Positions 1 through 64,000 of a stretch of DNA of 64,000 bases are shown here, piece after piece; position 1 is the first letter of the stretch; every line of letters begins with the position of its first letter. Where the stretch lies: NCBI GenBank assembly GCA_000165345.1, contig CM000432.1, positions 320,001 to 384,000 of the forward strand, in the 5' to 3' direction. The notes under the pieces are model-generated. The model had not been told where the DNA came from and did no database searches. It was given only the letters and a program-made list of their open reading frames with translations. The position numbers were made by a program, and so were the translations under genes.

Positions 1-54
1 CTGCCTCTTATACTTTTTATTCTTATCAAAATTTTGGAATGTGTAGAAAATAAT

Positions 55-918
55 ATGGGTGGAGATGGAGGTAGTATTCCAAAAAGAGCAGATGTTGTGA
101 AAACTAAGGGTTATGGATTTAAGAGAAATTTGGGTGGAATGGGTTACATGCCAAATGCACAAGTAAAATTAACAAATGAAGAAAATTCAACAAAACTTAA
201 AATGCATGAAAGATGGACAAAATGCTATCTAACTAACGTAAGTTTGTCATTCCATTGCACTTTTTTTTACAAAACTAGTTCTTTGTTTTCTTTGGCATTC
301 TCAACATATTTAAATATATATTATGAGATTCCAAATGATACAAACCTTCACATTAAGTAATCATTTCCTTTTTTTTTCGAATAAACTAACTATTACCATT
401 TTCAGGAGCCATTAAATCCCCCAGTGGTAATATGTAACAAGGGATTTCTTTATAACAAAGAAGCTGTTATTAATAAATTACTTAGTAAATCCAAAACAGC
501 TCCACACATTAAAAAGCTTTCAGATGTATTCCAAGTTAAAGTAAGTAATATTCATCTTGATTACTTTCATCATCTTTATTTATTTATTTATTTTTTTTTT
601 ACTCTCAACATTTCAATTAATTAATATTTAATTTATGAAATGTACAATAATAATCTTTAGAACAAATTTAACAATATATTAAATTGCTTAATATGTCCAG
701 TAACTAACAAAAATCTGGATTACTATACCAAAGCTTCATATAATAAATGCTGTCAACATATTATTGCATACTCTTCTTCTTATTTAAAAAGTTCCAATTT
801 AACCAAAATTGGAGAAAGAAACGTTCAAAATAAACATCAAAAAGTTTGTATTAACTGTAATACTAACATTAATCCACAACATAATGAAATTAAGCTGTTC
901 TCTGATACAATAGATTAA
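55..918 (+). CDS. RTF2: Replication termination factor 2 (Rtf2-like, C2HC2 RING-like zinc finger) homolog; 3 exons join(55..237,406..540,661..918), about 191 aa
   Basis: Exon 1 starts with MGGDGGSIPKR, which matches the conserved Rtf2 N-terminus (MGCDGGTIPKR). Exon 2 (..VICNKGFLYNKEAVINKLL..HIKKLSDV) and exon 3 (LICPVTNKNLDYY..YNKCCQHI) match the Rtf2 core. GTAAGT donors sit at 238 and 541 and AG acceptors end at 405 and 660; all exons are phase 0. The ORF track split this gene into 34..360 (TTG-initiated) and 424..624. Confidence 0.75.
238..405 (+). other. intron 1 of RTF2-like gene (GTAAGT...TTTTCAG)
   Basis: Canonical donor at 238 and a pyrimidine-rich acceptor ending at 405; removing it restores the Rtf2 reading frame. 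Confidence 0.7.
541..660 (+). other. intron 2 of RTF2-like gene (GTAAGT...CTTTAG)
   Basis: Donor GTAAGTAAT at 541, acceptor TTTAG ending at 660; the downstream exon reads NKFNNILNCLICPV.. in frame. Confidence 0.7.
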
Positions 919-920
919 AA

Positions 921-2600
921 TTAATCTTCAAAAAATGAAAATCCGTCAGCATAACTTTCGGTTCCTTTTACAGCGTATTCCGGTAATTGATTTTCACCAC
1001 TACTGCCGCCAGAAATTACAAATGGAGATTCAGAAGTTCTTTGTAGTCCTCTTTGTTCATAACCCATACTTCCAAGATATTGAATTTGACCTTGAACGCC
1101 ATCAGTAACATCAATATTTTTAAATGTTCCTTCTGTGCCTCTTAAGTTTCTCATTCCAATACTATCACCTGTTAAATCTCCTCCTCTAGTTCTCTTCCTT
1201 TTAAGTCCATATCCCAATCCTCCTAATAGCCCTAAACCTGCAATACTTCCCACTACCGCTCCAGCTACTACTCCTGGATCGACCGAACTTTTAGTTGTAG
1301 CTGCGGCTGTAGTTGTAGTTAATTCAGTAGAAACTGTTGATGGTGCAGTAGTTGTCATAGTGGTTGGTGTAGTGGTTGGAGGACTTGTTGCTGTTGTTGG
1401 AGGACTTGTTGCTGTTGTTGGAGGACTTGTTGCTGTTGTTGGAGGACTTGTTGCTGTTGTTGGTGGACTTGTTGCTGTTGTTGGTGGACTTGTTGCTGTT
1501 GTTGGAGGACTTGTTGCTGTTGTTGGTGGACTTGTTGCTGTTGTTGGTGGACTTGTTGCTGTTGTTGGAGGACTTGTTGCTGTTGTTGGTGGACTTGTTG
1601 CTGTTGTTGGAGGACTTGTTGCTGTTGTTGGTGGACTTGTTGCTGTTGTTGGAGGACTTGTTGCTGTTGTTGGAGGACTTGTTGCTGTTGTTGGAGGACT
1701 TGTTGCTGTTGTTGGAGGACTTGTTGCTGTTGTTGGAGGACTTGTTGCTGTTGTTGTTGGACTTGTTGCTGTTGTTGGCGGATTTGTATCAGTGCTCAAT
1801 GTTGTGTCAGTGCTCAATGTTGTGTCAGTTGATTGCGTTGTAACTGGAGGTAAAGTTGTTGTTGATGCAGGTGGTGCAACAGGACCTCCTCCAAAGCCAT
1901 ATGTTACTACTTTATCTTTTGGGTCGTCTTGGTTTTCATTTGAAGAAACACCATTCGCGTTTGAATTGTCGGGTTCATCATCTTGATTTTTTCCAGTAAA
2001 ACCAGAATCATCTGACACGGCATCCCCTTCTTGATTCCCTCCAATTGAAAGATTACTTGATGAATCTTGTACAGATGTTGAATCTTTTCTTTGTTCGTCT
2101 GATGAAGTTTCAAACCCGGATGTTTTTTCATAGTCACCATCTTCAAAATCAATGGATGCATCGTTCCCAAAGCCTTGACTGGTTTCCTCGAGATCAGATC
2201 CTCCAACACTAGTACCACCAGCACTAGTACCACCAACACTAGTACCACCAACACTAGTACCACCAATGATCGTACCACCAATGCTCGTACCACCAATACT
2301 CGTACCACCAATACTCGTACCACCGGCACTAGATCCTCCAACACTAGTACCACCAATACTAATACCTCCAATACTAGTTCCATCAATACTCGTACCACCA
2401 ATACTCACTTTATCTTCATTTTCCAAATCAATTCCATCATTAAAACTCATTCCATCAATCCCAGAATTCATGCTCTCTGTTTCCATATTAGGAAGGCTTA
2501 AGTCTGATAATTGAAGACTTTTGTTATCAATTTCTTCTCCATTTAATAAATTCAAAATATTAAAGAAAAAGAAAATTAAAGAAAATATTTTATTATTCAT
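921..2600 (-). CDS. Mucin-like type I membrane glycoprotein, 559 aa: signal peptide, GGTSIG and PPTTATS Thr/Ser/Pro repeat arrays, C-terminal TM helix and acidic cytoplasmic tail
   Basis: Hydrophobic N-terminus (MNNKIFSLIFFFFNILNLL); (GGTSIG)n; (SPPTTAT)n; Gly-rich TM (GVVAGAVVGSIAGLGLLGGLGYGL) followed by KRKRTR and a tail ending ..YADGFSFFED. Its stop codon lies 2 nt from the RTF2 stop. Confidence 0.8.
   Translation of the reverse strand: MNNKIFSLIFFFFNILNLLNGEEIDNKSLQLSDLSLPNMETESMNSGIDGMSFNDGIDLENEDKVSIGGTSIDGTSIGGISIGGTSVGGSSAGGTSIGGTSIGGTSIGGTIIGGTSVGGTSVGGTSAGGTSVGGSDLEETSQGFGNDASIDFEDGDYEKTSGFETSSDEQRKDSTSVQDSSSNLSIGGNQEGDAVSDDSGFTGKNQDDEPDNSNANGVSSNENQDDPKDKVVTYGFGGGPVAPPASTTTLPPVTTQSTDTTLSTDTTLSTDTNPPTTATSPTTTATSPPTTATSPPTTATSPPTTATSPPTTATSPPTTATSPPTTATSPPTTATSPPTTATSPPTTATSPPTTATSPPTTATSPPTTATSPPTTATSPPTTATSPPTTATSPPTTATSPPTTATSPPTTTPTTMTTTAPSTVSTELTTTTAAATTKSSVDPGVVAGAVVGSIAGLGLLGGLGYGLKRKRTRGGDLTGDSIGMRNLRGTEGTFKNIDVTDGVQGQIQYLGSMGYEQRGLQRTSESPFVISGGSSGENQLPEYAVKGTESYADGFSFFED
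1376..1785. repeat. About 19 near-perfect tandem copies of a 21-nt unit (ggaggacttgttgctgttgtt), coding (SPPTTAT)n on the minus strand
   Basis: Direct tandem periodicity visible in the sequence; it produces spurious antisense ORFs 1135..1986 and 1376..1843. Confidence 0.9.
2200..2405. repeat. About 11 tandem copies of an 18-nt unit (accaccaatactcgtacc), coding (GGTSIG)n on the minus strand
   Basis: Direct tandem periodicity; it produces spurious ORFs 2175..2501, 2266..2514 and 1907..2401. Confidence 0.9.
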
Positions 2601-3391
2601 CTTTTCTGTATTGTTCTAATACTATAAAAATATATATTTTTAATCAGCTTAATGTTTAAAATTTATAATTAATATTTTTAAATATATATATAAATATATA
2701 TATTTAAAAATATATATTAGTTTATTTATTTAGTTTCTTTTGTATTTTATTATTTTCAATAACAATTGCATACAAAATAAATTTTCTAAAATTATTTAGA
2801 ACAATTTCAGTCTTGGATAATATGGATTTTATTTTATATCTATTTCTGCTCAATATCAAAGATACATATTTAAATGCTAAAATATTAATCCATTTATTTT
2901 GTCCACTTATAAATCTTAAATAGAAACTTATATGTATCAAACTAATTATTTCTATAACTATATCTAAAACATTATATCGAGCGATAACTATAAAATATTA
3001 ATTATTATTTACTATCTTTAATATTTTAAATAAATTGATTACTAAGTTAGAAAAAAAAAATGTATATATTGATTATTAATCTCATAAATATCTACTTTCT
3101 ATTTTACCGTACTAATTTTTGATATTTCAAAATATTAATAAATTATTTACTTTTTTTATTCCTTCTTGTATGTTAAATTTTCTTTTTTTTTTTTTAATTA
3201 TCTCCTCCAACTTTATAAATCCAATAATATTTTTGCATTACTCGCATTCCCCACATTCCCGCCATTGCATTTATTATGTCAAATATTTACATGTAATTAA
3301 TTTGTATATGGAGAGAAAAATTGCTTTATTTTTTCTTTTTCTTTTTTTTAATTGAATTATTAATTTTTATTAATATAAAGATAATATTAAT

Positions 3392-5185
3392 TTATGGTAT
3401 AATATCAACATTTTCTAGTATATCACTCAAAGTTGCTTTTGATATATATTTATCATATTTTTCTTCAATCATTGAATTACTATCACTTATTAAATGGTTA
3501 TGATTAAATTTATTATTATCTTTTACTTCAAATAATAATTGATACTTTTCATCCATTTTTTTGTTGATAATAGTTTTAAAATAAGTTTGATTCTCACTTA
3601 TAAAATTAATGTTTGACATTATTTGTTCATTATTTTTTATTTGGTTTGAATTTATATGTTTTTTTTTTTTGGTTGTTCTTGCTTCACATTCTTTAATAAT
3701 ATCGTCCATTTTTTCATGACAATGATTTTTGATCATATTACCAAAAGTTAAACCTAAAGCACCACCAATTGCTGCACCAAAACTCACTCCAATAGGACCT
3801 AAAATTAATCCAGCAGCACCTCCACAAACTAGCCCAGCAGTAGAACCATGAAATGGCCACCAATTAGCTTTTGATTTACTTCCTTTTGCAACAGATGATG
3901 CACCTTGTGCTGTGTTAATTTGAGCTAAAGCCGATTGTTCTTCTAGATAATCTATTTCTCCAGTACTTTCAATAATTAATTTATAAATTTCAGTTTGAAC
4001 TTCTCGTATTTTAATCATAGAGTGCTTAATATTTGTAACCTTGTTTTTACATTCCATAAGAGATTCAATATCAATATTTTCCATAACGATAGAAGCTCTT
4101 CGTGATTGATTTATCAAACCAAATTGAATTTCTGAAAATTGGCAACTATTACTATTACTATGGTTAACTTCTAATATTGATTTGTCCGAATTAAAATCAT
4201 GTATTGATGATGGGCATACAATCACTTCTGGCAATAAAATATAATTGACATTATTACTTAAATTATCACTGATTTCTTCATCGTAATCAATTTCATCAAC
4301 ATTCGATTCGTTTTCATCAATAGATAATTTATAAGAATTTTGATTTTGAGAATAATGATGATCAACATTAGATTTTTTTTCAAAATTTGTATTAGTTAAT
4401 TTATTATCATTTAATATTTGATCATTGTCTTGATTATCAGCATAATAAATATCATTTTCTAGAATAGATGTAACATTATTGTTAATATTAAAATACTCAA
4501 TTTCAATAAAATTATCATTTTTTGTATTCCAAATACTCATAATAAATGCTTGATTGAATAAATTATTTGCTATTTTACTTAACATTTTAAAATCACTAAT
4601 AAATTTTTCATGTTTTACACAATTTACTGTACATACATGATATTCTTCGATATTATTTTTATTTTGAGAAATAATATTATCCATTTCTATTTCATTAAAT
4701 TCTTGTATATCATTTGAAATACCGGTGCTCTTTGGGAAATTATCATTCCAATAAATAAACCAGTTGTAACTTAACGAATATTTACTCAAAACTATACAAT
4801 CTTCACCTAAAAGCTTGCATTTCTCTTCTAATATTCCACCTACTCTTAATCCAACTGATATGCATACTCTAACCAAATCTATTATATTTTTCTTTATATT
4901 AATAGCACAATTTTCTGCTTGATATTCTTCCAAACTATTTTTTAGCTTCACTAATAAAGAAGATAAATCAATCATTAATTCTTCTATTAATTCTTCCTGA
5001 TTTAAATTTTTCACAATTTTATTTAATGAACAATCTTCAAATTTTAACTTTCTTTCATTTTTAGGTAAACTAATTATTTCACTACTATTTAATAATTCTT
5101 TTTTACCATATCTCATTAAATTTGAGTCCAAATTATTATTTTTACTGTTTTTTTCTCCATAAATGTTAGTAATTGTCTTTTCCAT
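3392..5185 (-). CDS. Hypothetical membrane protein (597 aa) with a glycine-zipper transmembrane hairpin (GLVCGGAAGLILGPIGVSFGAAIGGALGLTFG)
   Basis: Long intact ORF; Asn-rich low complexity; a single Gly-zipper hydrophobic segment near the C-terminus. It resembles the Gly-rich TM segment of the neighbouring DUF726 gene but has no hydrolase domain. Confidence 0.6.
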   Translation of the reverse strand: MEKTITNIYGEKNSKNNNLDSNLMRYGKKELLNSSEIISLPKNERKLKFEDCSLNKIVKNLNQEELIEELMIDLSSLLVKLKNSLEEYQAENCAINIKKNIIDLVRVCISVGLRVGGILEEKCKLLGEDCIVLSKYSLSYNWFIYWNDNFPKSTGISNDIQEFNEIEMDNIISQNKNNIEEYHVCTVNCVKHEKFISDFKMLSKIANNLFNQAFIMSIWNTKNDNFIEIEYFNINNNVTSILENDIYYADNQDNDQILNDNKLTNTNFEKKSNVDHHYSQNQNSYKLSIDENESNVDEIDYDEEISDNLSNNVNYILLPEVIVCPSSIHDFNSDKSILEVNHSNSNSCQFSEIQFGLINQSRRASIVMENIDIESLMECKNKVTNIKHSMIKIREVQTEIYKLIIESTGEIDYLEEQSALAQINTAQGASSVAKGSKSKANWWPFHGSTAGLVCGGAAGLILGPIGVSFGAAIGGALGLTFGNMIKNHCHEKMDDIIKECEARTTKKKKHINSNQIKNNEQIMSNINFISENQTYFKTIINKKMDEKYQLLFEVKDNNKFNHNHLISDSNSMIEEKYDKYISKATLSDILENVDIIP

Positions 5186-5487
5186 TTAATTTGTTGGTAA
5201 TTGATGATTATTCCTTTTTTTTAATTCCTTATTAAACAAAAAAATTATTATTTTTTAAAATTTTATTATTAACACTACATTGAACTGTTTTTTTTTTTTT
5301 TTATATAATCTTATTTAATTTACGAAATCTTATATTTAATTCAAATTATACTAAAAAATCAATATTTATTCGAAAAAAAAATTAAATTATTTCTGTGCCT
5401 GTATATATTATTTTATTTCCTTATAAATATATTTTATTGTTAATGTGGACAATAATTACGTGTCAATTTTGACACAAATAAATTATG

Positions 5488-5535
5488 TACCGGAGTAATT
5501 GCATGCATATGCATGTAATTACTGCGCATTGCTAC
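5488..5535. promoter_or_regulatory. Near-palindromic element GTACCGG..GTAATTGCATGCATATGCATGTAATTAC..GCGCATTGC upstream of gene 3392..5185
   Basis: A 28-nt near-perfect palindrome holding two GCATGCA cores, flanked by GTACCGG and TGCGCA, about 300 nt upstream of the ATG at 5185. Confidence 0.45.
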
Positions 5536-5590
5536 AAAATTAAAAAAAAAATACTACGTAAAATAAACATATATTTATGTTATTTATCAA

Positions 5591-7996
5591 CTAAAAAAAG
5601 TTAACATAATATAAAATTTCACGAATTTTATCAGGATATTGATCATGCGAGGTAATCATTCCCGTTACATCATAATTTTCAACACCAGAAACATTTATGG
5701 GTGAAATTCCTGCGACATGGAATCCCCACTGCATATATCTATAAAAAAATGCAAGAACCCAGTCAGACCTTGAAAATACATTAATCATTCGATTTGAAAC
5801 AACAGACCTAGCTTTAATCCATTTCTTGGTATTTAAAGATGAAGGTAATCCCAACAATACAACATCTTGAATTTTATTGAATTGTTTACGATCATACATA
5901 ATTTGTAATGTTAAATATATAAGTCTAGCACCCATACTATAACCAACAAGTTTAATGGGTCTATCACCTGTAGTTTCAATTGAACATAAAACATCAGCAA
6001 GAATTATAGCAGCCTGCTCAGTTTTTTGTCTTGAAACTGCCCAAGTATTATCGAGAGTTGCAGCATATTGCATAATTGTTATAGGCCAGGATAAAGCTGC
6101 TGTTAAAGTACCAACCACTGTTTGAAGTAAAATAGCTTTTCCTGCAAAAATGGCAAGATCTTGTGACATTGTTATTGCTATGGAATTACCTAACTTTGAT
6201 AACACTTCAGGTTCAAATTCTACAGTATAACTTTCCATCCATTCAACTCCATTAAAAGCAATTTTCCAAGGCATAAATATATCATCATTATTTCTAAGCC
6301 AACCGCTAATACCAATTAAAATAGGAAGAAGACCAGATTTATCCGGATTTTTACCAACTTGATGAAAGTTAAAAATTTGTAATGGAGATTCTCTTCTACT
6401 CATTTTCCATCCTGAAAGACCTGCACCCCCTACGCCAGCAACTGCTGACATTGTGGCTGCACTTGTTCCAGCAGTCATGGCTGTTCCAAGAATTCCAGGA
6501 AAAGCTAATCCTAATGTGCCCAATCCTGCAAGAATACCAGGTGCTGCAATTGTTGTAGCTGTTGCCAATACAACACCGCCCAAAATAGTAGCACCAGCAA
6601 CTTTTAAATATCTCATTGATTTATTCCAACCTTTTTCAAGATTTTTGGTATCGCATTTAAGCCCACTCTTTTTAATATCATTAAAAGTTAACATTTGAAG
6701 AGAATCAAAAATTAAAAGTGATGATTTAAAATATTCATTATTATAATTTAACAAAAGATAAATTTCTTGGAGAATTGATAAAGTACGTGAATTTAATATT
6801 CCATCAATTGCATGAAGTCTTAATAATGATAATATTATTATTAAAAATGAGCTTGGTGATTGTTCATCAAATATGTATTCCAGATTATTAATGCCTGAAT
6901 GCCAAGTTTTTCTTCTTTGGCAATTTGATTTTGCATTAACATTACAATTATTACTGGAATGAGTATTGCTATTATTAAATATCTTCAAATTATTATCAAA
7001 AGCATTTGGGGAATTCAATGGTAAATTTAATATTTTCGAAGATATTCTATTATTTAATGAACTTGCTCTTGGATGTGTATGAGTATTTTGTTCATAATTA
7101 TTATATGAAACTTCAAATGCACTATTATTTCTGATCAGTAAAAAAGTTTCAGCATTTAAATCCCTATTTTGCTTCATAATACTCTTGGATCTTACATTAT
7201 TATTAATACTATTATTATTACAACTATATTCATTAAATAAAATGTCAAGTTTTGGCTGTAATTCATTTTTACAATACTCTATCAAAGTATTTTTTAATGG
7301 TCTAATATCTGGAAAATTCTCAATATTTGGATCATCAATATTTAAATAGTATATTTTTATCATTTGTTCTGTTATTATTTCTGGTATTGATAAATAAGTA
7401 CTTATTTGGCTTAAATAATTACAACCCCATATAATAAAGTAATCTTTTTGTTTCACATCAATATTGGACCAAATTTTTATACGATTTGTTAAAATTATGG
7501 AAATTGCATTAAATAAAATCTGTCTAATATCCATTGGAGTCCCTTTCCAAAGCTCATAAATTCTAATTGGAGGAAGAATATTCAATTTTCTGATATTTTC
7601 AAAAGCATAATTACTTGAAACCAAGAATTTTATCTTTTCAAAATGATTAATACTTTCAAAATGGTCTTGAAGTTTATGGTTAATAATTTCAGTTATTGAT
7701 TCATTATTATGCTGTTTATTCTTTACTGCAGAATTACTTGATTTTCTTCTAATATGGTAATTACTTGTTTCCGAAATTTTTTTATTATCAAAATTAAATA
7801 TTCTTGATTTTGGGAAATCTTGTGGAATATGGTTATTCAAAAATCTGTATGTATTAATTAATTCAATACTATTGTTATTATTTTCTTCAACTCTCAAAAA
7901 TGATTCTGCACATTTTTGTACATTTCTTTGGGAGTATATTTTCAATTCCGAATTTATATCATTGTTATTCAGTTTTTTATTGTTTAAATTGGTCAT
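5591..7996 (-). CDS. DUF726 / TMCO4-family membrane alpha/beta-hydrolase (801 aa) with a long N-terminal extension
   Basis: Gly-rich TM region (GATILGGVVLATATTIAAPGILAGLGTLGLAFPGILG...GGAGLSGWKMSRRE..IFNF) followed by a GxSxG lipase-type motif (VGYSMGARLIY). This is the same order as in TMCO4/yeast Mil1 (..GLTGYKMKKR..EEFEF ... GHSLGARV). Confidence 0.75.
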   Translation of the reverse strand: MTNLNNKKLNNNDINSELKIYSQRNVQKCAESFLRVEENNNNSIELINTYRFLNNHIPQDFPKSRIFNFDNKKISETSNYHIRRKSSNSAVKNKQHNNESITEIINHKLQDHFESINHFEKIKFLVSSNYAFENIRKLNILPPIRIYELWKGTPMDIRQILFNAISIILTNRIKIWSNIDVKQKDYFIIWGCNYLSQISTYLSIPEIITEQMIKIYYLNIDDPNIENFPDIRPLKNTLIEYCKNELQPKLDILFNEYSCNNNSINNNVRSKSIMKQNRDLNAETFLLIRNNSAFEVSYNNYEQNTHTHPRASSLNNRISSKILNLPLNSPNAFDNNLKIFNNSNTHSSNNCNVNAKSNCQRRKTWHSGINNLEYIFDEQSPSSFLIIILSLLRLHAIDGILNSRTLSILQEIYLLLNYNNEYFKSSLLIFDSLQMLTFNDIKKSGLKCDTKNLEKGWNKSMRYLKVAGATILGGVVLATATTIAAPGILAGLGTLGLAFPGILGTAMTAGTSAATMSAVAGVGGAGLSGWKMSRRESPLQIFNFHQVGKNPDKSGLLPILIGISGWLRNNDDIFMPWKIAFNGVEWMESYTVEFEPEVLSKLGNSIAITMSQDLAIFAGKAILLQTVVGTLTAALSWPITIMQYAATLDNTWAVSRQKTEQAAIILADVLCSIETTGDRPIKLVGYSMGARLIYLTLQIMYDRKQFNKIQDVVLLGLPSSLNTKKWIKARSVVSNRMINVFSRSDWVLAFFYRYMQWGFHVAGISPINVSGVENYDVTGMITSHDQYPDKIREILYYVNFF

Positions 7997-8142
7997 TTAG
8001 AAGAAAAATATTCCAATAATAAATATGGTAATGATTTTAAAAAAATAATATTATTTTCTTCTAATTACTGAAACCGTTCATTAACTGTAAATTAAAGAAT
8101 GAACAAGTTAAAAAAAAAAAAAAAATTTCCCATGCTAATTTA

Positions 8143-8154
8143 ACGCGCCAAAAA
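8143..8154. promoter_or_regulatory. E2F-like box ACGCGCCAAAAA in the divergent promoter of the DUF726 gene (-) and diflavin reductase gene (+)
   Basis: Matches the TTTSSCGC-type consensus; the gap is otherwise AT-only. Confidence 0.45.
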
Positions 8155-8607
8155 TTGAATTATTTAATTAATTGTCAGATAAAGCAAGAAATATGCTTTA
8201 TAATTATAATATTATTAATTATTAAAAATTAATAATAAATAGTCTTTTAATCATATTCATTTATTTGAAGATTCAAGAATTTGTCACACATATATTTATT
8301 CATATTTAATTCTTATTAATTCATCATTAATGGTAATTTGATTAACAAATAAAGTAAATTGAAAATTATAATAAAAATAAAGTCAAAATTTTGGTTCCAT
8401 ATTTATGAAAATTATAAAATAATAACAATAAAAATAATAATAATATTTTGGACATTTTATTAATCAAATAATTTTTATTGTTAGTTTAGTTTTTAAAGTC
8501 ATCTATTCAATTTTGGAAAAATTGCATTAATATTTTCCAAATAACTACTAATATATGGATATTTTATCAATTAAATACTATTTAGAACAAATATTATCAA
8601 GACAAAA

Positions 8608-11034
8608 ATGAAATGTCCAAAAAGAGTTTGGATTGTATATGCATCACAAACAGGTAAATCAGAGAGATTATCTTATGATATTAGAGACGAATTGTGGAAA
8701 ATTGGAGTAATTGGATATCCAACATCAATCGACCAATTTGAACATATTTTTTTTGATTATTTTGAAGAAGAAAACGAGGAAAATGTTGATAAAAAATCTG
8801 AAATCGAATTTCCTATGATAATTTTTGTATTATCAACAACAGGACAAGGAGAAGTACCTGATACAATGGTTTCATTTTGGAATCGAATTCTTTTGAATAA
8901 TTTAAATACAAAATTAATCAAAAAAATGAATTTTACAATATTTGGAATGGGTGATCGATGTTTTGGTAATGAGAGATTTAATATTACTGCAAGAAAATTA
9001 CGACATCTATTATTAAATTATGGAGCAATTGAAAAAATACCATGGGGATTAGGTGATGAATCACATGATTTTGGTATTTTAGGAGAATATGATCCATGGA
9101 TTGAAAATATTATTAAAATGTTTACATCAAATCTTCAAATTGATGATTATTTTAAAATTAATATATTACCTATAAATAAATATAAATGTGAAATTATTGA
9201 TATTCATCCTGAAAAACAAATAAATTATGAATTTGATATGGAATTAGATTATGAGTTAAAAAATTCATTAAATATTCAAAAAAAACATGTTACTGATATG
9301 AATCGAAAAAGTATCTCATTTCCAACTATTTCAAATGTATTATATAATCAAGAATGCGATAAAGAATCTAAAAATAGAAGAATTAAAAAAATTAAATTTG
9401 GATTATCTAATCAAGATCAAATTCATTATAAATCTGGAACACATATTGCTGTTTGGCCTGTTAATCCTATTGAAAAAGTTTTACAATTTATTGATTTGTT
9501 TAATAAAAAAATTAATCCAAAAACTATAATAAAAATCCAATTTAATGATAATTATTATAATTGTTTATGTAATCAATTGGATGAATGTGAATACAAAATT
9601 CAAAATGATCATCTTAATCTAAATAAATTTAAACAGTGTTATATTGAAAATCAAGAATATAAAATTAATAGTCATTTTCCATTAAATGAAAAAATATCAA
9701 TATTTACATTAATATATCGATATTTAGATATTATGAATATACCAGAAAGAAGATTTGTTAATCAATGTTATTATAATACAAGTCATGATATGCATAAACA
9801 ACGTTTAAATGAAATGATACAAAAAACTGTTGATTCAAAAAAAGATTATTGTGATTATATTAAAGATGAACATCGTAATTATATTGAGTTATTATGGGAT
9901 TTTAATTCTATACAATTAGAAATTGATGTTATTATTAATTATATACCAATTATTATTCCTAGATATTATTCTATTTGTAATACTAAGAATTGGTATAAGT
10001 TTAATCTATGGAGATATATTGAATATGAAGAATATATAAGAAAAAATAGTATTGGATTTTCACATAATAATGAATTAATTTTACCAGAAATATTTTCTAA
10101 TATACTTGGAATATTATTACCTAAAATTCAAATTAATTCTAATAATTATTATAATATATTTAAAACATTAAGATCTAAAGTTATTAATAATTATTTCATT
10201 AAAGCTAAAGAAAATTATTTAAATAATATTATGAAAGAATACAAAAATATAAGTTATCATCAAAAATATGGTTATTTAAATTATCATCATATTATTGAAA
10301 TATGTGTTGATATTATTGAATGGAATACTGTATATAATCGAAAAATACGTGGATTATGTTCTGGATATTTAGATGATGTTATATTAAATCAAAAAACATT
10401 AATAGCATTTGAAAATAAAATTACTAATGAAATTCATAAAGAATTAGTTGATCCAAAAATACCTGTTTTATTAATATCTTGTGGATTAGGTATTACAGGA
10501 ATTATTTCAATCTTACAAGAAAGAATTTTTAATATTATGTTAAAGCCAAAATTTAATAATGAAAAAGAAATTACTAATAATACACTTGTATATATTGGAT
10601 TAAGATATAGTAATGTAATGTATCCATATATTGATCAAATTAATGAATTTTCAAGAAGAAAAGAGTTAATAAATCAAGTCAAATTTAATATATCATATTC
10701 AAGAAAAAATCCTGATATTCAAGAATCTATATTTAATAACCATTCATCAGAAAATCATCAAGTGGTCAATTTAAATCATTTAAAATCTGGTTGTTATATA
10801 CAATCATTATTATTATCAGATGAAGATGATAATATGAGAGATTATATTGTTAATTGCATATTAAATGGTTATATTTTAATTTGTGGAAATGCATTAACAA
10901 TGCCTATGGAAATTAGAGAAACTTTAGCAAAAATACTTGTATTACAAGGTAAATTTGATAAAATTGAAGATTCTTTAATATATATAAAAAAGTTAATTAG
11001 ATATGGTAGATATATTGAAGAGACATGGGTTTAA
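8608..11034 (+). CDS. NADPH-dependent diflavin oxidoreductase (Tah18/NDOR1-like): flavodoxin-like FMN domain, then FAD and NADPH-binding ferredoxin-reductase-type domains; 808 aa
   Basis: N-terminal flavodoxin motifs (VWIVYASQTGKSE; FVLSTTGQGEVPD; FGMGDR); FAD-binding RYYSICNT; NADPH-binding PVLLISCGLGITG. There are Asn/Ile-rich insertions between the domains. Confidence 0.75.
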   Translation: MKCPKRVWIVYASQTGKSERLSYDIRDELWKIGVIGYPTSIDQFEHIFFDYFEEENEENVDKKSEIEFPMIIFVLSTTGQGEVPDTMVSFWNRILLNNLNTKLIKKMNFTIFGMGDRCFGNERFNITARKLRHLLLNYGAIEKIPWGLGDESHDFGILGEYDPWIENIIKMFTSNLQIDDYFKINILPINKYKCEIIDIHPEKQINYEFDMELDYELKNSLNIQKKHVTDMNRKSISFPTISNVLYNQECDKESKNRRIKKIKFGLSNQDQIHYKSGTHIAVWPVNPIEKVLQFIDLFNKKINPKTIIKIQFNDNYYNCLCNQLDECEYKIQNDHLNLNKFKQCYIENQEYKINSHFPLNEKISIFTLIYRYLDIMNIPERRFVNQCYYNTSHDMHKQRLNEMIQKTVDSKKDYCDYIKDEHRNYIELLWDFNSIQLEIDVIINYIPIIIPRYYSICNTKNWYKFNLWRYIEYEEYIRKNSIGFSHNNELILPEIFSNILGILLPKIQINSNNYYNIFKTLRSKVINNYFIKAKENYLNNIMKEYKNISYHQKYGYLNYHHIIEICVDIIEWNTVYNRKIRGLCSGYLDDVILNQKTLIAFENKITNEIHKELVDPKIPVLLISCGLGITGIISILQERIFNIMLKPKFNNEKEITNNTLVYIGLRYSNVMYPYIDQINEFSRRKELINQVKFNISYSRKNPDIQESIFNNHSSENHQVVNLNHLKSGCYIQSLLLSDEDDNMRDYIVNCILNGYILICGNALTMPMEIRETLAKILVLQGKFDKIEDSLIYIKKLIRYGRYIEETWV

Positions 11035-11045
11035 TATTAATTAAT

Positions 11046-13469
<2,424 letters not shown>

Positions 13470-13619
13470 ATTGATTTAATATAAATGAGAAGAAAACTAT
13501 TAAAACAATTTCAAAGTAATAGATTTCTTCTCATATGAAAAAGAGGAATGGTAACTACTATGGATCTTTATTGATTTATTGATCAATTATTAATAGAAAT
13601 ACTTCTATATATATAACTA

Positions 13620-13895
13620 TTTGCAATGGCGGGCACCATATATTATATTAATAACCATATATTAACAGTAAACTGAACAAATAAATTTTAAATTTAGAAG
13701 AATTAATTGATTAATGTTTTAAAAATTAATGAATTATTTCATAAATGAATTTGTAGATTTATTAATTCCTAAGAGCTTTATTTTTCTTTTTTTTTTTAGT
13801 CCAATAATCTTTGATTTTATTTTATTCATCAATATAAAAAGTATTATAATTTTTTTTTTAGGGCTACACACAAAATGGAAAGTGGCGCCATATTT
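13620..13895. promoter_or_regulatory. Divergent promoter region with E2F-like boxes (ATGGCGGGCACCAT 13627..13638; GTGGCGCCAT 13883..13890)
   Basis: GC-rich palindromic boxes in an otherwise more than 80% AT gap between divergent genes starting at 13469 (-) and 14303 (+). Confidence 0.5.
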
Positions 13896-14302
13896 TAAAT
13901 TTATTAATAAATAATATTTCTTTTTTTTTTTTGTTTTTTTAATAATTACTGAATAATTAATTGAAAAGGAAAGTGAAGAAATAAGGAAGAAAATATTTGT
14001 AATAATAACAACAAATAATACTATTGAAATTAGTACAAGGAACTATATTCCAATTCTAAAGTTAGTTATTCTAATTAGATAAGAAAAATCAGGTAATATT
14101 TAGAGATTTGAAATTAAAAGAGGATTTTGTTTATATATATATAAATAAATAAAAATAAGAATAAAAGGCTAAGATTTTAGATTAATAGTTTGAATTTGGT
14201 ATTGAATAGCAAGATTTATCAAATTTAAAAACTAATAATAACAAACTTGACTTAACTTATTATATTTTAGAAATTCCTTACTTTAAGTTTGTGTTAAAAA
14301 CA

Positions 14303-17179
14303 ATGGGTTGGAAATGTACAGTATGTTTGGTAACAAATGATGAGGATGCAAAAGTATGTGTATGTTGTGAATATGCTAGGGAAAAGGATGAAGAACAACA
14401 AAAACAACAATCTTCAGGTCCAATCTTTAATTCAAGTATATTTTCATCAACAGATTCTTCTTGTCCAGTATTTACATTTGGAGCCCCAGTAAACAATATG
14501 AATACAAATCATCAAAATTCTAGTTGTTTTGTTCCAACTTTTGGTAATAATGAAAAATCTCCAACAACTCCAATAATTGTAGCAGAGGAAACTCCAATTT
14601 TACAAAGTGTAGATATTCATCAAGAAAGAAAAGAAGAACAAAAACAGTATTTTGATAAGTTTAATAATGATTTTATTGAATATCAATCATTTATTAAAAA
14701 AGTACCAAATAATAATAAGGTACCTTTAGGTACTGTTTGGGTGTGGGGTTCAGGAGAATGTGATCAATTAGGGATAAAGGAAACTTTATTGGATGAGGAT
14801 TTATGTTTAAAGAGACCAAAACGAATAGAAATTATTTCTAAATATGAAAATATTGTTGATATCTCTTCTGGAGCTTTACATAATCTTATTTTGACAGAAA
14901 AAGGTGAAGTACTTTCTTGGGGGTGTAATGATGATGGAGCATTAGGACGTCTTTCATCAAAGTTTAAAGCTAAATTAGAGAAGCTTAATAAGAAGAGTGA
15001 TAATGATAAGAATAGAAATAAAGATGAAGAAGATGAAGAAGAAGATGAAGAAGATGATGATGAAGTAGAAAATGAAGATGAAGAAGAGCCTGAAGATAGT
15101 GAAAAGTATCCAAATAAGATAGAATTCCCATTAGATATGAAGTATTGTCAAGTAAAATCAATCATTAGTGGTGATTGTTATAGTTGTTGTTTGACAGAGA
15201 ATGGAGAAGTATATTTGTGGGGATCATATAAGGATAGTGGAGGATATATAGGATTCCCAAACTTTCAATTAATGAGTGGAAGCTTAGTGGGTTATAAACA
15301 ATATAATCCAATAAAAGTTCCAATATTTGGTATGAAAGAAGATTCTTCAAATAAAAGAAATATTGGAAGAAAAAAGATAAAATTAGAAAAGGAAACAAGT
15401 ATAAAAATGGTAGGAAAAGCTAAAAAGATTATTGGTGGAGAGAATCATACAATTGTTATAACTGAAGATATGAGAATATTTGCATGGGGAAGTACGGAAT
15501 TTGGACAATTTGGCATAAAACCAGTAGAGGATAAAATGGAAAAGACAAAATACTTATATCCTATAGAAATAGATCATGACACTTTGGGATTTCCTAATCA
15601 TTTGGTAATACAGGATATATATTGTGGAAGAGCTTCCACATTCTTTGTATTAAAAGATGTTAATAAGAATATTCTTCAGGTATTTGCATGTGGTAGAAAT
15701 GGTAGGAATGAATTGGGAATATTTGAGAAATCTTCAGAAAATGGATGTGAGAATAATAATAATGAGGAGGATCCAATAGTTTTTATACCAAAAAAGGTGA
15801 ATATAGCAGATTTTGATACAGAATGTAGTAAATGTAAGAGTACTAAACCAATTAAACAGATTGGAGGAGGACAATATTATTCAGCTTTATTAAATTGTTG
15901 TGGGGAAGTATTTATATGGGGAATGAAGGACTGTTGTGGTTTGGAGGGTCAGTTAATTAAGAATGGAAATGAGAAGATTTTAAAAGAAAGGGATATCAAG
16001 GTACCTACAAAAATTGAACATCTTAAGAATATTATAAAATTAGGATTTGGAGCAGATAGCTGTTTTGCTATTGATGCGAATGGAATATTATTTGTTTGGG
16101 GGATGAATTTGACAGGTCAGATTGGAATTAAAAAACTGATTGATTCAGAAGTTGTTTTGAATCCACAAATTATGAATCCTAAGACTTTTCTATTAGATAA
16201 TGATGGCTTTGATTCCAATTTTGTTTTAAAAGTTGTTGGTGGATCTCAACATTCTATGGCTTTGATATGGAACGGATCTTATTCAAATAAGTTCATGCTT
16301 GAAGAAGAAGAAGAGGAAGAAGAAGAAAAAGAGGAAACTGAGAGAAGTCTTAAAAGAATGAATGCAAAGAGGTTTGATAAGGAGCTGGATATAGAGAAAG
16401 AAGAGGAAGAGCAAGAGGAAGAGCAAGAGGAAGAGCAAGAGGAAGAGGAAGTGGAAGAGGAAGTGGAAGATGAAGAAGAAGAGGAAGAAAAAGAAAAGGA
16501 AGAAGAAGAAGAAAAAAAGAGAAAGAATACAAAGACTTTGTCCAGAGGAGGAAGAGCTGGAAAAAATGATACAGCAAAGACCGTTATAAAAAAGATTGAG
16601 AAGAGTAAATTTGAGAATGGTGGGGTCAAAACTGCCTCGAAAGCCAAAACAAAGACCAAATCCGAACCTAAACCCAAAACTGAGGCAACATCCAAGACAG
16701 CCAAAACTAAAGCTAAGACTGAGCCCAAGTCAACTTCTAAACCTGTTGCTAAGGTAAAAACAACCAACTCCAAAACTAAGGCAAAAACTGAACCTAAAAC
16801 TGAATCTAAAACTAAACCTAAAACTTCCTCATCTTCTTCTAAAGCCAAAACTGAATCTAATTCCATCAAAACTACCTCCAAGGCCAAGACAAAAGTAGAT
16901 TCAAAGACGAAGGCAACCATCTCTAAAACTAAAACCAAAACTGAACCCAAAACCAAATCCAAAACTGAACCCAAGATTGAACCCAAAATTAAACCCAAAA
17001 GCTCCTCTACTAAATCCAAGGCTGAACCCAAAACTACAAAAGCTGCCTCTAAAACCAAGGCCAAGACTATGACAACCACCAAAACTACCAAAACAAAAAC
17101 TACTGCTAAATCAAAAAATGATACATCTAAATCAACAACTAGTTGTAAAAAAACTACTAGATGTAAAACCAAAGAATAG
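14303..17179 (+). CDS. RanBP2-type zinc finger + RCC1-repeat (beta-propeller) protein with a poly-Glu segment and a histone-H1-like Lys/Thr/Pro-rich C-terminal tail
   Basis: WKCTVCLVTNDEDAKVCVCCEYAR is a RanBP2 ZnF (W-C-x2-C...N...C-x2-C). Repeated RCC1 blades (VWVWGSGECDQLG; HNLILTEKGEVLSWGCNDDGALG; CCLTENGEVYLWGS; IVITEDMRIFAWGSTEFGQFG; FAIDANGILFVWGMNLTGQIG). The tail is AKTKTKSEPKPKTE... The track ORF began at a GTG at 14291; the first ATG is at 14303. Confidence 0.8.
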   Translation: MGWKCTVCLVTNDEDAKVCVCCEYAREKDEEQQKQQSSGPIFNSSIFSSTDSSCPVFTFGAPVNNMNTNHQNSSCFVPTFGNNEKSPTTPIIVAEETPILQSVDIHQERKEEQKQYFDKFNNDFIEYQSFIKKVPNNNKVPLGTVWVWGSGECDQLGIKETLLDEDLCLKRPKRIEIISKYENIVDISSGALHNLILTEKGEVLSWGCNDDGALGRLSSKFKAKLEKLNKKSDNDKNRNKDEEDEEEDEEDDDEVENEDEEEPEDSEKYPNKIEFPLDMKYCQVKSIISGDCYSCCLTENGEVYLWGSYKDSGGYIGFPNFQLMSGSLVGYKQYNPIKVPIFGMKEDSSNKRNIGRKKIKLEKETSIKMVGKAKKIIGGENHTIVITEDMRIFAWGSTEFGQFGIKPVEDKMEKTKYLYPIEIDHDTLGFPNHLVIQDIYCGRASTFFVLKDVNKNILQVFACGRNGRNELGIFEKSSENGCENNNNEEDPIVFIPKKVNIADFDTECSKCKSTKPIKQIGGGQYYSALLNCCGEVFIWGMKDCCGLEGQLIKNGNEKILKERDIKVPTKIEHLKNIIKLGFGADSCFAIDANGILFVWGMNLTGQIGIKKLIDSEVVLNPQIMNPKTFLLDNDGFDSNFVLKVVGGSQHSMALIWNGSYSNKFMLEEEEEEEEEKEETERSLKRMNAKRFDKELDIEKEEEEQEEEQEEEQEEEEVEEEVEDEEEEEEKEKEEEEEKKRKNTKTLSRGGRAGKNDTAKTVIKKIEKSKFENGGVKTASKAKTKTKSEPKPKTEATSKTAKTKAKTEPKSTSKPVAKVKTTNSKTKAKTEPKTESKTKPKTSSSSSKAKTESNSIKTTSKAKTKVDSKTKATISKTKTKTEPKTKSKTEPKIEPKIKPKSSSTKSKAEPKTTKAASKTKAKTMTTTKTTKTKTTAKSKNDTSKSTTSCKKTTRCKTKE

Positions 17180-17442
17180 TCCCAATATAAAAAATATTAG
17201 TAATAAAATCTGATTGAAAATCCTTTTAATTATATTCTACTACTAGTAATATTATATACTCGAAGAGAAATTAATTAATTAGAAATTAATTTAATATATT
17301 TATATATTATTATTAAACTTTTTTGATCTTAAAATTCCTTTATGATGTGAAAAAGAGAGAAATCCTACTAGAAATACTTTCTCTTTTAACTTGAACTCCA
17401 CCTACACTTCTATCCCAAATAATAATATCATTTTCAAGTGAA

Positions 17443-19503
<2,061 letters not shown>

Positions 19504-19869
19504 TATTATTATTATTATTATTATTGTTAATTTTCTTCTAGTAATTCAAATTCATTATTGCTCGAATATTTACTTAATTACTTCAATTAGAAGTAAAATA
19601 TCCTCTCTTAACTTAAAGTTCTTTAATCAATAGTATTTAATAATATTCCAATCTCTTTTTTTTGAATAAAAAAACTCTTATTCTTTCTATTAATCACTGT
19701 TTTAAATTTTTATTATTTTTTACAGAATATTTACATAAATTTTTTTTTTTAACTGCTTAATGCACAAATGCAACATCCTATTCCCCCCACACATGCAAAC
19801 CGCTGAACACCGGTATTAAAGTCCTGCATGTTCTATTTTTTTAAATTCACACGTAATATATAACTACAT

Positions 19870-19960
<91 letters not shown>

Positions 19961-20097
19961 TTATGATAGCATTATTTTTAACAGATTATATGCGATTAGT
20001 GGAGGAAAAAAAGATATAAAAGAATCAAAAAGAATCAATTAAATATTTTTTTAAGGAGTTAATAAAGTACCAATAGTTAAAGCAAAATTCAAAATAT

Positions 20098-23000
20098 TTA
20101 TAACTTTTTTATTGTTAAGGTTCCCTTATGTAAATACCAAAACTTTTTAATTCCATTCAAATTTCTAATATCATGAGCAACAATAAATGTAGTTGAATGG
20201 CTAAAATACTTAAAAATAATATTTGTAATCAAAGTCGATTTCTTGTTTGAAGTAGAGTTCATATTCACATTATCATTACAATAAATTACCGGTGGCTCAT
20301 CAATCAGTAAAATACTTATTTCATTTCTCTTTAAGAAGTAATGAGTAAATAATAACAACCTCTGTATTTGCATTGGTAAATTTAATTCACTAATCTTCCT
20401 GTTCAAATAATTATTCATTATGGTAAGTCTGTCATTTCCCATTAAAAGAGGTGCACTTTCATCTGGTTTTTTCTCTCCCACAAAAGAATTTTTGAAATTT
20501 ATCTTATGGTTAAAATTATTCATGGTTTCTCTTTCTAATAAATAATTAGTTACACCACATATGTTCAATGCAGAAATTATGTTATCATTTGAATAATTTT
20601 CAAATGGGTCAACAGATTCTCTTATTGTTGTATTCTCATTAAAAAATACCTCAACAGGAAGCATTGCAACATGTCTCATCATATTATAATCTTCCAAAAA
20701 TATCTTCATTATTTCTTCATCCACATTACTCCTACATAACTTGCAGTTTACTAAGTGGTTGCTGTTTAGTAAATTATTATTGGAAGAAATTGGATGGCTT
20801 ATTTTTCCTTTATGTTTCAAAGATTTTGCTATTAAAAATAGTAATGAAGTTTTTCCAGACCCTGATCGTCCAACTATTCCTATTATCTCTCCTTTATTTG
20901 CTATAGCATTTATATTATTTAAACAACAAACTTGTTTTACCAATGTTCCTCTAACTTCTGAACGATCTAATTGAGATTTCTCATTCTCCGTTGATAAATT
21001 TGAATGATAACCATATGCTGACTCTAATATTATATTATTATTTTGGTTCATTTTTATATTGTTATCATATTTCACATTATTGTTTTCTAATAAATCATTC
21101 TTCATTTTGTATTCATCTTTAATAAGCTCCAAATACTTTCTCATCCTTTCCACAGAAACTAATTCCTTTTCTAGTCGCATTAAATACCTCACAACCTCGT
21201 CAATTCTGCTTAGAGAACCAAAAGCAGTAGCAATCATTAAAGCTATTAATATTTTTGAACTTCCATTTGAAAAATATGATGAAAATACATTGAAAAATGT
21301 TAATGGAATAATAATTCCAACTTGAAGTCTAATCTTTAGCCAAGCTTCCAGAGAAGATTGAATATATATTGGTCTCATAATCTCTTGAAGCTGGCCATAT
21401 CCATTTTCTAAATAAAATCTGTCCAACTTCTGAGGTCTTATACATTCTTTTCCATCGCATATATTTCTAACTGTATCTACTAATAATGAAATCTCTGAAA
21501 TATAAGTATTATGTAATAATCTGCATGAATGTATAAAATACCTAAATATATATTTATATATTATATAGAAAAGTATTGAGAATAATATAGTCTGTATTAT
21601 TGGATATTCTGAAGCTAATATAGATAAATATATTGTTGCCAATACTCTATTAACTGCTGTAACAAATTGTCCAACCCTTTTAGTTGTACAATAATCAATT
21701 GTGAGTTGGTCCAAGCTGATTCTATTCAATATAAATGATACTGGTATATATCTGATACAAGAAGAAAGTTTTGATCCAATATATCCTAATAAAAATGAAT
21801 TATGCAAATTATTCGCAGCTCTTAATCCAACGTAAACTTCTAGAATACCGCTTGCAATGACTGATAGTATTGCCAAAAAAATACAAACAAAATATGTGAA
21901 ATAAAGAATATCAACACCTATAATTCCTCCAATTTTACTTCCTGTTTCACTTACTAGTGATAAATTACCTAATAGTACTTTTTCTCCAAATAATAAAATG
22001 AATTGATGAAGCAATAGTAATACCAAATAAAGTATCATTTCTAATGATGATTCTTGAATCTTTTCAGTAATTGACCAATTTTTTGGATATTTAAATCTAT
22101 TTGCAGCTTTCAATATATAGAAAAATAAAGTAGAGTATGAGTTTTCTGAAGAGCCACCTAAAACTTCTTTTTTTGGAAGAAGCTCAATAAATTCTTCAGT
22201 TTTTTCCTCACAACATTTTAAACTATTTAATCCCATATCCACCCTATTTTCATACTTTATATGAGTTTGGCTATCAGCAATTTCACTTTCATTACCGTTA
22301 GAATTACTACTTAAATTTAAGACTTCATCCTCCTCAGTAGAAAGTTCCCACAAATCTTTAGAAAAATCAGTATCAAAGCAGAAATCATTAATAATAGAAT
22401 GTATACTGGAAGATGTATTAACACTTGTAGTTGATTTTGGTGATTCAATATTGACACCAAAACTCCTATTTTCACCATATTTGAATGGTATTACGTGTAT
22501 TATAGATTCCAGAATATTATTAGGAAGGAAATTAAGCATTTGAGTATCCAAAATCATTATAGAAAATACATGTTTCAGTAATCCATTTTCATGATTAAAT
22601 AGTTTCTCAAGTATTGAACAACAAACTGGAGGATCCAAACTACTAAATATTGAATCTAATATCAAAATTGGAACACCATCTTGAAGATTGTTGTTAGATT
22701 CATCATTTTTAGATTCAATTCCATATAATGCTCTTGAAAGAGAAAGGCGAACCTTTTGGCCTCTACTGAATTGAACTTGTGAGAATATAGTACTTCTGGC
22801 CATATCATAAGTTGAAATACCCCAAGATACAAAGTCATTCCTTAGCTCACAAATATCTATAACTCTCTCCCATGAATCCTGGTCATAATCTCTTCCATTC
22901 AAAATAATATCAGCTAGACTCATACCATCTGTAATCCACGAATCCAAGGGAACATAACATACTGGGTTAGAAATGTCTGCCAATATATTCGATATTTCTC

Positions 23001-24570
23001 TTTTCTTTTGCAATTTACTCCTATTATTACTATTTTCAATTGTTTGATCATTTACTCCTAAAATATCCCTTCTTTCTAACTCAATCCTAATTCCATCCCT
23101 ACCATTAACTCCAAAAACCACCCTCCTACATAAATCAGTTAACAAATGATTATAAGATATATCATTACACGAAAATATTACTGGTACTCCATACTTCATC
23201 TCTATTTTTTTGGGAATGTTGGCGCCAAAAAGCATAGAATCTGCATGCAAAATAATATTTTCATTTTTGTCAATAACTTCAAAAGAAGTCGAAGTTTTGG
23301 CGGGAAATTTGCTTCTTGTAATTTGCATTAGTTTTGCAAGTCTATTAAGAGCATTATTTCCTTCTGAGATGTAATATATAAGATAACATAATTCCTGAAG
23401 TGGGGTGTAAAAGGATGGGACAAGAATTGCAGAGTCAATGATCATTTCAATACTTTTGTAAGTATCAAAGTGGTTATACCATACATAAATAGAAATAATT
23501 CCATAACAGAAATATCCCATAGACCTGGATATAATTTCTTCAATAGTAAAAAAGTATTTTCTGAAAGATCCAAAAAGCATTTCGTTTCGTCTGGATTCAG
23601 ATAAAAGTTTGTGAAAAGTGGAAGTAAAATGGTCTTGAGTAAGATTTAAAGACCTTGAATTTTCAATAATATTAGTAGTTTCAGCAATTCTCTTTTCCCT
23701 ATGAGCAATAAATGGCTTTTTGAAGAGAGTACTAATAAATAAAGATATTATAGCTCCAGCAAATAAAGTTGATAAGGAAAAGATTAATAATTTCATGGAA
23801 TGATCATCAAAAGTTTTGATAGCAATTGCAAAAGTGGAAGCAATTTTTATTGGAAAGATGAATATTCTAATTGAATACGAGATAGCATTTTCTGAAAAAT
23901 CAGAGTCAACTGTAATCACATTTTGATATCTCGAAATCTTCGACTTTGGAAGTTGTTCAGAATCTTCATTTTGATATAAACAAAAATTAGAATCACAATT
24001 TGAAAGTCTTAAAAGTGAAACTCCATTAATAGCTCCAATTACTCTTGCTCTAACTCTCATAATATAATACTTGAGATGAGTGTCAGATAAAAGAAAAGTA
24101 GCTTTTAGAATAAAAATGAAAATACTCGCAACCAGACCAGTTTCTTTGCTTCCAGCTGTTCTAGTACCTATTAAAGCTCCTATAAAGAGAATTCCCTTGT
24201 ATTTAACAAAAGCATCCAAAGCAATCAATAGAAATGTCAATATAACATACCTACAATAATCTTCTTTAAATGCTTTTAATATACTTAAATACATATCAAG
24301 TCCTGACCAGTTCTTATCACCAAGCTGATTTTCCTTTTCTTTTATTACTTTCTCCAAAGTTATTGTATCTTCCTTCACTGAATGAATATTATATCCAAAT
24401 GGGATAGCTTTAGATTTAAGAGTAGTTAAATTACATTTATAATTACTATTATCTTTGTTTTTTTCCTGATCATTTTGATGATTCTTAAATAAATAGTTAA
24501 CAGTTTTGTCAATTTTATTTAGAAATAGATTGTCAATAAAACTTAATATCGAGCTGAATTTATTTGACAT
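20098..24570 (-). CDS. ABC transporter, ABCC(MRP)-like full transporter (TMD-NBD-TMD-NBD), 1490 aa; copy 1 of a tandem triplet
   Basis: NBD2 has Walker A GRSGSGKTSLL, Walker B ILLIDEPP and H-loop IVAHD. NBD1 has signature FSRGQKVRLSLSRALY and Walker B ILILDSIFSSLD but no P-loop. Two polytopic TM domains. Confidence 0.9.
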   Translation of the reverse strand: MSNKFSSILSFIDNLFLNKIDKTVNYLFKNHQNDQEKNKDNSNYKCNLTTLKSKAIPFGYNIHSVKEDTITLEKVIKEKENQLGDKNWSGLDMYLSILKAFKEDYCRYVILTFLLIALDAFVKYKGILFIGALIGTRTAGSKETGLVASIFIFILKATFLLSDTHLKYYIMRVRARVIGAINGVSLLRLSNCDSNFCLYQNEDSEQLPKSKISRYQNVITVDSDFSENAISYSIRIFIFPIKIASTFAIAIKTFDDHSMKLLIFSLSTLFAGAIISLFISTLFKKPFIAHREKRIAETTNIIENSRSLNLTQDHFTSTFHKLLSESRRNEMLFGSFRKYFFTIEEIISRSMGYFCYGIISIYVWYNHFDTYKSIEMIIDSAILVPSFYTPLQELCYLIYYISEGNNALNRLAKLMQITRSKFPAKTSTSFEVIDKNENIILHADSMLFGANIPKKIEMKYGVPVIFSCNDISYNHLLTDLCRRVVFGVNGRDGIRIELERRDILGVNDQTIENSNNRSKLQKKREISNILADISNPVCYVPLDSWITDGMSLADIILNGRDYDQDSWERVIDICELRNDFVSWGISTYDMARSTIFSQVQFSRGQKVRLSLSRALYGIESKNDESNNNLQDGVPILILDSIFSSLDPPVCCSILEKLFNHENGLLKHVFSIMILDTQMLNFLPNNILESIIHVIPFKYGENRSFGVNIESPKSTTSVNTSSSIHSIINDFCFDTDFSKDLWELSTEEDEVLNLSSNSNGNESEIADSQTHIKYENRVDMGLNSLKCCEEKTEEFIELLPKKEVLGGSSENSYSTLFFYILKAANRFKYPKNWSITEKIQESSLEMILYLVLLLLHQFILLFGEKVLLGNLSLVSETGSKIGGIIGVDILYFTYFVCIFLAILSVIASGILEVYVGLRAANNLHNSFLLGYIGSKLSSCIRYIPVSFILNRISLDQLTIDYCTTKRVGQFVTAVNRVLATIYLSILASEYPIIQTILFSILFYIIYKYIFRYFIHSCRLLHNTYISEISLLVDTVRNICDGKECIRPQKLDRFYLENGYGQLQEIMRPIYIQSSLEAWLKIRLQVGIIIPLTFFNVFSSYFSNGSSKILIALMIATAFGSLSRIDEVVRYLMRLEKELVSVERMRKYLELIKDEYKMKNDLLENNNVKYDNNIKMNQNNNIILESAYGYHSNLSTENEKSQLDRSEVRGTLVKQVCCLNNINAIANKGEIIGIVGRSGSGKTSLLFLIAKSLKHKGKISHPISSNNNLLNSNHLVNCKLCRSNVDEEIMKIFLEDYNMMRHVAMLPVEVFFNENTTIRESVDPFENYSNDNIISALNICGVTNYLLERETMNNFNHKINFKNSFVGEKKPDESAPLLMGNDRLTIMNNYLNRKISELNLPMQIQRLLLFTHYFLKRNEISILLIDEPPVIYCNDNVNMNSTSNKKSTLITNIIFKYFSHSTTFIVAHDIRNLNGIKKFWYLHKGTLTIKKL

Positions 24571-24927
24571 TTTTCCTTCTTTTTAAATGTATTATTATTA
24601 TGTACTTATTAAAATATTTTCTTGAAATATTGAAAATTATTCAGAAAAAAAACTTCAAATAGATTTGATGACTTTAAACAAATTAAAACCCAGTTTATAA
24701 ATTATCAAACAAGTAAGAGAAAGTTAATTTCGGGAAGAAAAGTATTTAAAATAATTTAAATACCTTACTCCTTTTAAATTCTCTAAATTAATCTTATTAT
24801 TACAATAAACTCTTATCAATTACATACAAAACCCTCAAATTCAATTATTTTAACCTTGTTTATTTTAAAAGTACATCAAAGATATCATTAATCCTGTTTA
24901 TCTTTTTTTCATGACTTTTTTATTACC

Positions 24928-24992
24928 CACGAGACGTGCCTTTTTGGCGCCAACTGCATTGATGCACATTTGTCAGAATTGCATACCGGCAT
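24928..24992. promoter_or_regulatory. Promoter cluster upstream of ABC copy 1: TTTTTGGCGCCAA (24941..24953), TGCATTGATGCA, GCATACCGGCATG
   Basis: E2F-like palindrome plus an ATACCGG core about 370 nt upstream of the ATG at 24570. Confidence 0.5.
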
Positions 24993-25112
24993 GAGGGACT
25001 AAACAACATAAAAGGGACAAAAGTGACAAAAATCAAAAACAAAAAAAAATGAAATCATTATATATTAAATTAAATTAAATATCAATTAAAGAAAAAAAGA
25101 TTAAAGCCAGCT

Positions 25113-28100
25113 TTAGCCCATATTTGTTTTGACAAAGCTGAATAGTTCGGAATTAGTAAATGAATTGTGATCAATTTGTGTGTCCCTAACTATCTTTCCA
25201 CTACTCAAAACAAGAACACGGTTTACATATTGAAGACTTCGGATATCATGTGATACTATGAATGTAATGCAATGCTTAAAGTATTGGTTAATGACCGATG
25301 AAAGAATACATCCAGATCTATTGGTATTTCCCAAATTTTCATTAAAATTTTCTTTATCTGTCCTTTTATTTAAAAGCTTACGACTTCCCATCTGATTTCT
25401 TAAAACTACTGGAGGTTCATCAACTAGTAAAATCCTTAATTTTTCTCTTTTCAGGAAGAAGTTTACAAAAAGTAGCATTCTCATCTGGAGAATACCAAAT
25501 CCAGTCTCATCTAATTTAGTTTCAAGAAATCTTTGAATTGTATTATTTTCATTTAACAAAGCACTTTCCTGATCACATTCTGTTAATTCGGATTCAAGAT
25601 TTAAGCTATCACTTCTTTCCAAGTATGATCCAAATCCACAAATGTTCAAAGCTGATTTAATATCATCTAATTCGTATTCATTGAGAGGATCAATCATATC
25701 TCGAATATTACCATTCTTGGGGAAGTAAATCTCTAAAGGTAAAAAAGCTATGTGACTTAGATCTTCCTGGAACTTAATTACTGATTTAATGATTTCCTGA
25801 TCAAAATCTTCAAATTGGAATCCAATTCTTTCTAACTTGTCTAATATTTTCTCATTATTTTTTTCCAAACCTGTAACTGTCATTCTTCCATTTGCACACA
25901 ACAATATATTTGAAAGCACATCCAATAAGGTTGTTTTTCCAGAACCTGTTCTTCCTACTATTCCAACAATTTCTCCTGCACTAAACTTTGCTGTAACTCC
26001 ACAAATACTTGTAACATGAGTCACTTTTGTACCTATTAAATAAGAATTATCAAAATTGGAGTTTCCTTGAGATTCTAATCGAGAATGTTGCGCTTTAATA
26101 TTCTCAAGTTCAATTTTAACTTGTCCTTTACTTTTCACATTCTGTTGTACCCCTATTCCACATTTTAAATATTCTGTACCAGCCTCTCTAGATGCAGCCA
26201 AATATAGTCTAGATCTTTCTACTGAGACAAGTTCTGTTTCTAGTTTTGTCCAGTAACCAACGAGAATAGACAATAAAGGAGCTAATCCCGTTGCTGTAGC
26301 TATAGCTAATGCTAGAATAGATCTAGTTGATGATTCTTGACCACTTGAAATATAAGGTAAAACAATGTTAATGAGTGTAATAGGAATTGTCAATAAAATC
26401 TTTATTCTCATCTTAAACCAAGCATCCAAACATATTTGAGCAAATCTAGGCTTCAATACTGAGTTAATTCTATCCACACTAATTTTAAAGAAGAATTCTT
26501 TGACTTGGGTAGAAGTTAGACATTTCTTTCCTTTACCAATAGTTTGAATTGTATCAACAAGAGGGGAATATTCAGAAATATAACATGATCTTAAACTTCT
26601 ACACCCATTAATAAAGTATCGTATAAAGAAGTAATATATTGAAGACCCAATAAGGCCAATTATAATTAAGGTAAGTAATGAATTAGCAGATCCAAAAATC
26701 AAAGGAATTACAGAAATGATGACTGAATTTAAAATAATAATAACAAATCGAATTCTTCTGGTAATACAATAGTCAATATGTAGTTGGTCATTAGTGAGTC
26801 TGTTTAATATAAAGCTCAAAGGGAACCATCTTAAAATAGAATTTGAAGTTGCTCCCAAATAACCAAGTAATAATGAATTATGGAAATATCTTGCAGCTCT
26901 AAAACCAATTCTGATTTCTAATAGAAGAGCAAAACAAATAGAAACCATTGAAATAATTAAAGCTGTATTATAGAAGGAGAACCAAAAAGAAAGTACATTA
27001 TGCCCAAAGAATGAAGGTATTCCAAACAAGATTGCTTTAAATCTCCCTAAAGTGCTTGAATTAAAGAAAACAACAGAATTCCAATTTAATTGAATACTCT
27101 CTTCTCTGAGAATGATTAAAAGTAAGGATTCTCCAAGCTTTACCATAATTGGTGGAAGGATCAATAAAAATATCATTAAGTAGGATTCAATAGAAGAACC
27201 TGAAAAATCTTTTTTATTAGAATAGATGTCTTGAATGAATCTTTTAGATCCAGAAATAAACATATAAAAGTAATTAGTAGGATAATAATAACTGAATTTG
27301 TTCTTTTTTATATCAATTCTACTAGTTGTCTCCATTCTTTCGTTACTTGGAATTTTGTACTTTTGAAGATATTCTCGGGAATCAGCTTCAACTTGGTTAG
27401 ATCTTTCCTTAATACTTGAATCAAAAGACACCAATTCCTCAAATGAATTTTGAATACAATTAACAGTTACTTCCTCAGTACTTGTAATCACTTTGTTATT
27501 CATATTAATTACCTTATAAGAAAAACCATTATTACTCGAAGCTTGTTTTACAGATTCCAATATTGGAGGTTCTATGACTATTATTGATATACAATCAGAT
27601 AATAAACCATTTTTAGAGAAAAGTCTCTCAATTACAATCTTACAAACAAATGGATCTAAGGAATTAAGCACACAATCAATTAAAAATACTCTTGGCTTCT
27701 TTTCATTTGATGATAAGCAAGAATAAATCGCTCTTGCAATAGATAACCTCACCTTTTGTCCTGCACTAAATTGCTTATCCGTAACAACGAGACGTTTTGC
27801 ATCATCGAAAGATTTTACACCCCAATTTAAGAAGTCCAACTCTAGGTCACATTGATATATTACTTGTTGCCATAATTTCTCTTGATATTCACCTCCACAA
27901 AGAATCAGATCTGATAATGGAAGACCACTTAAAATCCATATCAACTGTGGAACATATCCAACTAAAATCTTTGAAGAGATTTCACAAACATTTTCAACTT
28001 GACCATTTTCTAACTTAATCGAAAATAGCCCGCCGGCGCCAACATCATTCATTTGGCCATTTTGGCATGCAGTGGAATTGAAGAGAAACCCAGCAATTCC

Positions 28101-29522
28101 TTCAAGAAGAGCGGATTTTCCACTCAAAATTTTTCCAAGAACAAAACAAGGTGTCCCAGGAGAGAGTGTGAGGTTGAGATTAATAACACTTGGAGAAACA
28201 TTTTTTCCACGAGAGAAAGTAATATTATTGAGTACAATACTGGATACAATAGAATTTGAACCAGTGTTTAAGTTAGAATTGATATTTTGGTCTGGGTCAT
28301 TTTGAGTTAAAAAAAGAAACTGTGCAATTCTTTCCATAGAGATTTTACCTTCAATAATATAATAGACGAAGAAGATAATATCATTAAGAGGATGGTAGAA
28401 AGTGGGAATTAGCCATACACTTTGAATAATCATTAGAGAAGCTTTGGCAACAGGGAGTTTGTTGTATAGAATGTAAGATCCAATAACAAGAGTGCAGGAT
28501 AAGGTAATCCAGTTATCAAATATTTCGCTGGCCATGCAAACATATTTTCTAAGAGAGTTGAAATGTAATTCAACGTTTCTTTTTCTCTTAATTAAATTAT
28601 GAATAGAGGGAAACAGTTGTTGAGTAACTGATAAATATTTTGACTGCTCGAGAATACGAGTAGTTTCCTCTACTCTTTCTTCTCTTGCTTTGAGAAAAGG
28701 TTTTTTATACATTGAACTTAAATATTGAGTGATTGCTGCAATTGTAAAGCATGAAAATAATGCAATTAGACAAAGAATAAGAGGAGTGCCTCCGAACACT
28801 GAATGAGCCACTAGAGCTGAAATTAATATATGTATAGGATAAAGTATAATGTTGATGGAATTTGAGACGGCAAATTCTGTGAACTCAGAATCTACTAAGA
28901 TAATGTTTTGATATAAAGATAGTATTTCTGTTGAGCTATTATTATCTAGAATGCAAAGCCCTTGCTTATTTTTAAGTTTTTTACATTCAAGAAACCTTAA
29001 AAGTGAAGATCCAGAAATAGCTGATTGTATTTTAAAGTGTATCCATGAATTGTAATACTCACAATGTGTTGTTAATATGATACTAAATAATTGAAGTATA
29101 ATTAAAAATAATCCAGGTAGTATATTTAACCAATTCAGTTTTGATGAGGTTTCTGATACAAAAAAGTTGAAGAATTCTTTTGCTTGAAACTTTACAAAGT
29201 ATGAAATGGCCAGATTAATTGAAAAGAGAAGAAAATAAATGCCATAAAATCTTCTAAATGTTTTAAGTATAACTAAATAAACTGAAAACCAAGTCCATAT
29301 ATCTTTTCTATCATTATAATTTAGCTTATCATAGTCTCTGAAGGCTTTTTCTAATATTTTAATATCATTAATTGACTCCTCGTTTTTATATTCATCAGGT
29401 ATTTCAGAAGATCGAATATTTCCTCTTTGTTTTTCCCTATTTTCACGTTCTTTAATTAAAAGTAATTCAGCTGTTTTTCCAGCTTTTAATAGTAAGATAT
29501 TATCAAAGAATGATTTGAACAT
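25113..29522 (-). CDS. ABC transporter, ABCC-like full transporter, 1469 aa; copy 2 of the tandem triplet
   Basis: NBD1 P-loop retained (VLGKILSGKSALL) with signature FSAGQKVRLSIARAIY. NBD2 has GRTGSGKTTLL, LLVDEPP and an SHD H-loop. Confidence 0.9.
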   Translation of the reverse strand: MFKSFFDNILLLKAGKTAELLLIKERENREKQRGNIRSSEIPDEYKNEESINDIKILEKAFRDYDKLNYNDRKDIWTWFSVYLVILKTFRRFYGIYFLLFSINLAISYFVKFQAKEFFNFFVSETSSKLNWLNILPGLFLIILQLFSIILTTHCEYYNSWIHFKIQSAISGSSLLRFLECKKLKNKQGLCILDNNSSTEILSLYQNIILVDSEFTEFAVSNSINIILYPIHILISALVAHSVFGGTPLILCLIALFSCFTIAAITQYLSSMYKKPFLKAREERVEETTRILEQSKYLSVTQQLFPSIHNLIKRKRNVELHFNSLRKYVCMASEIFDNWITLSCTLVIGSYILYNKLPVAKASLMIIQSVWLIPTFYHPLNDIIFFVYYIIEGKISMERIAQFLFLTQNDPDQNINSNLNTGSNSIVSSIVLNNITFSRGKNVSPSVINLNLTLSPGTPCFVLGKILSGKSALLEGIAGFLFNSTACQNGQMNDVGAGGLFSIKLENGQVENVCEISSKILVGYVPQLIWILSGLPLSDLILCGGEYQEKLWQQVIYQCDLELDFLNWGVKSFDDAKRLVVTDKQFSAGQKVRLSIARAIYSCLSSNEKKPRVFLIDCVLNSLDPFVCKIVIERLFSKNGLLSDCISIIVIEPPILESVKQASSNNGFSYKVINMNNKVITSTEEVTVNCIQNSFEELVSFDSSIKERSNQVEADSREYLQKYKIPSNERMETTSRIDIKKNKFSYYYPTNYFYMFISGSKRFIQDIYSNKKDFSGSSIESYLMIFLLILPPIMVKLGESLLLIILREESIQLNWNSVVFFNSSTLGRFKAILFGIPSFFGHNVLSFWFSFYNTALIISMVSICFALLLEIRIGFRAARYFHNSLLLGYLGATSNSILRWFPLSFILNRLTNDQLHIDYCITRRIRFVIIILNSVIISVIPLIFGSANSLLTLIIIGLIGSSIYYFFIRYFINGCRSLRSCYISEYSPLVDTIQTIGKGKKCLTSTQVKEFFFKISVDRINSVLKPRFAQICLDAWFKMRIKILLTIPITLINIVLPYISSGQESSTRSILALAIATATGLAPLLSILVGYWTKLETELVSVERSRLYLAASREAGTEYLKCGIGVQQNVKSKGQVKIELENIKAQHSRLESQGNSNFDNSYLIGTKVTHVTSICGVTAKFSAGEIVGIVGRTGSGKTTLLDVLSNILLCANGRMTVTGLEKNNEKILDKLERIGFQFEDFDQEIIKSVIKFQEDLSHIAFLPLEIYFPKNGNIRDMIDPLNEYELDDIKSALNICGFGSYLERSDSLNLESELTECDQESALLNENNTIQRFLETKLDETGFGILQMRMLLFVNFFLKREKLRILLVDEPPVVLRNQMGSRKLLNKRTDKENFNENLGNTNRSGCILSSVINQYFKHCITFIVSHDIRSLQYVNRVLVLSSGKIVRDTQIDHNSFTNSELFSFVKTNMG

Positions 29523-29984
29523 TTTATTTAGTATAAAAGTCTGGGTAAATATTCAATATTCATACTTGTTTGTATTTGATCTAGTATTTAGTAATTTGGT
29601 GAAAACTTTATTTGTGTATTAAATGCAATGTGATTTAAAAAATTATAGTAATATTGATTGAATATCAGAAAATAAGTGTGATAAGAACTTCTGACTTTAT
29701 TAATCAGGTCTAGTTTGAATGTTATTTCCTTTAATAAAATTAAAACAAATAATTACTTCGATTTAAGTGCATAAATATGTAACTCTTCTAAAAAATTAAT
29801 ATTATTTCTTTAATTTTTGTCTTATTAAATTTAAACTAGTAATATTGAACTTAGATGAATATTCTTATAGATCAAATACTAAATATTAAATCAGAAAATT
29901 CATTAAATTATTCTTAATTGATTAATATTTATTTTTAATTTAGAGACAAAACATGCTACAATTATTATTATTTTTTTTAAATTG

Positions 29985-30050
29985 GCACTGGCTATACCGG
30001 TTATATATTTTTAATTTATACCGTTGCCACGTCATTTATTGACATGTGGA
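29985..30050. promoter_or_regulatory. Promoter elements upstream of ABC copy 2: GCTATACCGGTTAT; CCACGTCAtttatTGACATGTGG
   Basis: ATACCGGT core and a CACGTCA/TGACATG inverted pair about 470 nt upstream of the ATG at 29522. Confidence 0.4.
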
Positions 30051-30292
30051 CAAATATTTAAAAAAAAAAATTGGTTGAAATCATGATTAATAATAAATAA
30101 ATAAATATTAAAATAAGGTATATTTACAAAAAAAAATATTTTTGAAATTTTCTTACTACATGGTTTTTTATTTTTGTGAAAAGGGAGTTACTAAATGTAA
30201 CTTTATCTGCTAATAGTTAATATACAAACTGTAATAAATTATAATTAGTATGAAAAGAAAAATACATATAGAAAATGTAATAGAGCTAGTTA

Positions 30293-33200
30293 TTAAGCTT
30301 CAAATACTCTAAAGTTGTTATTAATAATCAATAGACGGTTAATGCTTGAAATTTGTTCAAAATGATGTGTGGCAATAACCACTGAGCAATTTGGAAAGTA
30401 TTTTTTTAAAATAAAGTCAATAACTGAAATGTAACCGCCATCCTCTGTTGTTAACCTATAATTAGGTAGCTCGTCAAGAAGAAGTAGTCTGTATTTTTGA
30501 CTATTTAAAGCAAGACGAAGCAAAAGCAACATTCTTTTTTGATTCCCGTTAAAGTTAAAGTCACTTATAGGTAAATCAAGTATTTTGAGATTCAAGGGGG
30601 AGAGAATTAAGGGAAAAGATTCACAAGATTTAGGTGAAAATTCCTTATCTTGAGTTGATTGGTCATACAGTAAATTCTTCTTTTTATCAACAAGTCCAAA
30701 TAAATCCAATAAATCTAAAATTTCCAAGCTTGAACGAATATTCTCCGAATCCAAAACCTCTATTAGTTTTAAGTTCCCAGGAAAGTCTACTTTGATTGGA
30801 ACGTAAGCTATACCAGACAAAAATTCGAGCATTCTAACAGAATTCAAAAGAATGTTTGGATCAATTTCTGATACTTGCGTTATGGTTTTAATTCTTTCCA
30901 ATGACGATTCCTTCATCCTGTAGTAATCATCCTCTTTCTCATTATAGCTTTTGGTTTCAGTTGATTTATTATTACATAGGTACTGGCTATAACGTCCTCT
31001 ATAATTATTTCCACTTATGCTCCCACCTCTAAAAATAGACAAATACTTTCTTTTCTCTTGAACTTCTTTTCGTAATCCGTCTTCCAAACCTAGTAACCCA
31101 CCCTTGACTAAATTCTCAGCCTCATCGTTATCATCATCATTATCATCAACTCCTATTTGCTCATTCTCATCTCCTATTGTCAGTAATCCCCTGTGAACAG
31201 TTTTGGCGCCTTTATAAACTTCCATAATCCCACCTATCACCTTTAACAAAGAAGTCTTCCCTGAACCAGTTCTTCCGACAATACCAATGACATCGCCAAC
31301 TCTAATATTCAAATTTACTTTCCTCAAACAAGAGTACTGGATAAGGTTGTTATAGTTATTAATTGTTGAGGAAAATGGATCATTTCTTAGTTTAAGGTGT
31401 TTGCAGTCAACATTGTTCAATGTCATTAATAAAGAAGAATTCTCTGTTGAGTTAGAATAATCAATCTTCAGATTTTCACCAAACCTGTCATCTTGTATAG
31501 CCTCTATGAGAAGCTTCATTCTTGTTACTGCTAATAGCTCATTCTCCATTTTTACCCAATATTTCACTGTTGAGGAGGTAATCTTCGGAATTGTTAATCC
31601 TACACCAATAATAAAAATTACTATTTGTGGAATAGTTTTCTCATTTCCTTTAGAGTTTGGAAACAATATTGGAAACAAAACATTTATTGATGTTAAAACT
31701 ACTGGTAATAAAAAATCCAATCTTAATCTAAGCCATGCAAACATCATATTTTGACAATAAAGTGGCGCCATCATTTCGAGCGCCCTTCTATTGCATCTTT
31801 GCATCATGTACGAGGATAAATGGTTTTGATGAATATCGTCAATTCCGAGGTTAATAGAGTGTGCAATATCTGATATAGCTGTTTGAGAATTCAGGAAAAG
31901 TAGTCTAAGAGTTCTGCAAGTGTTTATAAAGTATGAAAGGTAGTTCCAGTATATAAATAACAAGAAAAGAAAACCAATTGGAATACAAGTCATTGGATCC
32001 TTAAAGTTAATTACAAATGAGATAATTATAAATGCGATAATTTTGTTAACTTGGTGAAGAATTTGTCCAATTCTTTTTGTGATACAATAGTCAATTACTA
32101 GTTGGTCATTTGAAAGATGACTAATTATACTGGATACTGGAATTATCTTTATTATTGAATAACTTGTTAGGTACCCATATAAAATTGTATTATGAATATA
32201 ATTAGCAGATTTCAATCCAATATAGATCTCTAGAAAAATTGTTACCACAAAGTTTAATAAGATTATTGAGCAATAATGCATGTACTTAGCTAAGTCCTTA
32301 AGTATATTTGAAGTTTTCTTCAAGTTATTAATTATCTTGTACTCAATTATCTTAAATGACAACAAAGGAACTGTTGATAATAATAAATAAACAAAGATTA
32401 AGGACTTATTTCTCTTAATGCTTGAGGTCTTATTCATTTTTGTATCAAATTTATATCTTATTTTATCATTTGTATGAAATAAATAATAGTTTAAAGAATT
32501 TGAGATCAATCCACTATTTCTTATTGATATTAAGCTATCTAAATCCCTCTTTATTCCCATCTTTCTGTTCTCCTTTTTTAAGCTAATTGATGAATTTGTC
32601 TCGGGTATTAAATTCTCATTCATATTATTATTATTAATAAAGTATATTATACTCTTCAAAAGTTCCTCATTTTCACATGGATCTTCACTAATTAAATCCT
32701 TTATCCCAAGAATGTATTGACTCATAATCTTAGAATCCTCACTAATATCAGTTACTTTTATTGTACATGTTTTGTTATATTCTAATATTGTCTTATATCT
32801 ATCTTCAAATATCAAACTTTTACAAGAATTTAAATAAACTGTGAAAAAAAATAAGTTAAGTAAATCTGGACTTATTGAGATTATTCCAAAACTAGAACTC
32901 AATATTCCTGAAAGTTTGTCATCTTTATTGAAAAGTGAATAAATCATTCTACAACTTGTCTCTCTATCCAATGAGTCAAAAATATTCTCTATAAAATATA
33001 TTACACTGTAATTTCTTCCTAAAGGACCAGTTGAAACTAATGATGAAGTTGAATAATCCAAGCTTTTTGTATTTTCAGAGCTCCCAATACGATACACTGA
33101 ACTTTGAATTAGCTTACAATAAAGAGACCTAGCAAAGGATATTCTGATTCTTTGACCGGTACTTATTTGCTTGCTATTAATAATATCATTCAAATTAATG

Positions 33201-34861
33201 CTTTTATTGAATATATCAGTATCTAACTGGCAAATATTGATAACTAAATTCCATAAATGATAGTCAAAAGGTTGATCACAGATAATCATTTCTTCAAGCT
33301 TAGAATTATCTAGAATCCAAGATTTCTTACTAATATAACAGGATAATTTGGCCAATTCTCTGTTATTATTTAAAGAAACAATGTTCTCTGAATCTTTCAT
33401 TTTACATCTAAGCAGGAATCTTGAGTTATATATATCTTGACCTGTTGAAGTACTTGCAATATCCTTAAAGAAACTTGGGATTTTTTGATTTGGATTATCT
33501 CTTTCATAATCAAAAACTATGTTTAGACATCCTTTATTTAATATTATATTTTCACCAGAACATAAGTCCTGAATCTCAATTTGTTCTACATTATCCATAT
33601 TAGTTTCATCTAGATCATGGAAATCTATATCATTAATACAAGAATGAGGATCAAATTCTGAAAGGACATCTTTAATTCTATTTACAGCATTTATTGCTTC
33701 AGTGATATAGTAGATCATGTAAGCAATTAAAGAAATTGGTTTCACTAGAATTGGTATAATGAAACTAGAATTTGTTAATATAGACAGAACCTCAGATCCT
33801 GTATGTTGATTACAATAACAATAGAAGGAAATTGCCATAAAACAAAGAATTTCCATCCAATGAGATCCAATTTCTCCAACACAAAACCATAATTTTCTAT
33901 ATTTATTGAATTTCATCTCTTTGAGTCTATATTTCTTAACCAAATTCATAAAAAGAGTATCATTAATATGAGTAAGTATAAAGTCATCATTCTGTGAAAT
34001 TGACTTGGTTAAACATGATATTCTTTCTTCTCTAGCTTCCATAAAGTATTTCTTATAGCTACTACTTAACCATTGAGATATTATACTTATTAAACCAGTA
34101 ATTATAAGTATTATAATACAAAGATAAATAGATTTAGCATCAACAAACATATTTGATATTCCAAATAAGAAAAGTAAACTAAATGGGAAAGTGATAAGTT
34201 CCATTCCATAAGATACAATATATTCAGCAAATTCTCCATCAACTGATACAATATTTTGAATCTTGGAGAAATCTTGGGTATCGTCAAATAAAGATTTGCA
34301 ATTTTTCTTATTTAACCTCTTATTCTTCAACATCAAGTTCATTAGAAACAAAGTAAGAGCTCCTCTAACACGTATATGAAGTGTTTCTGTATAGTAATCA
34401 ACATAAATATTAAACAGAATTTCAATAATCTGATTGATAATTAGACTAACTCCTTTTACATATTCTGATCCAATTCCAAAACTTTCTTTGAACTTTTTCA
34501 AAGAGTAAGCAAGAAAAAACATTGTAAGCATTAATGAAATTTTTAAAATAAATAAAATAGTGTAACTGCTTTTGAAAGCAGAGAATATCATCCAAGCAAC
34601 TTTCCAAGTTGAAATTTCAGATTCAGGCCTAACCTGTTTATCATTATGGACATATTCAATATCTTTAGTAATAATACCATGTTGATTTCTTTTAAAGCAT
34701 GATTTGTATTTTTCATCGAGCCTTTTCGAGTCTACCTCCACTTTGTATTGCTTTCCAACATAATTCTTTAGCTTTTCTACATCAAACTCAGCACTTTCCC
34801 ATATCTTCACATTAAGTTTGTTGATTCTAAAGAAAAAAGGATCTCCTAGTAATGTATACAT
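30293..34861 (-). CDS. ABC transporter, ABCC-like full transporter, 1522 aa; copy 3 of the tandem triplet
   Basis: NBD1 signature ISTGQRIRISFARSLY without a P-loop. NBD2 has GRTGSGKTSLL and LLLLDELP. There is a large Asp-rich insertion in NBD2 (VDDNDDDNDEAEN). Confidence 0.9.
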   Translation of the reverse strand: MYTLLGDPFFFRINKLNVKIWESAEFDVEKLKNYVGKQYKVEVDSKRLDEKYKSCFKRNQHGIITKDIEYVHNDKQVRPESEISTWKVAWMIFSAFKSSYTILFILKISLMLTMFFLAYSLKKFKESFGIGSEYVKGVSLIINQIIEILFNIYVDYYTETLHIRVRGALTLFLMNLMLKNKRLNKKNCKSLFDDTQDFSKIQNIVSVDGEFAEYIVSYGMELITFPFSLLFLFGISNMFVDAKSIYLCIIILIITGLISIISQWLSSSYKKYFMEAREERISCLTKSISQNDDFILTHINDTLFMNLVKKYRLKEMKFNKYRKLWFCVGEIGSHWMEILCFMAISFYCYCNQHTGSEVLSILTNSSFIIPILVKPISLIAYMIYYITEAINAVNRIKDVLSEFDPHSCINDIDFHDLDETNMDNVEQIEIQDLCSGENIILNKGCLNIVFDYERDNPNQKIPSFFKDIASTSTGQDIYNSRFLLRCKMKDSENIVSLNNNRELAKLSCYISKKSWILDNSKLEEMIICDQPFDYHLWNLVINICQLDTDIFNKSINLNDIINSKQISTGQRIRISFARSLYCKLIQSSVYRIGSSENTKSLDYSTSSLVSTGPLGRNYSVIYFIENIFDSLDRETSCRMIYSLFNKDDKLSGILSSSFGIISISPDLLNLFFFTVYLNSCKSLIFEDRYKTILEYNKTCTIKVTDISEDSKIMSQYILGIKDLISEDPCENEELLKSIIYFINNNNMNENLIPETNSSISLKKENRKMGIKRDLDSLISIRNSGLISNSLNYYLFHTNDKIRYKFDTKMNKTSSIKRNKSLIFVYLLLSTVPLLSFKIIEYKIINNLKKTSNILKDLAKYMHYCSIILLNFVVTIFLEIYIGLKSANYIHNTILYGYLTSYSIIKIIPVSSIISHLSNDQLVIDYCITKRIGQILHQVNKIIAFIIISFVINFKDPMTCIPIGFLFLLFIYWNYLSYFINTCRTLRLLFLNSQTAISDIAHSINLGIDDIHQNHLSSYMMQRCNRRALEMMAPLYCQNMMFAWLRLRLDFLLPVVLTSINVLFPILFPNSKGNEKTIPQIVIFIIGVGLTIPKITSSTVKYWVKMENELLAVTRMKLLIEAIQDDRFGENLKIDYSNSTENSSLLMTLNNVDCKHLKLRNDPFSSTINNYNNLIQYSCLRKVNLNIRVGDVIGIVGRTGSGKTSLLKVIGGIMEVYKGAKTVHRGLLTIGDENEQIGVDDNDDDNDEAENLVKGGLLGLEDGLRKEVQEKRKYLSIFRGGSISGNNYRGRYSQYLCNNKSTETKSYNEKEDDYYRMKESSLERIKTITQVSEIDPNILLNSVRMLEFLSGIAYVPIKVDFPGNLKLIEVLDSENIRSSLEILDLLDLFGLVDKKKNLLYDQSTQDKEFSPKSCESFPLILSPLNLKILDLPISDFNFNGNQKRMLLLLRLALNSQKYRLLLLDELPNYRLTTEDGGYISVIDFILKKYFPNCSVVIATHHFEQISSINRLLIINNNFRVFEA

Positions 34862-34924
34862 TTCAATAGTTTTGTAACTTTGCTCTATTACTTTGAGTTT
34901 ATTTTATATTTCTAGTACATATTC

Positions 34925-35030
34925 CGATACAGTCAATATATCTATATATATATCTATATCTATTTATATCTATATATATATATATATATATAGATATATA
35001 TATATATATATATTTAATATATATGATCCT
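34925..35030. repeat. (TA)n / (TATC)n microsatellite
   Basis: atatctatatatatatctatatctatttatatctatatatatatatatatatatagatatatatatatatatatat. Confidence 0.85.
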
Positions 35031-35619
35031 TTTCAAACTAGTTTTTGTTCATAATTCACTCTGATAGTAGTAATTATTAGTATTATTATTAAAATGTAAT
35101 TGTCTGTCAGTTCTCGTATATTAAATTGTTACAAACAATAACACAAGTAATAAGACTGATAGTATTTGTACTTAATTGCAATGATGACTCTAATATAATA
35201 TAAATAAATTTAATTAATTAATTTCTTTAAATTCTCTTTAAATACGACGAGTGCAATTTTAAAGATACGTATATTAATCTTTTAAGTTCCTTTTTATCCT
35301 CTCCAAAGAGTAATTTTTGCAAAAAAAAGCAAAGAAATTAAAAAATGTAAAAAGAGCTAATTTTTTTCGTTTTAAAGGAAAGGATTTGTTTTAATGATAA
35401 CAAGTTTTTGAGAAAGAAAATTCTAAAGAATAGAAGCTAAATCTAATTTATAACAATCCACATTAAAATTAATTAATTAAAAACCCCATCTTTTATTTAA
35501 AACTAACCCTAATCTATATAAATTAGACAATTAAGTAGCTTTACCTTTATTTCTATTACTATTTATTTTTTTTAATATTTATTTCCCCACAACTTAATTG
35601 TCCATTAAATTCAAATTGC

Positions 35620-35735
35620 AGTACCGGCATTCCCGCCATTTCCCGCCAAGTCAAATAATATTATAAGAGACGAGTATTTCAAGGCAAAAAAAAATTATTA
35701 AAAAAAACTGTTGGGGGTATTGGCGCCAAAAACAG
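35620..35735. promoter_or_regulatory. Divergent promoter (ABC copy 3 / pyrophosphatase): GTACCGGCATTCCCGCCATTTCCCGCCAAG (two tandem TTCCCGCCA E2F boxes) and TGGCGCCAAAAA (35721..35732)
   Basis: Three E2F-type boxes within 115 nt, between the gene starts at 34861 (-) and 36272 (+). Confidence 0.55.
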
Positions 35736-36271
35736 ATTTATTTATTAAACAAAACGTAGTGAATGAAATTAAAAAAGTTGAATATTTTAGACTGGAAATA
35801 TATATCTATATATATATATATATATTAATTTAAAATGATTAATTAGAATAATCAAAAAAGAGGGGGAAAAATAAAGCATTTAAGGAAATAAATTCAAAGT
35901 TGGAGGGTGAATTTGTAAATAGCGGGTAATGGATTACTATTAATATTGACATTAGACTAAATGATAACGAATCAAATTAGAGAGAAAGCAAAGGAAAAAA
36001 AAATAATAGTCAAGAAAATATTAGTATTAATAAATTAAAATAGAATTTTGGTTTAGACCTTTAAATTGGTTTGTATCATCTTTCTGAATCCCCCCCTAAG
36101 CTAAGAAAGAAGGCTAGGTTTAGGAATAATAAAGGATTGATTAAAAGATTAAATTGTGAATAAAAATCTTGAATTGAATCCTTTTTTTATATTCGATTTG
36201 GTATTTTACAAGGTACTAGATCAGAAATATAATTGAAATTTTTTAAGAAAAGTACAAATCTTCAAGTAAGA

Positions 36272-37423
36272 ATGAGTACTGAATACAGAGTGGGTTTTGC
36301 CTCGAAAGAGGATATTATAGAAAAAAGTACTTATGGAGAATGTGAGGATAGGACAAAAAGCTTGAGCTTCAGTAGTGATGTGAATAGTATTACTTATGAT
36401 GAAGCATCTTCATCAAGTGAGGAATATCCAGAATATAGTTTATTACGCACTCAAAGTTCTTTAGCTCCACCAATTGAGGCTTCTGCAATAGTAGATGTAG
36501 AAGAAGCATGGAAAGCCTTATCTAAAGAATTAGAAGAAAGTCATTCTAAACCAACAATTCGTACTCTTGGGACAGTTTTTGTAACAAGAGAAGAGGTTGG
36601 AACAAAAGATTCAATTGAATATAGATTATTTTATAAGAATGAAGATGGCTATAAGATTTCTCCATGGCATGATGTACCATTATGGTTTTCAGAAACACCT
36701 CTTTTATATAATATGATAATTGAGATTCCAAAATTAACAAATAAAAAATTTGAGATAAATACAAAAGAGGAATATACACCATTATATCAGGATCGAAAGC
36801 TGGAAAGACTTAGAACCTATCCAGGTCCAATTCCTTGGAACTATGGTGCTTTTCCACAAACATGGGAAGATCCAAATAAGAAGGGAGATGAGAATGTTGA
36901 TTTTAGTCATGGTGATAACGATCCACTGGACGCTGTTGAAATTGGAGTTGGACCTCTTCCACGTGGAACAATTATACAGGTAAAAATTTTGGGTTGCCTT
37001 GCTTTAATTGATGATGATGAATTGGATTGGAAAGTTGTATGTATTCGTGTTTGTGACCCACATGCATCACAGCTAAATGATATTACTGATGTTGAGAAAT
37101 ATTTCCCTGGTACTATAGATAGAATTAGGAGATGGTTTGGGCTTTATAAAGCAGTTGAGAATAAAGATGTTGCAAAGGTTAATATGTATGGACATTTTGG
37201 AGAGCCTCAATCAGCAGAGTTTGCTCATTCAGTAATTTTAGAAACTCATCATTCGTACTTACGTCTTATTAGAGGAGAGGCAATGAATTCATCATCATTA
37301 TGGATACCAAAAAGTCTTTCGAATAATGGAGAAACAGAATTGTGTCATACAGTATGTTCCACAAATAGCACTGCTACAGTATCTAGCAATGATATTGGAG
37401 GGCTTTCTGTAAATGATGATTAA
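36272..37423 (+). CDS. Soluble inorganic pyrophosphatase (family I) with N- and C-terminal extensions
   Basis: Family I PPase core: YNMIIEIPK, GDNDPLDAVEIG, DWKVV..D. The track ORF started at a TTG (36233); the first in-frame ATG is at 36272 (MSTEYRV..). Confidence 0.9.
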   Translation: MSTEYRVGFASKEDIIEKSTYGECEDRTKSLSFSSDVNSITYDEASSSSEEYPEYSLLRTQSSLAPPIEASAIVDVEEAWKALSKELEESHSKPTIRTLGTVFVTREEVGTKDSIEYRLFYKNEDGYKISPWHDVPLWFSETPLLYNMIIEIPKLTNKKFEINTKEEYTPLYQDRKLERLRTYPGPIPWNYGAFPQTWEDPNKKGDENVDFSHGDNDPLDAVEIGVGPLPRGTIIQVKILGCLALIDDDELDWKVVCIRVCDPHASQLNDITDVEKYFPGTIDRIRRWFGLYKAVENKDVAKVNMYGHFGEPQSAEFAHSVILETHHSYLRLIRGEAMNSSSLWIPKSLSNNGETELCHTVCSTNSTATVSSNDIGGLSVNDD

Positions 37424-37791
37424 ATGATAACATTATATTTATCACAATTTTTAAAGTTCAAAATTCACTATAATATGACACTTCTTTCTTTATTTTCATA
37501 CGAATATTGTATTGAGCTGTATTTAATTATCATTTTAACCTTAATATTACTATTCAATAAGAACTACTTACTAATATTATAAATTCACTAAATTTACGTT
37601 CATTCTTATATTTAGATTGTCAAGATTTATGAAATATCAGGACGATTATCCATATACTTTAACTTTTTTTAATAGATTTTTATCATTTTATTGTTATATA
37701 TACTTAGATTACTTATTCAATATCCAATTGTTTACGCTGCCGACAAATTAAACTTCATTTAGCAATAAAAGGAAATATATTTATATAATTA

Positions 37792-38040
37792 TTTGGCGCT
37801 AATTACACGTAAATTATTTCTTGTTAGAGTAAATGAGAAAGAAAATTAACAAAGAGAAGAATGTTGATCATTGAATGAAAAAAAAATTTTGTAGAAATTG
37901 AATAGTTTGTGTATATTAGTTTTGACAAAACTAAATGATGATTTTTTTTCCTTTTTTTAAATTTAGTAATAAACACTATTTAAAAATTGTTCGTGAATTT
38001 TTAATTTACATGCATAAAACTGTGGGGAATTGGCGGGAAT
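37792..38040. promoter_or_regulatory. Promoter of gene 38133: TTTGGCGC (37792..37799), ACATGCATAAAAC, TGGCGGGAATTTT (38031..38043)
   Basis: E2F-like boxes 90 to 340 nt upstream of the ATG. Confidence 0.45.
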
Positions 38041-38132
38041 TTTGAATGAAGGATAGGGATCGGATATATTTAATTAATTGCTGTAATAGAATTTTCATTG
38101 TTTTTTAATTATTCTTTTTTCTTTATTTAACA

Positions 38133-38837
38133 ATGAATAAGGTATCAGATTATAGTACAAAAGAAGAATCTCAGGACTTAACAAAAGTGAAGAAGGAAAA
38201 ATCAACTAAATCGGGTATATTAAAGCATGTTTTATTAGGATCTATAATTGCGGTAATCTTTGGATGTGTATCTAAATATTACTTTTTTGATAAGATAGTT
38301 TTAACAGAAGAGAATTTACCAAATATATCATCAATTAACCAAAATGAAGTGAATATTGGAAATAAAGAAAAAACCTTAACAAAAGGAACTTTTGGAGAAG
38401 AAGAATATATGGAGTTGCTTCAAGATGATAAAACTATTACTTTAGAACAGATTACACAAGATGATTCTTTAGAAGATAATGATGAATTAATGTTTAATCA
38501 TGAAGATGAAGCTTTATATGATCAAATAGAGGACGATTATCGTGATGATGAAGCTGAAGATGAGAGCGAAGATGGAGAAAATGAGTCGCAAATAGATTCT
38601 GAAACTTTAAAAAGAATGTTAAAAGAAGATGTACAATTGGAACTAGATGAAGGTTTTGCTGCAAAAGATTTTGAAAATGAAGAGAGTATTGATGTTATTG
38701 ATGATGCAGAAATTGATGAGTATGAACATGAAACTGATGATGACATAACTGACAACAACTGGTCAGATGATGAAACTGAACTAAAAAAAATGGAGAATCA
38801 AAAAGAACAAGAACAGAAACAAGAAAAACAACAATAA
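38133..38837 (+). CDS. Hypothetical single-pass membrane protein with a highly acidic (D/E-rich) C-terminal domain, 234 aa
   Basis: One hydrophobic helix (VLLGSIIAVIFGCV) followed by a long acidic region; no recognisable catalytic motif. Confidence 0.55.
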   Translation: MNKVSDYSTKEESQDLTKVKKEKSTKSGILKHVLLGSIIAVIFGCVSKYYFFDKIVLTEENLPNISSINQNEVNIGNKEKTLTKGTFGEEEYMELLQDDKTITLEQITQDDSLEDNDELMFNHEDEALYDQIEDDYRDDEAEDESEDGENESQIDSETLKRMLKEDVQLELDEGFAAKDFENEESIDVIDDAEIDEYEHETDDDITDNNWSDDETELKKMENQKEQEQKQEKQQ

Positions 38838-38950
38838 GCTCAACATTATTCACTTCAACATAAGTAGAATTAATATAATTTATTTTATTAGACTAAATTT
38901 ATGACCACTTTTCTTATTTCTTTCTTTTTTCTGCTAATTCTCTAAATTTC

Positions 38951-38993
38951 TATACCGGTATTAACATAATAAATGCATGTTTTGCCGCCATAC
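38951..38993. promoter_or_regulatory. Promoter-type motif pair (TATACCGGTATTAAC ... TTTGCCGCCATAC) located in a 3'-3' convergent gap
   Basis: It has the same motif classes as the bona fide promoter gaps, but no annotated gene start is nearby. It lies 35 to 75 nt beyond the stop of the methyltransferase gene. Confidence 0.35.
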
Positions 38994-39026
38994 GTGTCAA
39001 AGAAAAAAAGTAAATCAATGGAATAT

Positions 39027-40340
<1,314 letters not shown>

Positions 40341-40599
40341 TTTTTCTTTTTATTTTTCCTTATAAATAATCTTTTAAATTAACAATAGGTTTGTAAATTA
40401 GTCAAATTTAAGATTAATTCAATTCTTTATAATATATTATACTCGGAAATAATAACATTATACAGATTATTCTTGGAGATAAAAATATACTCTAAAATTA
40501 TATTTACTTTGGTTCATTTGTTAATATAATTTTCTACTTTCAAGATTGAGATTTGAATCTTGTTTAACTCAATAAAATTCAATATTTATATATGCATAT

Positions 40600-40720
<121 letters not shown>

Positions 40721-40870
40721 TAAAATTTAATCCTTTTCACAAATTTATTCAAAATTCTTTATTTTATTTCGAGGTTAATTTTATTAACTAGAAAAAAATT
40801 ATTTATAATATATTACCTTTAATCATTTTATTTAATTTTATTAATTAATATAATTTTATTATTTAATTAA

Positions 40871-40896
40871 TTCGGTACCATTTTTGGCGCCAAAAC
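40871..40896. promoter_or_regulatory. Divergent promoter box TTCGGTACCATTTTTGGCGCCAAAAC
   Basis: Perfect palindrome TTTTGGCGCCAAAA between the gene starts at 40340 (-) and 40966 (+). Confidence 0.55.
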
Positions 40897-40965
40897 GAAT
40901 AATTATGATCACAAAATTAAATTTTTGAAAAAATAAAAAAGAAGAAATATAATGAAATTAATATA

Positions 40966-42105
40966 ATGGACTTCCATCAAATATCTGAGAAGTTTTTAAA
41001 CTTATTGAAAAGATATTATAAAGAAATTTATGACGATTTTTCAGAGTCAGATTTGGATGAGATAATTAAATTGAGGGATGAAATTTTAGATTTTGGGAAT
41101 GAAATAGATTTTTCCAATATAATTTCAAAGAATGAAGAAGTTGAAGATTTGAATACAAATGACATAAAATATTTATTATATTCATATATAAAAGCAGAAA
41201 CAACAAGGTATGTAAGAGATCATAATGTACCAAAAGAACGTGTAGAAAGAAGAAATGATTTAAATGAAATAATGGAATTATATTTACAATTTTTTAATAA
41301 TACCCTTGAAATTAGAAATACAATTTTTAAAGATACCTTGGATTTGGTTGACAATTCCCAAATTAAAAATTTATTTATTGAAGAAAGTGAGAAAAAAATA
41401 ATAAAAGACACCAGGCAAATAAAGATTATGAGATTTAAAAAAATTAAAGAATTAAAATCCTCATTATCGTTATTTTTTAAATCTGGATTTAATTTAACAG
41501 ATGAAAGTGAAAATAGAGATATGATTTTGAAAGCAATTAACTTATTCTTTTTAGAATCTATTGAACAAGTTTCTATGATAAACAACGAAATTAATATATT
41601 AAATTATGCAATTAAAGAAGAATTTACAAAGACTTCTGAAAATGGAGACAAAAGATATGGAGATAATAACATTAATAATATAAATAACAAGATACAAAAA
41701 AATTGTCCTCCATTAAATATAAAACATATTGCACCAAATATTCGCTATTTAACATCCAAAGAAAATACTAGCAATACAGGATTTACATTTAAAGATATTA
41801 ATAATGGAACAGCTGGAGTTGTAATAAATGATAGAGAAAACTTCTATTCAAAAGTGTTTGGGCCAAGCCATACTCTTCCTACAATTTCTATAGCAGAAGC
41901 TGCTGATATGGAACTTAAAGAAGCTTTGGAACAAGAAAAATCTTCCAATATTGCTAGAAAGAATAAAGAAGAGAGGGATCAGATTTTACATGATAAAGAA
42001 TATAGTAAAGAAGAAGAAGAAGATGAACTTAAAGCCAGATCATGGGATGACTGGAAAGATCTAAATCCAAAAGGTCATGGAAATACTATTAGAAATCGTG
42101 GCTAA
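40966..42105 (+). CDS. TAP42: TAP42 / alpha4 (IGBP1)-like PP2A-family phosphatase regulator, 379 aa
   Basis: All-helical N-terminal region and the family-specific C-terminal tail RSWDDWKDLNPKGHGNTIRNRG (compare alpha4 ..WDDWKD.HPRG.GNR.N.G). Confidence 0.7.
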   Translation: MDFHQISEKFLNLLKRYYKEIYDDFSESDLDEIIKLRDEILDFGNEIDFSNIISKNEEVEDLNTNDIKYLLYSYIKAETTRYVRDHNVPKERVERRNDLNEIMELYLQFFNNTLEIRNTIFKDTLDLVDNSQIKNLFIEESEKKIIKDTRQIKIMRFKKIKELKSSLSLFFKSGFNLTDESENRDMILKAINLFFLESIEQVSMINNEINILNYAIKEEFTKTSENGDKRYGDNNINNINNKIQKNCPPLNIKHIAPNIRYLTSKENTSNTGFTFKDINNGTAGVVINDRENFYSKVFGPSHTLPTISIAEAADMELKEALEQEKSSNIARKNKEERDQILHDKEYSKEEEEDELKARSWDDWKDLNPKGHGNTIRNRG

Positions 42106-42366
42106 GCAAATTCTTTTTTATAGTTTAGGCGGGAAATTCATTTAAACTAATATTAATGATTATTACTAATTATTATTAACGTTCTATTATTATTTATTAT
42201 AAACAAAACCTAAATAAGTTTTATTTGTACAAAATATTTGTGTCATCAGTTAATGTGTAGAATTTTCAAGTCTTTATGTGTGTTAAACACTATCTTAATG
42301 CACAACTTTTATTGATAATGATTAACTTGAGGCTTTGAATATATTGTTTAATATTAAGAGTGAATA

Positions 42367-43224
42367 ATGAATAAAAGAGATTATTCAGAAATTGAAAATA
42401 GCTTTGAAGGAAAAGAATTTCAAGAAAAAGAATCAGAAAATAAATCAAGTATTATAGTTGAAACTATTCTAAATTCCAAGGAAGGTTTAAATCCTACCAT
42501 TTCTCAAGTAAACTTAGTCTTAGATTCGGAATTAAAATCTAAGTCTAATTTGACAAATGAAAACAATAATACGTTGGAATTGGGATATGAATCTGAACCT
42601 GAACCTGAAAATGATAATGATAATGAAACTGAAGATGATGAGGATGGATATGAGCCATATATCAAATATTTGCAAGCTTTAAGCTTGTCTTGGAGTAGTT
42701 GTCAGGCTTCATCAATGCTTACTAAAGACTTGGTTGAATACATGGTGCCAAGATTTCAAGACTGTAGTACTCCTATTAAAGTGAGAATTATTATGAGTAT
42801 ATTATATATTAGTGATTCTCTTCGTGAATCATGTAAACAAGAATTTATGAATATTTTAAATTTTGGAGAATTAGATAGAGATGATTGGGTAAGAAAATTA
42901 TCTAGATTAATGATACCATATGTACAAAAAGGAGTTTTAGATTTGGGAGAAACTGATACAGAAACTGCCTTCAAAATTTTACGATATCTTGATGAATTAA
43001 GAATGAGAGAAAACATTGATTTCAGGTTAAAGCCTCCATTAGAATCTATTCATATGTGTGATCCTCTAACTGATGAATCTATAAATAATGAGCTTCCTTG
43101 TTATAATGTTGATTATGACAATTTTGCTCCTCAGAAAGATTTTGAATTATTGCTTGCTGAAGTTGAAAAAGATGGCTTACATAAAATGAGGATTGCTAGC
43201 AATTCATTTACCAATAATAAATGA
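42367..43224 (+). CDS. Hypothetical protein, 285 aa (acidic N-terminus, conserved-looking helical C-terminal half)
   Basis: Intact ORF with coding-like composition and an ATG in A-rich context; no family recognised. Confidence 0.5.
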   Translation: MNKRDYSEIENSFEGKEFQEKESENKSSIIVETILNSKEGLNPTISQVNLVLDSELKSKSNLTNENNNTLELGYESEPEPENDNDNETEDDEDGYEPYIKYLQALSLSWSSCQASSMLTKDLVEYMVPRFQDCSTPIKVRIIMSILYISDSLRESCKQEFMNILNFGELDRDDWVRKLSRLMIPYVQKGVLDLGETDTETAFKILRYLDELRMRENIDFRLKPPLESIHMCDPLTDESINNELPCYNVDYDNFAPQKDFELLLAEVEKDGLHKMRIASNSFTNNK

Positions 43225-43410
43225 ATTACAACTTGTAATGTACTTGTTACTTTGTTTACAAACAAGACACTATTTCAGGAAACTATTGAAAGATAGATAA
43301 ATGAGAAAACACTACACAACTATTTTACTATTATTATTATTACCATTTTTCTTTTTTTTCCAAGTATTAAATACCCAAACTGAAATTATTCATTATTAAT
43401 TCATTCCACA

Positions 43411-43480
43411 CGTTGGCGCCTAAACTATTTTTCACTGCATCACTGCAATACCGGTAATGTGGGGGGGTACGCGCCAGATA
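43411..43480. promoter_or_regulatory. Promoter cluster upstream of gene 44148: GTTGGCGCCTAAAC, GCAATACCGGTAATG, GTACGCGCCAGA
   Basis: Two E2F-like boxes flank an ATACCGGTA palindrome. Confidence 0.5.
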
Positions 43481-44147
43481 TTTAAACATTTTATTTTTTA
43501 ATTCAAAAGAAATTATAAATATCTTAAAACAAAAGAAAAAAAGAATCTCACAAATTAATGATTTCAATTCAATTATATTTTTCTTCTTACTCATTCTTTT
43601 CTCACTGAAACAATATTCTACCCTTCCCAGTTTTTTTCTCTTTCAATAACCCTATCTCTAAAATTCATACTCAGTCGCCACCGTCTCGTCTCCACGGTCA
43701 TCGCTCGACAATGTATAGTGGTTGCAGCGTAAGGCAATACGTAACAACATGAAATGAAATCGTAATCTCGATCTTTGCAACGATATAGTTAGAAAGAAAA
43801 AGAGTTAAATAAGTGATGGGGAATAATAAAAAAGTTGAGAAATAGTATTTTGTATTTAATATTTAATAATAATTAATTAATATTAATAATAATAGTAAAT
43901 TAACTGATAACTTAAACTTTAAAGTTTTTATTCTTGAATAACACACTGGATTAAAGCATATTTTAAACAATTTGAAAACATAGATTTTTAAAAATAGGGC
44001 TTTTTTTTTTTAAAGAGTTATTAATGAAATAAAAGTGAAATATTGGAAAAATTACATTAATATTACAATATAATCATTATAATTCAAATTAAAATTAATT
44101 TAATTATAGGAATTAAATAATACTATGTTTAATGATAAAATCTAATA

Positions 44148-46844
44148 ATGACAGGAAATTCTTTATTGGTACCTCCTAGATCAGCATTTGGATCTAGAGA
44201 AGAATTATGTGCATTTGTATCATATAAAATGAGAAGAGCAACTGAATTATTTACATTTAAATGTTCTTTATATCAAAGAGAACTTAAGTTATATTTACCG
44301 GAACCAGTTCCAAAACATAGAAGATGGATTGATACTTTTGATTCGGAAAGTATCGTTACTATACCAATTAGTAAGATAGAAAAAGATGAAATTGAATTAT
44401 TTAGAAAATATTTCCCAGATAATATGGATTTAGATTCGATTTTTCCTGGTGATCTATTACAAAGATCTTTTAAAAAAAGGATTTCTAGTTTATTAACTTC
44501 TTTAGTTAATAAAATAGTATTTTTACTAGTTTTAAAACATGATACATGGTATGTACATCAAGAAGCTAGGGATGGACTTAGGGAGTATTTGGTTGAAAAG
44601 ATTTGGCCAAGACAACCAAAGTTAAGGTTATTATATAGAGATCATGTTACAACTTTTGTAGATACAAGAATTCGCCATTTTAGAGATTCTGTGGGAAGAT
44701 ATTTTAGAGATCTTCATGCAAATAGTAAGAATGGAGAGATTATTGCGAATTTAATAGTAACTTGTGATTATAAGCAATCAGAATTGGATGATATGATTAA
44801 AAAAGCTTTAGAAGAGCAAAAAGTTATGCTTGAAAATGAAAGAAAGATGGAATATATTGAATCTCCAAATAAAAGTAATATTGAAAACTATAATGGAAAA
44901 TCATCATCACTTTCTTCTCAAATTGAGAAACTTAAAAGTAAAAGTCATAAGATTTACAAAAATGATGATAGATCTTCTTTTAATCATAGAAATATTCTAG
45001 ATTTTAAATATGAACTTGAAGATGAGTATGAAGGTAGGAGTAATAGTATTAGAGAAGAAAATGAAGATTCTCAAATTGAGGAGGATCTAGAATATCATAT
45101 TCAAGATCTTGAGAAAGAATTGGAATTATATGAAGATCTAGAGAATGATATAGAACAAAATTTAGAACAAGAAATTGATGAACAGAATACATATCAAATT
45201 CAGGAGCAAAGACTTAAACAAAGATTGAAACAAAAACAAGTACAAAAAGAAAGATTGAAATCAAAATTAAAGTACGAGAGTGATAATGATAATGAATTTG
45301 AATTGGGACTTGAATGCAATAACAAGGAGGAATTAGACAAGGAAAATGAAAATAAAAGATATGTGAGAGATTATGTTCAATATAATCATGAAATAGGAAA
45401 GAATGTAAAATCTATGAAAAGGATGGATGAAATCCAAAAGGGTAAAAGAATGATTCACTCATCAGAAAGAAGTGATAAAGAATTAGATCAAGAAAGGGTA
45501 TCAAATGGTGATGTTGAGAATGAAAAAAATACAGTTTATCCTCCTCTTAAGAAGAATAACAATAAAAATGATGAGAACTTGAAATATATTCCTCTTAATA
45601 ATATAGGGATATCCAATAGTAGTAATAATTCTCCATCTATGGTTTCAATACCATCAATACCATCAATTCAATCAATTTCTACCAGTCTTACATCAACAAT
45701 GTCATCATCTTCTTCATCCTCTTCCTCATCGTCCTCTTTAGTTTTACCTCCAGCCTTATCTTCTGAATTAAATGTAATTCCAGGTATAGGATATTATCCG
45801 GGCCAAATTCAAATAAACTCTCCAATAGATAAATCATCCATTTATGCTTCACTAATTTATCCTCAGTCAAGTTCAGCTTTCACAAGAGAGAATATAAAAA
45901 ATCTGGAAAGCTCTTCAAACTCTAATATACTGGCAGAAAACAACTCCTCACTTTCTAATATTGTTTATAGAAACATACAGATTGATACAAATAACGTTTC
46001 TTCTAGTGCAAGTTCTCTTTCAAATTCATCTATTTCAAGTTCTTCTCCTGTATCAAAAACTTACTCTAGGTCTGATATTTTAAGCAGTGGATCTATTGGG
46101 AGTGGATCTATGCTAAATAATCACTTTCCAAGTTCTATTTCTGATTCTGGGCTCGCTACAAATCCAGGGTTTGGCCTAGGTTTGGGTATAGGAACAGGAA
46201 TAGGAGCAGGAATTGGAACAGGAATAGGGGCAGGAATTGGCCCAGGGATAGGCCTAGGAATAGGAATGGGGCCAGGCCTAGGAGTGGGTCCAGGATTAGG
46301 AATAGGCATGGGGATGGGAATAGGAATGGGAATGGGAGTTGGCTTAGGATCTGGATCCGGATCTGGATCTGGATCAGATTCGGGCTTGGAAATGAAAATG
46401 GGATCTGAGACTAGTTTGGATTCAAATTCGAATCCAATCTCAAAATCAAGCTCAAATCCAAGTTCAAACTCAAACTTTAATACAAATTCAGTAATATTAA
46501 AGCCCCAAGGATACCATCCAGCTCCAATAACAAACTATCCATATAGCTTTGGATCAATCAAAGACTGTAATTCAATGTTCGGAAACCCATTAATCTATTC
46601 TCAACAACTTAATCCTAATATTCAATCAGCTTTCAATTTCCAAGCTTCTCCAGCCTACTTTATAATTCCAAATTACAACTATGCATTCCAATCCTTCTAT
46701 CCCTCACAAAGTGGATTATTATCTCAATTTAATCCTTCTTTGTTCTCAACTACAAATTTAAACAGTTTTTATCCTATTGATCTAACTAAAGTTAATAGTC
46801 AATCATCTAATATAGATCATATAAACTCTAATAATACAACTTAA
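44148..46844 (+). CDS. Hypothetical protein, 898 aa: structured N-terminal domain, acidic coiled-coil region, Ser-rich region and a G-[ILMV]-G-x hexanucleotide repeat block
   Basis: Long ORF; N-terminal 210 aa are non-repetitive (..KIVFLLVLKHDTWYVHQEARDGLREYL..); 46150..46380 encodes GIGAGIGTGIGAGIGPGIGLGIGMGPGLGVGPGLGIGMGMGIGMG. Confidence 0.6.
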   Translation: MTGNSLLVPPRSAFGSREELCAFVSYKMRRATELFTFKCSLYQRELKLYLPEPVPKHRRWIDTFDSESIVTIPISKIEKDEIELFRKYFPDNMDLDSIFPGDLLQRSFKKRISSLLTSLVNKIVFLLVLKHDTWYVHQEARDGLREYLVEKIWPRQPKLRLLYRDHVTTFVDTRIRHFRDSVGRYFRDLHANSKNGEIIANLIVTCDYKQSELDDMIKKALEEQKVMLENERKMEYIESPNKSNIENYNGKSSSLSSQIEKLKSKSHKIYKNDDRSSFNHRNILDFKYELEDEYEGRSNSIREENEDSQIEEDLEYHIQDLEKELELYEDLENDIEQNLEQEIDEQNTYQIQEQRLKQRLKQKQVQKERLKSKLKYESDNDNEFELGLECNNKEELDKENENKRYVRDYVQYNHEIGKNVKSMKRMDEIQKGKRMIHSSERSDKELDQERVSNGDVENEKNTVYPPLKKNNNKNDENLKYIPLNNIGISNSSNNSPSMVSIPSIPSIQSISTSLTSTMSSSSSSSSSSSSLVLPPALSSELNVIPGIGYYPGQIQINSPIDKSSIYASLIYPQSSSAFTRENIKNLESSSNSNILAENNSSLSNIVYRNIQIDTNNVSSSASSLSNSSISSSSPVSKTYSRSDILSSGSIGSGSMLNNHFPSSISDSGLATNPGFGLGLGIGTGIGAGIGTGIGAGIGPGIGLGIGMGPGLGVGPGLGIGMGMGIGMGMGVGLGSGSGSGSGSDSGLEMKMGSETSLDSNSNPISKSSSNPSSNSNFNTNSVILKPQGYHPAPITNYPYSFGSIKDCNSMFGNPLIYSQQLNPNIQSAFNFQASPAYFIIPNYNYAFQSFYPSQSGLLSQFNPSLFSTTNLNSFYPIDLTKVNSQSSNIDHINSNNTT
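46150..46380. repeat. Hexanucleotide (ggnatn) coding repeat encoding (G-I/L/M-G-x)n
   Basis: Periodic gga ata gga / ggc cta gga units; it generates the spurious antisense ORF 46121..46309 (PIPxPGP). Confidence 0.8.
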
Positions 46845-46900
46845 GCAATATAATAATTAAGTAAAAGATTTAACCAATAATAACGATTAGACTAAATATA

Positions 46901-47326
46901 TTATCCACAACATTTTTTACATGGGTATCTTTTAGATACTGATGGTTTGTAAGTTGATAAATGACTAAAGTGTGGATTTAAATGGCTATTAGAATTAGCG
47001 CTCATCCAACTTAATTTACTCTTCTTTTTCTGTTTATTCTCTTCTTTTTGATCCTCCTCTAAACTACTTTCGTTTTTTGAATTAGCGCTAGTATATTCAC
47101 TTATATCTTTCTCCCAAACCTTTATTTGATTTTCTCTGATTTTTCTCATTCTCATATCATTCAACTGTTTAGCTTTTTCTTGTTTTCTTTTATTGAAATA
47201 ATAACTTCCAAAACCTATTAACATTACTAATTTCAAAAGAAATAAGATATATAAAGCTTTAGATAATAATTCAGAGCCTAATTTCTCTGTAATTACTGTG
47301 TGTAAAGTTTCTATTTTCTCCTTCAT
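46901..47326 (-). CDS. Hypothetical small membrane protein, 141 aa, single TM and basic/acidic tail ending CKKCCG
   Basis: ORF with one hydrophobic helix (LYILFLLKLVMLIGFGSYYF); sits between two promoters with E2F-like boxes; weak support. Confidence 0.4.
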   Translation of the reverse strand: MKEKIETLHTVITEKLGSELLSKALYILFLLKLVMLIGFGSYYFNKRKQEKAKQLNDMRMRKIRENQIKVWEKDISEYTSANSKNESSLEEDQKEENKQKKKSKLSWMSANSNSHLNPHFSHLSTYKPSVSKRYPCKKCCG

Positions 47327-47894
47327 TTCTATTAGATCATTTCTTCAAGTTTGTATTTTAATTTATTCCTATATTATTATGATGGAGCCCGCGCAATTGT
47401 TTTGCATGAATAATTTTTTTTTTTCAGTTTAAAAAAATAATAATTTACAAAAAATCTAAAAATTCAGTATTTATTTGACTTTCAAGGGAAATAAGATGAA
47501 TGTCTTTTCTAATAATAAATAATTAAGAATAAAAACATAATTCATTTTCCTTTAAACTATTTTTTAACCTCTCCTTCCCCCCCTCCTCATTTTACTATTT
47601 TTCGATACCTGTGTGCTCATAAGTTAATTCTCCTCTTCACCCCCACCCCCCATGAATAATTTTTCTAAAACTAATAAAAAAAATTGACATGCAAATTGCG
47701 CACTATATATTTATGAATTCAAAAATTATTTGAATTCACACTGTTTATATATTAATCTATTGATAATTTACATATTATTTAAGCTTTCGTATACATATTT
47801 CTTATTCAAAATTCTTAAAAAAAAAAGAACATTTATCCATTTTACTTGTATTCTAGTAATTATTTCCATTAAATATTATTTTCATGATCAATCG

Positions 47895-47962
47895 CCGGCG
47901 CCAAATATGAGACTGCGCCAATACCCTTATGGATAGTGCCCGCCTGAATTAAAGCGGGAACA
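47895..47962. promoter_or_regulatory. Dense E2F-like cluster upstream of V-ATPase a: CGCCGGCGCCAAAT, TGCGCCAATA, CCCGCCTG, AAAGCGGGAAC
   Basis: Four GC boxes in under 70 nt, about 570 nt upstream of the ATG at 48526; GA-rich (GAGA-like) stretches follow at 48180..48250. Confidence 0.5.
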
Positions 47963-48525
47963 TGTAAGCAAATATTAATAACATAATTGAGGCCAAATAA
48001 TAAAAAAAAAATAAGGCCAGCTATTAATTAAATAAAAAATAATATAAATGTTTAAAAGTGAATTTTTTTTTCTTTTTTTTTAAATAGTTATTGGATGGAA
48101 ACAAACAATAAATAATTGAAATAATAATTATCTGGTAAATATATATTTGGAGGTTTATTTTAAAAAATTCCCCAATAAAGGAAGAAAAAAAAAATCAACA
48201 TAATTATTACTAAGGTAATAAAAGCAAGGAAGAGGAAGGTTCAGGGGGAAAATTATTTAAATATTGTTTTATATTAGTAATAATATAAAAAGTTTTTTCC
48301 TTGAATGTAATGTGATTAAGAGTGAGAAGAAAATATATCAATAATATATATTTATTCTTTTCGCTAAATAGATTTGTAATAATTTTTGAAAGGAGAAAAA
48401 GAATAAAAGCGAATTAGGAGAAGAGTGGAAATAAATTTATATAGAAATTCAATAAAGAATTGGAGTATAAAAGAAAACACTTTTATTTTTAGACGAAAGA
48501 AGAAAAAAATATTAACCTCATTAAA

Positions 48526-51255
48526 ATGGGTATATTAAGGTCGGAATCTATGTCCCATGGGACTCTGGTCCTTCCAAATGACCGAGCAAGAGAATATATT
48601 GATATACTCGGAAGAGAAGTAAATTTGCAATTTGTAGATATGAATTCAATTACAATGAATCGACAATATAAAAAGTATATTCAAAGAATCGATGAAATGG
48701 AACGTATACTTCGTGTACTATTTTCTGAGATTGAGAAACTCCCAGATGTGAAAGTATTAAAAGGGAATTATGAGAATTTTTTGGATCATGATCATGTTTA
48801 TCAATTAGATAAAGTAGAAGAATCTCTTCAAAGTTTATATGGCCAATTTATCAGTTTTAGAGATAATAATGCAGATTTAATCCACCAAAAAAGTTCTGCA
48901 ATTGAGGAATGCGCTGTAGCAAAAGCAGCAAGCCTTTCATTTGCTCCAATATCAATGTACAACAATGAAAGATCAAATAGTGACTTTTACATGACAAACG
49001 CAGTGGAAAGAGGGGAGGGTGGAATGCATGGAGGAAATCCCACACCATCATCTCCTTTAATGAATCCAGGTATTATGGATGGAATTAATAATGTTTCCGG
49101 ATTTGGAGATATGATGTTCAGTAGTATTGCTGGAGTGGTGAAACATGAAGATCAAGAGAAATTTGCTAGAGCTCTTTTTAGAGCCACAAGAGGTAACACA
49201 TTTACCCATTTCCAATCAATAGCTGAGAATATTATGGATCCAAAAACAAGTAAAGATGTTCAGAAGGTAGTTTTTGTAATTTACTTCCAAGGTGCAACAA
49301 CTTCAGCAGTTTATGATAAGATTAGTAGAATTTGTGATGCATTCAATGTATCGATTTATCCTTGGCCATCAAGCTATGAACATGCAATTCAAAGAATTAG
49401 TGAACTTAATACTTTAATCCAAGATAAGGAAAAAGCACTTCAAGCTTATGAACAATATATCACTCTTGAGATTGAGACTTTACTTCAACCAGTTAACTCA
49501 AATAATGGAAACTCATTAATAGAGGAATGGAGATTATTTTGCATTAAGGAGAAATCCATTTATGCAACATTGAACTTATTTGAAGGGTCAGATATAACAC
49601 TAAGAGCTGATTGTTGGTATCCAACAGAAGAGGAGGAAAAGATTAGAAAGATTTTGATAGCTGAAAGTAGCACTCAGCATGTTGGAGCATTTTTACTGAC
49701 TAATACATCAAGTGGAGGTCATGGAGTAGCTGGAATCCATATTTCAGAAGGTGGCTCACATGATGATGAGGCAAATATATCCAACACACCTCCAACATAT
49801 ATTAAGACTAACGATTTTACTGTTGCATTCCAGGACTTTGTAAATTCTTATGGTATTCCAAGATACCAAGAAGTGAATCCAGCTTTATTCACTTTAGTTT
49901 CATTCCCATTCCTTTTTGGTATTATGTATGGTGATGTAGGTCATGGTTTCATAGTTTTCTTGATTGGTTTGGTTTTAGTTTTGAATTATGGAAAACTTAA
50001 AAAGATTAACGATGAAAATATGAAGATTTTAGTTTCTGGTAGATATATGATTACAATGATGGGTTTCTTTGCGACTTATTGTGGATTAATTTACAATGAT
50101 TTCTTCGCTGCTGGTTTGGATATATTTGGATCCAGATACACCCTATCTCATGATAAATTACCGGATGGAAGTCACGTATTTTTACCAAATAACAATTCCA
50201 CTTCAGCTTCTTTTCCATATCCATTTGGATTTGATCCAGTTTGGAAAGGAGCTGTTAATGAAATGTCATTTTTGAATAGTTTCAAGATGAAATTCTCAGT
50301 TATTATTGCCTTCTTCCAGATGACTCTTGGTGTAATACTTAAAGGTTTTAATAACTTGTACTTTAAAAATTATGTTGATTTCTTTATGGAGTTCATTCCT
50401 CAATTTATTTTTATGGTCGGATTTATTGGATATCTTAACTTTTTAATCTTCTTTAAATGGTTAACTCCAATTGAAGGATATAATAAGCCTTCTATTTTGA
50501 ATGCATTAATTGGATTACAAAGTTCTTTATTTGGAGCTGATATTCCACTTAGTGATAGATTTTATCTATCTCAACCTGTCGTACAGAAATATATTACATT
50601 GGCCTTATTAATTTCTGTACCTTGGATGTTCTTCCCTAAACCACTTTATCTTATTTACAAGAGCAGAAAACAAAAGAAAGCTAGTGAGGAAGAATCTAGG
50701 ATCAGACAACAACATCTCTCATCATACTCATCTGTCTCAAGTAGATTCACATCTTTCACTAATAGCTCTAAGAAGATAAGCAGATCCAAGAGTAATCTTC
50801 TTTCTGAGGATGATCATAATCTCATTGGTCATGAAGTAGAAGAATCATCTGGTCACTCTGATCCAACTGAGATTTTTATTCATCAACTTATTGAAACTGT
50901 TGAATTCCTTATTGGTTCAATTTCCAATACTGCATCATACCTCCGTCTTTGGGCACTTTCTCTTGCACACAATATGCTTGCATTGGTAGCTCTCCAGTTT
51001 ACTATTATGAAGGCCTTAAACTCAAAACTCCTTATTGTTAAAGTTGTTCAACTATTTAATTTATTCTTCATGTTCTTTGCATTCACTTCATTTATCATGA
51101 TTCTCATGGACTCATTGGAATGCTTCTTACATGGCCTTCGTCTACAATGGGTAGAATTCCAAAACAAGTTTTATAAGGGAGATGGTATTCTTTTTGCCCC
51201 TCTTAACCATATGAGAATTATCTTAGAAACTGAAGAGTTATTAAACTCATCTTAA
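48526..51255 (+). CDS. V-type H+-ATPase 116 kDa subunit a (V0 sector), 909 aa
   Basis: N-terminus LRSE.M....L....A.EY.D.LG...LQF.D.N; multiple TM helices; the subunit-a signature LRLWALSLAH..L near the C-terminus. Confidence 0.9.
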   Translation: MGILRSESMSHGTLVLPNDRAREYIDILGREVNLQFVDMNSITMNRQYKKYIQRIDEMERILRVLFSEIEKLPDVKVLKGNYENFLDHDHVYQLDKVEESLQSLYGQFISFRDNNADLIHQKSSAIEECAVAKAASLSFAPISMYNNERSNSDFYMTNAVERGEGGMHGGNPTPSSPLMNPGIMDGINNVSGFGDMMFSSIAGVVKHEDQEKFARALFRATRGNTFTHFQSIAENIMDPKTSKDVQKVVFVIYFQGATTSAVYDKISRICDAFNVSIYPWPSSYEHAIQRISELNTLIQDKEKALQAYEQYITLEIETLLQPVNSNNGNSLIEEWRLFCIKEKSIYATLNLFEGSDITLRADCWYPTEEEEKIRKILIAESSTQHVGAFLLTNTSSGGHGVAGIHISEGGSHDDEANISNTPPTYIKTNDFTVAFQDFVNSYGIPRYQEVNPALFTLVSFPFLFGIMYGDVGHGFIVFLIGLVLVLNYGKLKKINDENMKILVSGRYMITMMGFFATYCGLIYNDFFAAGLDIFGSRYTLSHDKLPDGSHVFLPNNNSTSASFPYPFGFDPVWKGAVNEMSFLNSFKMKFSVIIAFFQMTLGVILKGFNNLYFKNYVDFFMEFIPQFIFMVGFIGYLNFLIFFKWLTPIEGYNKPSILNALIGLQSSLFGADIPLSDRFYLSQPVVQKYITLALLISVPWMFFPKPLYLIYKSRKQKKASEEESRIRQQHLSSYSSVSSRFTSFTNSSKKISRSKSNLLSEDDHNLIGHEVEESSGHSDPTEIFIHQLIETVEFLIGSISNTASYLRLWALSLAHNMLALVALQFTIMKALNSKLLIVKVVQLFNLFFMFFAFTSFIMILMDSLECFLHGLRLQWVEFQNKFYKGDGILFAPLNHMRIILETEELLNSS

Positions 51256-51490
51256 TAATAACTTAAATCTCTTTTTTTTTAATTCGAGGAAAAAAAAGAG
51301 TTCCAAATTATTATTAAATTACTGAAATTTTATACAATTGAATTCTTTTGAATTTACATATTTTTTAATAATAAAGATATATGAAGAAGAACATACATTA
51401 ATAATATTTAGTATATAACCAAACTAGTGTGTAATCTTTTTTCTTTTTTTTTCAATTTTGATAATCTTCTCTAATTTGTTTTTATATTTA

Positions 51491-51633
51491 ATTTGCATGC
51501 GCTTGTCCACATTGAAATAAAATGTCAACTGCAAGCATTGCCGGTATCAACTTCAATAAATGCAAGTATTTTTTTAGGAAAAAATATAACAAAGGCGCCA
51601 AATAAATAATAAAATGACGTGGCGAGCGCCAAG
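51491..51633. promoter_or_regulatory. BMS1 promoter: TGCATGCGC, TTGCCGGTATC, AAAGGCGCCAAATAAA (51591..51606), TGGCGAGCGCCAAG (51620..51633)
   Basis: E2F-like boxes 125 to 165 nt upstream of the ATG at 51759. Confidence 0.55.
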
Positions 51634-51758
51634 CAAGGTTTGCAGTTTTATTTTGACATTGAGAAAAAAGATTAAAAAAGAAAAAGAAAGAACAAGGAAA
51701 AAAAATAAGAAGTAACCTTTAAATGAAAAAATAGGTCAAGCTTCAATTTCTCATCAAA

Positions 51759-54700
51759 ATGGAGGAAATAGATAGGAAAAAGTCTCACAAAACTCACCTA
51801 TCTAAAAGAAAGGTATTAAAGAAGAAATTAAAAAAGGAAGGAGCGGATAAGAAAGAGAGACATAATCCAAAGGTAAGTTTAATCATATTTATACTTTTTA
51901 AGATAGAATTTAACTCTGAGCTTTATCTCAATTACACTCTAGGCTTTCACATTTTCTGGAGGAGTTAAAAGTGTACAAAGAAGGGTACAAAGAACCCTTG
52001 ATATAACATCAAAAAGAGAAAAAGCACCAGGAATTGATAAAAGTAATGTAGAAGATGAGTCTACACCTCCATATATTGTTGCAGTTCAAGGTCCTCCTGG
52101 AGTAGGAAAAACAACTTTAATACGTTCTTTGGTGAAAAATTATACAAAATATAATTTGAATGTAATTGATGGAACTGTTACACTTGTATCATCGAAAAAT
52201 CGTCGTTTAACATTTATTGAATGCCCAAATGATATGCATGGTATGATAGATGTTGCAAAAGTTGCAGACCTCGTATTACTATTAATAGATGCAAGCTTTT
52301 CATTTGAAATGGAAACTTTTGAATTCTTAAATATATTACAAGTACATGGCTTTCCAAGAGTTCTTGGTGTTTTAACCCATTTGGATAAAATTGAAGATAA
52401 TAAGACTGTAAGGAAGACAAAAAAGAAGCTTAAAAATAGATTTTGGACTGAAATCTATAATGGAGCTAAATTATTCTATCTAAGCGGAATTCATAATGGT
52501 TTCTATAATAAAACTGAAATACGTAATTTATCCAGATTTATTGCAGTTCAAAAGTTTGAAAATCTATCATGGAGAAGTTCACATCCATATATAGTTTCTT
52601 TAAGAATTGAAGAAATTAATGATGATGATTATCATCAAAACAATAAGCAATCTTCTGAATCTAAAAATCCTGAAACAAGTGTCTACTTTTATGGATTTGT
52701 TAAGGGTGGAATAATGAGAAAAAACCAAAGTGTTCATATTCCAGGTCTTGGAGATTATTTGATTAATGATATTGATGAGTTTAATGATCCATGTCCTTTA
52801 CCAGAAACTAGTATAAAAAAGAATGGAACTAATGCAGGATTAAGAGTATTAAAGACTAAAGAAAGAAATATTTATGCTCCATATTGTGATGTGGGAAACG
52901 TTCAGATTGATTCTAACTCTATGTATATTCATATTCCAGACAATACTGTTAATTTTACCAGAAGAAAGGTTCTTTTTAACGATGATAACTCAGATTCAGA
53001 TTCAGATGTAGAAAACAATTCTCATAGTGAGGGAGAAGAGAATCTAGATGATGATATTCAAGATATTGATGAGTCCTTTGAAGAAGAAGAAGAAGATGAT
53101 GATAACTATTATCACAACGACATTAATCCAAAGAGTAATTCTTCACATTCAAGCTCAGAATCTAACTCTGAGGATGAAGAATATCTCCCAGAAGCTGTAA
53201 AATATGTTAGAAAACTACAAAAGTCTCAATCTGTTTTAAACAAAAGGGTTAATAATCTATCACTGAAACTACTTCCATCTTCAGAAGTTAGCCTAGAGAA
53301 CTCTATACTTTATGAAGAAAGTTCTGAAGCTGGTAAAAATAAAGGCTTTAGTAATGATGATGATCTTATGGAAACAGAGTATAAAGAAACTAATAACCAA
53401 AGTTATTACTCTGAAATTAAAAGTAAAAATAGTGATAACTTCCTATTCAGTAAAAATGTTAATTATTCATTAAAGGACTTGGTATACGGACGAAATGCTA
53501 AGGCTAGACAAGTATTTAAAAAGATGGTTTCTCAAAATAATGATAAAAGTATTAACTCTAAAAAAGCACTTTTCGATGATGATCTTGAAGATAGCCAAGA
53601 CGAGTTAAGTTCTGATACAGATGATATCGGTGAAATTCTTGATACTTTCAGAATAAATGATGTTTATATATATCCTACAAAACCTAAATCTATTCGAGAA
53701 TTAGTAAGTTACTGGACTGAAGAAAAGTACTATACTTTGAAACAAGAAAAATTCATCACGGGTGGAATAGATAATAGTGATGATGAAGAAGATCATCATA
53801 TTGATGGAGGATTAACAAACAAAGAAAATGAAGCTTCTGGGAATACTGAAGATATTAATGATTCTATCAATGATCAGAATAACGATTCATATTCTAATCA
53901 AGATAATTCAATGATGGATCTTGAAAGTAAAATTTTTAAAATAGGAAGGTATGTTCGTATAAGAATTGATAATATTGACAAAGAGTGGATCCGAAATCGT
54001 CAAGGGATTACTATTCTAGGAACTTTATTACCAGGAGAATCAGTTTTTGGTAATATTAATATTCGAATAAAAAAACATCGTTGGTATCCAAAAATACTAA
54101 AATCTGATGATGTATTAACATTTAGTATTGGTTGGAGAAGATTCCAGTCTATACCACTATATTCAATTGAGGATAGAAACGAAACAAGATATAGAATGCT
54201 TAAGTATACTCCTGAACACATGCATTGTTACTGTACAACTTATGGTCCTATCATACCATGTAACTTTGGTATATTGGCTATTAGAAGTTCAGAAAGAACA
54301 AGTAATTTTAGAATTGCTGCAACAGGAGTATCAGTGGAAATGCAAGCAAAAAGTAATATTGTTAAGAAATTGAAGCTTGTTGGTGAACCTAAGAAGATAC
54401 ATAAGAATACAGCATTTATTCACAAAATGTTTAATAGCGATTTAGAAGTTTCAAAGTTTATTGGAGCTAAAATTCAAACGGTTAGTGGAATTAGAGGACA
54501 AGTTAAAAAAGCTATTAGTACTCATGGACTTTTTAGAGCAACTTTTGAAGATAAAATACTTTTATCAGATATTGTATTTTGTAAAACATGGGTTTCTATG
54601 ACTCCAAGAGAATTCTATAATCCAGTAATAGATTTACCAACATGGAGAAGAATGAGAACTCAAGCTGAATTAAGAAGAGAATTAAATATTCCTTTAGCAA

Positions 54701-55098
54701 TTAAAGCAGATTCTGAGTATGTAACTAAACAAGATAGACCTGAAAAGAAGAGATTTAATAGTGTACCAGTACCAAGTAAATTAGAAAAAGAATTACCATA
54801 TGCTTCAAAAACAAAGAATGATTCTAAGAAGATAAAAGATAAGAATCAGGTAGCTGTAATAAAGAGTACATTTGAAAAAAGAGTAGCTAATTTATTCCAA
54901 AGACTATCAACTATTCAAAAAGAAAAGACTGCTAAACGTATTGAGAAGAAGAGAATTAAGAGAGAAATTAATATTAAGAGAAGACAACCATTAGAAAGAA
55001 TAAGAGAAGCCAAGAATGAGGAGAGGAAGAAGAGAAGATATGCATTACAAGGTATAAAGATAGATAAACAGAGAAGAAAATTGATGATGAAGGATTAA
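51759..55098 (+). CDS. BMS1: Ribosome biogenesis GTPase BMS1; 2 exons join(51759..51872,51943..55098)
   Basis: Exon 1 (MEEIDRKKSHKTHLSKRKVLKKKLKKEGADKKERHNPK) plus exon 2 (AFTFSGGVKS...PPYIVAVQGPPGVGKTTLIRSLV) is collinear with the yeast Bms1 N-terminus (..HNAKAFAVAAPGK...PPFIVAVVGPPGTGKTTLI). G-domain motifs and the AARP2CN/DUF663 region are present. GTAAGT donor at 51873 and AG at 51941..51942; the intron is 70 nt. Confidence 0.85.
51873..51942 (+). other. intron of BMS1 (GTAAGT...CTCTAG)
   Basis: Removing it joins track ORFs 51759..51968 and 52129..55098 in frame and restores the Bms1 N-terminal alignment. Confidence 0.8.
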
Positions 55099-55150
55099 TA
55101 AGAATATAAATGAGATCAATTTAATCTATTTAGTAATCTTTAATTATTTA

Positions 55151-56281
55151 TTAATGAATTAGTTGTAACATAATATTGTATTCTTCTTGTTCTTTCTTAG
55201 TATCTTGAATTAAATTATCAACAAAATTATCCATAAATTGAATATATTTACTTATACTTGAAGGTATTGTATAAGTTGTTGTATTTGATTTAATATCTTT
55301 TTGACAAACATTATTGTCATAATCATTTCTAATACTAGTAAGTGTAGGAACAGTTTTTGGATTAAAATTAAAATTTTGACTTGTATCAATAGGAATACAA
55401 AGTCTACCAGTAGAATGATGAATACAAAAAGGAGCTTTTAAAAGATGTCCAAGATCTTTACTGACATTAATATCTAATCTTGGATAACTATAAGCAAATA
55501 CAATTTCTTTAAGAAGAGTAAGATGGGATTTATCGGATGATTTTTGTAAAGTATTAGAAAGAAAATCCCAGAATTCAAGACATGTAAAATCAGATGTTTT
55601 TTGAATCCAATTTTGAACAGTTTGATATACTTTAGTATCTTCAGAAAGATGATTTAATACTTTTTCAATATGAATAGAATTGTGATCAAAAATTTGTTGG
55701 TTTTCTAGTATTTGATCAAAATATTGCATGCATATATTAAAACATCTATCTATAAATGGATGAGATTTAATCCCATTTTGATTATTTGAAGTCTTTAAAT
55801 TAACTTTCTTTTTTCTATTTTCATTACCAGTAACTAATGTTAAATAATCAATAATAGCAGTTCTTGCTTCAGAAGGTAGAAGTCTGGCTTTAGTATCACA
55901 AACCCAACAATGTACTCCTCTTCTTCCAGAATAAAGCCAAAGTATATGTTTAAAGCCAAAATCTTGTCTTAAAGAAGTATCTATAAGACGAATTGCTACA
56001 GTTACATAAAGCCAACATTTTTCACAAATAGTTTTCTCTTGACAACATGTTCGAATATCATCATAATCATTCATATCAATATCAAAGACTAATTCTCTTT
56101 GTACAGGCTTAAATCCAAGAGGGGAGATTTCTTTTTCAGAAATGGGGATATTGTAGATTGCTCCAATATCAAATTTATGTGGAGTTCTTGCAACAATTTC
56201 TTGTTTTAGTTGATCAATTGTTTTGAAATGTTGCCATCTGAGATATATTTCATCCTGATCAATTTCAGATTTAATAGTCAT
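55151..56281 (-). CDS. PRI1: DNA primase small (catalytic) subunit PriS/Pri1, 376 aa
   Basis: Catalytic motifs RELVFDIDMNDYDDIRTCC..C.KCW and SGRRGVHCWVCD. Confidence 0.85.
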   Translation of the reverse strand: MTIKSEIDQDEIYLRWQHFKTIDQLKQEIVARTPHKFDIGAIYNIPISEKEISPLGFKPVQRELVFDIDMNDYDDIRTCCQEKTICEKCWLYVTVAIRLIDTSLRQDFGFKHILWLYSGRRGVHCWVCDTKARLLPSEARTAIIDYLTLVTGNENRKKKVNLKTSNNQNGIKSHPFIDRCFNICMQYFDQILENQQIFDHNSIHIEKVLNHLSEDTKVYQTVQNWIQKTSDFTCLEFWDFLSNTLQKSSDKSHLTLLKEIVFAYSYPRLDINVSKDLGHLLKAPFCIHHSTGRLCIPIDTSQNFNFNPKTVPTLTSIRNDYDNNVCQKDIKSNTTTYTIPSSISKYIQFMDNFVDNLIQDTKKEQEEYNIMLQLIH

Positions 56282-57018
56282 AGAGAATTCTCTGTTTTGA
56301 ATTAAGTTGTTTTGTCTTGAATTATCTAATTGGATAATAATATAAGAAATAAAGTTAAGTTATGTTTTATTCAATATAATTGAGTTAGGATGATTCATAG
56401 TAATGAATTAAATCATTAATTTATGAATGCATTGTTCCTAGAAATTTTACTTAGCTTACCTCCTATAGTTCCTACATTATATGAAAGCCATTTTCCCAAT
56501 ATATTGAATGGATAAATTTTATCTAAACAAAATGAATTATGAATATTCAAATGATTATACAGCCTTATTTCTCAATTTCTAATTTATATTTTAAGGCTGT
56601 TAATTATATAATTTAAACTTACTATAAAAGAACTTCAGATCAGCTTTGTCAATAAAGCTGTCATCAGCAAATATTAAAGTTTCATCTTTTTCAAAGTTAT
56701 CTTCAAGTACCATTTTAATGAATAAATTATTAATTTATTTTTTAATAATTTTGTTATTGTCTTTGATATAAAATAATAATAATTGAATTAGGCGTACAAG
56801 TATCACTTTCTCAAAAATATTCACCTTTTTGTATATTATTTGAAAAAGAGAGATAATGAGAAAGAAAGAGAGAGAGAAATAAAGATCTGTAGAAAAGGGA
56901 AGGGAGATAAATAGATTAAATATTTATTATCGTATTTTTTATTTCCTTCCTTTTTTTTTTTTTTTACCTCACAAATTTGTGAGATCTTAATTAACATTTA
57001 TTTAAACAAAAAATGGGT

Positions 57019-57040
57019 TTGGCGCCAAAACGGGTACCGA
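57019..57040. promoter_or_regulatory. Divergent promoter box TTTGGCGCCAAAACGGGTACCG (primase / gene 57206)
   Basis: Palindromic E2F-like box plus GGTACCG; GAGA-rich tract at 56850..56920. Confidence 0.55.
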
Positions 57041-57205
57041 AAATTATTTTGAAATTTTTATATTGGTTATTATTTGCAGGTTAAATTTCCAAGTTAGGTG
57101 AGCAAGTAGATAGGATAAAAAAAAAGAGATCATTTTTGGTTTATTATAGTATAACTAAATAATATAAGAGTGGTGTGTGTAGAGATTTTTGATTAGTTTG
57201 AATAA

Positions 57206-57583
57206 ATGGTAGAAATATATGCATCTGAAAGCTCGGAAGTTGGTAAGCAAGTGAATTGGAATTATATTAATAAGGATAGTCTTTCAAATATAAACGAATT
57301 AGATGTTACGGTATTGAAGGAGATATATAGTGAGATAATTGATTTTGCAAATAAGCTTGCAGAATCGAATAGAATAATGGAGGATTATAAAGATGATGAG
57401 GATATTGTGGATGCAATTGATGAGAATGAGGGAATAATTAAGAGAAAAAAGGAGATAATTGAATTAATTGAGAGTAGATTTAAGCAATTGAATAGGGAAG
57501 ATTTAATAAACGAATCAAAACTTGAAATAGATGGTAAAGATTGCAAAAATAATGAAGATAATAATATGGAAGAATATTTGTAA
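57206..57583 (+). CDS. Hypothetical small acidic coiled-coil protein, 125 aa
   Basis: Intact ORF with ATG in AAATAAATGG context downstream of an E2F-like box; no family recognised. Confidence 0.45.
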   Translation: MVEIYASESSEVGKQVNWNYINKDSLSNINELDVTVLKEIYSEIIDFANKLAESNRIMEDYKDDEDIVDAIDENEGIIKRKKEIIELIESRFKQLNREDLINESKLEIDGKDCKNNEDNNMEEYL

Positions 57584-57745
57584 GAAGAATGAATATTCTC
57601 ATATATTTATCTTAAGTTTTATAACATATTGATATATTTATTTTTTCTTAAAGAAAAAAAAATAATGAAGAAGTTATCGTACTAATTTTTAAACAAAATT
57701 TAGGATATTTCCAATGATAACTAATTTTCTTAAAAAAGTATTAAT

Positions 57746-58504
57746 CTATAGGTAAAATATAACATAATGTAGAATAACTATAAGAATATTTAATGGATTT
57801 ATTTGAGGCCAAAGAGTTTTAACAAAATAAATTCTTGTATTGTGACAAACTTGATAAATTAAAAAATCAGAAAGACGTGTTTCCCCTGAAGTTCTTATCA
57901 ATATATTAGGAAATGGTATTTCAGGATTATATATAAAAGATTTAAATTTTTCATCAGAAAGAGTAATATCTTGAATTTGGTTAATATTATTAGAATTAAC
58001 ATTTTTATAATTTTCAAGATACTTTTTTGATGCCATTTCTAATTCTGCTGTCCATGAATAAGCACAACAAATATTAAGAACAATTCCATTATTTTCTTTT
58101 GTTTTAAGTTCTAAATCTTTTAAAGTATCTAATAATTCTTTTGGAAGCATTTCAATTTTCCCAGAAATAACAACTTTAGAATTCTTTTCATTTAACCAAT
58201 TTCCTTCTTTTAAAATATAATCCTTAATTACATTAAATGTATCATCTACATTTTCTTGATTTCTAGAAAAATTCTCCATTGAAAAAACAAACATTGAAAT
58301 ATATTTTACTTTTAGCTTTATAAATAGTGGTAATATTTTCTTTATTAAAAGTGCACCTTGTTTATGTCCTTCTAACTGTGATATTCCCATTGCTTTTGCA
58401 TATCTCCTATTTCCATCTAATATTATTGCTACATGATTGATCTTAAATATGCTTAAAAAACGAGTTAACACTATTTCTAATACTCTTTTTATTAATGATA
58501 TCAT
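57746..58504 (-). CDS. cis-Prenyltransferase (dehydrodolichyl diphosphate synthase / UPP synthase family), 252 aa
   Basis: HVAIILDGNRRYAK; NICCAYSWTAEL; IRTSGETRLSDFLIYQ. Confidence 0.85.
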   Translation of the reverse strand: MISLIKRVLEIVLTRFLSIFKINHVAIILDGNRRYAKAMGISQLEGHKQGALLIKKILPLFIKLKVKYISMFVFSMENFSRNQENVDDTFNVIKDYILKEGNWLNEKNSKVVISGKIEMLPKELLDTLKDLELKTKENNGIVLNICCAYSWTAELEMASKKYLENYKNVNSNNINQIQDITLSDEKFKSFIYNPEIPFPNILIRTSGETRLSDFLIYQVCHNTRIYFVKTLWPQINPLNILIVILHYVIFYL

Positions 58505-58778
58505 TTTAATTAATTTCTTGATAATTTATTAAGATGTTTAATTCACTTCACTATTACATAATATTACTTTACTATAAAAAGATAATAAAAGAAAGGAAAA
58601 AGAATAAATAAACATTTATATTATTTGTTTTACCTCCCCCTCAAATCCTCGACTTGTTAAAAAAAATATATATATATATATATATATATACAATTTTTTT
58701 TTTTTAAATTAATACCATCTACTATCTCAAATATAATAAACTATTGCATTATTGACATAAATAATCTGATAAAGTCAG

Positions 58779-58804
58779 ATGCCCGCGCGCGGCACAGCGC
58801 ATGT
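58779..58804. promoter_or_regulatory. GC-rich palindromic element GATGCCCGCGCGCGGCACAGCGCATG
   Basis: CCCGCGCGCGG palindrome 3 nt downstream of the JPT-like stop codon and about 275 nt upstream of the cis-prenyltransferase ATG (58504). Confidence 0.4.
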
Positions 58805-58806
58805 AT

Positions 58807-59371
58807 TTAATATAAAGAAAATGTTGATTTTCCACCTGGAGGATTATGTACTTTAACATTTGTTTTAAAAGAATTACCAGTAGAAGTTTTACCTAAAGAA
58901 TTATTATCAACATTTTTTACTTCACTGGTTTCAGAGTTATTTTGATTTACATTAAAACTATCATTTTCAATATTAAGATTATTATTTGTTGCATGTAAAT
59001 TTGTTATTTGTTGTTTATTAGTATTTGTTTCATTGTTATTAGTATTAGAGGAATTGCATGTATCTGAAAAGGCGCCTAAATTTGTGATTATTTAAATAAT
59101 GTTGAAATAAAATAATTTGTTTAAAACTTACTGAATCCAAGTCCAAGGGAAGATGAGCCACCAGGTGGATGGTGGATTCTTGTACTTGGTTTACTTCTAA
59201 AGAATTGATTATCTTGAGCGTCTTTTTATTATTATAAAGTTTTATTTTTCAAAAGTAATATTTTATAGAAAATATAAATATATTAATTTATTAATTTCAG
59301 TAAAGTTTATTCGTAATTTAAAAATCAGTTAGATTAATACCAAATAATTGTAATATATTGAACTAACCCAT
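58807..59371 (-). CDS. HN1/Jupiter (JPT)-like small microtubule-associated protein; 3 exons join(complement: 59368..59371, 59132..59221, 58807..59075), about 120 aa; not in the ORF track
   Basis: Exon 1 on the minus strand is ATGG, followed by a GTTAGT donor (intron 59222..59367). Exon 2 encodes DAQDNQFFRSKPSTRIHHPPGGSSSLGLGF (compare JPT1 ..RVLRPPGGGSNFSLGF). GTAAGT donor at 59126..59131 on the minus strand. Exon 3 is an open frame ending ..KVHNPPGGKSTFSLY* (compare JPT1 C-terminus RNPPGGKSSLVLG). The total is 363 nt, in frame. The exon 3 acceptor is either 59075 or 59063; both keep the frame. Confidence 0.6.
59076..59131 (-). other. intron 2 of JPT-like gene (GTAAGT...TTTAG); an alternative acceptor lies 12 nt downstream (TTTTCAG ending at 59064)
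   Basis: Canonical GTAAGT donor; two in-frame AG acceptors are available. Confidence 0.55.
59222..59367 (-). other. intron 1 of JPT-like gene immediately after ATG+1 (GTTAGT...AAAAAG)
   Basis: There is no in-frame ATG inside exon 2. ATGG at 59368..59371 has an A at -3 and is followed by a GT donor, and phase 1 joins correctly to ..AC GCT CAA. Confidence 0.5.
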
Positions 59372-59591
59372 TATTTATTTGTTTTAGTTAGATTCTTTTT
59401 TTTTTTTTTTAATATTATCAACTTTAAATCACTTTTTGAATGAAATTCTAAGAATCTGTTTGAGTATTATTAATAATACAAAAAATAAAGAAAATTAAAT
59501 TATATAAAATGATGATTGAAGAAACAATTATATTTTACCCCTTACCTATTTAATTTATTAATATTTAAAATAAATCTCAATAATATATATA

Positions 59592-59623
<32 letters not shown>

Positions 59624-59704
59624 AATTAATTCCCATGTAATTTTTCCCTCCACTAGAATTTATTTAAAAATTAATATATTCAATTTTATTACTATCCCCA
59701 CGCA

Positions 59705-59723
59705 GTGGCGCCAAAAAACCCGC
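59705..59723. promoter_or_regulatory. E2F-like box GTGGCGCCAAAAAACCCGC in the divergent promoter (JPT-like gene / BRX1)
   Basis: Lies between the gene starts at 59371 (-) and 60394 (+). Confidence 0.5.
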
Positions 59724-60393
59724 TTTAGTTTGAATATTTATAATTATATATATATAAATATATTATACTATTAAAAGACAAATAATGATAAGTAACATCA
59801 ATAACTGCCAAAAATTGATAATTGAAAAATATTTACTAATATAGTAAAAATATTGATAATAGTAGGAAATACGTATATAGATATTATTATTAATATTTAT
59901 TTAAAAAAAAATTAATATTAAATAACTTTGACAGACGAGTTATTATCTGTGTATGTCAAAACACTATAAGAATATTTGTTAAAAAAAAAAAAGAATTATA
60001 TTAATGTACTAATCTAAGATTTTACTAGACTTTTTTTTTAAAAAAAGGAAATAAACAACAGTATTCAAGGTCAAGGGTTTTTTTTTTTTTTTTACTTTTA
60101 AAGAGATTAAGGAAGGTATTTGTTTTTATGTAAGTAATATACTGTAGATATATACTTTTGAATGCAACAGGTTAAAAAGATTTAAAGGTGAAAAAATAAG
60201 ATTTCAAATTTTATACAAGGTAAATAAAGACAAGTTATACTTACATATATAAATGTATATGTACGTATAATTGCAACTATAATCATATTTTCACGTGAAT
60301 TTGGTCAAATAATAATCTTTAAGATAATTAATATTGCAAATATTAAATATTAACAATTTAATAAAAAGTAATACAATAATTTATTAGTAAGGT

Positions 60394-61455
60394 ATGCCAT
60401 CTAAAGACAATAATACAAATATGTCATCATCTTCATCATCCAGAATTGCTAATGCAAGTGAAGATAATGAAATAAAAATGGATATTGAGGAAGGTCATAT
60501 AACTTCTAATAATAATAATAATAATATTAATACCGATCCATATATGATGAAGGGTGCAGAATATCTCAACAAAGAATCAAGATGGAAAAATAAACAAAGA
60601 GTATTAGTATTATCAACAAGAGGAATTAATTTTAGACATCGTCATTTAATGGAAGATATTAAAAAGTTATTACCACATCATAAATCTGAGGTAAAATGGG
60701 AAAAGAAACAACCATTTTCTGAAATCTCTGAAATGAGTGAATTACGTTCTTGTAATAATATTATATTATTAGAAGCAAGAAGACATGAAGAGTTATATAT
60801 GTGGGTAGCAAAATGTCCAAATGGTCCTAGTATAAAATTCCAAATATTAAATATACATACTTTAGGTGAATTAAGACTTGCAGGAAATTCACTTTTAGGT
60901 TCAAGACCATTATTATCTTTTGATTCTGCATTTGAATCTGATAATTATGTTCATAATATTAATTTTTCTCAAGAACAAAAACATTTGAAATTACCATTAA
61001 AATTAATTAAAGATTTATTTATTCAGGTGTTTGGTACTCCAAGATATCATCCAAAAAGTAAACCATTCCATGATCATGTTATTAGTTTTAATTTTCTAGA
61101 TGGTAAGATTTGGTTTAGACATTATCAAATTGCTCCTACAACAGAAAGAGATCATAATAATGTTGATAAGCAGGTATTAATTGAAATTGGTCCAAGGTTT
61201 GTATTGGAGCCAATACTAATATTGGATGGTACTTTTTCTGGTCAAGTTTTATATAGAAATCCTGATTATAAATCACCTACTTTACTTAGAAATATTATTA
61301 AACAAGGATATTCTTCATCATATTTACAAAGAGTACAAAGTAAACAGAAAAGATCAGACTATAAGGATGATTTGGATTCAAGTTTGATGAATGTACCTGA
61401 GAAGAAGATGCAAATATTAAGAAGTGACAATGTTGATGATTTTCTATTAGAGTAG
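60394..61455 (+). CDS. BRX1: Brix-domain ribosome biogenesis protein BRX1 homolog, 353 aa
   Basis: KQRVLVLSTRGINFRHRHLMEDI..LLEARRHEELYMWVAK.P.GPS.KF...N.HTL.EL...GN.L.GSRP.LSFD..F is the Brix fold pattern. Confidence 0.8.
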   Translation: MPSKDNNTNMSSSSSSRIANASEDNEIKMDIEEGHITSNNNNNNINTDPYMMKGAEYLNKESRWKNKQRVLVLSTRGINFRHRHLMEDIKKLLPHHKSEVKWEKKQPFSEISEMSELRSCNNIILLEARRHEELYMWVAKCPNGPSIKFQILNIHTLGELRLAGNSLLGSRPLLSFDSAFESDNYVHNINFSQEQKHLKLPLKLIKDLFIQVFGTPRYHPKSKPFHDHVISFNFLDGKIWFRHYQIAPTTERDHNNVDKQVLIEIGPRFVLEPILILDGTFSGQVLYRNPDYKSPTLLRNIIKQGYSSSYLQRVQSKQKRSDYKDDLDSSLMNVPEKKMQILRSDNVDDFLLE

Positions 61456-62531
61456 ATATATCAAATAGAGTATGAAATGGAAGAATAATCACTAATATTT
61501 AGTGTATTTAAATCACTTGAGGATGATTTTTCTTCTTTTTTTTTTTCTCTCAAGTACCAGTATAATATACTGAAGATATTATTATTGTTATTATTAATTT
61601 ACATTGATAATCAAAGATAATTAATAACTAATATGGAAGATTATTGGAATTATGAAAAATAGTTGTATTAAAATGATTGTTATTATTATCATTATTTTGC
61701 TAATTATTATCAAATTTTATAATAAATAAAGAATTAAATGTGTATTAACCGAAAGAATCTTTAATACATTAAATTAATAATTTAAAAATTTAATAGGTAT
61801 AAATATATGAATATAACATGGAAATAACAAAGCAAAACAAAGGAAAATCAAACAAAATAACAGAAAGAAATGAAAAATCGTATCCAGGCTATCAATGAGT
61901 CGCAATGTAGCAGACATACACGACTAACTTTTTAAGTTGGTTGTTTATTAGAATATTTATTCTAATATATAAACTATAGGGAAAGTCCCCATGTGAGAGT
62001 AAGAATTCTCTATATGGCTTTAGTTATATAAGAATATACTTACTAATCTAGAGGATCATCATTAATTTGGAGTATCTTTATTTATTTAGATTCTTTAATG
62101 TGAGGTACCTTTCTTATCTATCCTCTTTATTGGATGGATAAAGATAGTGATACTGATATTATAGTGAGAGATTTCTCTTACTATGGAATCTTATATAATT
62201 GATACTGGCAGTCTCATTATTATTGAATGAGTGTAAAATGTGATCGTTAAGTTAATAGCGACTGGTATCTTTTTAAGTAGGATACAACAGAATGGGGCTT
62301 ACACTTGATTTGCTTGGTAATTTTACTTTGATATCCCAATGTTACTATTTTCTTTTTTTTTTTTCTCCTCCCTCTTGTTCTACCTTTATGTAAGTTTAAA
62401 TAGTAGTAATAAATAGTAGATATTAAAGTAATTAAAGATAGAATTTGGAATATTAAAAAGAAAGAGAAATGAAAGTATATATTATAATATAATGGACAAA
62501 ATATACAAATTATATTAATATACAAGTTAAA

Positions 62532-63977
62532 TTAAAGACCAAAAATACGAGTAAAATTTTTAGGTTTTCGACAATTACCAGAATACATATTTGCATGTAA
62601 ATTAATATTATCATCATATATAGATACACCATAGACAACTTGATCAGATATTTGACAATTATTTCCAGAAGAAGGAGTTTGATAAGCACTATTTAGTGTT
62701 TTAGAATAGTAATTATGTGAATGAGAATTGTTTGAAGTATTTGGATGGTATGTATTCGAATGAGTAAATTTTGACTTGGAAGAAATTGAAGAATTAGAAA
62801 TAATATTATTTTCTTCTATTTTCATTCTAGAAGATTGATTATTAAAGTACTTATTGGATGATTTTGTTGTATTGTGATAATTTAAATGATTATTTGTATG
62901 GTTTTTTGGGATAGGATATGATTTTTCTCTATAATAACAACTATCTTTATTGTTATTAGTATTATACTCATGACTTGTAGATTCATATTCTTGATAATTA
63001 TCGTAAATATTATCATCATCATCATCATTATCGTCATCATCATCTAATTCATGATATAAGTTTTCAAATCCTTGACTAGACAATGTAGATATTCTAGATA
63101 TTGATAAAGTGTGATCATGAGTCATATAAGAAGATTTAGATGATTGAATTTTAGGCTTTGGAGATAAATAAAGAATAAATTGTCTAACTTTTGAAATAAG
63201 TTCATCTCTCCAATTAAGTTCAATATTACAATGGTTAGCACCATTTACATACCATGGAGTGTATTTATTAGGAGAAAGCTTATAAAGCATTTCACCATGG
63301 TTAAATGGAATAACAGTATCAGCAGTACCATGAATAACAAATACTGGACATTTAACTTTTTGTATTTTTTCTAAGTTCTTAAATGCATCATACCATGGTA
63401 ATGATTTACTATTAGTATTATTACATATAACAGAGACTGCACTTTTAATACCAGAATGAATAATAATTCCTGCGATATTAATAGAATTATAAGTTGAAGC
63501 AAAATGTATAGTTGGTGCTGATCCAATTGATTGACCATATAAAATTAAGCTAGAAGAAGGTAACTTTAAATGATTAATAGAATAATGAACAATAGTTTTA
63601 ATATTTTCATATAAAGATTCTTCAGAAGTTTTTTTCTTGGATTGTCCATATCCATTGTATTCATAACTAATAATATTAACACAAGCTTTGTGAGAAAAAT
63701 CTAATAAATGACCAAATAAATAACCAATATCTGTGGCATTTGAATGAGAATATATTATAGTAAATTTTGCAGCAGGATTTTTATAATAAAAGAAATCAAT
63801 AGAATTAATAGAAGAAAATTTTACTTGAATTTGACATCTTCCTGGATCAATATTAATTAGATTCTTTTTCATTTCATTTAAAGTAACATATCTTTTTCTA
63901 TGAAAATCAAATAATACAATAGAATTACCACATTTCGAATATTTATAACCTTTAATAATTGGTGGATGAAATGACAT
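62532..63977 (-). CDS. ABHD17-like (FAM108) alpha/beta-hydrolase, 481 aa, with an Asn/Ser-rich C-terminal extension
   Basis: TIIYSHSNATDIGY..; nucleophile elbow LILYGQSIGSAP; VFVIHGTADTVIPFNHGEMLY; poly-Asp (DDDDDNDDDDDN) and low-complexity tail. Confidence 0.8.
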   Translation of the reverse strand: MSFHPPIIKGYKYSKCGNSIVLFDFHRKRYVTLNEMKKNLINIDPGRCQIQVKFSSINSIDFFYYKNPAAKFTIIYSHSNATDIGYLFGHLLDFSHKACVNIISYEYNGYGQSKKKTSEESLYENIKTIVHYSINHLKLPSSSLILYGQSIGSAPTIHFASTYNSINIAGIIIHSGIKSAVSVICNNTNSKSLPWYDAFKNLEKIQKVKCPVFVIHGTADTVIPFNHGEMLYKLSPNKYTPWYVNGANHCNIELNWRDELISKVRQFILYLSPKPKIQSSKSSYMTHDHTLSISRISTLSSQGFENLYHELDDDDDNDDDDDNIYDNYQEYESTSHEYNTNNNKDSCYYREKSYPIPKNHTNNHLNYHNTTKSSNKYFNNQSSRMKIEENNIISNSSISSKSKFTHSNTYHPNTSNNSHSHNYYSKTLNSAYQTPSSGNNCQISDQVVYGVSIYDDNINLHANMYSGNCRKPKNFTRIFGL

Positions 63978-64000
63978 ACTATTAACTAATTGATTTTTTA

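Follow-up and report, generated by a model that had tools for sequence, protein, structure and literature searches.

The transporter array

The window analysed, a 64,000-nucleotide stretch of DNA whose source is Cryptosporidium parvum, contains three intronless genes arranged head to tail on the minus strand (Table 1). Their open reading frames (1469-1522 aa) and their PDB matches agree that all three are of the ABCC type, as the original prediction had it from the DNA alone. The top PDB sequence matches of the trio are ABCC2, MRP1, CFTR and ABCC4; with phmmer, copy 2 finds ABCC2 (3.6e-29) and MRP1 (1e-25), copy 1 finds CFTR (5.6e-15) and plant ABCC2 (1e-14), and the matches span TMD1, NBD1, TMD2 and NBD2, that is, the full ABCC architecture. 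Copy 1 is a short-type ABCC (TMD1-NBD1-linker-TMD2-NBD2) with no P-loop in NBD1, copy 2 is an ABCC with an NBD1 P-loop and without the site 1 catalytic residues, and copy 3 has lost this P-loop in intestinal species and kept it in gastric ones. The NBD2 of all three copies exceeds the Pfam PF00005 cut-off. A definition of ABC transporters by two P-loops would take in copy 2, which has both, and leave out C. parvum copies 1 and 3; despite the missing NBD1 P-loop, the membership of these copies by homology in the ABCC subfamily of ABC transporters, with the type IV (type I exporter) fold, is not in doubt.

Table 1. Genes, nucleotide-binding motifs and E2F-like boxes, with positions counted from the first letter of the window
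Feature	Position	Strand	Remarks
Copy 1 ORF	20098..24570	-	1490 aa; probably cgd4_1370 / 'ABCC13'
Copy 1 former NBD1 Walker A position, SCNDISYNH, aa 467-475	23146..23172	-	MAFFT vs canonical ABCC
Copy 1 NBD1 signature FSRGQ, aa 601-605	22756..22770	-	Contributes to site 2; HMMER aligns it to CFTR LSGGQ
Copy 1 NBD1 Walker B + D-loop, ILILD-S-IFSSLD, aa 635-646	22633..22668	-	Alignment
Copy 1 NBD2 Walker A GRSGSGKTS, aa 1234-1242	20845..20871	-	Alignment
Copy 1 NBD2 Q-loop position MLPVEV, aa 1303-1308	20647..20664	-	Gln -> Val; alignment
Copy 1 NBD2 degenerate signature LPMQI, aa 1398-1402	20365..20379	-	Alignment
Copy 1 NBD2 Walker B ILLIDEPP	20290..20313	-	D1424 + E1425, no D-loop; alignment
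Copy 1 NBD2 H-loop IVAHD, aa 1463-1467	20170..20184	-	Alignment
E2F-like box TTTGGCGCC	24943..24951	.	~375 bp upstream of copy 1 ATG
Copy 2 ORF	25113..29522	-	1469 aa; probably cgd4_1380
Copy 2 NBD1 Walker A GKILSGKSA, aa 463-471	28110..28136	-	Retained; alignment + regex
Copy 2 NBD1 signature FSAGQ, aa 585-589	27756..27770	-	Alignment
Copy 2 NBD1 Walker B + D-loop, VFLID-C-VLNSLD	27654..27689	-	Alignment
Copy 2 NBD2 Walker A GRTGSGKTT	25929..25955	-	Alignment
Copy 2 NBD2 Q-loop position FLPLEI	25728..25745	-	Gln -> Leu; alignment, HMMER register vs ABCC2 concordant
Copy 2 NBD2 degenerate signature FGILQ	25485..25499	-	Alignment
Copy 2 NBD2 Walker B ILLVDEPP	25410..25433	-	D1368 + E1369; alignment
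Copy 2 NBD2 H-loop IVSHD	25245..25259	-	Alignment
Intergenic region upstream of copy 2	29523..30292	-	E2F-like box absent
Copy 3 ORF	30293..34861	-	1522 aa; probably cgd4_1390 / 'ABCC11'
Copy 3 former NBD1 Walker A position, DYERDNPNQ, aa 451-459	33485..33511	-	Alignment
Copy 3 NBD1 signature ISTGQ	33152..33166	-	Alignment
Copy 3 NBD1 Walker B + D-loop, IYFIE-N-IFDSLD	32966..33001	-	Alignment
Copy 3 NBD2 Walker A GRTGSGKTS	31250..31276	-	Alignment
Copy 3 NBD2 Q-loop position YVPIKV	30788..30805	-	Gln -> Ile; alignment
Copy 3 NBD2 degenerate signature FNGNQ	30539..30553	-	Alignment
Copy 3 NBD2 Walker B LLLLDELP	30464..30487	-	D1463 + E1464; alignment
Copy 3 NBD2 H-loop IATHH	30362..30376	-	Alignment
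E2F-like box GGCGCCAAA (+) / TTTGGCGC (-)	35722..35730	.	Copy 3 / pyrophosphatase divergent intergenic region

Copy 1 is identical to C. parvum EAK87612 / CPATCC_001620, and on the grounds of synteny and gene order the trio is very probably cgd4_1370, cgd4_1380 and cgd4_1390 of this species. The mapping is supported by the ORF adjoining copy 1, whose zf-C3HC4 domain matches cgd4_1360, a RING finger (PMC2408969). In feeder-organelle TurboID experiments, cgd4_1370 and cgd4_1390 were represented by 14-21 unique peptides versus none in the controls (PMC10774378 supplement); taken together with our synteny-based gene assignments, these published proteomics suggest that the trio probably resides at the feeder organelle.

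The tandem triplication is real, but it is ancient rather than a recent tandem amplification, the paralogues being only 25-30% identical pairwise. The same array and flanks are found in eight Cryptosporidium species (C. parvum, C. andersoni, C. muris, C. serpentis, C. bovis, C. felis, C. ubiquitum and chipmunk genotype I), and thus both duplications predate the crown of the genus. In a neighbor-joining tree the trio is monophyletic (100%), as are copies 1, 2 and 3 individually (100, 100 and 89%, respectively); copy 1 is sister to copy 2 (99%), and within copy 3 the intestinal clade has a long branch.

An E2F-box promoter had been proposed for each copy. An E2F-like box does lie upstream of copy 1, and a GGCGCC box is similarly placed at the loci of chipmunk genotype I, C. 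ubiquitum and C. bovis. Another lies in the region that copy 3 shares with the pyrophosphatase gene, ~860 bp from the copy 3 ATG, and chipmunk genotype I and C. ubiquitum have it too. The proposal fails, however, for copy 2: a search of 29523-30292 for TTTGGCGC/GGCGCC or GGCGC[CG] found none.

Decay of ATP site 1

The motif states were read from MAFFT alignments against a canonical ABCC, tabulated for 43 Cryptosporidium sequences (16 of copy 1, 13 of copy 2 and 14 of copy 3, these last divided into 11 intestinal and 3 gastric), from HMMER alignments to PDB sequences and by an alignment-free regex. All three approaches agree, and they uphold both the placement of the motifs and the predicted degeneration of site 1, which combines the P-loop and Walker B of NBD1 with the signature of NBD2. 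In C. parvum the NBD1 P-loop is gone from copies 1 and 3 and kept in copy 2 (GKILSGKS), by alignment and regex alike. In none of the three copies does the NBD1 Walker B carry a catalytic Glu, the residues there being D-S (copy 1), D-C (copy 2) and E-N (copy 3), and the NBD2 signature is degenerate in all three, with LPMQI, FGILQ and FNGNQ as its exact register; the Gln persists in copies 2 and 3, and the Ser and second Gly have disappeared from every copy. The remaining elements of site 1 have also decayed: copy 1 throughout the genus, and intestinal copy 3, have no P-loop, no Q-loop Gln, no catalytic base and no H-loop His.

The regex search found no GxxxxGK[ST] in the NBD1 of any of 27 sequences (the 16 of copy 1 and the 11 of intestinal copy 3), all of which have a single Walker A (16/16 and 11/11), and it found two Walker A motifs in 13/13 copy 2 and 3/3 gastric copy 3 sequences. 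Because copy 2 everywhere and gastric copy 3 retain the P-loop, this distribution implies two independent losses, one in copy 1 and the other in copy 3 of the intestinal species.

Such losses might stem from errors in alignment, sequence or assembly, considering that these proteins are highly divergent and rich in inserts, and that Pfam ABC_tran covers NBD2 only in part in copies 1 and 3. Yet the three ways of reading the motifs are concordant, the same C. parvum proteins are present, identical, in several independent assemblies and the motif states are conserved among orthologues across species. The sequencing-error objection thus falls, and an artefact is the least probable of all the explanations considered here.

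The degeneration had also been described as copy-specific. This is correct for the P-loop loss, but not for the weak NBD2 signature or the non-Glu NBD1 Walker B, which are common to related apicomplexan ABCCs. Specific to the trio are the P-loop loss (copy 1; intestinal copy 3), the S, C or N that follows the Walker B acidic residue and the loss of the NBD2 Q-loop Gln. From these motifs we infer that site 1 is non-catalytic and without nucleotide binding, with ATP binding still possible in copy 2, where the P-loop is kept, and predicted to be lost in copies 1 and 3.

The NBD fold is predicted to survive in both P-loop-less NBD1s. Their AF2 models have a pLDDT of 79 and a pTM of 0.81 for copy 1, and 74 and 0.76 for copy 3. 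At the former Walker A, the copy 1 model runs from a strand (VIFSC) through a 2-residue loop into a helix, and the copy 3 model likewise has a strand, loop and helix at the former P-loop (local pLDDT ~67-76). The top Foldseek matches of both are ABCC3, ABCC6 NBD1, CFTR NBD1 and MRP1 NBD1 (E 1e-9 to 1e-7), with TM-scores that are moderate (0.46-0.67) when normalised by the isolated NBD target.

Site 2, selection and a putative one-site transporter

Site 2 had been expected to stay canonical. This holds for NBD2 in its Walker A, its Walker B Asp-Glu and its H-loop His and for NBD1 in its xSxGQ signature, and these elements, along with the NBD1 D-loop, are invariant across the 43-sequence table; the NBD2 Q-loop, however, is not canonical, its Gln being V, L or I in every copy and species by alignment. 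Since the D-loop and X-loop-like elements of NBD2 have diverged in the trio as well, site 2 could be slow or regulatory instead of a normal motor. MRP1 with an altered Q-loop Gln has different kinetics but remains functional (review PMC7756269). The long NBD2 inserts that were predicted are present: from Walker A to the signature there are 164, 152 and 241 aa in copies 1, 2 and 3, where a canonical plant ABCC has 103 aa.

All three genes are under purifying selection (whole-gene dN/dS 0.10-0.17). The least constrained segment is the N-terminal part of NBD1, the former Walker A region (0.35-0.44 in copy 1, 0.19-0.33 in copy 3); the values are 0.07-0.21 for the C-terminal part of NBD1, 0.03-0.19 for the NBD2 core and 0.05-0.13 for the TMDs. 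A published dN/dS of 0.86 for cgd4_1380 (PMC6532270) conflicts with the 0.13 computed here for copy 2.

The relaxed N-terminal part of NBD1, the loss of its P-loop and other motifs and the long copy 3 branch of the intestinal clade are what would be expected if copies 1 and 3 were decaying, (nearly) functionless duplicates beside a functional copy 2. This idea is largely refuted, and we regard it as very improbable: every species examined, on both sides of the deepest split in the genus, has uninterrupted ORFs of ~1500 aa, whole-gene dN/dS is 0.10-0.15, the site 2 motifs are invariant and the peptides of cgd4_1370 and cgd4_1390 are abundant in the feeder-organelle proteomics.

The reading that we favor, with a probability of roughly two in three, is that the trio are ancient paralogous short-type ABCC full transporters, probably of the feeder organelle, with one catalytic ATP site. 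Its core, an ABCC/CFTR-style asymmetry taken further to a dead site 1, was already part of the original prediction and is supported by the 43-sequence alignments, the selection analysis and the structure prediction. On the evidence of the conserved motifs, both a retained site 2 ATPase and a transport function are inferred: the NBD2 P-loop would bind ATP, the NBD1 signature (xSxGQ) and D-loop would clamp it, and hydrolysis would proceed via the NBD2 Walker B Glu and H-loop His. Site 1 would have been released from selection by degrees, with site 2 still strongly selected. In copy 2 and gastric copy 3 it probably binds ATP without hydrolysis, like CFTR or MRP1, and in copy 1 and intestinal copy 3 NBD1 would be a nucleotide-free pseudo-NBD, kept as structural partner, signature donor and TMD-coupling module. 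If this reading is true, Cryptosporidium possesses natural one-ATP-site pumps.

Within the ABCC family, CFTR (a channel) and SUR (a regulator) evolved from asymmetric transporters. Similarly, the trio could be ATP-gated or ATP-sensing devices (channel, receptor or regulator) or feeder-organelle scaffolds rather than pumps, with NBD2 ATP serving mainly as a switch. The absence of the NBD2 Q-loop Gln from all copies and species, the lost NBD2 D-loop, the long NBD2 inserts and the precedent of a channel and a regulator arising from asymmetric ABCC transporters (PMC7756269) are all in keeping with such devices. The NBD2 Walker B Glu and H-loop His are nevertheless invariant in ~40 sequences, which argues that hydrolysis is still under selection; the TMDs are the most constrained domains, a feature compatible with a transport path or a pore alike. 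Overall, we consider a device or scaffold unlikely compared with the one-site transporter.

Comparison with known asymmetric ABC proteins

MRP1/ABCC1, CFTR/ABCC7 and SUR have the same domain order as the trio, whose best sequence and fold matches belong to this subfamily. They too have an NBD1 Walker B without catalytic Glu, an NBD2 signature that deviates from LSGGQ and a single consensus site made of the NBD2 P-loop and the NBD1 signature; CFTR has, in addition, lost the NBD1 H-loop His. Their NBD1 P-loop, however, is intact, with tight ATP binding at site 1 (review PMC7756269), whereas copy 1 and intestinal copy 3 have no NBD1 P-loop at all, and all three copies, unlike these proteins, lack the NBD2 Q-loop Gln and D-loop.

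By profile search, the nearest relatives of the trio are the 'DEPP'-type apicomplexan ABCCs (other Cryptosporidium paralogues; Cyclospora, Eimeria). These share with it the non-Glu NBD1 Walker B, the loss of the NBD1 H-loop His, a weak (LSxSQ-like) NBD2 signature and an NBD2 Walker B followed by PP with the D-loop lost (DEPP). Unlike the trio, they retain GxxGSGK[ST] as NBD1 Walker A, D-D at Walker B and Gln in the NBD2 Q-loop; the trio forms a separate Cryptosporidium-specific clade (100% bootstrap).

The heterodimeric bacterial exporters TM287/288, EfrCD, Rv1273c/72c and CydDC also have asymmetric NBD dimers with a single catalytic site, but they consist of two-polypeptide half-transporters, and their degenerate sites, unlike those of the P-loop-less copies, retain Walker A and bind nucleotide. 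In yeast Pdr5 (PDR/ABCG-type), as in the trio, every motif of one composite site deviates, although its fold class is another and its topology reverse. The degenerate site of Pdr5 preserves the backbone of the P-loop, and nucleotide still binds there, whereas in the P-loop-less NBD1s the former P-loop Gly, Lys and Ser are all replaced. The changes in Pdr5 (Walker A Lys to Cys, Walker B Glu to Asn, H-loop His to Tyr, signature LNVEQ) have been ranked among the largest known deviations (review PMC7756269).

The transporter array and its age

The window is AT-rich (GC ~0.18-0.35) and packed with long intronless ORFs, including three ABCC-type transporter genes, here called copies 1 to 3, that lie head-to-tail and are transcribed in the order copy 3 – copy 2 – copy 1. 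Exact sequence matching retrieved all three proteins from several independent C. parvum assemblies (EAK87612, EAK87713, EAK87614; CPATCC_001620-001622), and their 90% clusters also include members from C. hominis, C. meleagridis and C. tyzzeri. EAK87713, the old copy 2 model, differs from the window protein solely by a 10-aa N-terminal extension without Met. The side of the array with the RING-finger gene also carries an RCC1-repeat gene, a bromodomain gene and a flavodoxin/FAD reductase, while a carnosine N-methyltransferase-like gene is found on the pyrophosphatase side.

Features of the array and its surroundings (positions within the window)
Feature	Position	Strand	Description
Very AT-rich stretch	8001-14000		GC 0.18-0.23; two convergent ~808-aa genes (flavodoxin/FAD-binding reductase and bromodomain protein), ends 11 bp apart (11034, 11046)
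RING-finger gene	17443-19503		one side of the array
Copy 1	20098-24570	-	ORF, 1490 aa
E2F-like box	24943-24951		~375 bp upstream of copy 1; three other species have a counterpart
Copy 2	25113-29522	-	ORF, 1469 aa
Copy 3	30293-34861	-	ORF, 1522 aa
Copy 3 NBD2 insert region	30806-31249		aa 1205-1352; acidic, low-complexity, ~85 aa extra, Walker A to Q-loop region
E2F-like box	35722-35730		1.37-kb region common to copy 3 and the divergent pyrophosphatase gene
Soluble pyrophosphatase gene	36233-37423		opposite side of the array
E2F-like boxes inside ABC coding regions	23222, 31202; GGCGCC core: 28035, 31764		three of the 13 boxes
Perfect palindromic E2F-like site TTTGGCGCCAAA	40883-40894		
Perfect palindromic E2F-like site TTTGGCGCCAAA	57018-57029		

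The published annotation has a RING finger as cgd4_1360 (PMC2408969) and ABC transporters as cgd4_1370, cgd4_1380 and cgd4_1390, the first and last of these being named ‘ABCC13’ and ‘ABCC11’ (PMC10774378 supplement; PMC6532270). Because this order fits that of the window, cgd4_1370, cgd4_1380 and cgd4_1390 very probably correspond to copies 1, 2 and 3, an assignment made from gene order and neighbours rather than by comparing sequences. At odds with the copy 2 sequence here, a ‘stop codon gained’ variant has been listed in cgd4_1380 between C. parvum IOWA assemblies (PMC12179316).

Searches with phmmer against PDB sequences matched copy 2 to ABCC2 (3.6e-29), MRP1 and ABCC4 over TMD1, NBD1, TMD2 and NBD2, and copy 1 to CFTR (5.6e-15), plant ABCC2 and MRP1; by sequence, the tested copies belong to the ABCC subfamily. 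For copies 1 and 3, Pfam detects NBD2 just in part, an indication that their NBD1 is very divergent. The same array is present in C. andersoni, C. muris and C. serpentis as well as in C. bovis, C. felis, C. ubiquitum and chipmunk genotype I, with a shared gene order: divergent pyrophosphatase – copy 3 – copy 2 – copy 1 – RING finger – RCC1. The paralogues and the gastric copy 3 orthologues were taken from neighbouring genes in the loci; word-indexed protein searches with each copy missed them. The public gene model of C. felis copy 1 is probably truncated at the N-terminus, its annotated product having 1202 aa and the ORF (14501-19420 of that locus) extending upstream to give 1531 aa.

A neighbour-joining tree built from 1234 well-occupied columns, with seven outgroup ABCCs, recovers the trio as monophyletic (100% bootstrap), each copy as monophyletic (100, 100 and 89%) and copies 1 and 2 as sisters (99%), and the gastric/intestinal split recurs inside all three copies. 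Together with the shared array, these splits place both duplications before the Cryptosporidium crown. The tandem triplication claimed in the original prediction is thus real but ancient rather than recent, as the pairwise identity of only 25-30% among the copies also indicates. A profile search covered 1.8 billion representative proteins. E-values below 1e-100 were reached by Cryptosporidium sequences alone; the next matches, separated by a gap and starting at ~1e-38, were further ABCC paralogues of Cryptosporidium and ABCCs of coccidia (Cyclospora, Eimeria).

With respect to promoters, the window contains TTTGGCGC 13 times, mostly in intergenic sequence; 0.26 occurrences would be expected by chance. 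The suggestion of a separate E2F box for each copy applies to copy 1, but the box near copy 3 is in a region shared with the pyrophosphatase gene, and copy 2 has none, either in the 770 bp upstream of it or in the orthologous regions of the intestinal species.

Uneven decay of the two ATP sites

The D-loop of the opposite NBD contributes to an ATP site. Its other elements are the Walker A, Q-loop, Walker B and H-loop from one NBD together with the other's signature, and both D-loops stabilise the dimer centre (PMC7756269). Site 1 denotes here the site built on NBD1 with the NBD2 signature, and site 2 the reverse. To compare them we aligned 43 Cryptosporidium sequences (16 of copy 1, 13 of copy 2 and 14 of copy 3), using a canonical plant ABCC as the ruler.

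The NBD1 P-loop is absent from copy 1 in all species, both by alignment and by regex (16 sequences), the Walker A position being occupied by CNDISYNHL-like residues in intestinal species and by FGSISNNYI in gastric ones. Copy 2 keeps GxxxxGK[ST] in 13/13 sequences. In copy 3, G[EK]SKSGKSS is kept in all three gastric species and the P-loop is lost in 11/11 intestinal-clade sequences (e.g. DYERDNPNQ in C. parvum). Set on the tree, this distribution points to two independent P-loop losses. Of the other NBD1 elements, the Q-loop Gln is lost in copy 1 and the parvum-like copy 3 and kept in copy 2, the gastric copy 3 and the C. bovis group; Walker B ends in D-S (copy 1), D-C or D-S (copy 2), E-N (intestinal copy 3) or D-N (gastric copy 3), with a catalytic Glu in none of the 43 aligned sequences; and the H-loop His is absent from all three copies, although the C. 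bovis-group copy 1 has a His one position off. The NBD1 signature xSxGQ (FSRGQ, FSAGQ, ISTGQ) and D-loop (xLD) are invariant.

In NBD2 it is the Walker A (GR[ST]G[SC]GKT[ST]), the Walker B (D-E) and the H-loop His that are invariant. The signature position reads LPMQI in copy 1, FGILQ in copy 2 and FNGNQ in copy 3, so that none of the three has the Ser or the second Gly, and copies 2 and 3 still have the Gln; the D-loop is gone (DEPP/DELP), and V, L or I stands in place of the Q-loop Gln in all copies and species. When CFTR and ABCC2 were aligned with HMMER, the NBD1 signature and, in NBD2, the Walker A, Q-loop region and H-loop fell into the same register. Site 1 has consequently decayed in its NBD1 Walker A, Q-loop, catalytic base and H-loop and in its NBD2 signature and D-loop, completely in copy 1 and the intestinal copy 3 and partially in copy 2 and the gastric copy 3. 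All elements of site 2 are conserved except the NBD2 Q-loop Gln. Misalignment and sequence error were both rejected as the source of the odd motifs: the alignment-free regex scan gave P-loop counts identical to the alignment, and identical proteins occur in independent assemblies.

The motif degeneration originally described is therefore present, but part of it is a trait of the wider lineage. The closest outgroup ABCCs have likewise lost the NBD1 H-loop His and have an LSxSQ-type NBD2 signature and a DEPP Walker B without D-loop; unlike the trio, they keep the NBD1 P-loop, a D-D Walker B and the NBD2 Q-loop Gln. By this comparison the steps peculiar to the trio are the P-loop loss, an S, C or N behind the acidic residue of Walker B and the loss of the NBD2 Q-loop Gln. 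One apicomplexan ‘DEPP’-group ABCC, P0080 (1587 aa, from a Logan public sequencing-run assembly), is also without an NBD1 P-loop (EDHSSERLQI at the Walker A position, Walker B D-N) and may represent a further independent loss outside the trio.

The predicted NBD2 inserts were borne out, the span from Walker A to the signature being 164, 152 and 241 aa in copies 1, 2 and 3 versus 103 aa in the reference. In copy 3 the distance from Walker A to the Q-loop region is 157 aa versus 71 aa in C. andersoni; the insert occurs only in the parvum-like lineage of the intestinal species, itself part of the clade lacking the NBD1 P-loop, and its dN/dS of 0.18-0.20 indicates moderate constraint.

Selection and predicted fold of NBD1

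Nei-Gojobori dN/dS was calculated for C. parvum against chipmunk genotype I or C. ubiquitum, leaving out C. felis, whose synonymous sites are saturated. The three genes are working genes, not decaying duplicates: the pseudogene reading was rejected on whole-gene values of 0.10-0.17 for each copy and values below 1 in all domains. The N-terminal part of NBD1, around the former Walker A, is the least constrained structured region (0.35-0.44 in copy 1, 0.19-0.33 in copy 3, 0.20-0.23 in copy 2), yet remains below 1; the C-terminal part of NBD1 (Q-loop region, signature, Walker B, D-loop) gives 0.07-0.21, the NBD2 core 0.03-0.19 and the TMDs 0.05-0.13. Our value for copy 2, 0.126, disagrees with the 0.86 published for cgd4_1380 against chipmunk genotype I (PMC6532270), possibly because of an older gene model or another method.

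AlphaFold2 models of NBD1, made from 27-row alignments of orthologues and paralogues, reached a pLDDT of 79.3 and pTM of 0.81 for copy 1 (aa 410-705) and 73.7 and 0.76 for copy 3 (aa 395-695). Their best Foldseek matches in the PDB are ABCC3, ABCC6 NBD1, CFTR NBD1 and MRP1 NBD1 (E 1e-9 to 1e-7; TM-scores 0.46-0.67, normalised by isolated NBD targets). A two-residue loop and then a helix follow the strand VIFSC that precedes the former P-loop in the copy 1 model; a collapse of the phosphate-wrapping loop is predicted.

A proposed single-site transporter model

The best-supported model is that of single-site ABCC transporters, in which ATP would be bound and hydrolysed only at site 2 and NBD1 would be kept as a signature donor, D-loop donor and TMD-coupling module. 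Judging from the motifs, the NBD1 of copy 2 probably binds ATP without hydrolysis and that of copy 1 and the intestinal copy 3 is probably nucleotide-free. The current view of degenerate ATP sites in ABC exporters is that they go on binding ATP, which keeps the NBDs joined or tunes the cycle. We consider it slightly better than an even bet (roughly 0.55) that a full-length eukaryotic ABCC exporter can run on one nucleotide per cycle with a nucleotide-free pseudo-NBD1, the ATP ‘glue’ at the degenerate site not being obligatory, and that this would have evolved twice in one cluster (before the crown in the case of copy 1, on the intestinal stem in that of copy 3), with copy 2 as a built-in ATP-binding control. 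A caveat is the missing NBD2 Q-loop Gln, although MRP1 studies indicate that its role is to tune the cycle and not to make hydrolysis possible (PMC7756269). The absence of this residue from all copies also fits a less likely alternative, by analogy with CFTR or SUR: a switch-like, channel-like or regulatory role.

As for the proteins themselves, TurboID anchored on the feeder-organelle glucose transporter yielded 16-21 unique peptides for cgd4_1370 and 14-18 for cgd4_1390, with none in the controls; six other ABCCs were recovered alongside them, and cgd4_1380 is not listed there (PMC10774378, Supplementary Data 1). With the gene assignments given here, this implies that both proteins without an NBD1 P-loop are produced and located at or close to the interface between host and parasite. 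Trio proteins appear to be among the more abundant transporters at the feeder organelle, the interface for nutrients and drugs, and given this location the unusual single-site chemistry could matter for inhibitor design. For single-site transport itself, the cluster offers a natural graded series in one genome and genus, from a dead site 1 predicted to bind ATP (copy 2, gastric copy 3) to one without a P-loop (copy 1, intestinal copy 3); since all are under purifying selection, the need for a nucleotide at the degenerate site in transport becomes directly testable.

The genes and their clustering are already annotated and known. Our literature search, which did not extend to the 2009 ABC inventory by Sauvage et al., found no description of degenerate NBDs in Cryptosporidium ABCCs, and for ABC transporters without a Walker A it returned only the truncated ABCB5-beta isoform and unrelated cases. 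The trio is of moderate interest to ABC-transporter specialists and a useful natural experiment. Pdr5, in which the Walker A Lys is replaced by Cys, has been ranked among the most extreme degenerate sites (PMC7756269); the loss of the whole P-loop in a conserved, expressed, full-length ABCC is a further step, and it occurred twice here.

Follow-up and report, generated by a model that had tools for sequence, protein, structure and literature searches.

The locus and its features

The DNA analysed here (the window, 64,000 nucleotides over its whole length) belongs to Cryptosporidium parvum chromosome 4 and is AT-rich, with about 20-35% G+C and long, intron-poor open reading frames (ORFs). Two of its genes, cgd4_1410 on the plus strand and cgd4_1420 on the minus strand, converge tail to tail on a gap of 189 nt (38838-39026) in which no gene start is annotated, and the same locus is also present on contig CP029783.1 (about 358.79-358.98 kb). 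The first of them encodes a 234-aa hypothetical protein with a transmembrane segment and an acidic tail. Both gene numbers were extrapolated from the tag of a neighbouring gene; the TAP42 protein of the window is identical to the C. parvum Iowa II entry, and its C. hominis orthologue is tagged CHM_4g1430. Our literature search returned no paper in which cgd4_1410 or cgd4_1420 is mentioned. The features of the gap and of its flanks are as follows.

38133..38837, plus strand: cgd4_1410, an ORF with a product identical to C. parvum Iowa II EAK87611.1
38879..38889, minus strand: two overlapping AATAAA poly(A)-signal candidates (38889, 38884) for the cgd4_1420 mRNA
38910..38932, plus strand: T-rich tract, left flank of the module (read from the sequence)
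38952-38961, no strand assigned: ATACCGGTAT, a perfect 10-nt palindrome with the core TACCGG (sequence scan)
38968..38973, plus strand: AATAAA poly(A)-signal candidate for cgd4_1410, inside the module
38971..38981, no strand assigned: AAATGCATGTT, ApiAP2_1-type site with the core TGCATG at 38974-38979 (by motif resemblance)
38981..38992, plus strand: TTTGCCGCCATA, E2F/DP1-type box, reading TATGGCGGCAAA on the minus strand (Motif 3 match)
38992..38998, minus strand: GACACGT, ACGT-core box (ACGT at 38992-38995), directly beside the E2F box (from the sequence)
38999..39014, plus strand: A-rich tract, right flank of the module, ending in AGTAAA (39009-39014; from the sequence)
39009-39014, plus strand: AGTAAA, second poly(A)-signal candidate for cgd4_1410
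39027..40340, minus strand: cgd4_1420, N2227-like / carnosine N-methyltransferase (PF07942), by ORF and family match

Four motifs, namely the TACCGGTA palindrome, TGCATG, an E2F-like box and ACGT, are packed into a module that spans about 45 nt and lies 32-75 nt past the stop of cgd4_1420 and 115-160 nt past the stop of cgd4_1410. The first-pass annotation of this DNA had reported two of them, the palindrome and the E2F-like box, as promoter-class motifs at a place where no gene start is annotated, and the motif matches bear this out. ATACCGGTAT is indeed found at 38952-38961, starting 115 nt past the cgd4_1410 stop (38837), and TTTGCCGCCA at 38981-38990; the pair occupies the stretch 37-75 nt beyond the end of the methyltransferase ORF (39027), with the E2F-like box 37 nt from that stop, and these distances agree with those given in the first-pass annotation. 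TGCATG (38974-38979) and ACGT (38992-38995), which are within the same 45 nt or so, had been overlooked.

The published E2F-like motifs of C. parvum are Motif 3 (DTTGSCGCCH) and Motif 4 (TTTGGCGGGAAV) of Oberstaller et al. 2013 (PMC3734150), and TTTGCCGCCA is an exact fit to Motif 3. The earlier naming of the box as E2F-like is therefore justified, although the core here is GCCGCC and is neither GGCGCC nor GGCGGG. This rarer core is the sole case among the 14 TTSSCGCCWWW sites of the window; boxes with a GGCGGC core are also present in ordinary promoter gaps of a further sequence, L011 (18818, 20079).

The E2F/DP1-type and ApiAP2_1-type motifs of the module are at most 20 nt apart. The latter, AAATGCATGTT, resembles scored instances of Motif2 (ANTTGCATGYA) of Li et al. 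2021, for example AAATGCATGTG and ATTTGCATGTT. A published ApiAP2_1 site, TGCATGCA, is bound by cgd2_3490 (PMC3734150), and the module is similar to it in having the TGCATG core but differs in that the palindrome is incomplete in C. parvum, where the site reads ATGCATGT, with the TGCATG core only, and has 6 of the 8 palindrome positions of ApiAP2_1 (BGCATGCAH).

Recurrence of the motifs in the window

The pattern TTSSCGCCWWW, to which the gap box TTTGCCGCCA belongs, has 17 matches in the window against 0.08 expected, and ATACCGGTAT with no more than one mismatch has 10 against 0.82. When 6-mers were surveyed without prior bias in the 18.6 kb of intergenic DNA, TACCGG was counted 10 times (0.83 expected) and occurred to be the 10th most over-represented intergenic 6-mer, preceded by E2F-type words, one simple AT repeat and a G-box-like word. 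At five sites of the window an E2F box is found 8-55 nt from TACCGG, so that TACCGG is a frequent partner of E2F boxes, and the pair of ATACCGGTAT and E2F box is a recurrent promoter-type composite.

A composite ACGT-N(20-50)-ACCGG has six copies in the window (5458, 19810, 24934, 29997, 38955, 43410) versus 0.17 expected, all of them intergenic, and a seventh copy with a wider spacing is found at 51541-51620. E2F boxes, TGCATG(CA) and GTCCACAT accompany these copies, and both Cp_lnc_256 and the site 43408-43420 again have ACACGT adjacent to TGGCG. With the upstream gene as reference, four of the seven copies begin with ACGT and three with ACCGG, and such a variable order of the parts fits an orientation-independent binding at the level of DNA rather than an RNA signal.

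According to the first-pass annotation, GGCGCC and GGCGGG boxes and the ATACCGG core occur elsewhere in the window only in gaps that contain a gene start. This is right for the intergenic sites, but ORFs carry the same words: GGCGCC at 23221, 28035, 31205 and 31764, GGCGGG at 23299 and 28029, and ATACCGG at 4719 and, in five copies, within a coding tandem repeat (11704-11794). Its further statement, that the other convergent gaps are free of all three, agrees with our scan of 11035-11045, 17180-17442, 46845-46900, 55099-55150, 57584-57745 and 61456-62531, and the absence of the module from these gaps means that 3'-3' gaps do not in general carry it. Proximity of an E2F box to a stop codon is in itself ordinary, as in tandem gaps such boxes stand 22-190 nt past the upstream stop (42128, 3258, 24946, 43415); unusual here is only that the gap has no gene start at all.

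Two apparent regularities were considered and not retained. Seven of the eight intergenic TACCGG sites of the window are in gaps containing a gene 3' end, tandem or convergent, yet the idea that TACCGG avoids divergent promoters was rejected as unproven, because one site (35622) is in a divergent gap, because in C. canis and C. felis TACCGG is present in the divergent TAP42<>MT promoter, 14 nt from its E2F box, because paralogous ABC genes precede three of the tandem-gap sites, and because an extra 10 kb of sequence (L011) is without TACCGG. An orientation rule for asymmetric E2F boxes, with which three tandem-gap cases of the window agree, was also abandoned, the strands in the table of Li et al. 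being mixed.

Conservation of the module

The orthologous locus was compared in nine other species. Four of them, C. hominis, C. meleagridis, chipmunk genotype I and C. ubiquitum, carry the module block at the corresponding position, where its form on the methyltransferase strand is ACACGT(A/G)TGGCGGCAA ... CATGCA ... TACCGG(T/C)AT. The palindrome ATACCGGTAT is kept in C. hominis, C. meleagridis, chipmunk genotype I and C. canis; C. ubiquitum has the variant TACCGGCAT and, in addition, an identical ACACGTATGGCGGCAA. The full GCATGCA is present in C. meleagridis and C. canis. Both the E2F box and the ACGT-core box are kept from C. parvum to C. ubiquitum, their forms in C. felis being GGCGGGAA and GACGT. 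Conservation is partial in C. canis, which keeps ATACCGGTAT and TGCATGCA, has gained two ATGTGGA sites and has lost the E2F box, and in C. felis, which keeps GACGTATGGCGGGAA with the canonical E2F core. In C. bovis, C. xiaoi and C. serpentis none of the module was found at the orthologous locus.

Over the whole gap the identity among C. parvum, C. hominis and C. meleagridis is about 90% or higher, which makes them too alike overall to add much on conservation. In C. ubiquitum, 35 of 46 module positions are identical to those of C. parvum, about the level of the adjacent coding tails, versus 64 of 115 positions elsewhere in the gap; the corresponding values for chipmunk genotype I are 37 of 46 and 55 of 127. 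As a calibrator, the accepted E2F box of the TAP42<>MT promoter covers the same set of species as the gap box (C. parvum to C. felis), and one E2F box upstream of cgd4_1410 is conserved less deeply. Across the species single motifs turn over and the spacing varies while the cluster stays, which is the behaviour of binding-site clusters.

The first-pass annotation had named conservation of the motif pair at the orthologous position as a check on its reading. The pair is kept there in related species, and this supports a functional element. Judging from these alignments, selection across the intestinal Cryptosporidium clade appears to be the best explanation for the persistence of the module.

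Search for RNA genes, coding sequences and transcripts

No known RNA family, fold signal or conserved ORF was found for the gap. Rfam gave no match at gathering score in the whole window, and when E values up to 10 were admitted for 38700-39200 the best one was about 1, with scores far below gathering; ARAGORN found no tRNA. Folding of 38900-39026 in comparison with shuffled sequences gave z of +0.78 for the plus strand and -1.14 for the minus strand, that is, no fold signal. A small ncRNA, which the first-pass annotation had considered, is thus unsupported in its structured form. Only one ORF of more than 22 aa has its start within the gap (38973-39215, 80 aa), and it was rejected as a hidden coding gene, since a 1-nt indel cuts it to 13 aa in C. 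hominis and to 11 aa in C. meleagridis. A scan for bacterial-type promoters and terminators gave nothing above shuffled controls and is not relevant to a eukaryote, and a metagenome scan for ACACGTRTGGCGGYAAA gave 120 chance matches in unrelated, mostly GC-rich bacterial contigs, none of them Cryptosporidium-like.

The gap itself and probes of 18-20 nt from the flanking genes, taken in antisense orientation, are absent from the searched part of the catalogue of 396 lncRNAs. [quoted passage not shown] The route through gene identifiers of Li et al. was given up: CPATCC_0016260/70 were found only in the mRNA cluster sheet, and the sequences of Cp_lnc_290 (CPATCC_0016285) and Cp_lnc_256 are neither in the window nor in L011, from which it follows that the 7-digit CPATCC identifiers do not correspond to the GenBank tags CPATCC_001626/7.

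Relation to known E2F-marked promoters

E2F is the dominant motif in C. parvum open chromatin as determined by ATAC-seq, where 984 peaks were called and 888 of them classed as upstream-regulatory, and AP2 motifs were not enriched in open chromatin of sporozoites (10.1101/2025.01.17.633476). The gap box is similar to C. parvum E2F/DP1 promoter boxes in that it fits the consensus, is AT-flanked and intergenic, and is conserved to an equal depth. Unlike the published boxes, which were defined upstream of protein-coding genes, it has no gene start on either side.

By analogy, the nearest precedent for the module is provided by the putative antisense-lncRNA promoters of Li et al. There are 363 antisense lncRNAs in C. 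parvum, with coverage skewed towards the sense mRNA's 3' end, and the top two motifs upstream of lncRNAs are E2F/DP1 and ApiAP2_1, with no fixed spacing to the start site; for 309 of the 363 antisense genes a neighbouring mRNA gene lies head-to-head, which suggests shared bidirectional promoters (PMC7840661). The module shares with this promoter class an E2F/DP1 motif, a motif of ApiAP2_1 type and a position at the 3' end of a coding gene, though the locus, unlike the 309, would belong to the minority that is not head-to-head. The similarity extends to individual sequences. The 11-mer TTGCCGCCATA of the gap box is itself a scored Motif1 (E2F/DP1) instance upstream of Cp_lnc_92, and sequences of the ATACCGGC type are listed upstream of Cp_lnc_132 and Cp_lnc_347 (PMC7840661). 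A near-identical module, GACACGTGTGGCGGTAAAAGCATGCA...GTACCGGTAT, is situated inside the lincRNA Cp_lnc_256, elsewhere in the genome, and GTCCACAT, which accompanies the composite in the window, is Motif5 of the lncRNA study (PMC7840661). Taking together its sequence, position and conservation, the gap module is probably a member of the known E2F-marked promoter modules of C. parvum.

The palindrome core has another standing. The published set of 25 motifs from upstream of mRNA genes (PMC3734150) does not include TACCGG, and from the absence of TACCGG(T)A there it would be logical to consider it a candidate binding site for a further factor. Our literature search found no Cryptosporidium paper on an ACCGG motif, and the text of the ApiAP2 binding-array paper contains no ACCGG, ACGT or GTCCAC specificity. 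Motif4 of Li et al. was examined as a possible earlier report of ATACCGG and set aside, as it owes most of its signal to a 15-nt tandem repeat upstream of Cp_lnc_184, and only two of the listed instances have ATACCGG outside a repeat.

Interpretation

We suggest that the conserved module is probably a real regulatory element. More specifically, we propose that 38952-38998 may be a promoter-type cluster of transcription factor sites that would start an antisense or non-coding transcript at the 3' ends of the two genes, a reading that we hold to be the most likely one, with a confidence that is about evenly balanced. E2F/DP1 and partner factors would hold the convergent gap open, and the module would start an unannotated, probably non-coding transcript running antisense into cgd4_1410 or cgd4_1420, which in its turn could modulate the sense mRNAs through transcriptional interference or through overlapping RNA. 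Neither the module nor the strands of E2F boxes gave a directional cue for such a transcript.

The candidate poly(A) signals complicate this picture. The C. parvum poly(A) signal is A(A/G)TAAA (10.1101/2025.01.17.633476), and the two AATAAA candidates for the cgd4_1420 mRNA are 138-143 nt past the methyltransferase stop; for cgd4_1410, the AATAAA at 38968 is conserved in the closest species only. Provided that the candidates are used, their positions imply that both convergent mRNAs traverse the module, and the cgd4_1420 mRNA probably reads through it. A module inside a transcribed 3' UTR would be an awkward site of initiation and would also suit a function at the RNA level or in termination.

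It may be asked, accordingly to this arrangement of the transcripts, whether the same factors keep the gap open and terminate or block polymerases as a boundary or 3' nucleosome-free element, without any stable transcript. Such a function looks unlikely to us, although several observations agree with it: the module occupies a region that both mRNAs would traverse before reaching their first poly(A) signals, a T-tract (38910-38932), which may be the flank of a nucleosome-depleted region, borders it on the left and an A-tract on the right, and gaps with a gene 3' end hold seven of the eight intergenic TACCGG sites. The element would then resemble the roadblock factors at yeast gene ends. Budding yeast has 3' nucleosome-depleted regions with antisense initiation, and Reb1 (site TTACCCG), one of its general regulatory factors, acts in roadblock termination; the likeness would consist in genome compactness, poly(dA:dT) flanks and putative factor sites in convergent gaps. 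This is a different organism with different factors, however, and the resemblance of TACCGG to the Reb1 site is loose and a lead only. A boundary function is further disfavoured by the six other convergent gaps of the window, which are without the module, by TACCGG in divergent promoters (35622, and TAP42<>MT of C. canis and C. felis), by the three tandem-gap sites behind paralogous ABC genes, which may not be independent, and by the ordinary promoter type of all four motifs.

Still less probable, in our opinion, is a distal enhancer-like site that would act over a short distance on the promoter of cgd4_1410 (about 0.9 kb away) or of the methyltransferase gene (about 1.4 kb) and would not start transcription itself. 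The genome is compact, both promoters have motif classes in common with the module (E2F boxes at 37792, 38032 and 40883-40894), and the module is conserved as deeply as the promoter boxes of the neighbouring genes, but the other E2F boxes of the window are upstream of genes or inside ORFs, and we know of no precedent for a downstream enhancer in Cryptosporidium.

We regard as improbable, and place lower again, a 3' UTR element that would act in the RNA of either or both mRNAs on stability, localisation or the choice of poly(A) site. Palindromes would read identically in both transcripts, and the poly(A) candidates, one of which (AATAAA) is inside the module, put the block in both 3' UTRs. On the other hand, the fold scores (+0.78 and -1.14) are inconspicuous, each of the two orders of the parts relative to the upstream gene is represented among the other six sites, the parts belong to known DNA-binding motifs, their spacing varies between species as it does in binding-site clusters, and the internal AATAAA is not kept beyond the closest species. 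That the module has no function, being a chance co-occurrence or a decaying relic conserved through short divergence, has very little probability: the three closest species, at about 90% or more identity across the gap, carry little information, and the module has disappeared from C. bovis, C. xiaoi and C. serpentis, with only parts of it left in C. canis and C. felis, but a perfect 16-mer in C. ubiquitum against a background of 56% (rough p about 0.02), a 12-mer in C. felis against about 33% (rough p below 0.001) and four over-represented motifs in about 45 nt, far above expectation, speak against it.

Besides the promoter-type cluster for an antisense or non-coding transcript, a wider proposal can be made, which we consider possible though doubtful. 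The combination of ACGT, E2F box, TGCATG and TACCGGTA, often with GTCCACAT nearby, may represent an undescribed class of Cryptosporidium regulatory modules built around a putative TACCGG-binding factor, and the stand-alone promoter or boundary at this locus may control cgd4_1410 and the methyltransferase gene via antisense transcription. What is modestly new here is the locus, the stand-alone position in a convergent gap, and TACCGG(T)A, together with ACGT, as a recurrent conserved partner of E2F. Since E2F-marked antisense transcripts over gene 3' ends have already been described, the advance is an incremental one.

Little is understood of how Cryptosporidium regulates its genes, and the dominant promoter factor appears to be E2F/DP1. 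As far as the searched part of the published lncRNA catalogue goes, it appears to have missed this locus, and tail-to-tail gaps may well be a weak spot of the read-through filter. A conserved E2F-type module without a nearby gene start marks a concrete locus for antisense or 3'-end transcription in this parasite.

Motif occurrences in the window

Among intergenic 6-mers of the window, the word TACCGG ranks tenth in over-representation, with 10 occurrences against 0.83 expected, and it does not figure in the published set of 25 upstream motifs of C. parvum mRNA genes. An E2F box usually lies 8-55 nt from it, both in the intergenic DNA of the window and in the divergent promoter gaps between the TAP42 and methyltransferase genes at the orthologous loci of C. 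canis and C. felis. We suggest TACCGG as a candidate binding site of an unassigned factor.

Raw counts of the palindrome motif are inflated by a 21-nt coding tandem repeat at 11701-11800, within the ORF 11046-13469 of a bromodomain protein, where GTACCGGTAT occurs four times and ACACCGGTAT once; the palindrome is identical to that of the convergent gap. Inside the ORF of an ABC transporter (20098-24570, minus strand), three motifs form a promoter-like cluster at 23219-23306 that spans less than 90 nt, a possible promoter of internal or antisense type, and E2F-type boxes are found in ORFs paralogous to it:

23219, TTGGCGCCAAA, in the ABC-transporter ORF
23242, TGCATGCA, in the ABC-transporter ORF
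23296-23306, TTTGGCGGGAA, in the ABC-transporter ORF
28029-28040, E2F-type box CCCGCCGGCGCC, in a paralogous ORF
31203 and 31764, E2F-type boxes, in paralogous ORFs

Two ORF-free gaps are unusually long, 58505-60393 (1889 nt) and the nominally convergent 61456-62531 (1076 nt), and either could conceal an unannotated gene, exon or non-coding RNA; the former holds the following motifs:

58784, CGCGCGCG
59071 and 59707, E2F boxes

Data used for comparison

At the orthologous locus of Cryptosporidium chipmunk genotype I (L004, 4400-4525) the contig breaks off just past the module, in extended runs of G and of A that are probably an assembly artefact, so that the far side of the gap yields unreliable identity values in this genotype. 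The 7-digit CPATCC gene identifiers in the supplement of the lncRNA catalogue of Li et al. 2021 (PMC7840661) are not the GenBank tags CPATCC_001626-8 with a zero added, and cross-referencing the two by identifier is unsafe; its entry Cp_lnc_290 (CPATCC_0016285) was not found in the window. Methyltransferase orthologues of close species vary from 431 to 447 aa, and we suspect that this is partly due to a poly-Asn run, encoded in the C. parvum ORF by an (ATT)n microsatellite at 39893-39935.

Promoter boxes behind upstream genes

Besides its copy in the convergent gap, the composite module has six more in the window, combining an ACGT box, ACCGG, E2F and/or TGCATGCA and/or GTCCACAT:

5443-5507, tandem gap
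19810-19875, tandem gap
24934-24992, tandem gap
29994-30052, tandem gap
43408-43475, tandem gap
51505-51625, tandem gap

All six occupy tandem gaps, 85-370 nt from the upstream stop and with the downstream ATG 270-740 nt beyond; half of them (3/6) follow the three tandem ABC-transporter paralogues. The E2F box TTCCCGCCTAA (42125-42135), kept from C. parvum through C. bovis and C. xiaoi, lies only about 20 nt past the TAP42 stop codon, with a NELF-A-like gene about 240 nt downstream; its position shows that promoter boxes abutting the 3' end of a neighbour are normal in the C. parvum genome.

What the first reader, a model, noticed from the sequence alone, without database searches (positions are those of the whole stretch)
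58807..59371. Unannotated 3-exon HN1/Jupiter (JPT)-like gene hidden in an apparent intergenic gap
No ORF in the supplied track covers this region. Read on the minus strand it gives ATGG | GTTAGT...AAAAAG | exon 2 | GTAAGT...TTTAG | exon 3. The result is a 120-aa protein with both conserved JPT/HN1 motifs: N-terminal RIHHPPGGSSSLGLGF (compare RVLRPPGGGSNFSLGF) and C-terminal HNPPGGKSTFSLY (compare NPPGGKSSLVLG). The first exon holds only ATG plus one nucleotide, so the gene is invisible to ORF finders. A GGCGCC E2F-type box also sits exactly at the intron 2 / exon 3 junction (59071..59076).
Basis: partly seen in the sequence, partly recalled or inferred. Interest (0 to 1): 0.6.

Follow-up and report, generated by a model that had tools for sequence, protein, structure and literature searches.

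The report
Small Jupiter/SPIRAL1-like microtubule protein gene
The apparent gap holds a real three-exon Cryptosporidium parvum gene, already in public annotations as an "uncharacterized protein", that encodes a 120-residue disordered protein whose two end motifs match those of the animal Jupiter/HN1 microtubule-binding proteins.

Summary
On the minus strand, ATGG (59371..59368), exon 2 (59221..59132) and exon 3 (59075..58807) splice into a 120-aa ORF with GT..AG introns of 146 and 56 nt.

The gene is not new. The exact protein is already annotated in C. parvum (CPATCC_0018640, QOY42041.1, CPHLJ_4g1515) and, in near-identical form, in C. hominis and C. meleagridis. All are named uncharacterized.

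The 4-nt first coding exon is conserved in six Cryptosporidium species, Plasmodium falciparum and Hammondia. Synteny (Brix, this gene, prenyltransferase) is conserved in the four other Cryptosporidium species examined.

The Jupiter/HN1 resemblance is real but limited to the two motifs.
- Profile-profile comparison aligns N-motif to N-motif (93-95%, E about 1e-7) and C-terminus to C-terminus (91%, E 1e-6). Reversed controls give nothing.
- A Cryptosporidium-only profile finds a Pfam JUPITER protein that passes the curated cut-off, at E 2.4e-6 in 1.84 billion proteins.
- UniRef already names the P. falciparum ortholog "Microtubule-associated protein Jupiter".
- The protein itself does not hit Pfam JUPITER and lacks the internal MASNIFG motif.

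It resembles plant SPIRAL1 about as well. The likely function is direct microtubule binding through the two PPGG modules; this is inferred. The GGCGCC at the intron 2/exon 3 junction is not supported as an E2F site.

The parts
59368..59371 (-). Coding exon 1: ATG plus one G (a phase-1 intron follows)
   Evidence: ATGG|GT is conserved in C. felis, C. bovis, C. ubiquitum, C. ryanae, P. falciparum and Hammondia hammondi.
59222..59367 (-). Intron 1, 146 nt, GTTAGT...AAAAAG, 13% GC
   Evidence: It is 58% identical to the C. ubiquitum intron, against 87% for exon 2.
59132..59221 (-). Exon 2 (90 nt), residues 2-32
   Evidence: The exon is intact in C. ubiquitum although that species' annotation skips it.
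59133..59198 (-). N-terminal PPGG module, RSKPSTRIHHPPGGSSSLGLGF (residues 10-31)
   Evidence: Coordinates. It aligns to the JPT N-motif SSRVL(R/K)PPGGGS..FG with hhalign 94.6% (E 6.5e-8) and 92.9%. The core residues are invariant across six Cryptosporidium species.
59076..59131 (-). Intron 2, 56 nt, GTAAGT...TTTAG, 14% GC, phase 1
   Evidence: P. falciparum has an intron at the same aligned codon and phase. Hammondia has a phase-1 intron one codon further from the PGG motif.
58807..59075 (-). Exon 3 (269 nt), residues 32-120 plus the TAA stop (58807..58809); Asn/Ser/Thr-rich variable linker followed by the C-terminal module
58810..58869 (-). C-terminal PPGG module, FKTNVKVHNPPGGKSTFSLY-COOH (residues 101-120)
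   Evidence: Coordinates. K102-L119 is nearly invariant in Cryptosporidium. It aligns end to end with the JPT C-terminus ..KVLNPPGGKSSISFY (hhalign 91.2%, E 1e-6). The JPT2 C-terminal 13 aa localise to microtubules experimentally (PMC12773733).
59064..59075 (-). 12-nt stretch between tandem in-frame acceptors (TTTAG| at 59076/59075 and TTTTCAG| at 59064/59063)
   Evidence: The same tandem arrangement is present in C. ubiquitum. The 116-aa product is not in the protein collection.
59071..59076 (.). GGCGCC hexamer across the intron 2/exon 3 junction; probably not a functional E2F site
59707..59712 (.). GGCGCC in consensus context (gtGGCGCCaaaaaa), 336 nt upstream of the ATG in the region shared with the divergent Brix gene; the more plausible E2F-type promoter box
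   Evidence: A GGCGCC lies at -310 in C. ubiquitum. The published C. parvum E2F motif is TGGCGCCA / DTTGSCGCCH.

Best explanation
The locus is a real, spliced, protein-coding gene of Cryptosporidium parvum chromosome 4. It encodes a 13-kDa intrinsically disordered protein made of two conserved terminal modules joined by a fast-evolving Asn/Ser/Thr-rich linker. The N-terminal module is ..DNQFFRSKPSTRIHHPPGGSSSLGLGF. The C-terminal module is KTNVKVHNPPGGKSTFSLY-COOH.

It is the Cryptosporidium ortholog of a family found in Plasmodium, Toxoplasma/Hammondia and Chromera. That family belongs to a wider set of eukaryotic proteins built from the module (P/S)(S/T)T(R/K)V(H/L)x(P/A)PGGxS(S/N)(F/I/L)x(L/F)G. 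The characterised members are animal Jupiter/JPT1(HN1)/JPT2(HN1L) and, probably, plant SPIRAL1.

Shown here: the gene model, its conservation, the disorder of the protein and the motif-level homology.

Inferred: each PPGG module contacts tubulin directly, so the protein binds the parasite's microtubules bivalently and modulates their stability or the access of other factors. By analogy with JPT2 the site could be luminal, near the taxane pocket of beta-tubulin. By analogy with SPIRAL1 it could be the growing plus end.
For: Gene model:
- Exact identity to deposited C. parvum proteins.
- Same 565-bp annotated span and identical DNA in two assemblies.
- Brix / gene / prenyltransferase synteny in four further species.
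- The ATGG|GT micro-exon is conserved in six Cryptosporidium species, P. falciparum and Hammondia.
- Exons are more conserved than introns, and changes in the motifs are mostly synonymous.
- The 2015 reannotation required cDNA or RNA-seq support for new models (PMC4637869). I could not confirm that this gene was one of them.

Disorder: AlphaFold2 mean pLDDT 51 and essentially no secondary structure (one three-residue helical turn).

Homology:
- hhalign of the Cryptosporidium alignment against a JPT1/JPT2 alignment gives 94.6%, E 6.5e-8.
- The apicomplexan/chromerid alignment against JPT gives N-to-N 92.9% and C-to-C 91.2%, the latter running to the last residue of both families. Reversed-sequence controls give E 0.6-0.7.
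- The family HMM scores JPT2 at 46.9 and 32.2 bits and JPT1 at 29.4 bits. The best of 20,000 composition-matched shuffles scores 13.2.
- A Cryptosporidium-only profile against 1.84 billion proteins gives 260 hits at E<=1e-3.
- JUPITER is the Pfam family most often hit among the 129 listed hits that were new to the session: 10 of them at E<=0.01. One, P0334, is above the curated cut-off (43.4 bits against 27) and was itself found at E 2.4e-6.
- The Toxoplasma/Hammondia and Chromera orthologs and a third family member from a transcriptome (P0291) give sub-threshold JUPITER hits.
- UniRef names the P. falciparum ortholog 'Microtubule-associated protein Jupiter'.

Mechanism by analogy: in JPT2 the PPGGK*S repeats are required for microtubule localisation, and the C-terminal 13 aa LNPPGGKSSISFY localise to microtubules. 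Here the C-terminus is HNPPGGKSTFSLY. JPT2 binds microtubules directly and is displaced by taxanes (PMC12773733). In SPIRAL1 the conserved N and C ends alone track plus ends in vitro (10.1101/521047).
Against: - There is no experimental evidence for expression, localisation or tubulin binding of this protein or any apicomplexan ortholog. Four literature searches found none; two of them were poorly targeted.
- The protein does not hit Pfam JUPITER at E<=10.
- It lacks the internal MASNIFG motif that is nearly invariant in JPT1/JPT2 (six of seven residues fixed).
- The similarity covers only about 20 residues at each end of a disordered protein, so convergence of a short linear motif cannot be excluded.
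- In parvum the C-terminal motif reads PPGGKST, not the PPGGK-x-S of JPT2. C. felis, C. bovis and C. ryanae have PPGGKSS.
- JPT2 is also reported as an NAADP-binding protein (abstracts listed), so microtubule binding need not be the only function.
- In SPIRAL1 the C-terminal PGGG could be mutated without loss of plus-end tracking.
Confidence: 0.6

Rival explanations
1. The gene is real, but the PPGG motifs are short linear motifs that arose convergently or serve another partner. The protein would then act in a different process and not as a microtubule-associated protein. One example is Ca2+/NAADP signalling, as reported for JPT2/HN1L.
For: The similarity is confined to two stretches of about 20 residues in a fully disordered, low-complexity protein. 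There is no Pfam JUPITER hit. The internal JPT motif is absent. JPT2 is described as an NAADP-binding protein in several listed papers.
Against: The two motifs are collinear with those of JPT, and the C-terminal one sits at the extreme C-terminus in both families. Real JPT proteins score far above 20,000 shuffles. Intermediate sequences link the families: ciliate proteins with an NQSSIFG mid-motif like the JPT MASNIFG, and P0334, which passes the JUPITER cut-off. In JPT2 it is exactly these motifs that mediate microtubule binding.
Confidence: 0.25
2. The region is non-coding or a decayed pseudogene, and the spliced ORF is a product of chance or of annotation transfer.
For: No single ORF spans it. 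A 4-nt first exon is unusual. No transcript data could be examined here.
Against: - The exon/intron structure, phases and reading frame are conserved from Cryptosporidium to Plasmodium and Hammondia.
- The motif residues are invariant across six Cryptosporidium species that are only 47-74% identical overall.
- There is a synonymous excess in the motif codons.
- There are 260 significant relatives in the library.
Confidence: 0.02
3. The GGCGCC at 59071..59076 is a functional intragenic E2F/DP site, for instance one driving the downstream prenyltransferase gene or an internal transcript.
For: GGCGCC is strongly enriched in the window: 14 copies against 0.22 expected. It is the core of the dominant C. 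parvum promoter motif (PMC3734150; 10.1101/2025.01.17.633476). Four other copies lie inside long ORFs.
Against: Its flanks are aaGGCGCCta. It is the only one of the 14 copies with neither a 5' T nor a 3' A next to the core, and it does not fit DTTGSCGCCH on either strand. The hexamer is not conserved: C. ubiquitum has GGCTCT, and C. felis, C. bovis and C. ryanae have none. The bases are explained by the splice acceptor plus the Ser-Ala codons.
Confidence: 0.08

Closest known systems
Animal Jupiter / JPT1 (HN1) / JPT2 (HN1L) family (Pfam PF17054, 'Microtubule-Associated protein Jupiter')
   Same: - Small, disordered proteins.
- The N-terminal motif S(S/T)R(V/I)..PPGGxS...(L/F)G and a motif at the extreme C-terminus, (K)V(L/H)NPPGGKS(S/T).S(L/F)(G/Y)-COOH, occur in the same order.
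- The C-terminal 13 residues are HNPPGGKSTFSLY here and LNPPGGKSSISFY in JPT2, 9 of 13 identical (my count from the sequences).
- In JPT2 this peptide and the PPGGK*S repeats mediate microtubule binding.
   Different: - The protein is below any Pfam JUPITER score.
- It has no internal MASNIFG motif and none of the extra internal PPGG repeats of JPT2.
- The N-terminus carries an M(D/E)xxDN(Q/P)F extension specific to apicomplexans and chromerids.
- The linker is Asn-rich and unrelated.
Plant SPIRAL1 (SPR1/SP1L), described as a plant-specific 12-kDa plus-end tracking protein
   Same: The size is the same (119 against 120 aa). The plan is the same: conserved N- and C-terminal direct-repeat modules with G-G-G / P-G-G-G followed by SSL...F, joined by a variable middle. 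The family HMM scores my recalled AtSPR1 at 29.3 bits against 13.2 for the best shuffle, through ..RPSTKVHAAPGGGSSLDY. Oomycete and diplonemid hits carry the SPR1-like extension NQNxGNxxTDRxxTRxHAPPGG.
   Different: The SPR1 N-terminal module lacks the PST(K/R)VH..P part (it reads GGGQSSLDYLFG). SPR1 ends ..YLFTGGK, not at the motif. The SPR1 sequence used was recalled from memory; only its termini were checked, against primers printed in 10.1101/521047. No real SPR1 sequence was among the proteins fetched.
Apicomplexan/chromerid orthologs: P. falciparum 91-aa 'conserved Plasmodium protein, unknown function' (UniRef: 'Microtubule-associated protein Jupiter'), Toxoplasma TGRH88_063690 / Hammondia HHA_249935, Chromera Cvel_6452
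   Same: Full-length collinear similarity (27-36% identity to the non-Cryptosporidium members of the family alignment), covering the MDxxDNxF...PSTR.H..PGG N-terminus and the KT.V.V..PPGG.S C-terminus. All share the ATGG micro-exon and the second intron position.
   Different: Cryptosporidium has lost the third intron, which lies inside the C-terminal motif in Plasmodium and Hammondia. The Cryptosporidium protein ends in Y, not G. None of these orthologs has been studied experimentally as far as the literature searches show.
Ciliate small PPGG-repeat proteins and plant DUF4057 (PF13266)
   Same: They carry 2-4 copies of TSVKVH(H/N)(A/P)PGG(K/Q)S(N/S)F(S/T)LG. These are the best non-apicomplexan hits of the first searches. 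Some carry precomputed PF13266 hits.
   Different: They have more repeats and lack the DNxF N-terminal extension. Many have a mid-motif NQSSIFG that is absent here. The DUF4057 hits of the Cryptosporidium-family proteins are only weak.

Membership tests
Jupiter/JPT/HN1 (Pfam PF17054) | Scores above the curated Pfam gathering threshold (27 bits) | tested here: not met
   The C. parvum protein and the C. felis and C. bovis orthologs give no JUPITER hit at E<=10. Only 4 of the 17 family members reach E<=1, the best at 19.8 bits. As a positive control, human JPT1 scores 33.6 bits.
Jupiter/JPT/HN1 (Pfam PF17054) | N-terminal motif SSRVL(R/K)PPGGxS..(L/F)G | tested here: met
   hhalign 94.6%, E 6.5e-8, and 92.9%. 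BLASTP against platypus JPT2 gives E 4e-4 for this stretch.
Jupiter/JPT/HN1 (Pfam PF17054) | NPPGGKSS.... motif at the extreme C-terminus | tested here: met
   hhalign C-to-C 91.2%, E 1e-6, ending at the last residue of both profiles. BLASTP gives E 2e-5.
Jupiter/JPT/HN1 (Pfam PF17054) | Internal (R/K)MASNIFG motif (M, A, S, I, F and G invariant across the 13 JPT1/JPT2 sequences aligned) | tested here: not met
   The invariant columns M47, A48, S49, I51, F52 and G53 are seen. No S(S/N)I.FG match exists in the window protein. Ciliate relatives do have NQSSIFG.
Jupiter/JPT/HN1 (Pfam PF17054) | Significant sequence link to a member that passes the threshold in an unbiased search | tested here: met
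   A profile of five Cryptosporidium sequences finds P0334 at E 2.4e-6 in 1.84 billion proteins. P0334 scores 43.4 bits on PF17054.
Jupiter/JPT/HN1 (Pfam PF17054) | Direct binding to microtubules | not testable with these tools
   This is known for Jupiter and JPT2. There are no data for any apicomplexan member.
Plant SPIRAL1/SP1L | Direct repeat GG(G/H)(Q/-)SSL.YLFG at both the N- and C-terminus (PMC9959322) | tested here: inconclusive
   The window protein has PPGGSSSLGLGF and PPGGKSTFSLY. These match G-G-x-S-S-L....F loosely and lack YLFG. The HMM scores recalled AtSPR1 at 29.3 bits against 13.2 for shuffles, but only through its C-terminal domain. The SPR1 sequence is only partly verified.
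Plant SPIRAL1/SP1L | About 12 kDa, conserved termini, variable disordered middle | tested here: met
   The protein is 120 aa and 13.0 kDa. The termini are conserved and the linker is variable. pLDDT is below 50 across most of the linker (residues 39-91).
Apicomplexan/chromerid orthogroup (Plasmodium, Toxoplasma, Chromera, Cryptosporidium small PPGG protein) | M(D/E)xxDN(Q/P)F..(K/R)PST(R/K).H..PGG N-terminus and (K/R)(T/S).V(K/R)V..PPGG C-terminus as single copies | tested here: met
   In the 17-sequence alignment A6, D5, N6, S14, T15, P21, G22, G23, G30 and P110-G113 are invariant.
Apicomplexan/chromerid orthogroup (Plasmodium, Toxoplasma, Chromera, Cryptosporidium small PPGG protein) | Shared gene structure: 4-nt first coding exon and a phase-1 intron after the N-motif | tested here: met

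The most novel reading that the evidence does not exclude
The Cryptosporidium protein and its apicomplexan orthologs would show that animal Jupiter/JPT proteins, plant SPIRAL1 (described in the literature as plant-specific) and many protist proteins are one ancient, pan-eukaryotic family. The family would be built from a roughly 20-residue tubulin-binding PPGG module. In apicomplexans the minimal two-module form would be an unstudied microtubule protein, possibly luminal and binding at the taxane site, of the subpellicular or spindle microtubules. The literature library held only one paper with both SPIRAL1 and Jupiter, and its title and abstract are unrelated to either protein family. It held no paper with both Jupiter and subpellicular microtubules.
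Probability: 0.4. Interest if true: 0.55.

Novelty: new member of a known kind. Interest (0 to 1): 0.3.

Why it matters
For the genome, the case shows that a naive ORF track misses a conserved gene whose first coding exon is only ATG+G. It also shows that two public annotations of the ortholog are wrong for that reason: the C. ubiquitum model skips exon 2, and the C. ryanae model starts inside intron 1.

For biology, the finding gives a testable function to a protein now labelled "uncharacterized" in Cryptosporidium, Toxoplasma and Plasmodium. The proposed function is a minimal two-module Jupiter/SPIRAL1-type microtubule binder. Apicomplexan subpellicular microtubules are unusually stable and are drug targets. 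Recent work places JPT2 in the microtubule lumen, where it competes with taxanes. An apicomplexan counterpart would therefore be worth tagging.

The gene itself is not a discovery. The Jupiter label already exists for the Plasmodium ortholog in UniRef.

Tried and rejected
- Pfam scan of the spliced protein gave only a chance TSC22 hit.
- A profile search of all PDB chain sequences found nothing meaningful (CdiA, E 0.67), so no solved relative exists.
- AlphaFold2 gave a disordered model (pLDDT 51). Fold searches were not run because they would be meaningless on such a model.
- An Rfam scan of 58500..59800 on both strands gave only a chance bacterial sRNA match (E 0.23, far below its gathering score). 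There is no evidence for an intronic snoRNA or other known RNA.
- Literature searches for the gene identifiers and for Jupiter with subpellicular microtubules found nothing. Two searches were poorly targeted and uninformative.
- I tried to verify the internal part of the SPIRAL1 C-domain from the literature and failed. That part of the comparison rests on a recalled sequence.
- The 116-aa isoform from the alternative acceptor at 59063 is not in the protein collection. Its use cannot be judged without transcript data.
- The first look-up of the window protein returned only genomic records, no spliced transcript contigs. Splicing is therefore supported by conservation and by the public annotation, not by reads I could inspect.
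Full report
**What is there.** The window is AT-rich (27% GC). It comes from Cryptosporidium parvum chromosome 4: the gene region is 100% identical to assemblies GCA_048859185.1 and GCA_035232765.1. On the minus strand the sequence reads aaataaataATGG|GTTAGT...AAAAAG|ACGCTCAAGAT...GGATTCA|GTAAGT...AAATTTAG|GCGCCTTTTCAGAT...TTATATTAA. Joining 59371..59368, 59221..59132 and 59075..58807 gives a 363-nt CDS and a 120-aa protein. A second acceptor 12 nt downstream (59063) is also in frame. No mechanical ORF covers the gene.

**Is the gene real, and is it new?** It is real and it is not new.
- The exact 120-aa sequence is deposited for C. parvum as CPATCC_0018640 / QOY42041.1, CPHLJ_4g1515, WKS77344.1 and WRK31985.1.
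- C. hominis (CUV05529.1) and C. meleagridis (cmbei_4001513) proteins fall in the same 90% cluster. All are named hypothetical or uncharacterized.
- The annotated span in two assemblies is the same 565 bp.
- The 116-aa alternative is not on record.
- The 2015 reannotation doubled the number of intron-containing genes, using cDNA and RNA-seq, and required read support for new models (PMC4637869). I could not confirm that this gene was among its 74 additions.

**Comparative evidence for the model.**
- Orthologs lie between a Brix-domain gene and a cis-prenyltransferase gene in C. felis, C. bovis, C. ryanae and C. ubiquitum, as in the window.
- All of these begin ATGG|GT(A/T/G)AGT.
- So does P. 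falciparum (ATGG|GTATAT, then ag|ATGTAAACGAT, giving MDVND).
- So does Hammondia hammondi (ATGG|GTGAGC, then ag|TTGAC, giving MVD).
- The second intron falls at the same aligned codon and phase in Plasmodium. In Hammondia it has the same phase and lies one codon further from the PGG motif. Both carry a third intron inside the C-terminal motif, which Cryptosporidium lacks.
- Between C. parvum and C. ubiquitum, exon 2 is 87% and exon 3 is 75% identical, against 58-61% for the introns. The introns are 13-14% GC against 42% for exon 2. Codon differences in the motif regions are 14 synonymous to 5 non-synonymous.

**The protein.** It has 120 aa, a mass of 13.0 kDa and 24 Asn. AlphaFold2 gives mean pLDDT 51 and essentially no secondary structure (one three-residue helical turn), which indicates disorder. 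Across six Cryptosporidium species that are only 47-74% identical overall, two blocks are almost invariant: D2..G30 (DNxFFRxKPST..HHPPGG.SS.G.G) and K102..L119 (KTNV.VHNPPGGKS.FSL). The linker between them varies freely.

**Relatives.**
- A first search found Cryptosporidium orthologs plus ciliate-type proteins with 2-4 copies of TSVKVH(H/N)(A/P)PGGxS(N/S)F(S/T)LG.
- An exhaustive HMMER search of 1.84 billion representatives with a profile of five Cryptosporidium sequences gave 260 proteins at E<=1e-3 and 24 at E<=1e-10.
- Among them are full-length collinear orthologs about 90-130 aa long. They come from P. falciparum and P. reichenowi, Toxoplasma/Hammondia, Chromera velia and unnamed transcriptomes.
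- The search also found multi-repeat proteins from a dinoflagellate, oomycetes and a diplonemid.
- UniRef already names the P. falciparum ortholog 'Microtubule-associated protein Jupiter'. NCBI calls it a conserved protein of unknown function.
- A 17-sequence alignment defines the apicomplexan/chromerid orthogroup.

**Test of the Jupiter/HN1 claim.**
The protein has no Pfam PF17054 hit at E<=10, while human JPT1 scores 33.6 bits against a cut-off of 27.
- Pfam matches JPT1 only through model positions 1-61 of 359, so this test is insensitive.
- I collected real JPT1 and JPT2 sequences. My recalled queries were validated by 100%-identity hits and by source names. I aligned 13 of them.
- hhalign of the Cryptosporidium alignment against the JPT alignment gives 94.6% probability and E 6.5e-8 for the N-motif.
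- The orthogroup alignment against JPT gives N-to-N 92.9% (E 3.8e-7) and C-to-C 91.2% (E 1e-6). The C-to-C alignment ends on the last residue of both families. Reversing either alignment abolishes the match (E 0.6-0.7).
- The orthogroup HMM scores JPT2 at 46.9 and 32.2 bits and JPT1 at 29.4 bits. The maximum over 20,000 composition-matched shuffles is 13.2.
- Of the 129 listed hits of the Cryptosporidium-only search that were new to the session, JUPITER is the Pfam family most often matched (10 at E<=0.01). P0334 passes the curated cut-off at 43.4 bits and was itself retrieved at E 2.4e-6.
- Against membership, the internal MASNIFG block (six of its seven residues invariant in JPT1/JPT2) is absent here. 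Some ciliate relatives do have NQSSIFG in the equivalent place.
- My conclusion is that this is a motif-level homolog of the Jupiter family with the same two-ended plan, but not a member by the curated threshold.

**SPIRAL1.** From memory, the motif also resembles plant SPIRAL1. Papers describe SPR1 as a 12-kDa, plant-specific plus-end tracker. It has conserved N and C ends carrying GGG and PGGG, and the repeat GG(G/H)(Q/-)SSL.YLFG. The orthogroup HMM scores my recalled AtSPR1 at 29.3 bits through ..RPSTKVHAAPGGGSSLDY. Only the termini of that sequence could be verified, from printed primers. No real SPR1 was in the fetched set, and the literature could not confirm the internal stretch. This is therefore a supported lead and not a completed test.

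**Mechanism.** The following is inferred.
- In JPT2 the PPGGK*S repeats are needed for microtubule localisation.
- The C-terminal 13 residues LNPPGGKSSISFY localise to microtubules. Here the C-terminus is HNPPGGKSTFSLY.
- Purified JPT2 binds microtubules, sits in the lumen and is displaced by taxanes. AlphaFold3 places the peptide in the taxane pocket of beta-tubulin (PMC12773733).
- For SPR1, the N and C ends alone suffice for plus-end tracking in vitro.
- The most likely reading is that the Cryptosporidium protein is a bivalent, disordered microtubule binder. I found no experimental work on any apicomplexan member.

**The E2F remark.**
- GGCGCC is strongly enriched in the window, with 14 copies against 0.22 expected. 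Ten of the 14 copies are intergenic (positions read against the ORF list).
- The consensus context is TTGGCGCCAA. This matches the published C. parvum E2F motif TGGCGCCA / DTTGSCGCCH and its prominence in open chromatin.
- The copy at 59071..59076 is the only one with neither flanking T nor flanking A (aaGGCGCCta). It is not conserved in C. ubiquitum (GGCTCT), C. felis, C. bovis or C. ryanae. The acceptor AG plus the Ser-Ala codons explain the bases.
- A consensus copy at 59707..59712, 336 nt upstream of the ATG, has a counterpart at -310 in C. ubiquitum. It is the better promoter candidate.

**Verdict.** The gene model is exactly right but already public. The Jupiter-like reading is supported at motif and profile level, and UniRef already uses the name for the Plasmodium ortholog. 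The E2F comment is not supported. I classify the protein as a new (uncharacterized) member of a known kind, with interest 0.3. The more novel reading is a pan-eukaryotic PPGG-module family that joins Jupiter/JPT with 'plant-specific' SPIRAL1 and supplies an unstudied apicomplexan microtubule protein. It is not excluded (probability about 0.4).

Noticed in passing
window 58781..58793 (14 nt beyond the stop codon of the gene, minus-strand sense): GCCCGCGCGCGGC is one of only four G/C-only runs of 8 nt or more in the 64-kb window. It contains an E2F-type CGCGCG core. It lies about 280 nt upstream of the next minus-strand gene (cis-prenyltransferase, 57746..58504). Equivalent boxes follow the stop codon in C. 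ubiquitum (gccGCGCGCggga), C. felis (ttGGCGCGCGCGCCaa, a palindrome) and C. bovis (aGGCGCGggcggc).
   Followed up: partly
window 13884, 23221, 24946, 28035, 31205, 31764, 35722, 40886, 43415, 47897, 51594, 57021, 59071, 59707 (start positions): GGCGCC occurs 14 times against 0.22 expected from shuffles. Most copies are in intergenic regions with the context TTGGCGCCAA. This is the known C. parvum E2F-like promoter motif. Four copies lie inside long ORFs.
   Followed up: partly
L004 3001..3525 (C. ubiquitum) and L003 2949..3528 (C. ryanae): Two public gene models of the ortholog appear wrong. cubi_01554 (87 aa) joins ATGG directly to exon 3 and skips an intact exon 2 that encodes the N-terminal motif; the corrected protein is 117 aa. 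FG386_002288 (136 aa) starts at an ATG inside intron 1; the ATGG micro-exon model gives 127 aa beginning MDVSDNPFFRKK.
   Followed up: yes
window 59063..59076; L004 about 3256..3277: Two in-frame acceptors lie 12 nt apart (tttag|GCGCCTTTTCAG|AT). The same arrangement occurs in C. ubiquitum (tttag|GCTCTTTTTCAG|AT). This could allow alternative splicing that removes four residues (SAFS).
   Followed up: no
L009 2501..3336 (P. falciparum) and L010 1501..3418 (Hammondia hammondi): Both orthologs have a third, phase-1 intron inside the C-terminal motif (PPGG.SS|I). Cryptosporidium lacks it, which suggests intron loss in Cryptosporidium. Hammondia intron 1 is about 780 nt, against 146 nt in C. parvum.
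   Followed up: partly
proteins P0019, P0025, P0030-P0035, P0037, P0081 (ciliate-type relatives): Between their PPGG modules many carry a motif NQS(S/N)I(V)FG. It resembles the nearly invariant (R/K)MASNIFG of JPT1/JPT2. This is a further link between the protist and animal families. The motif is absent from the Cryptosporidium protein.
   Followed up: partly
proteins P0308, P0314, P0317, P0355, P0370 (Diplonema, Globisporangium, Aphanomyces, unnamed): These small proteins end in N(Q/A)N.GN..TDR..TR.HAPPGG.SS. The extension is the same one I recall from the C-terminal domain of plant SPIRAL1 (GQNTGNFLTDRPSTKVHAAPGGG). This suggests that SPIRAL1-type modules are not restricted to plants.
   Followed up: partly
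window 58672..58700 and 59590..59615: (TA)n microsatellites and long poly-A tracts flank the gene on both sides.
   Followed up: no
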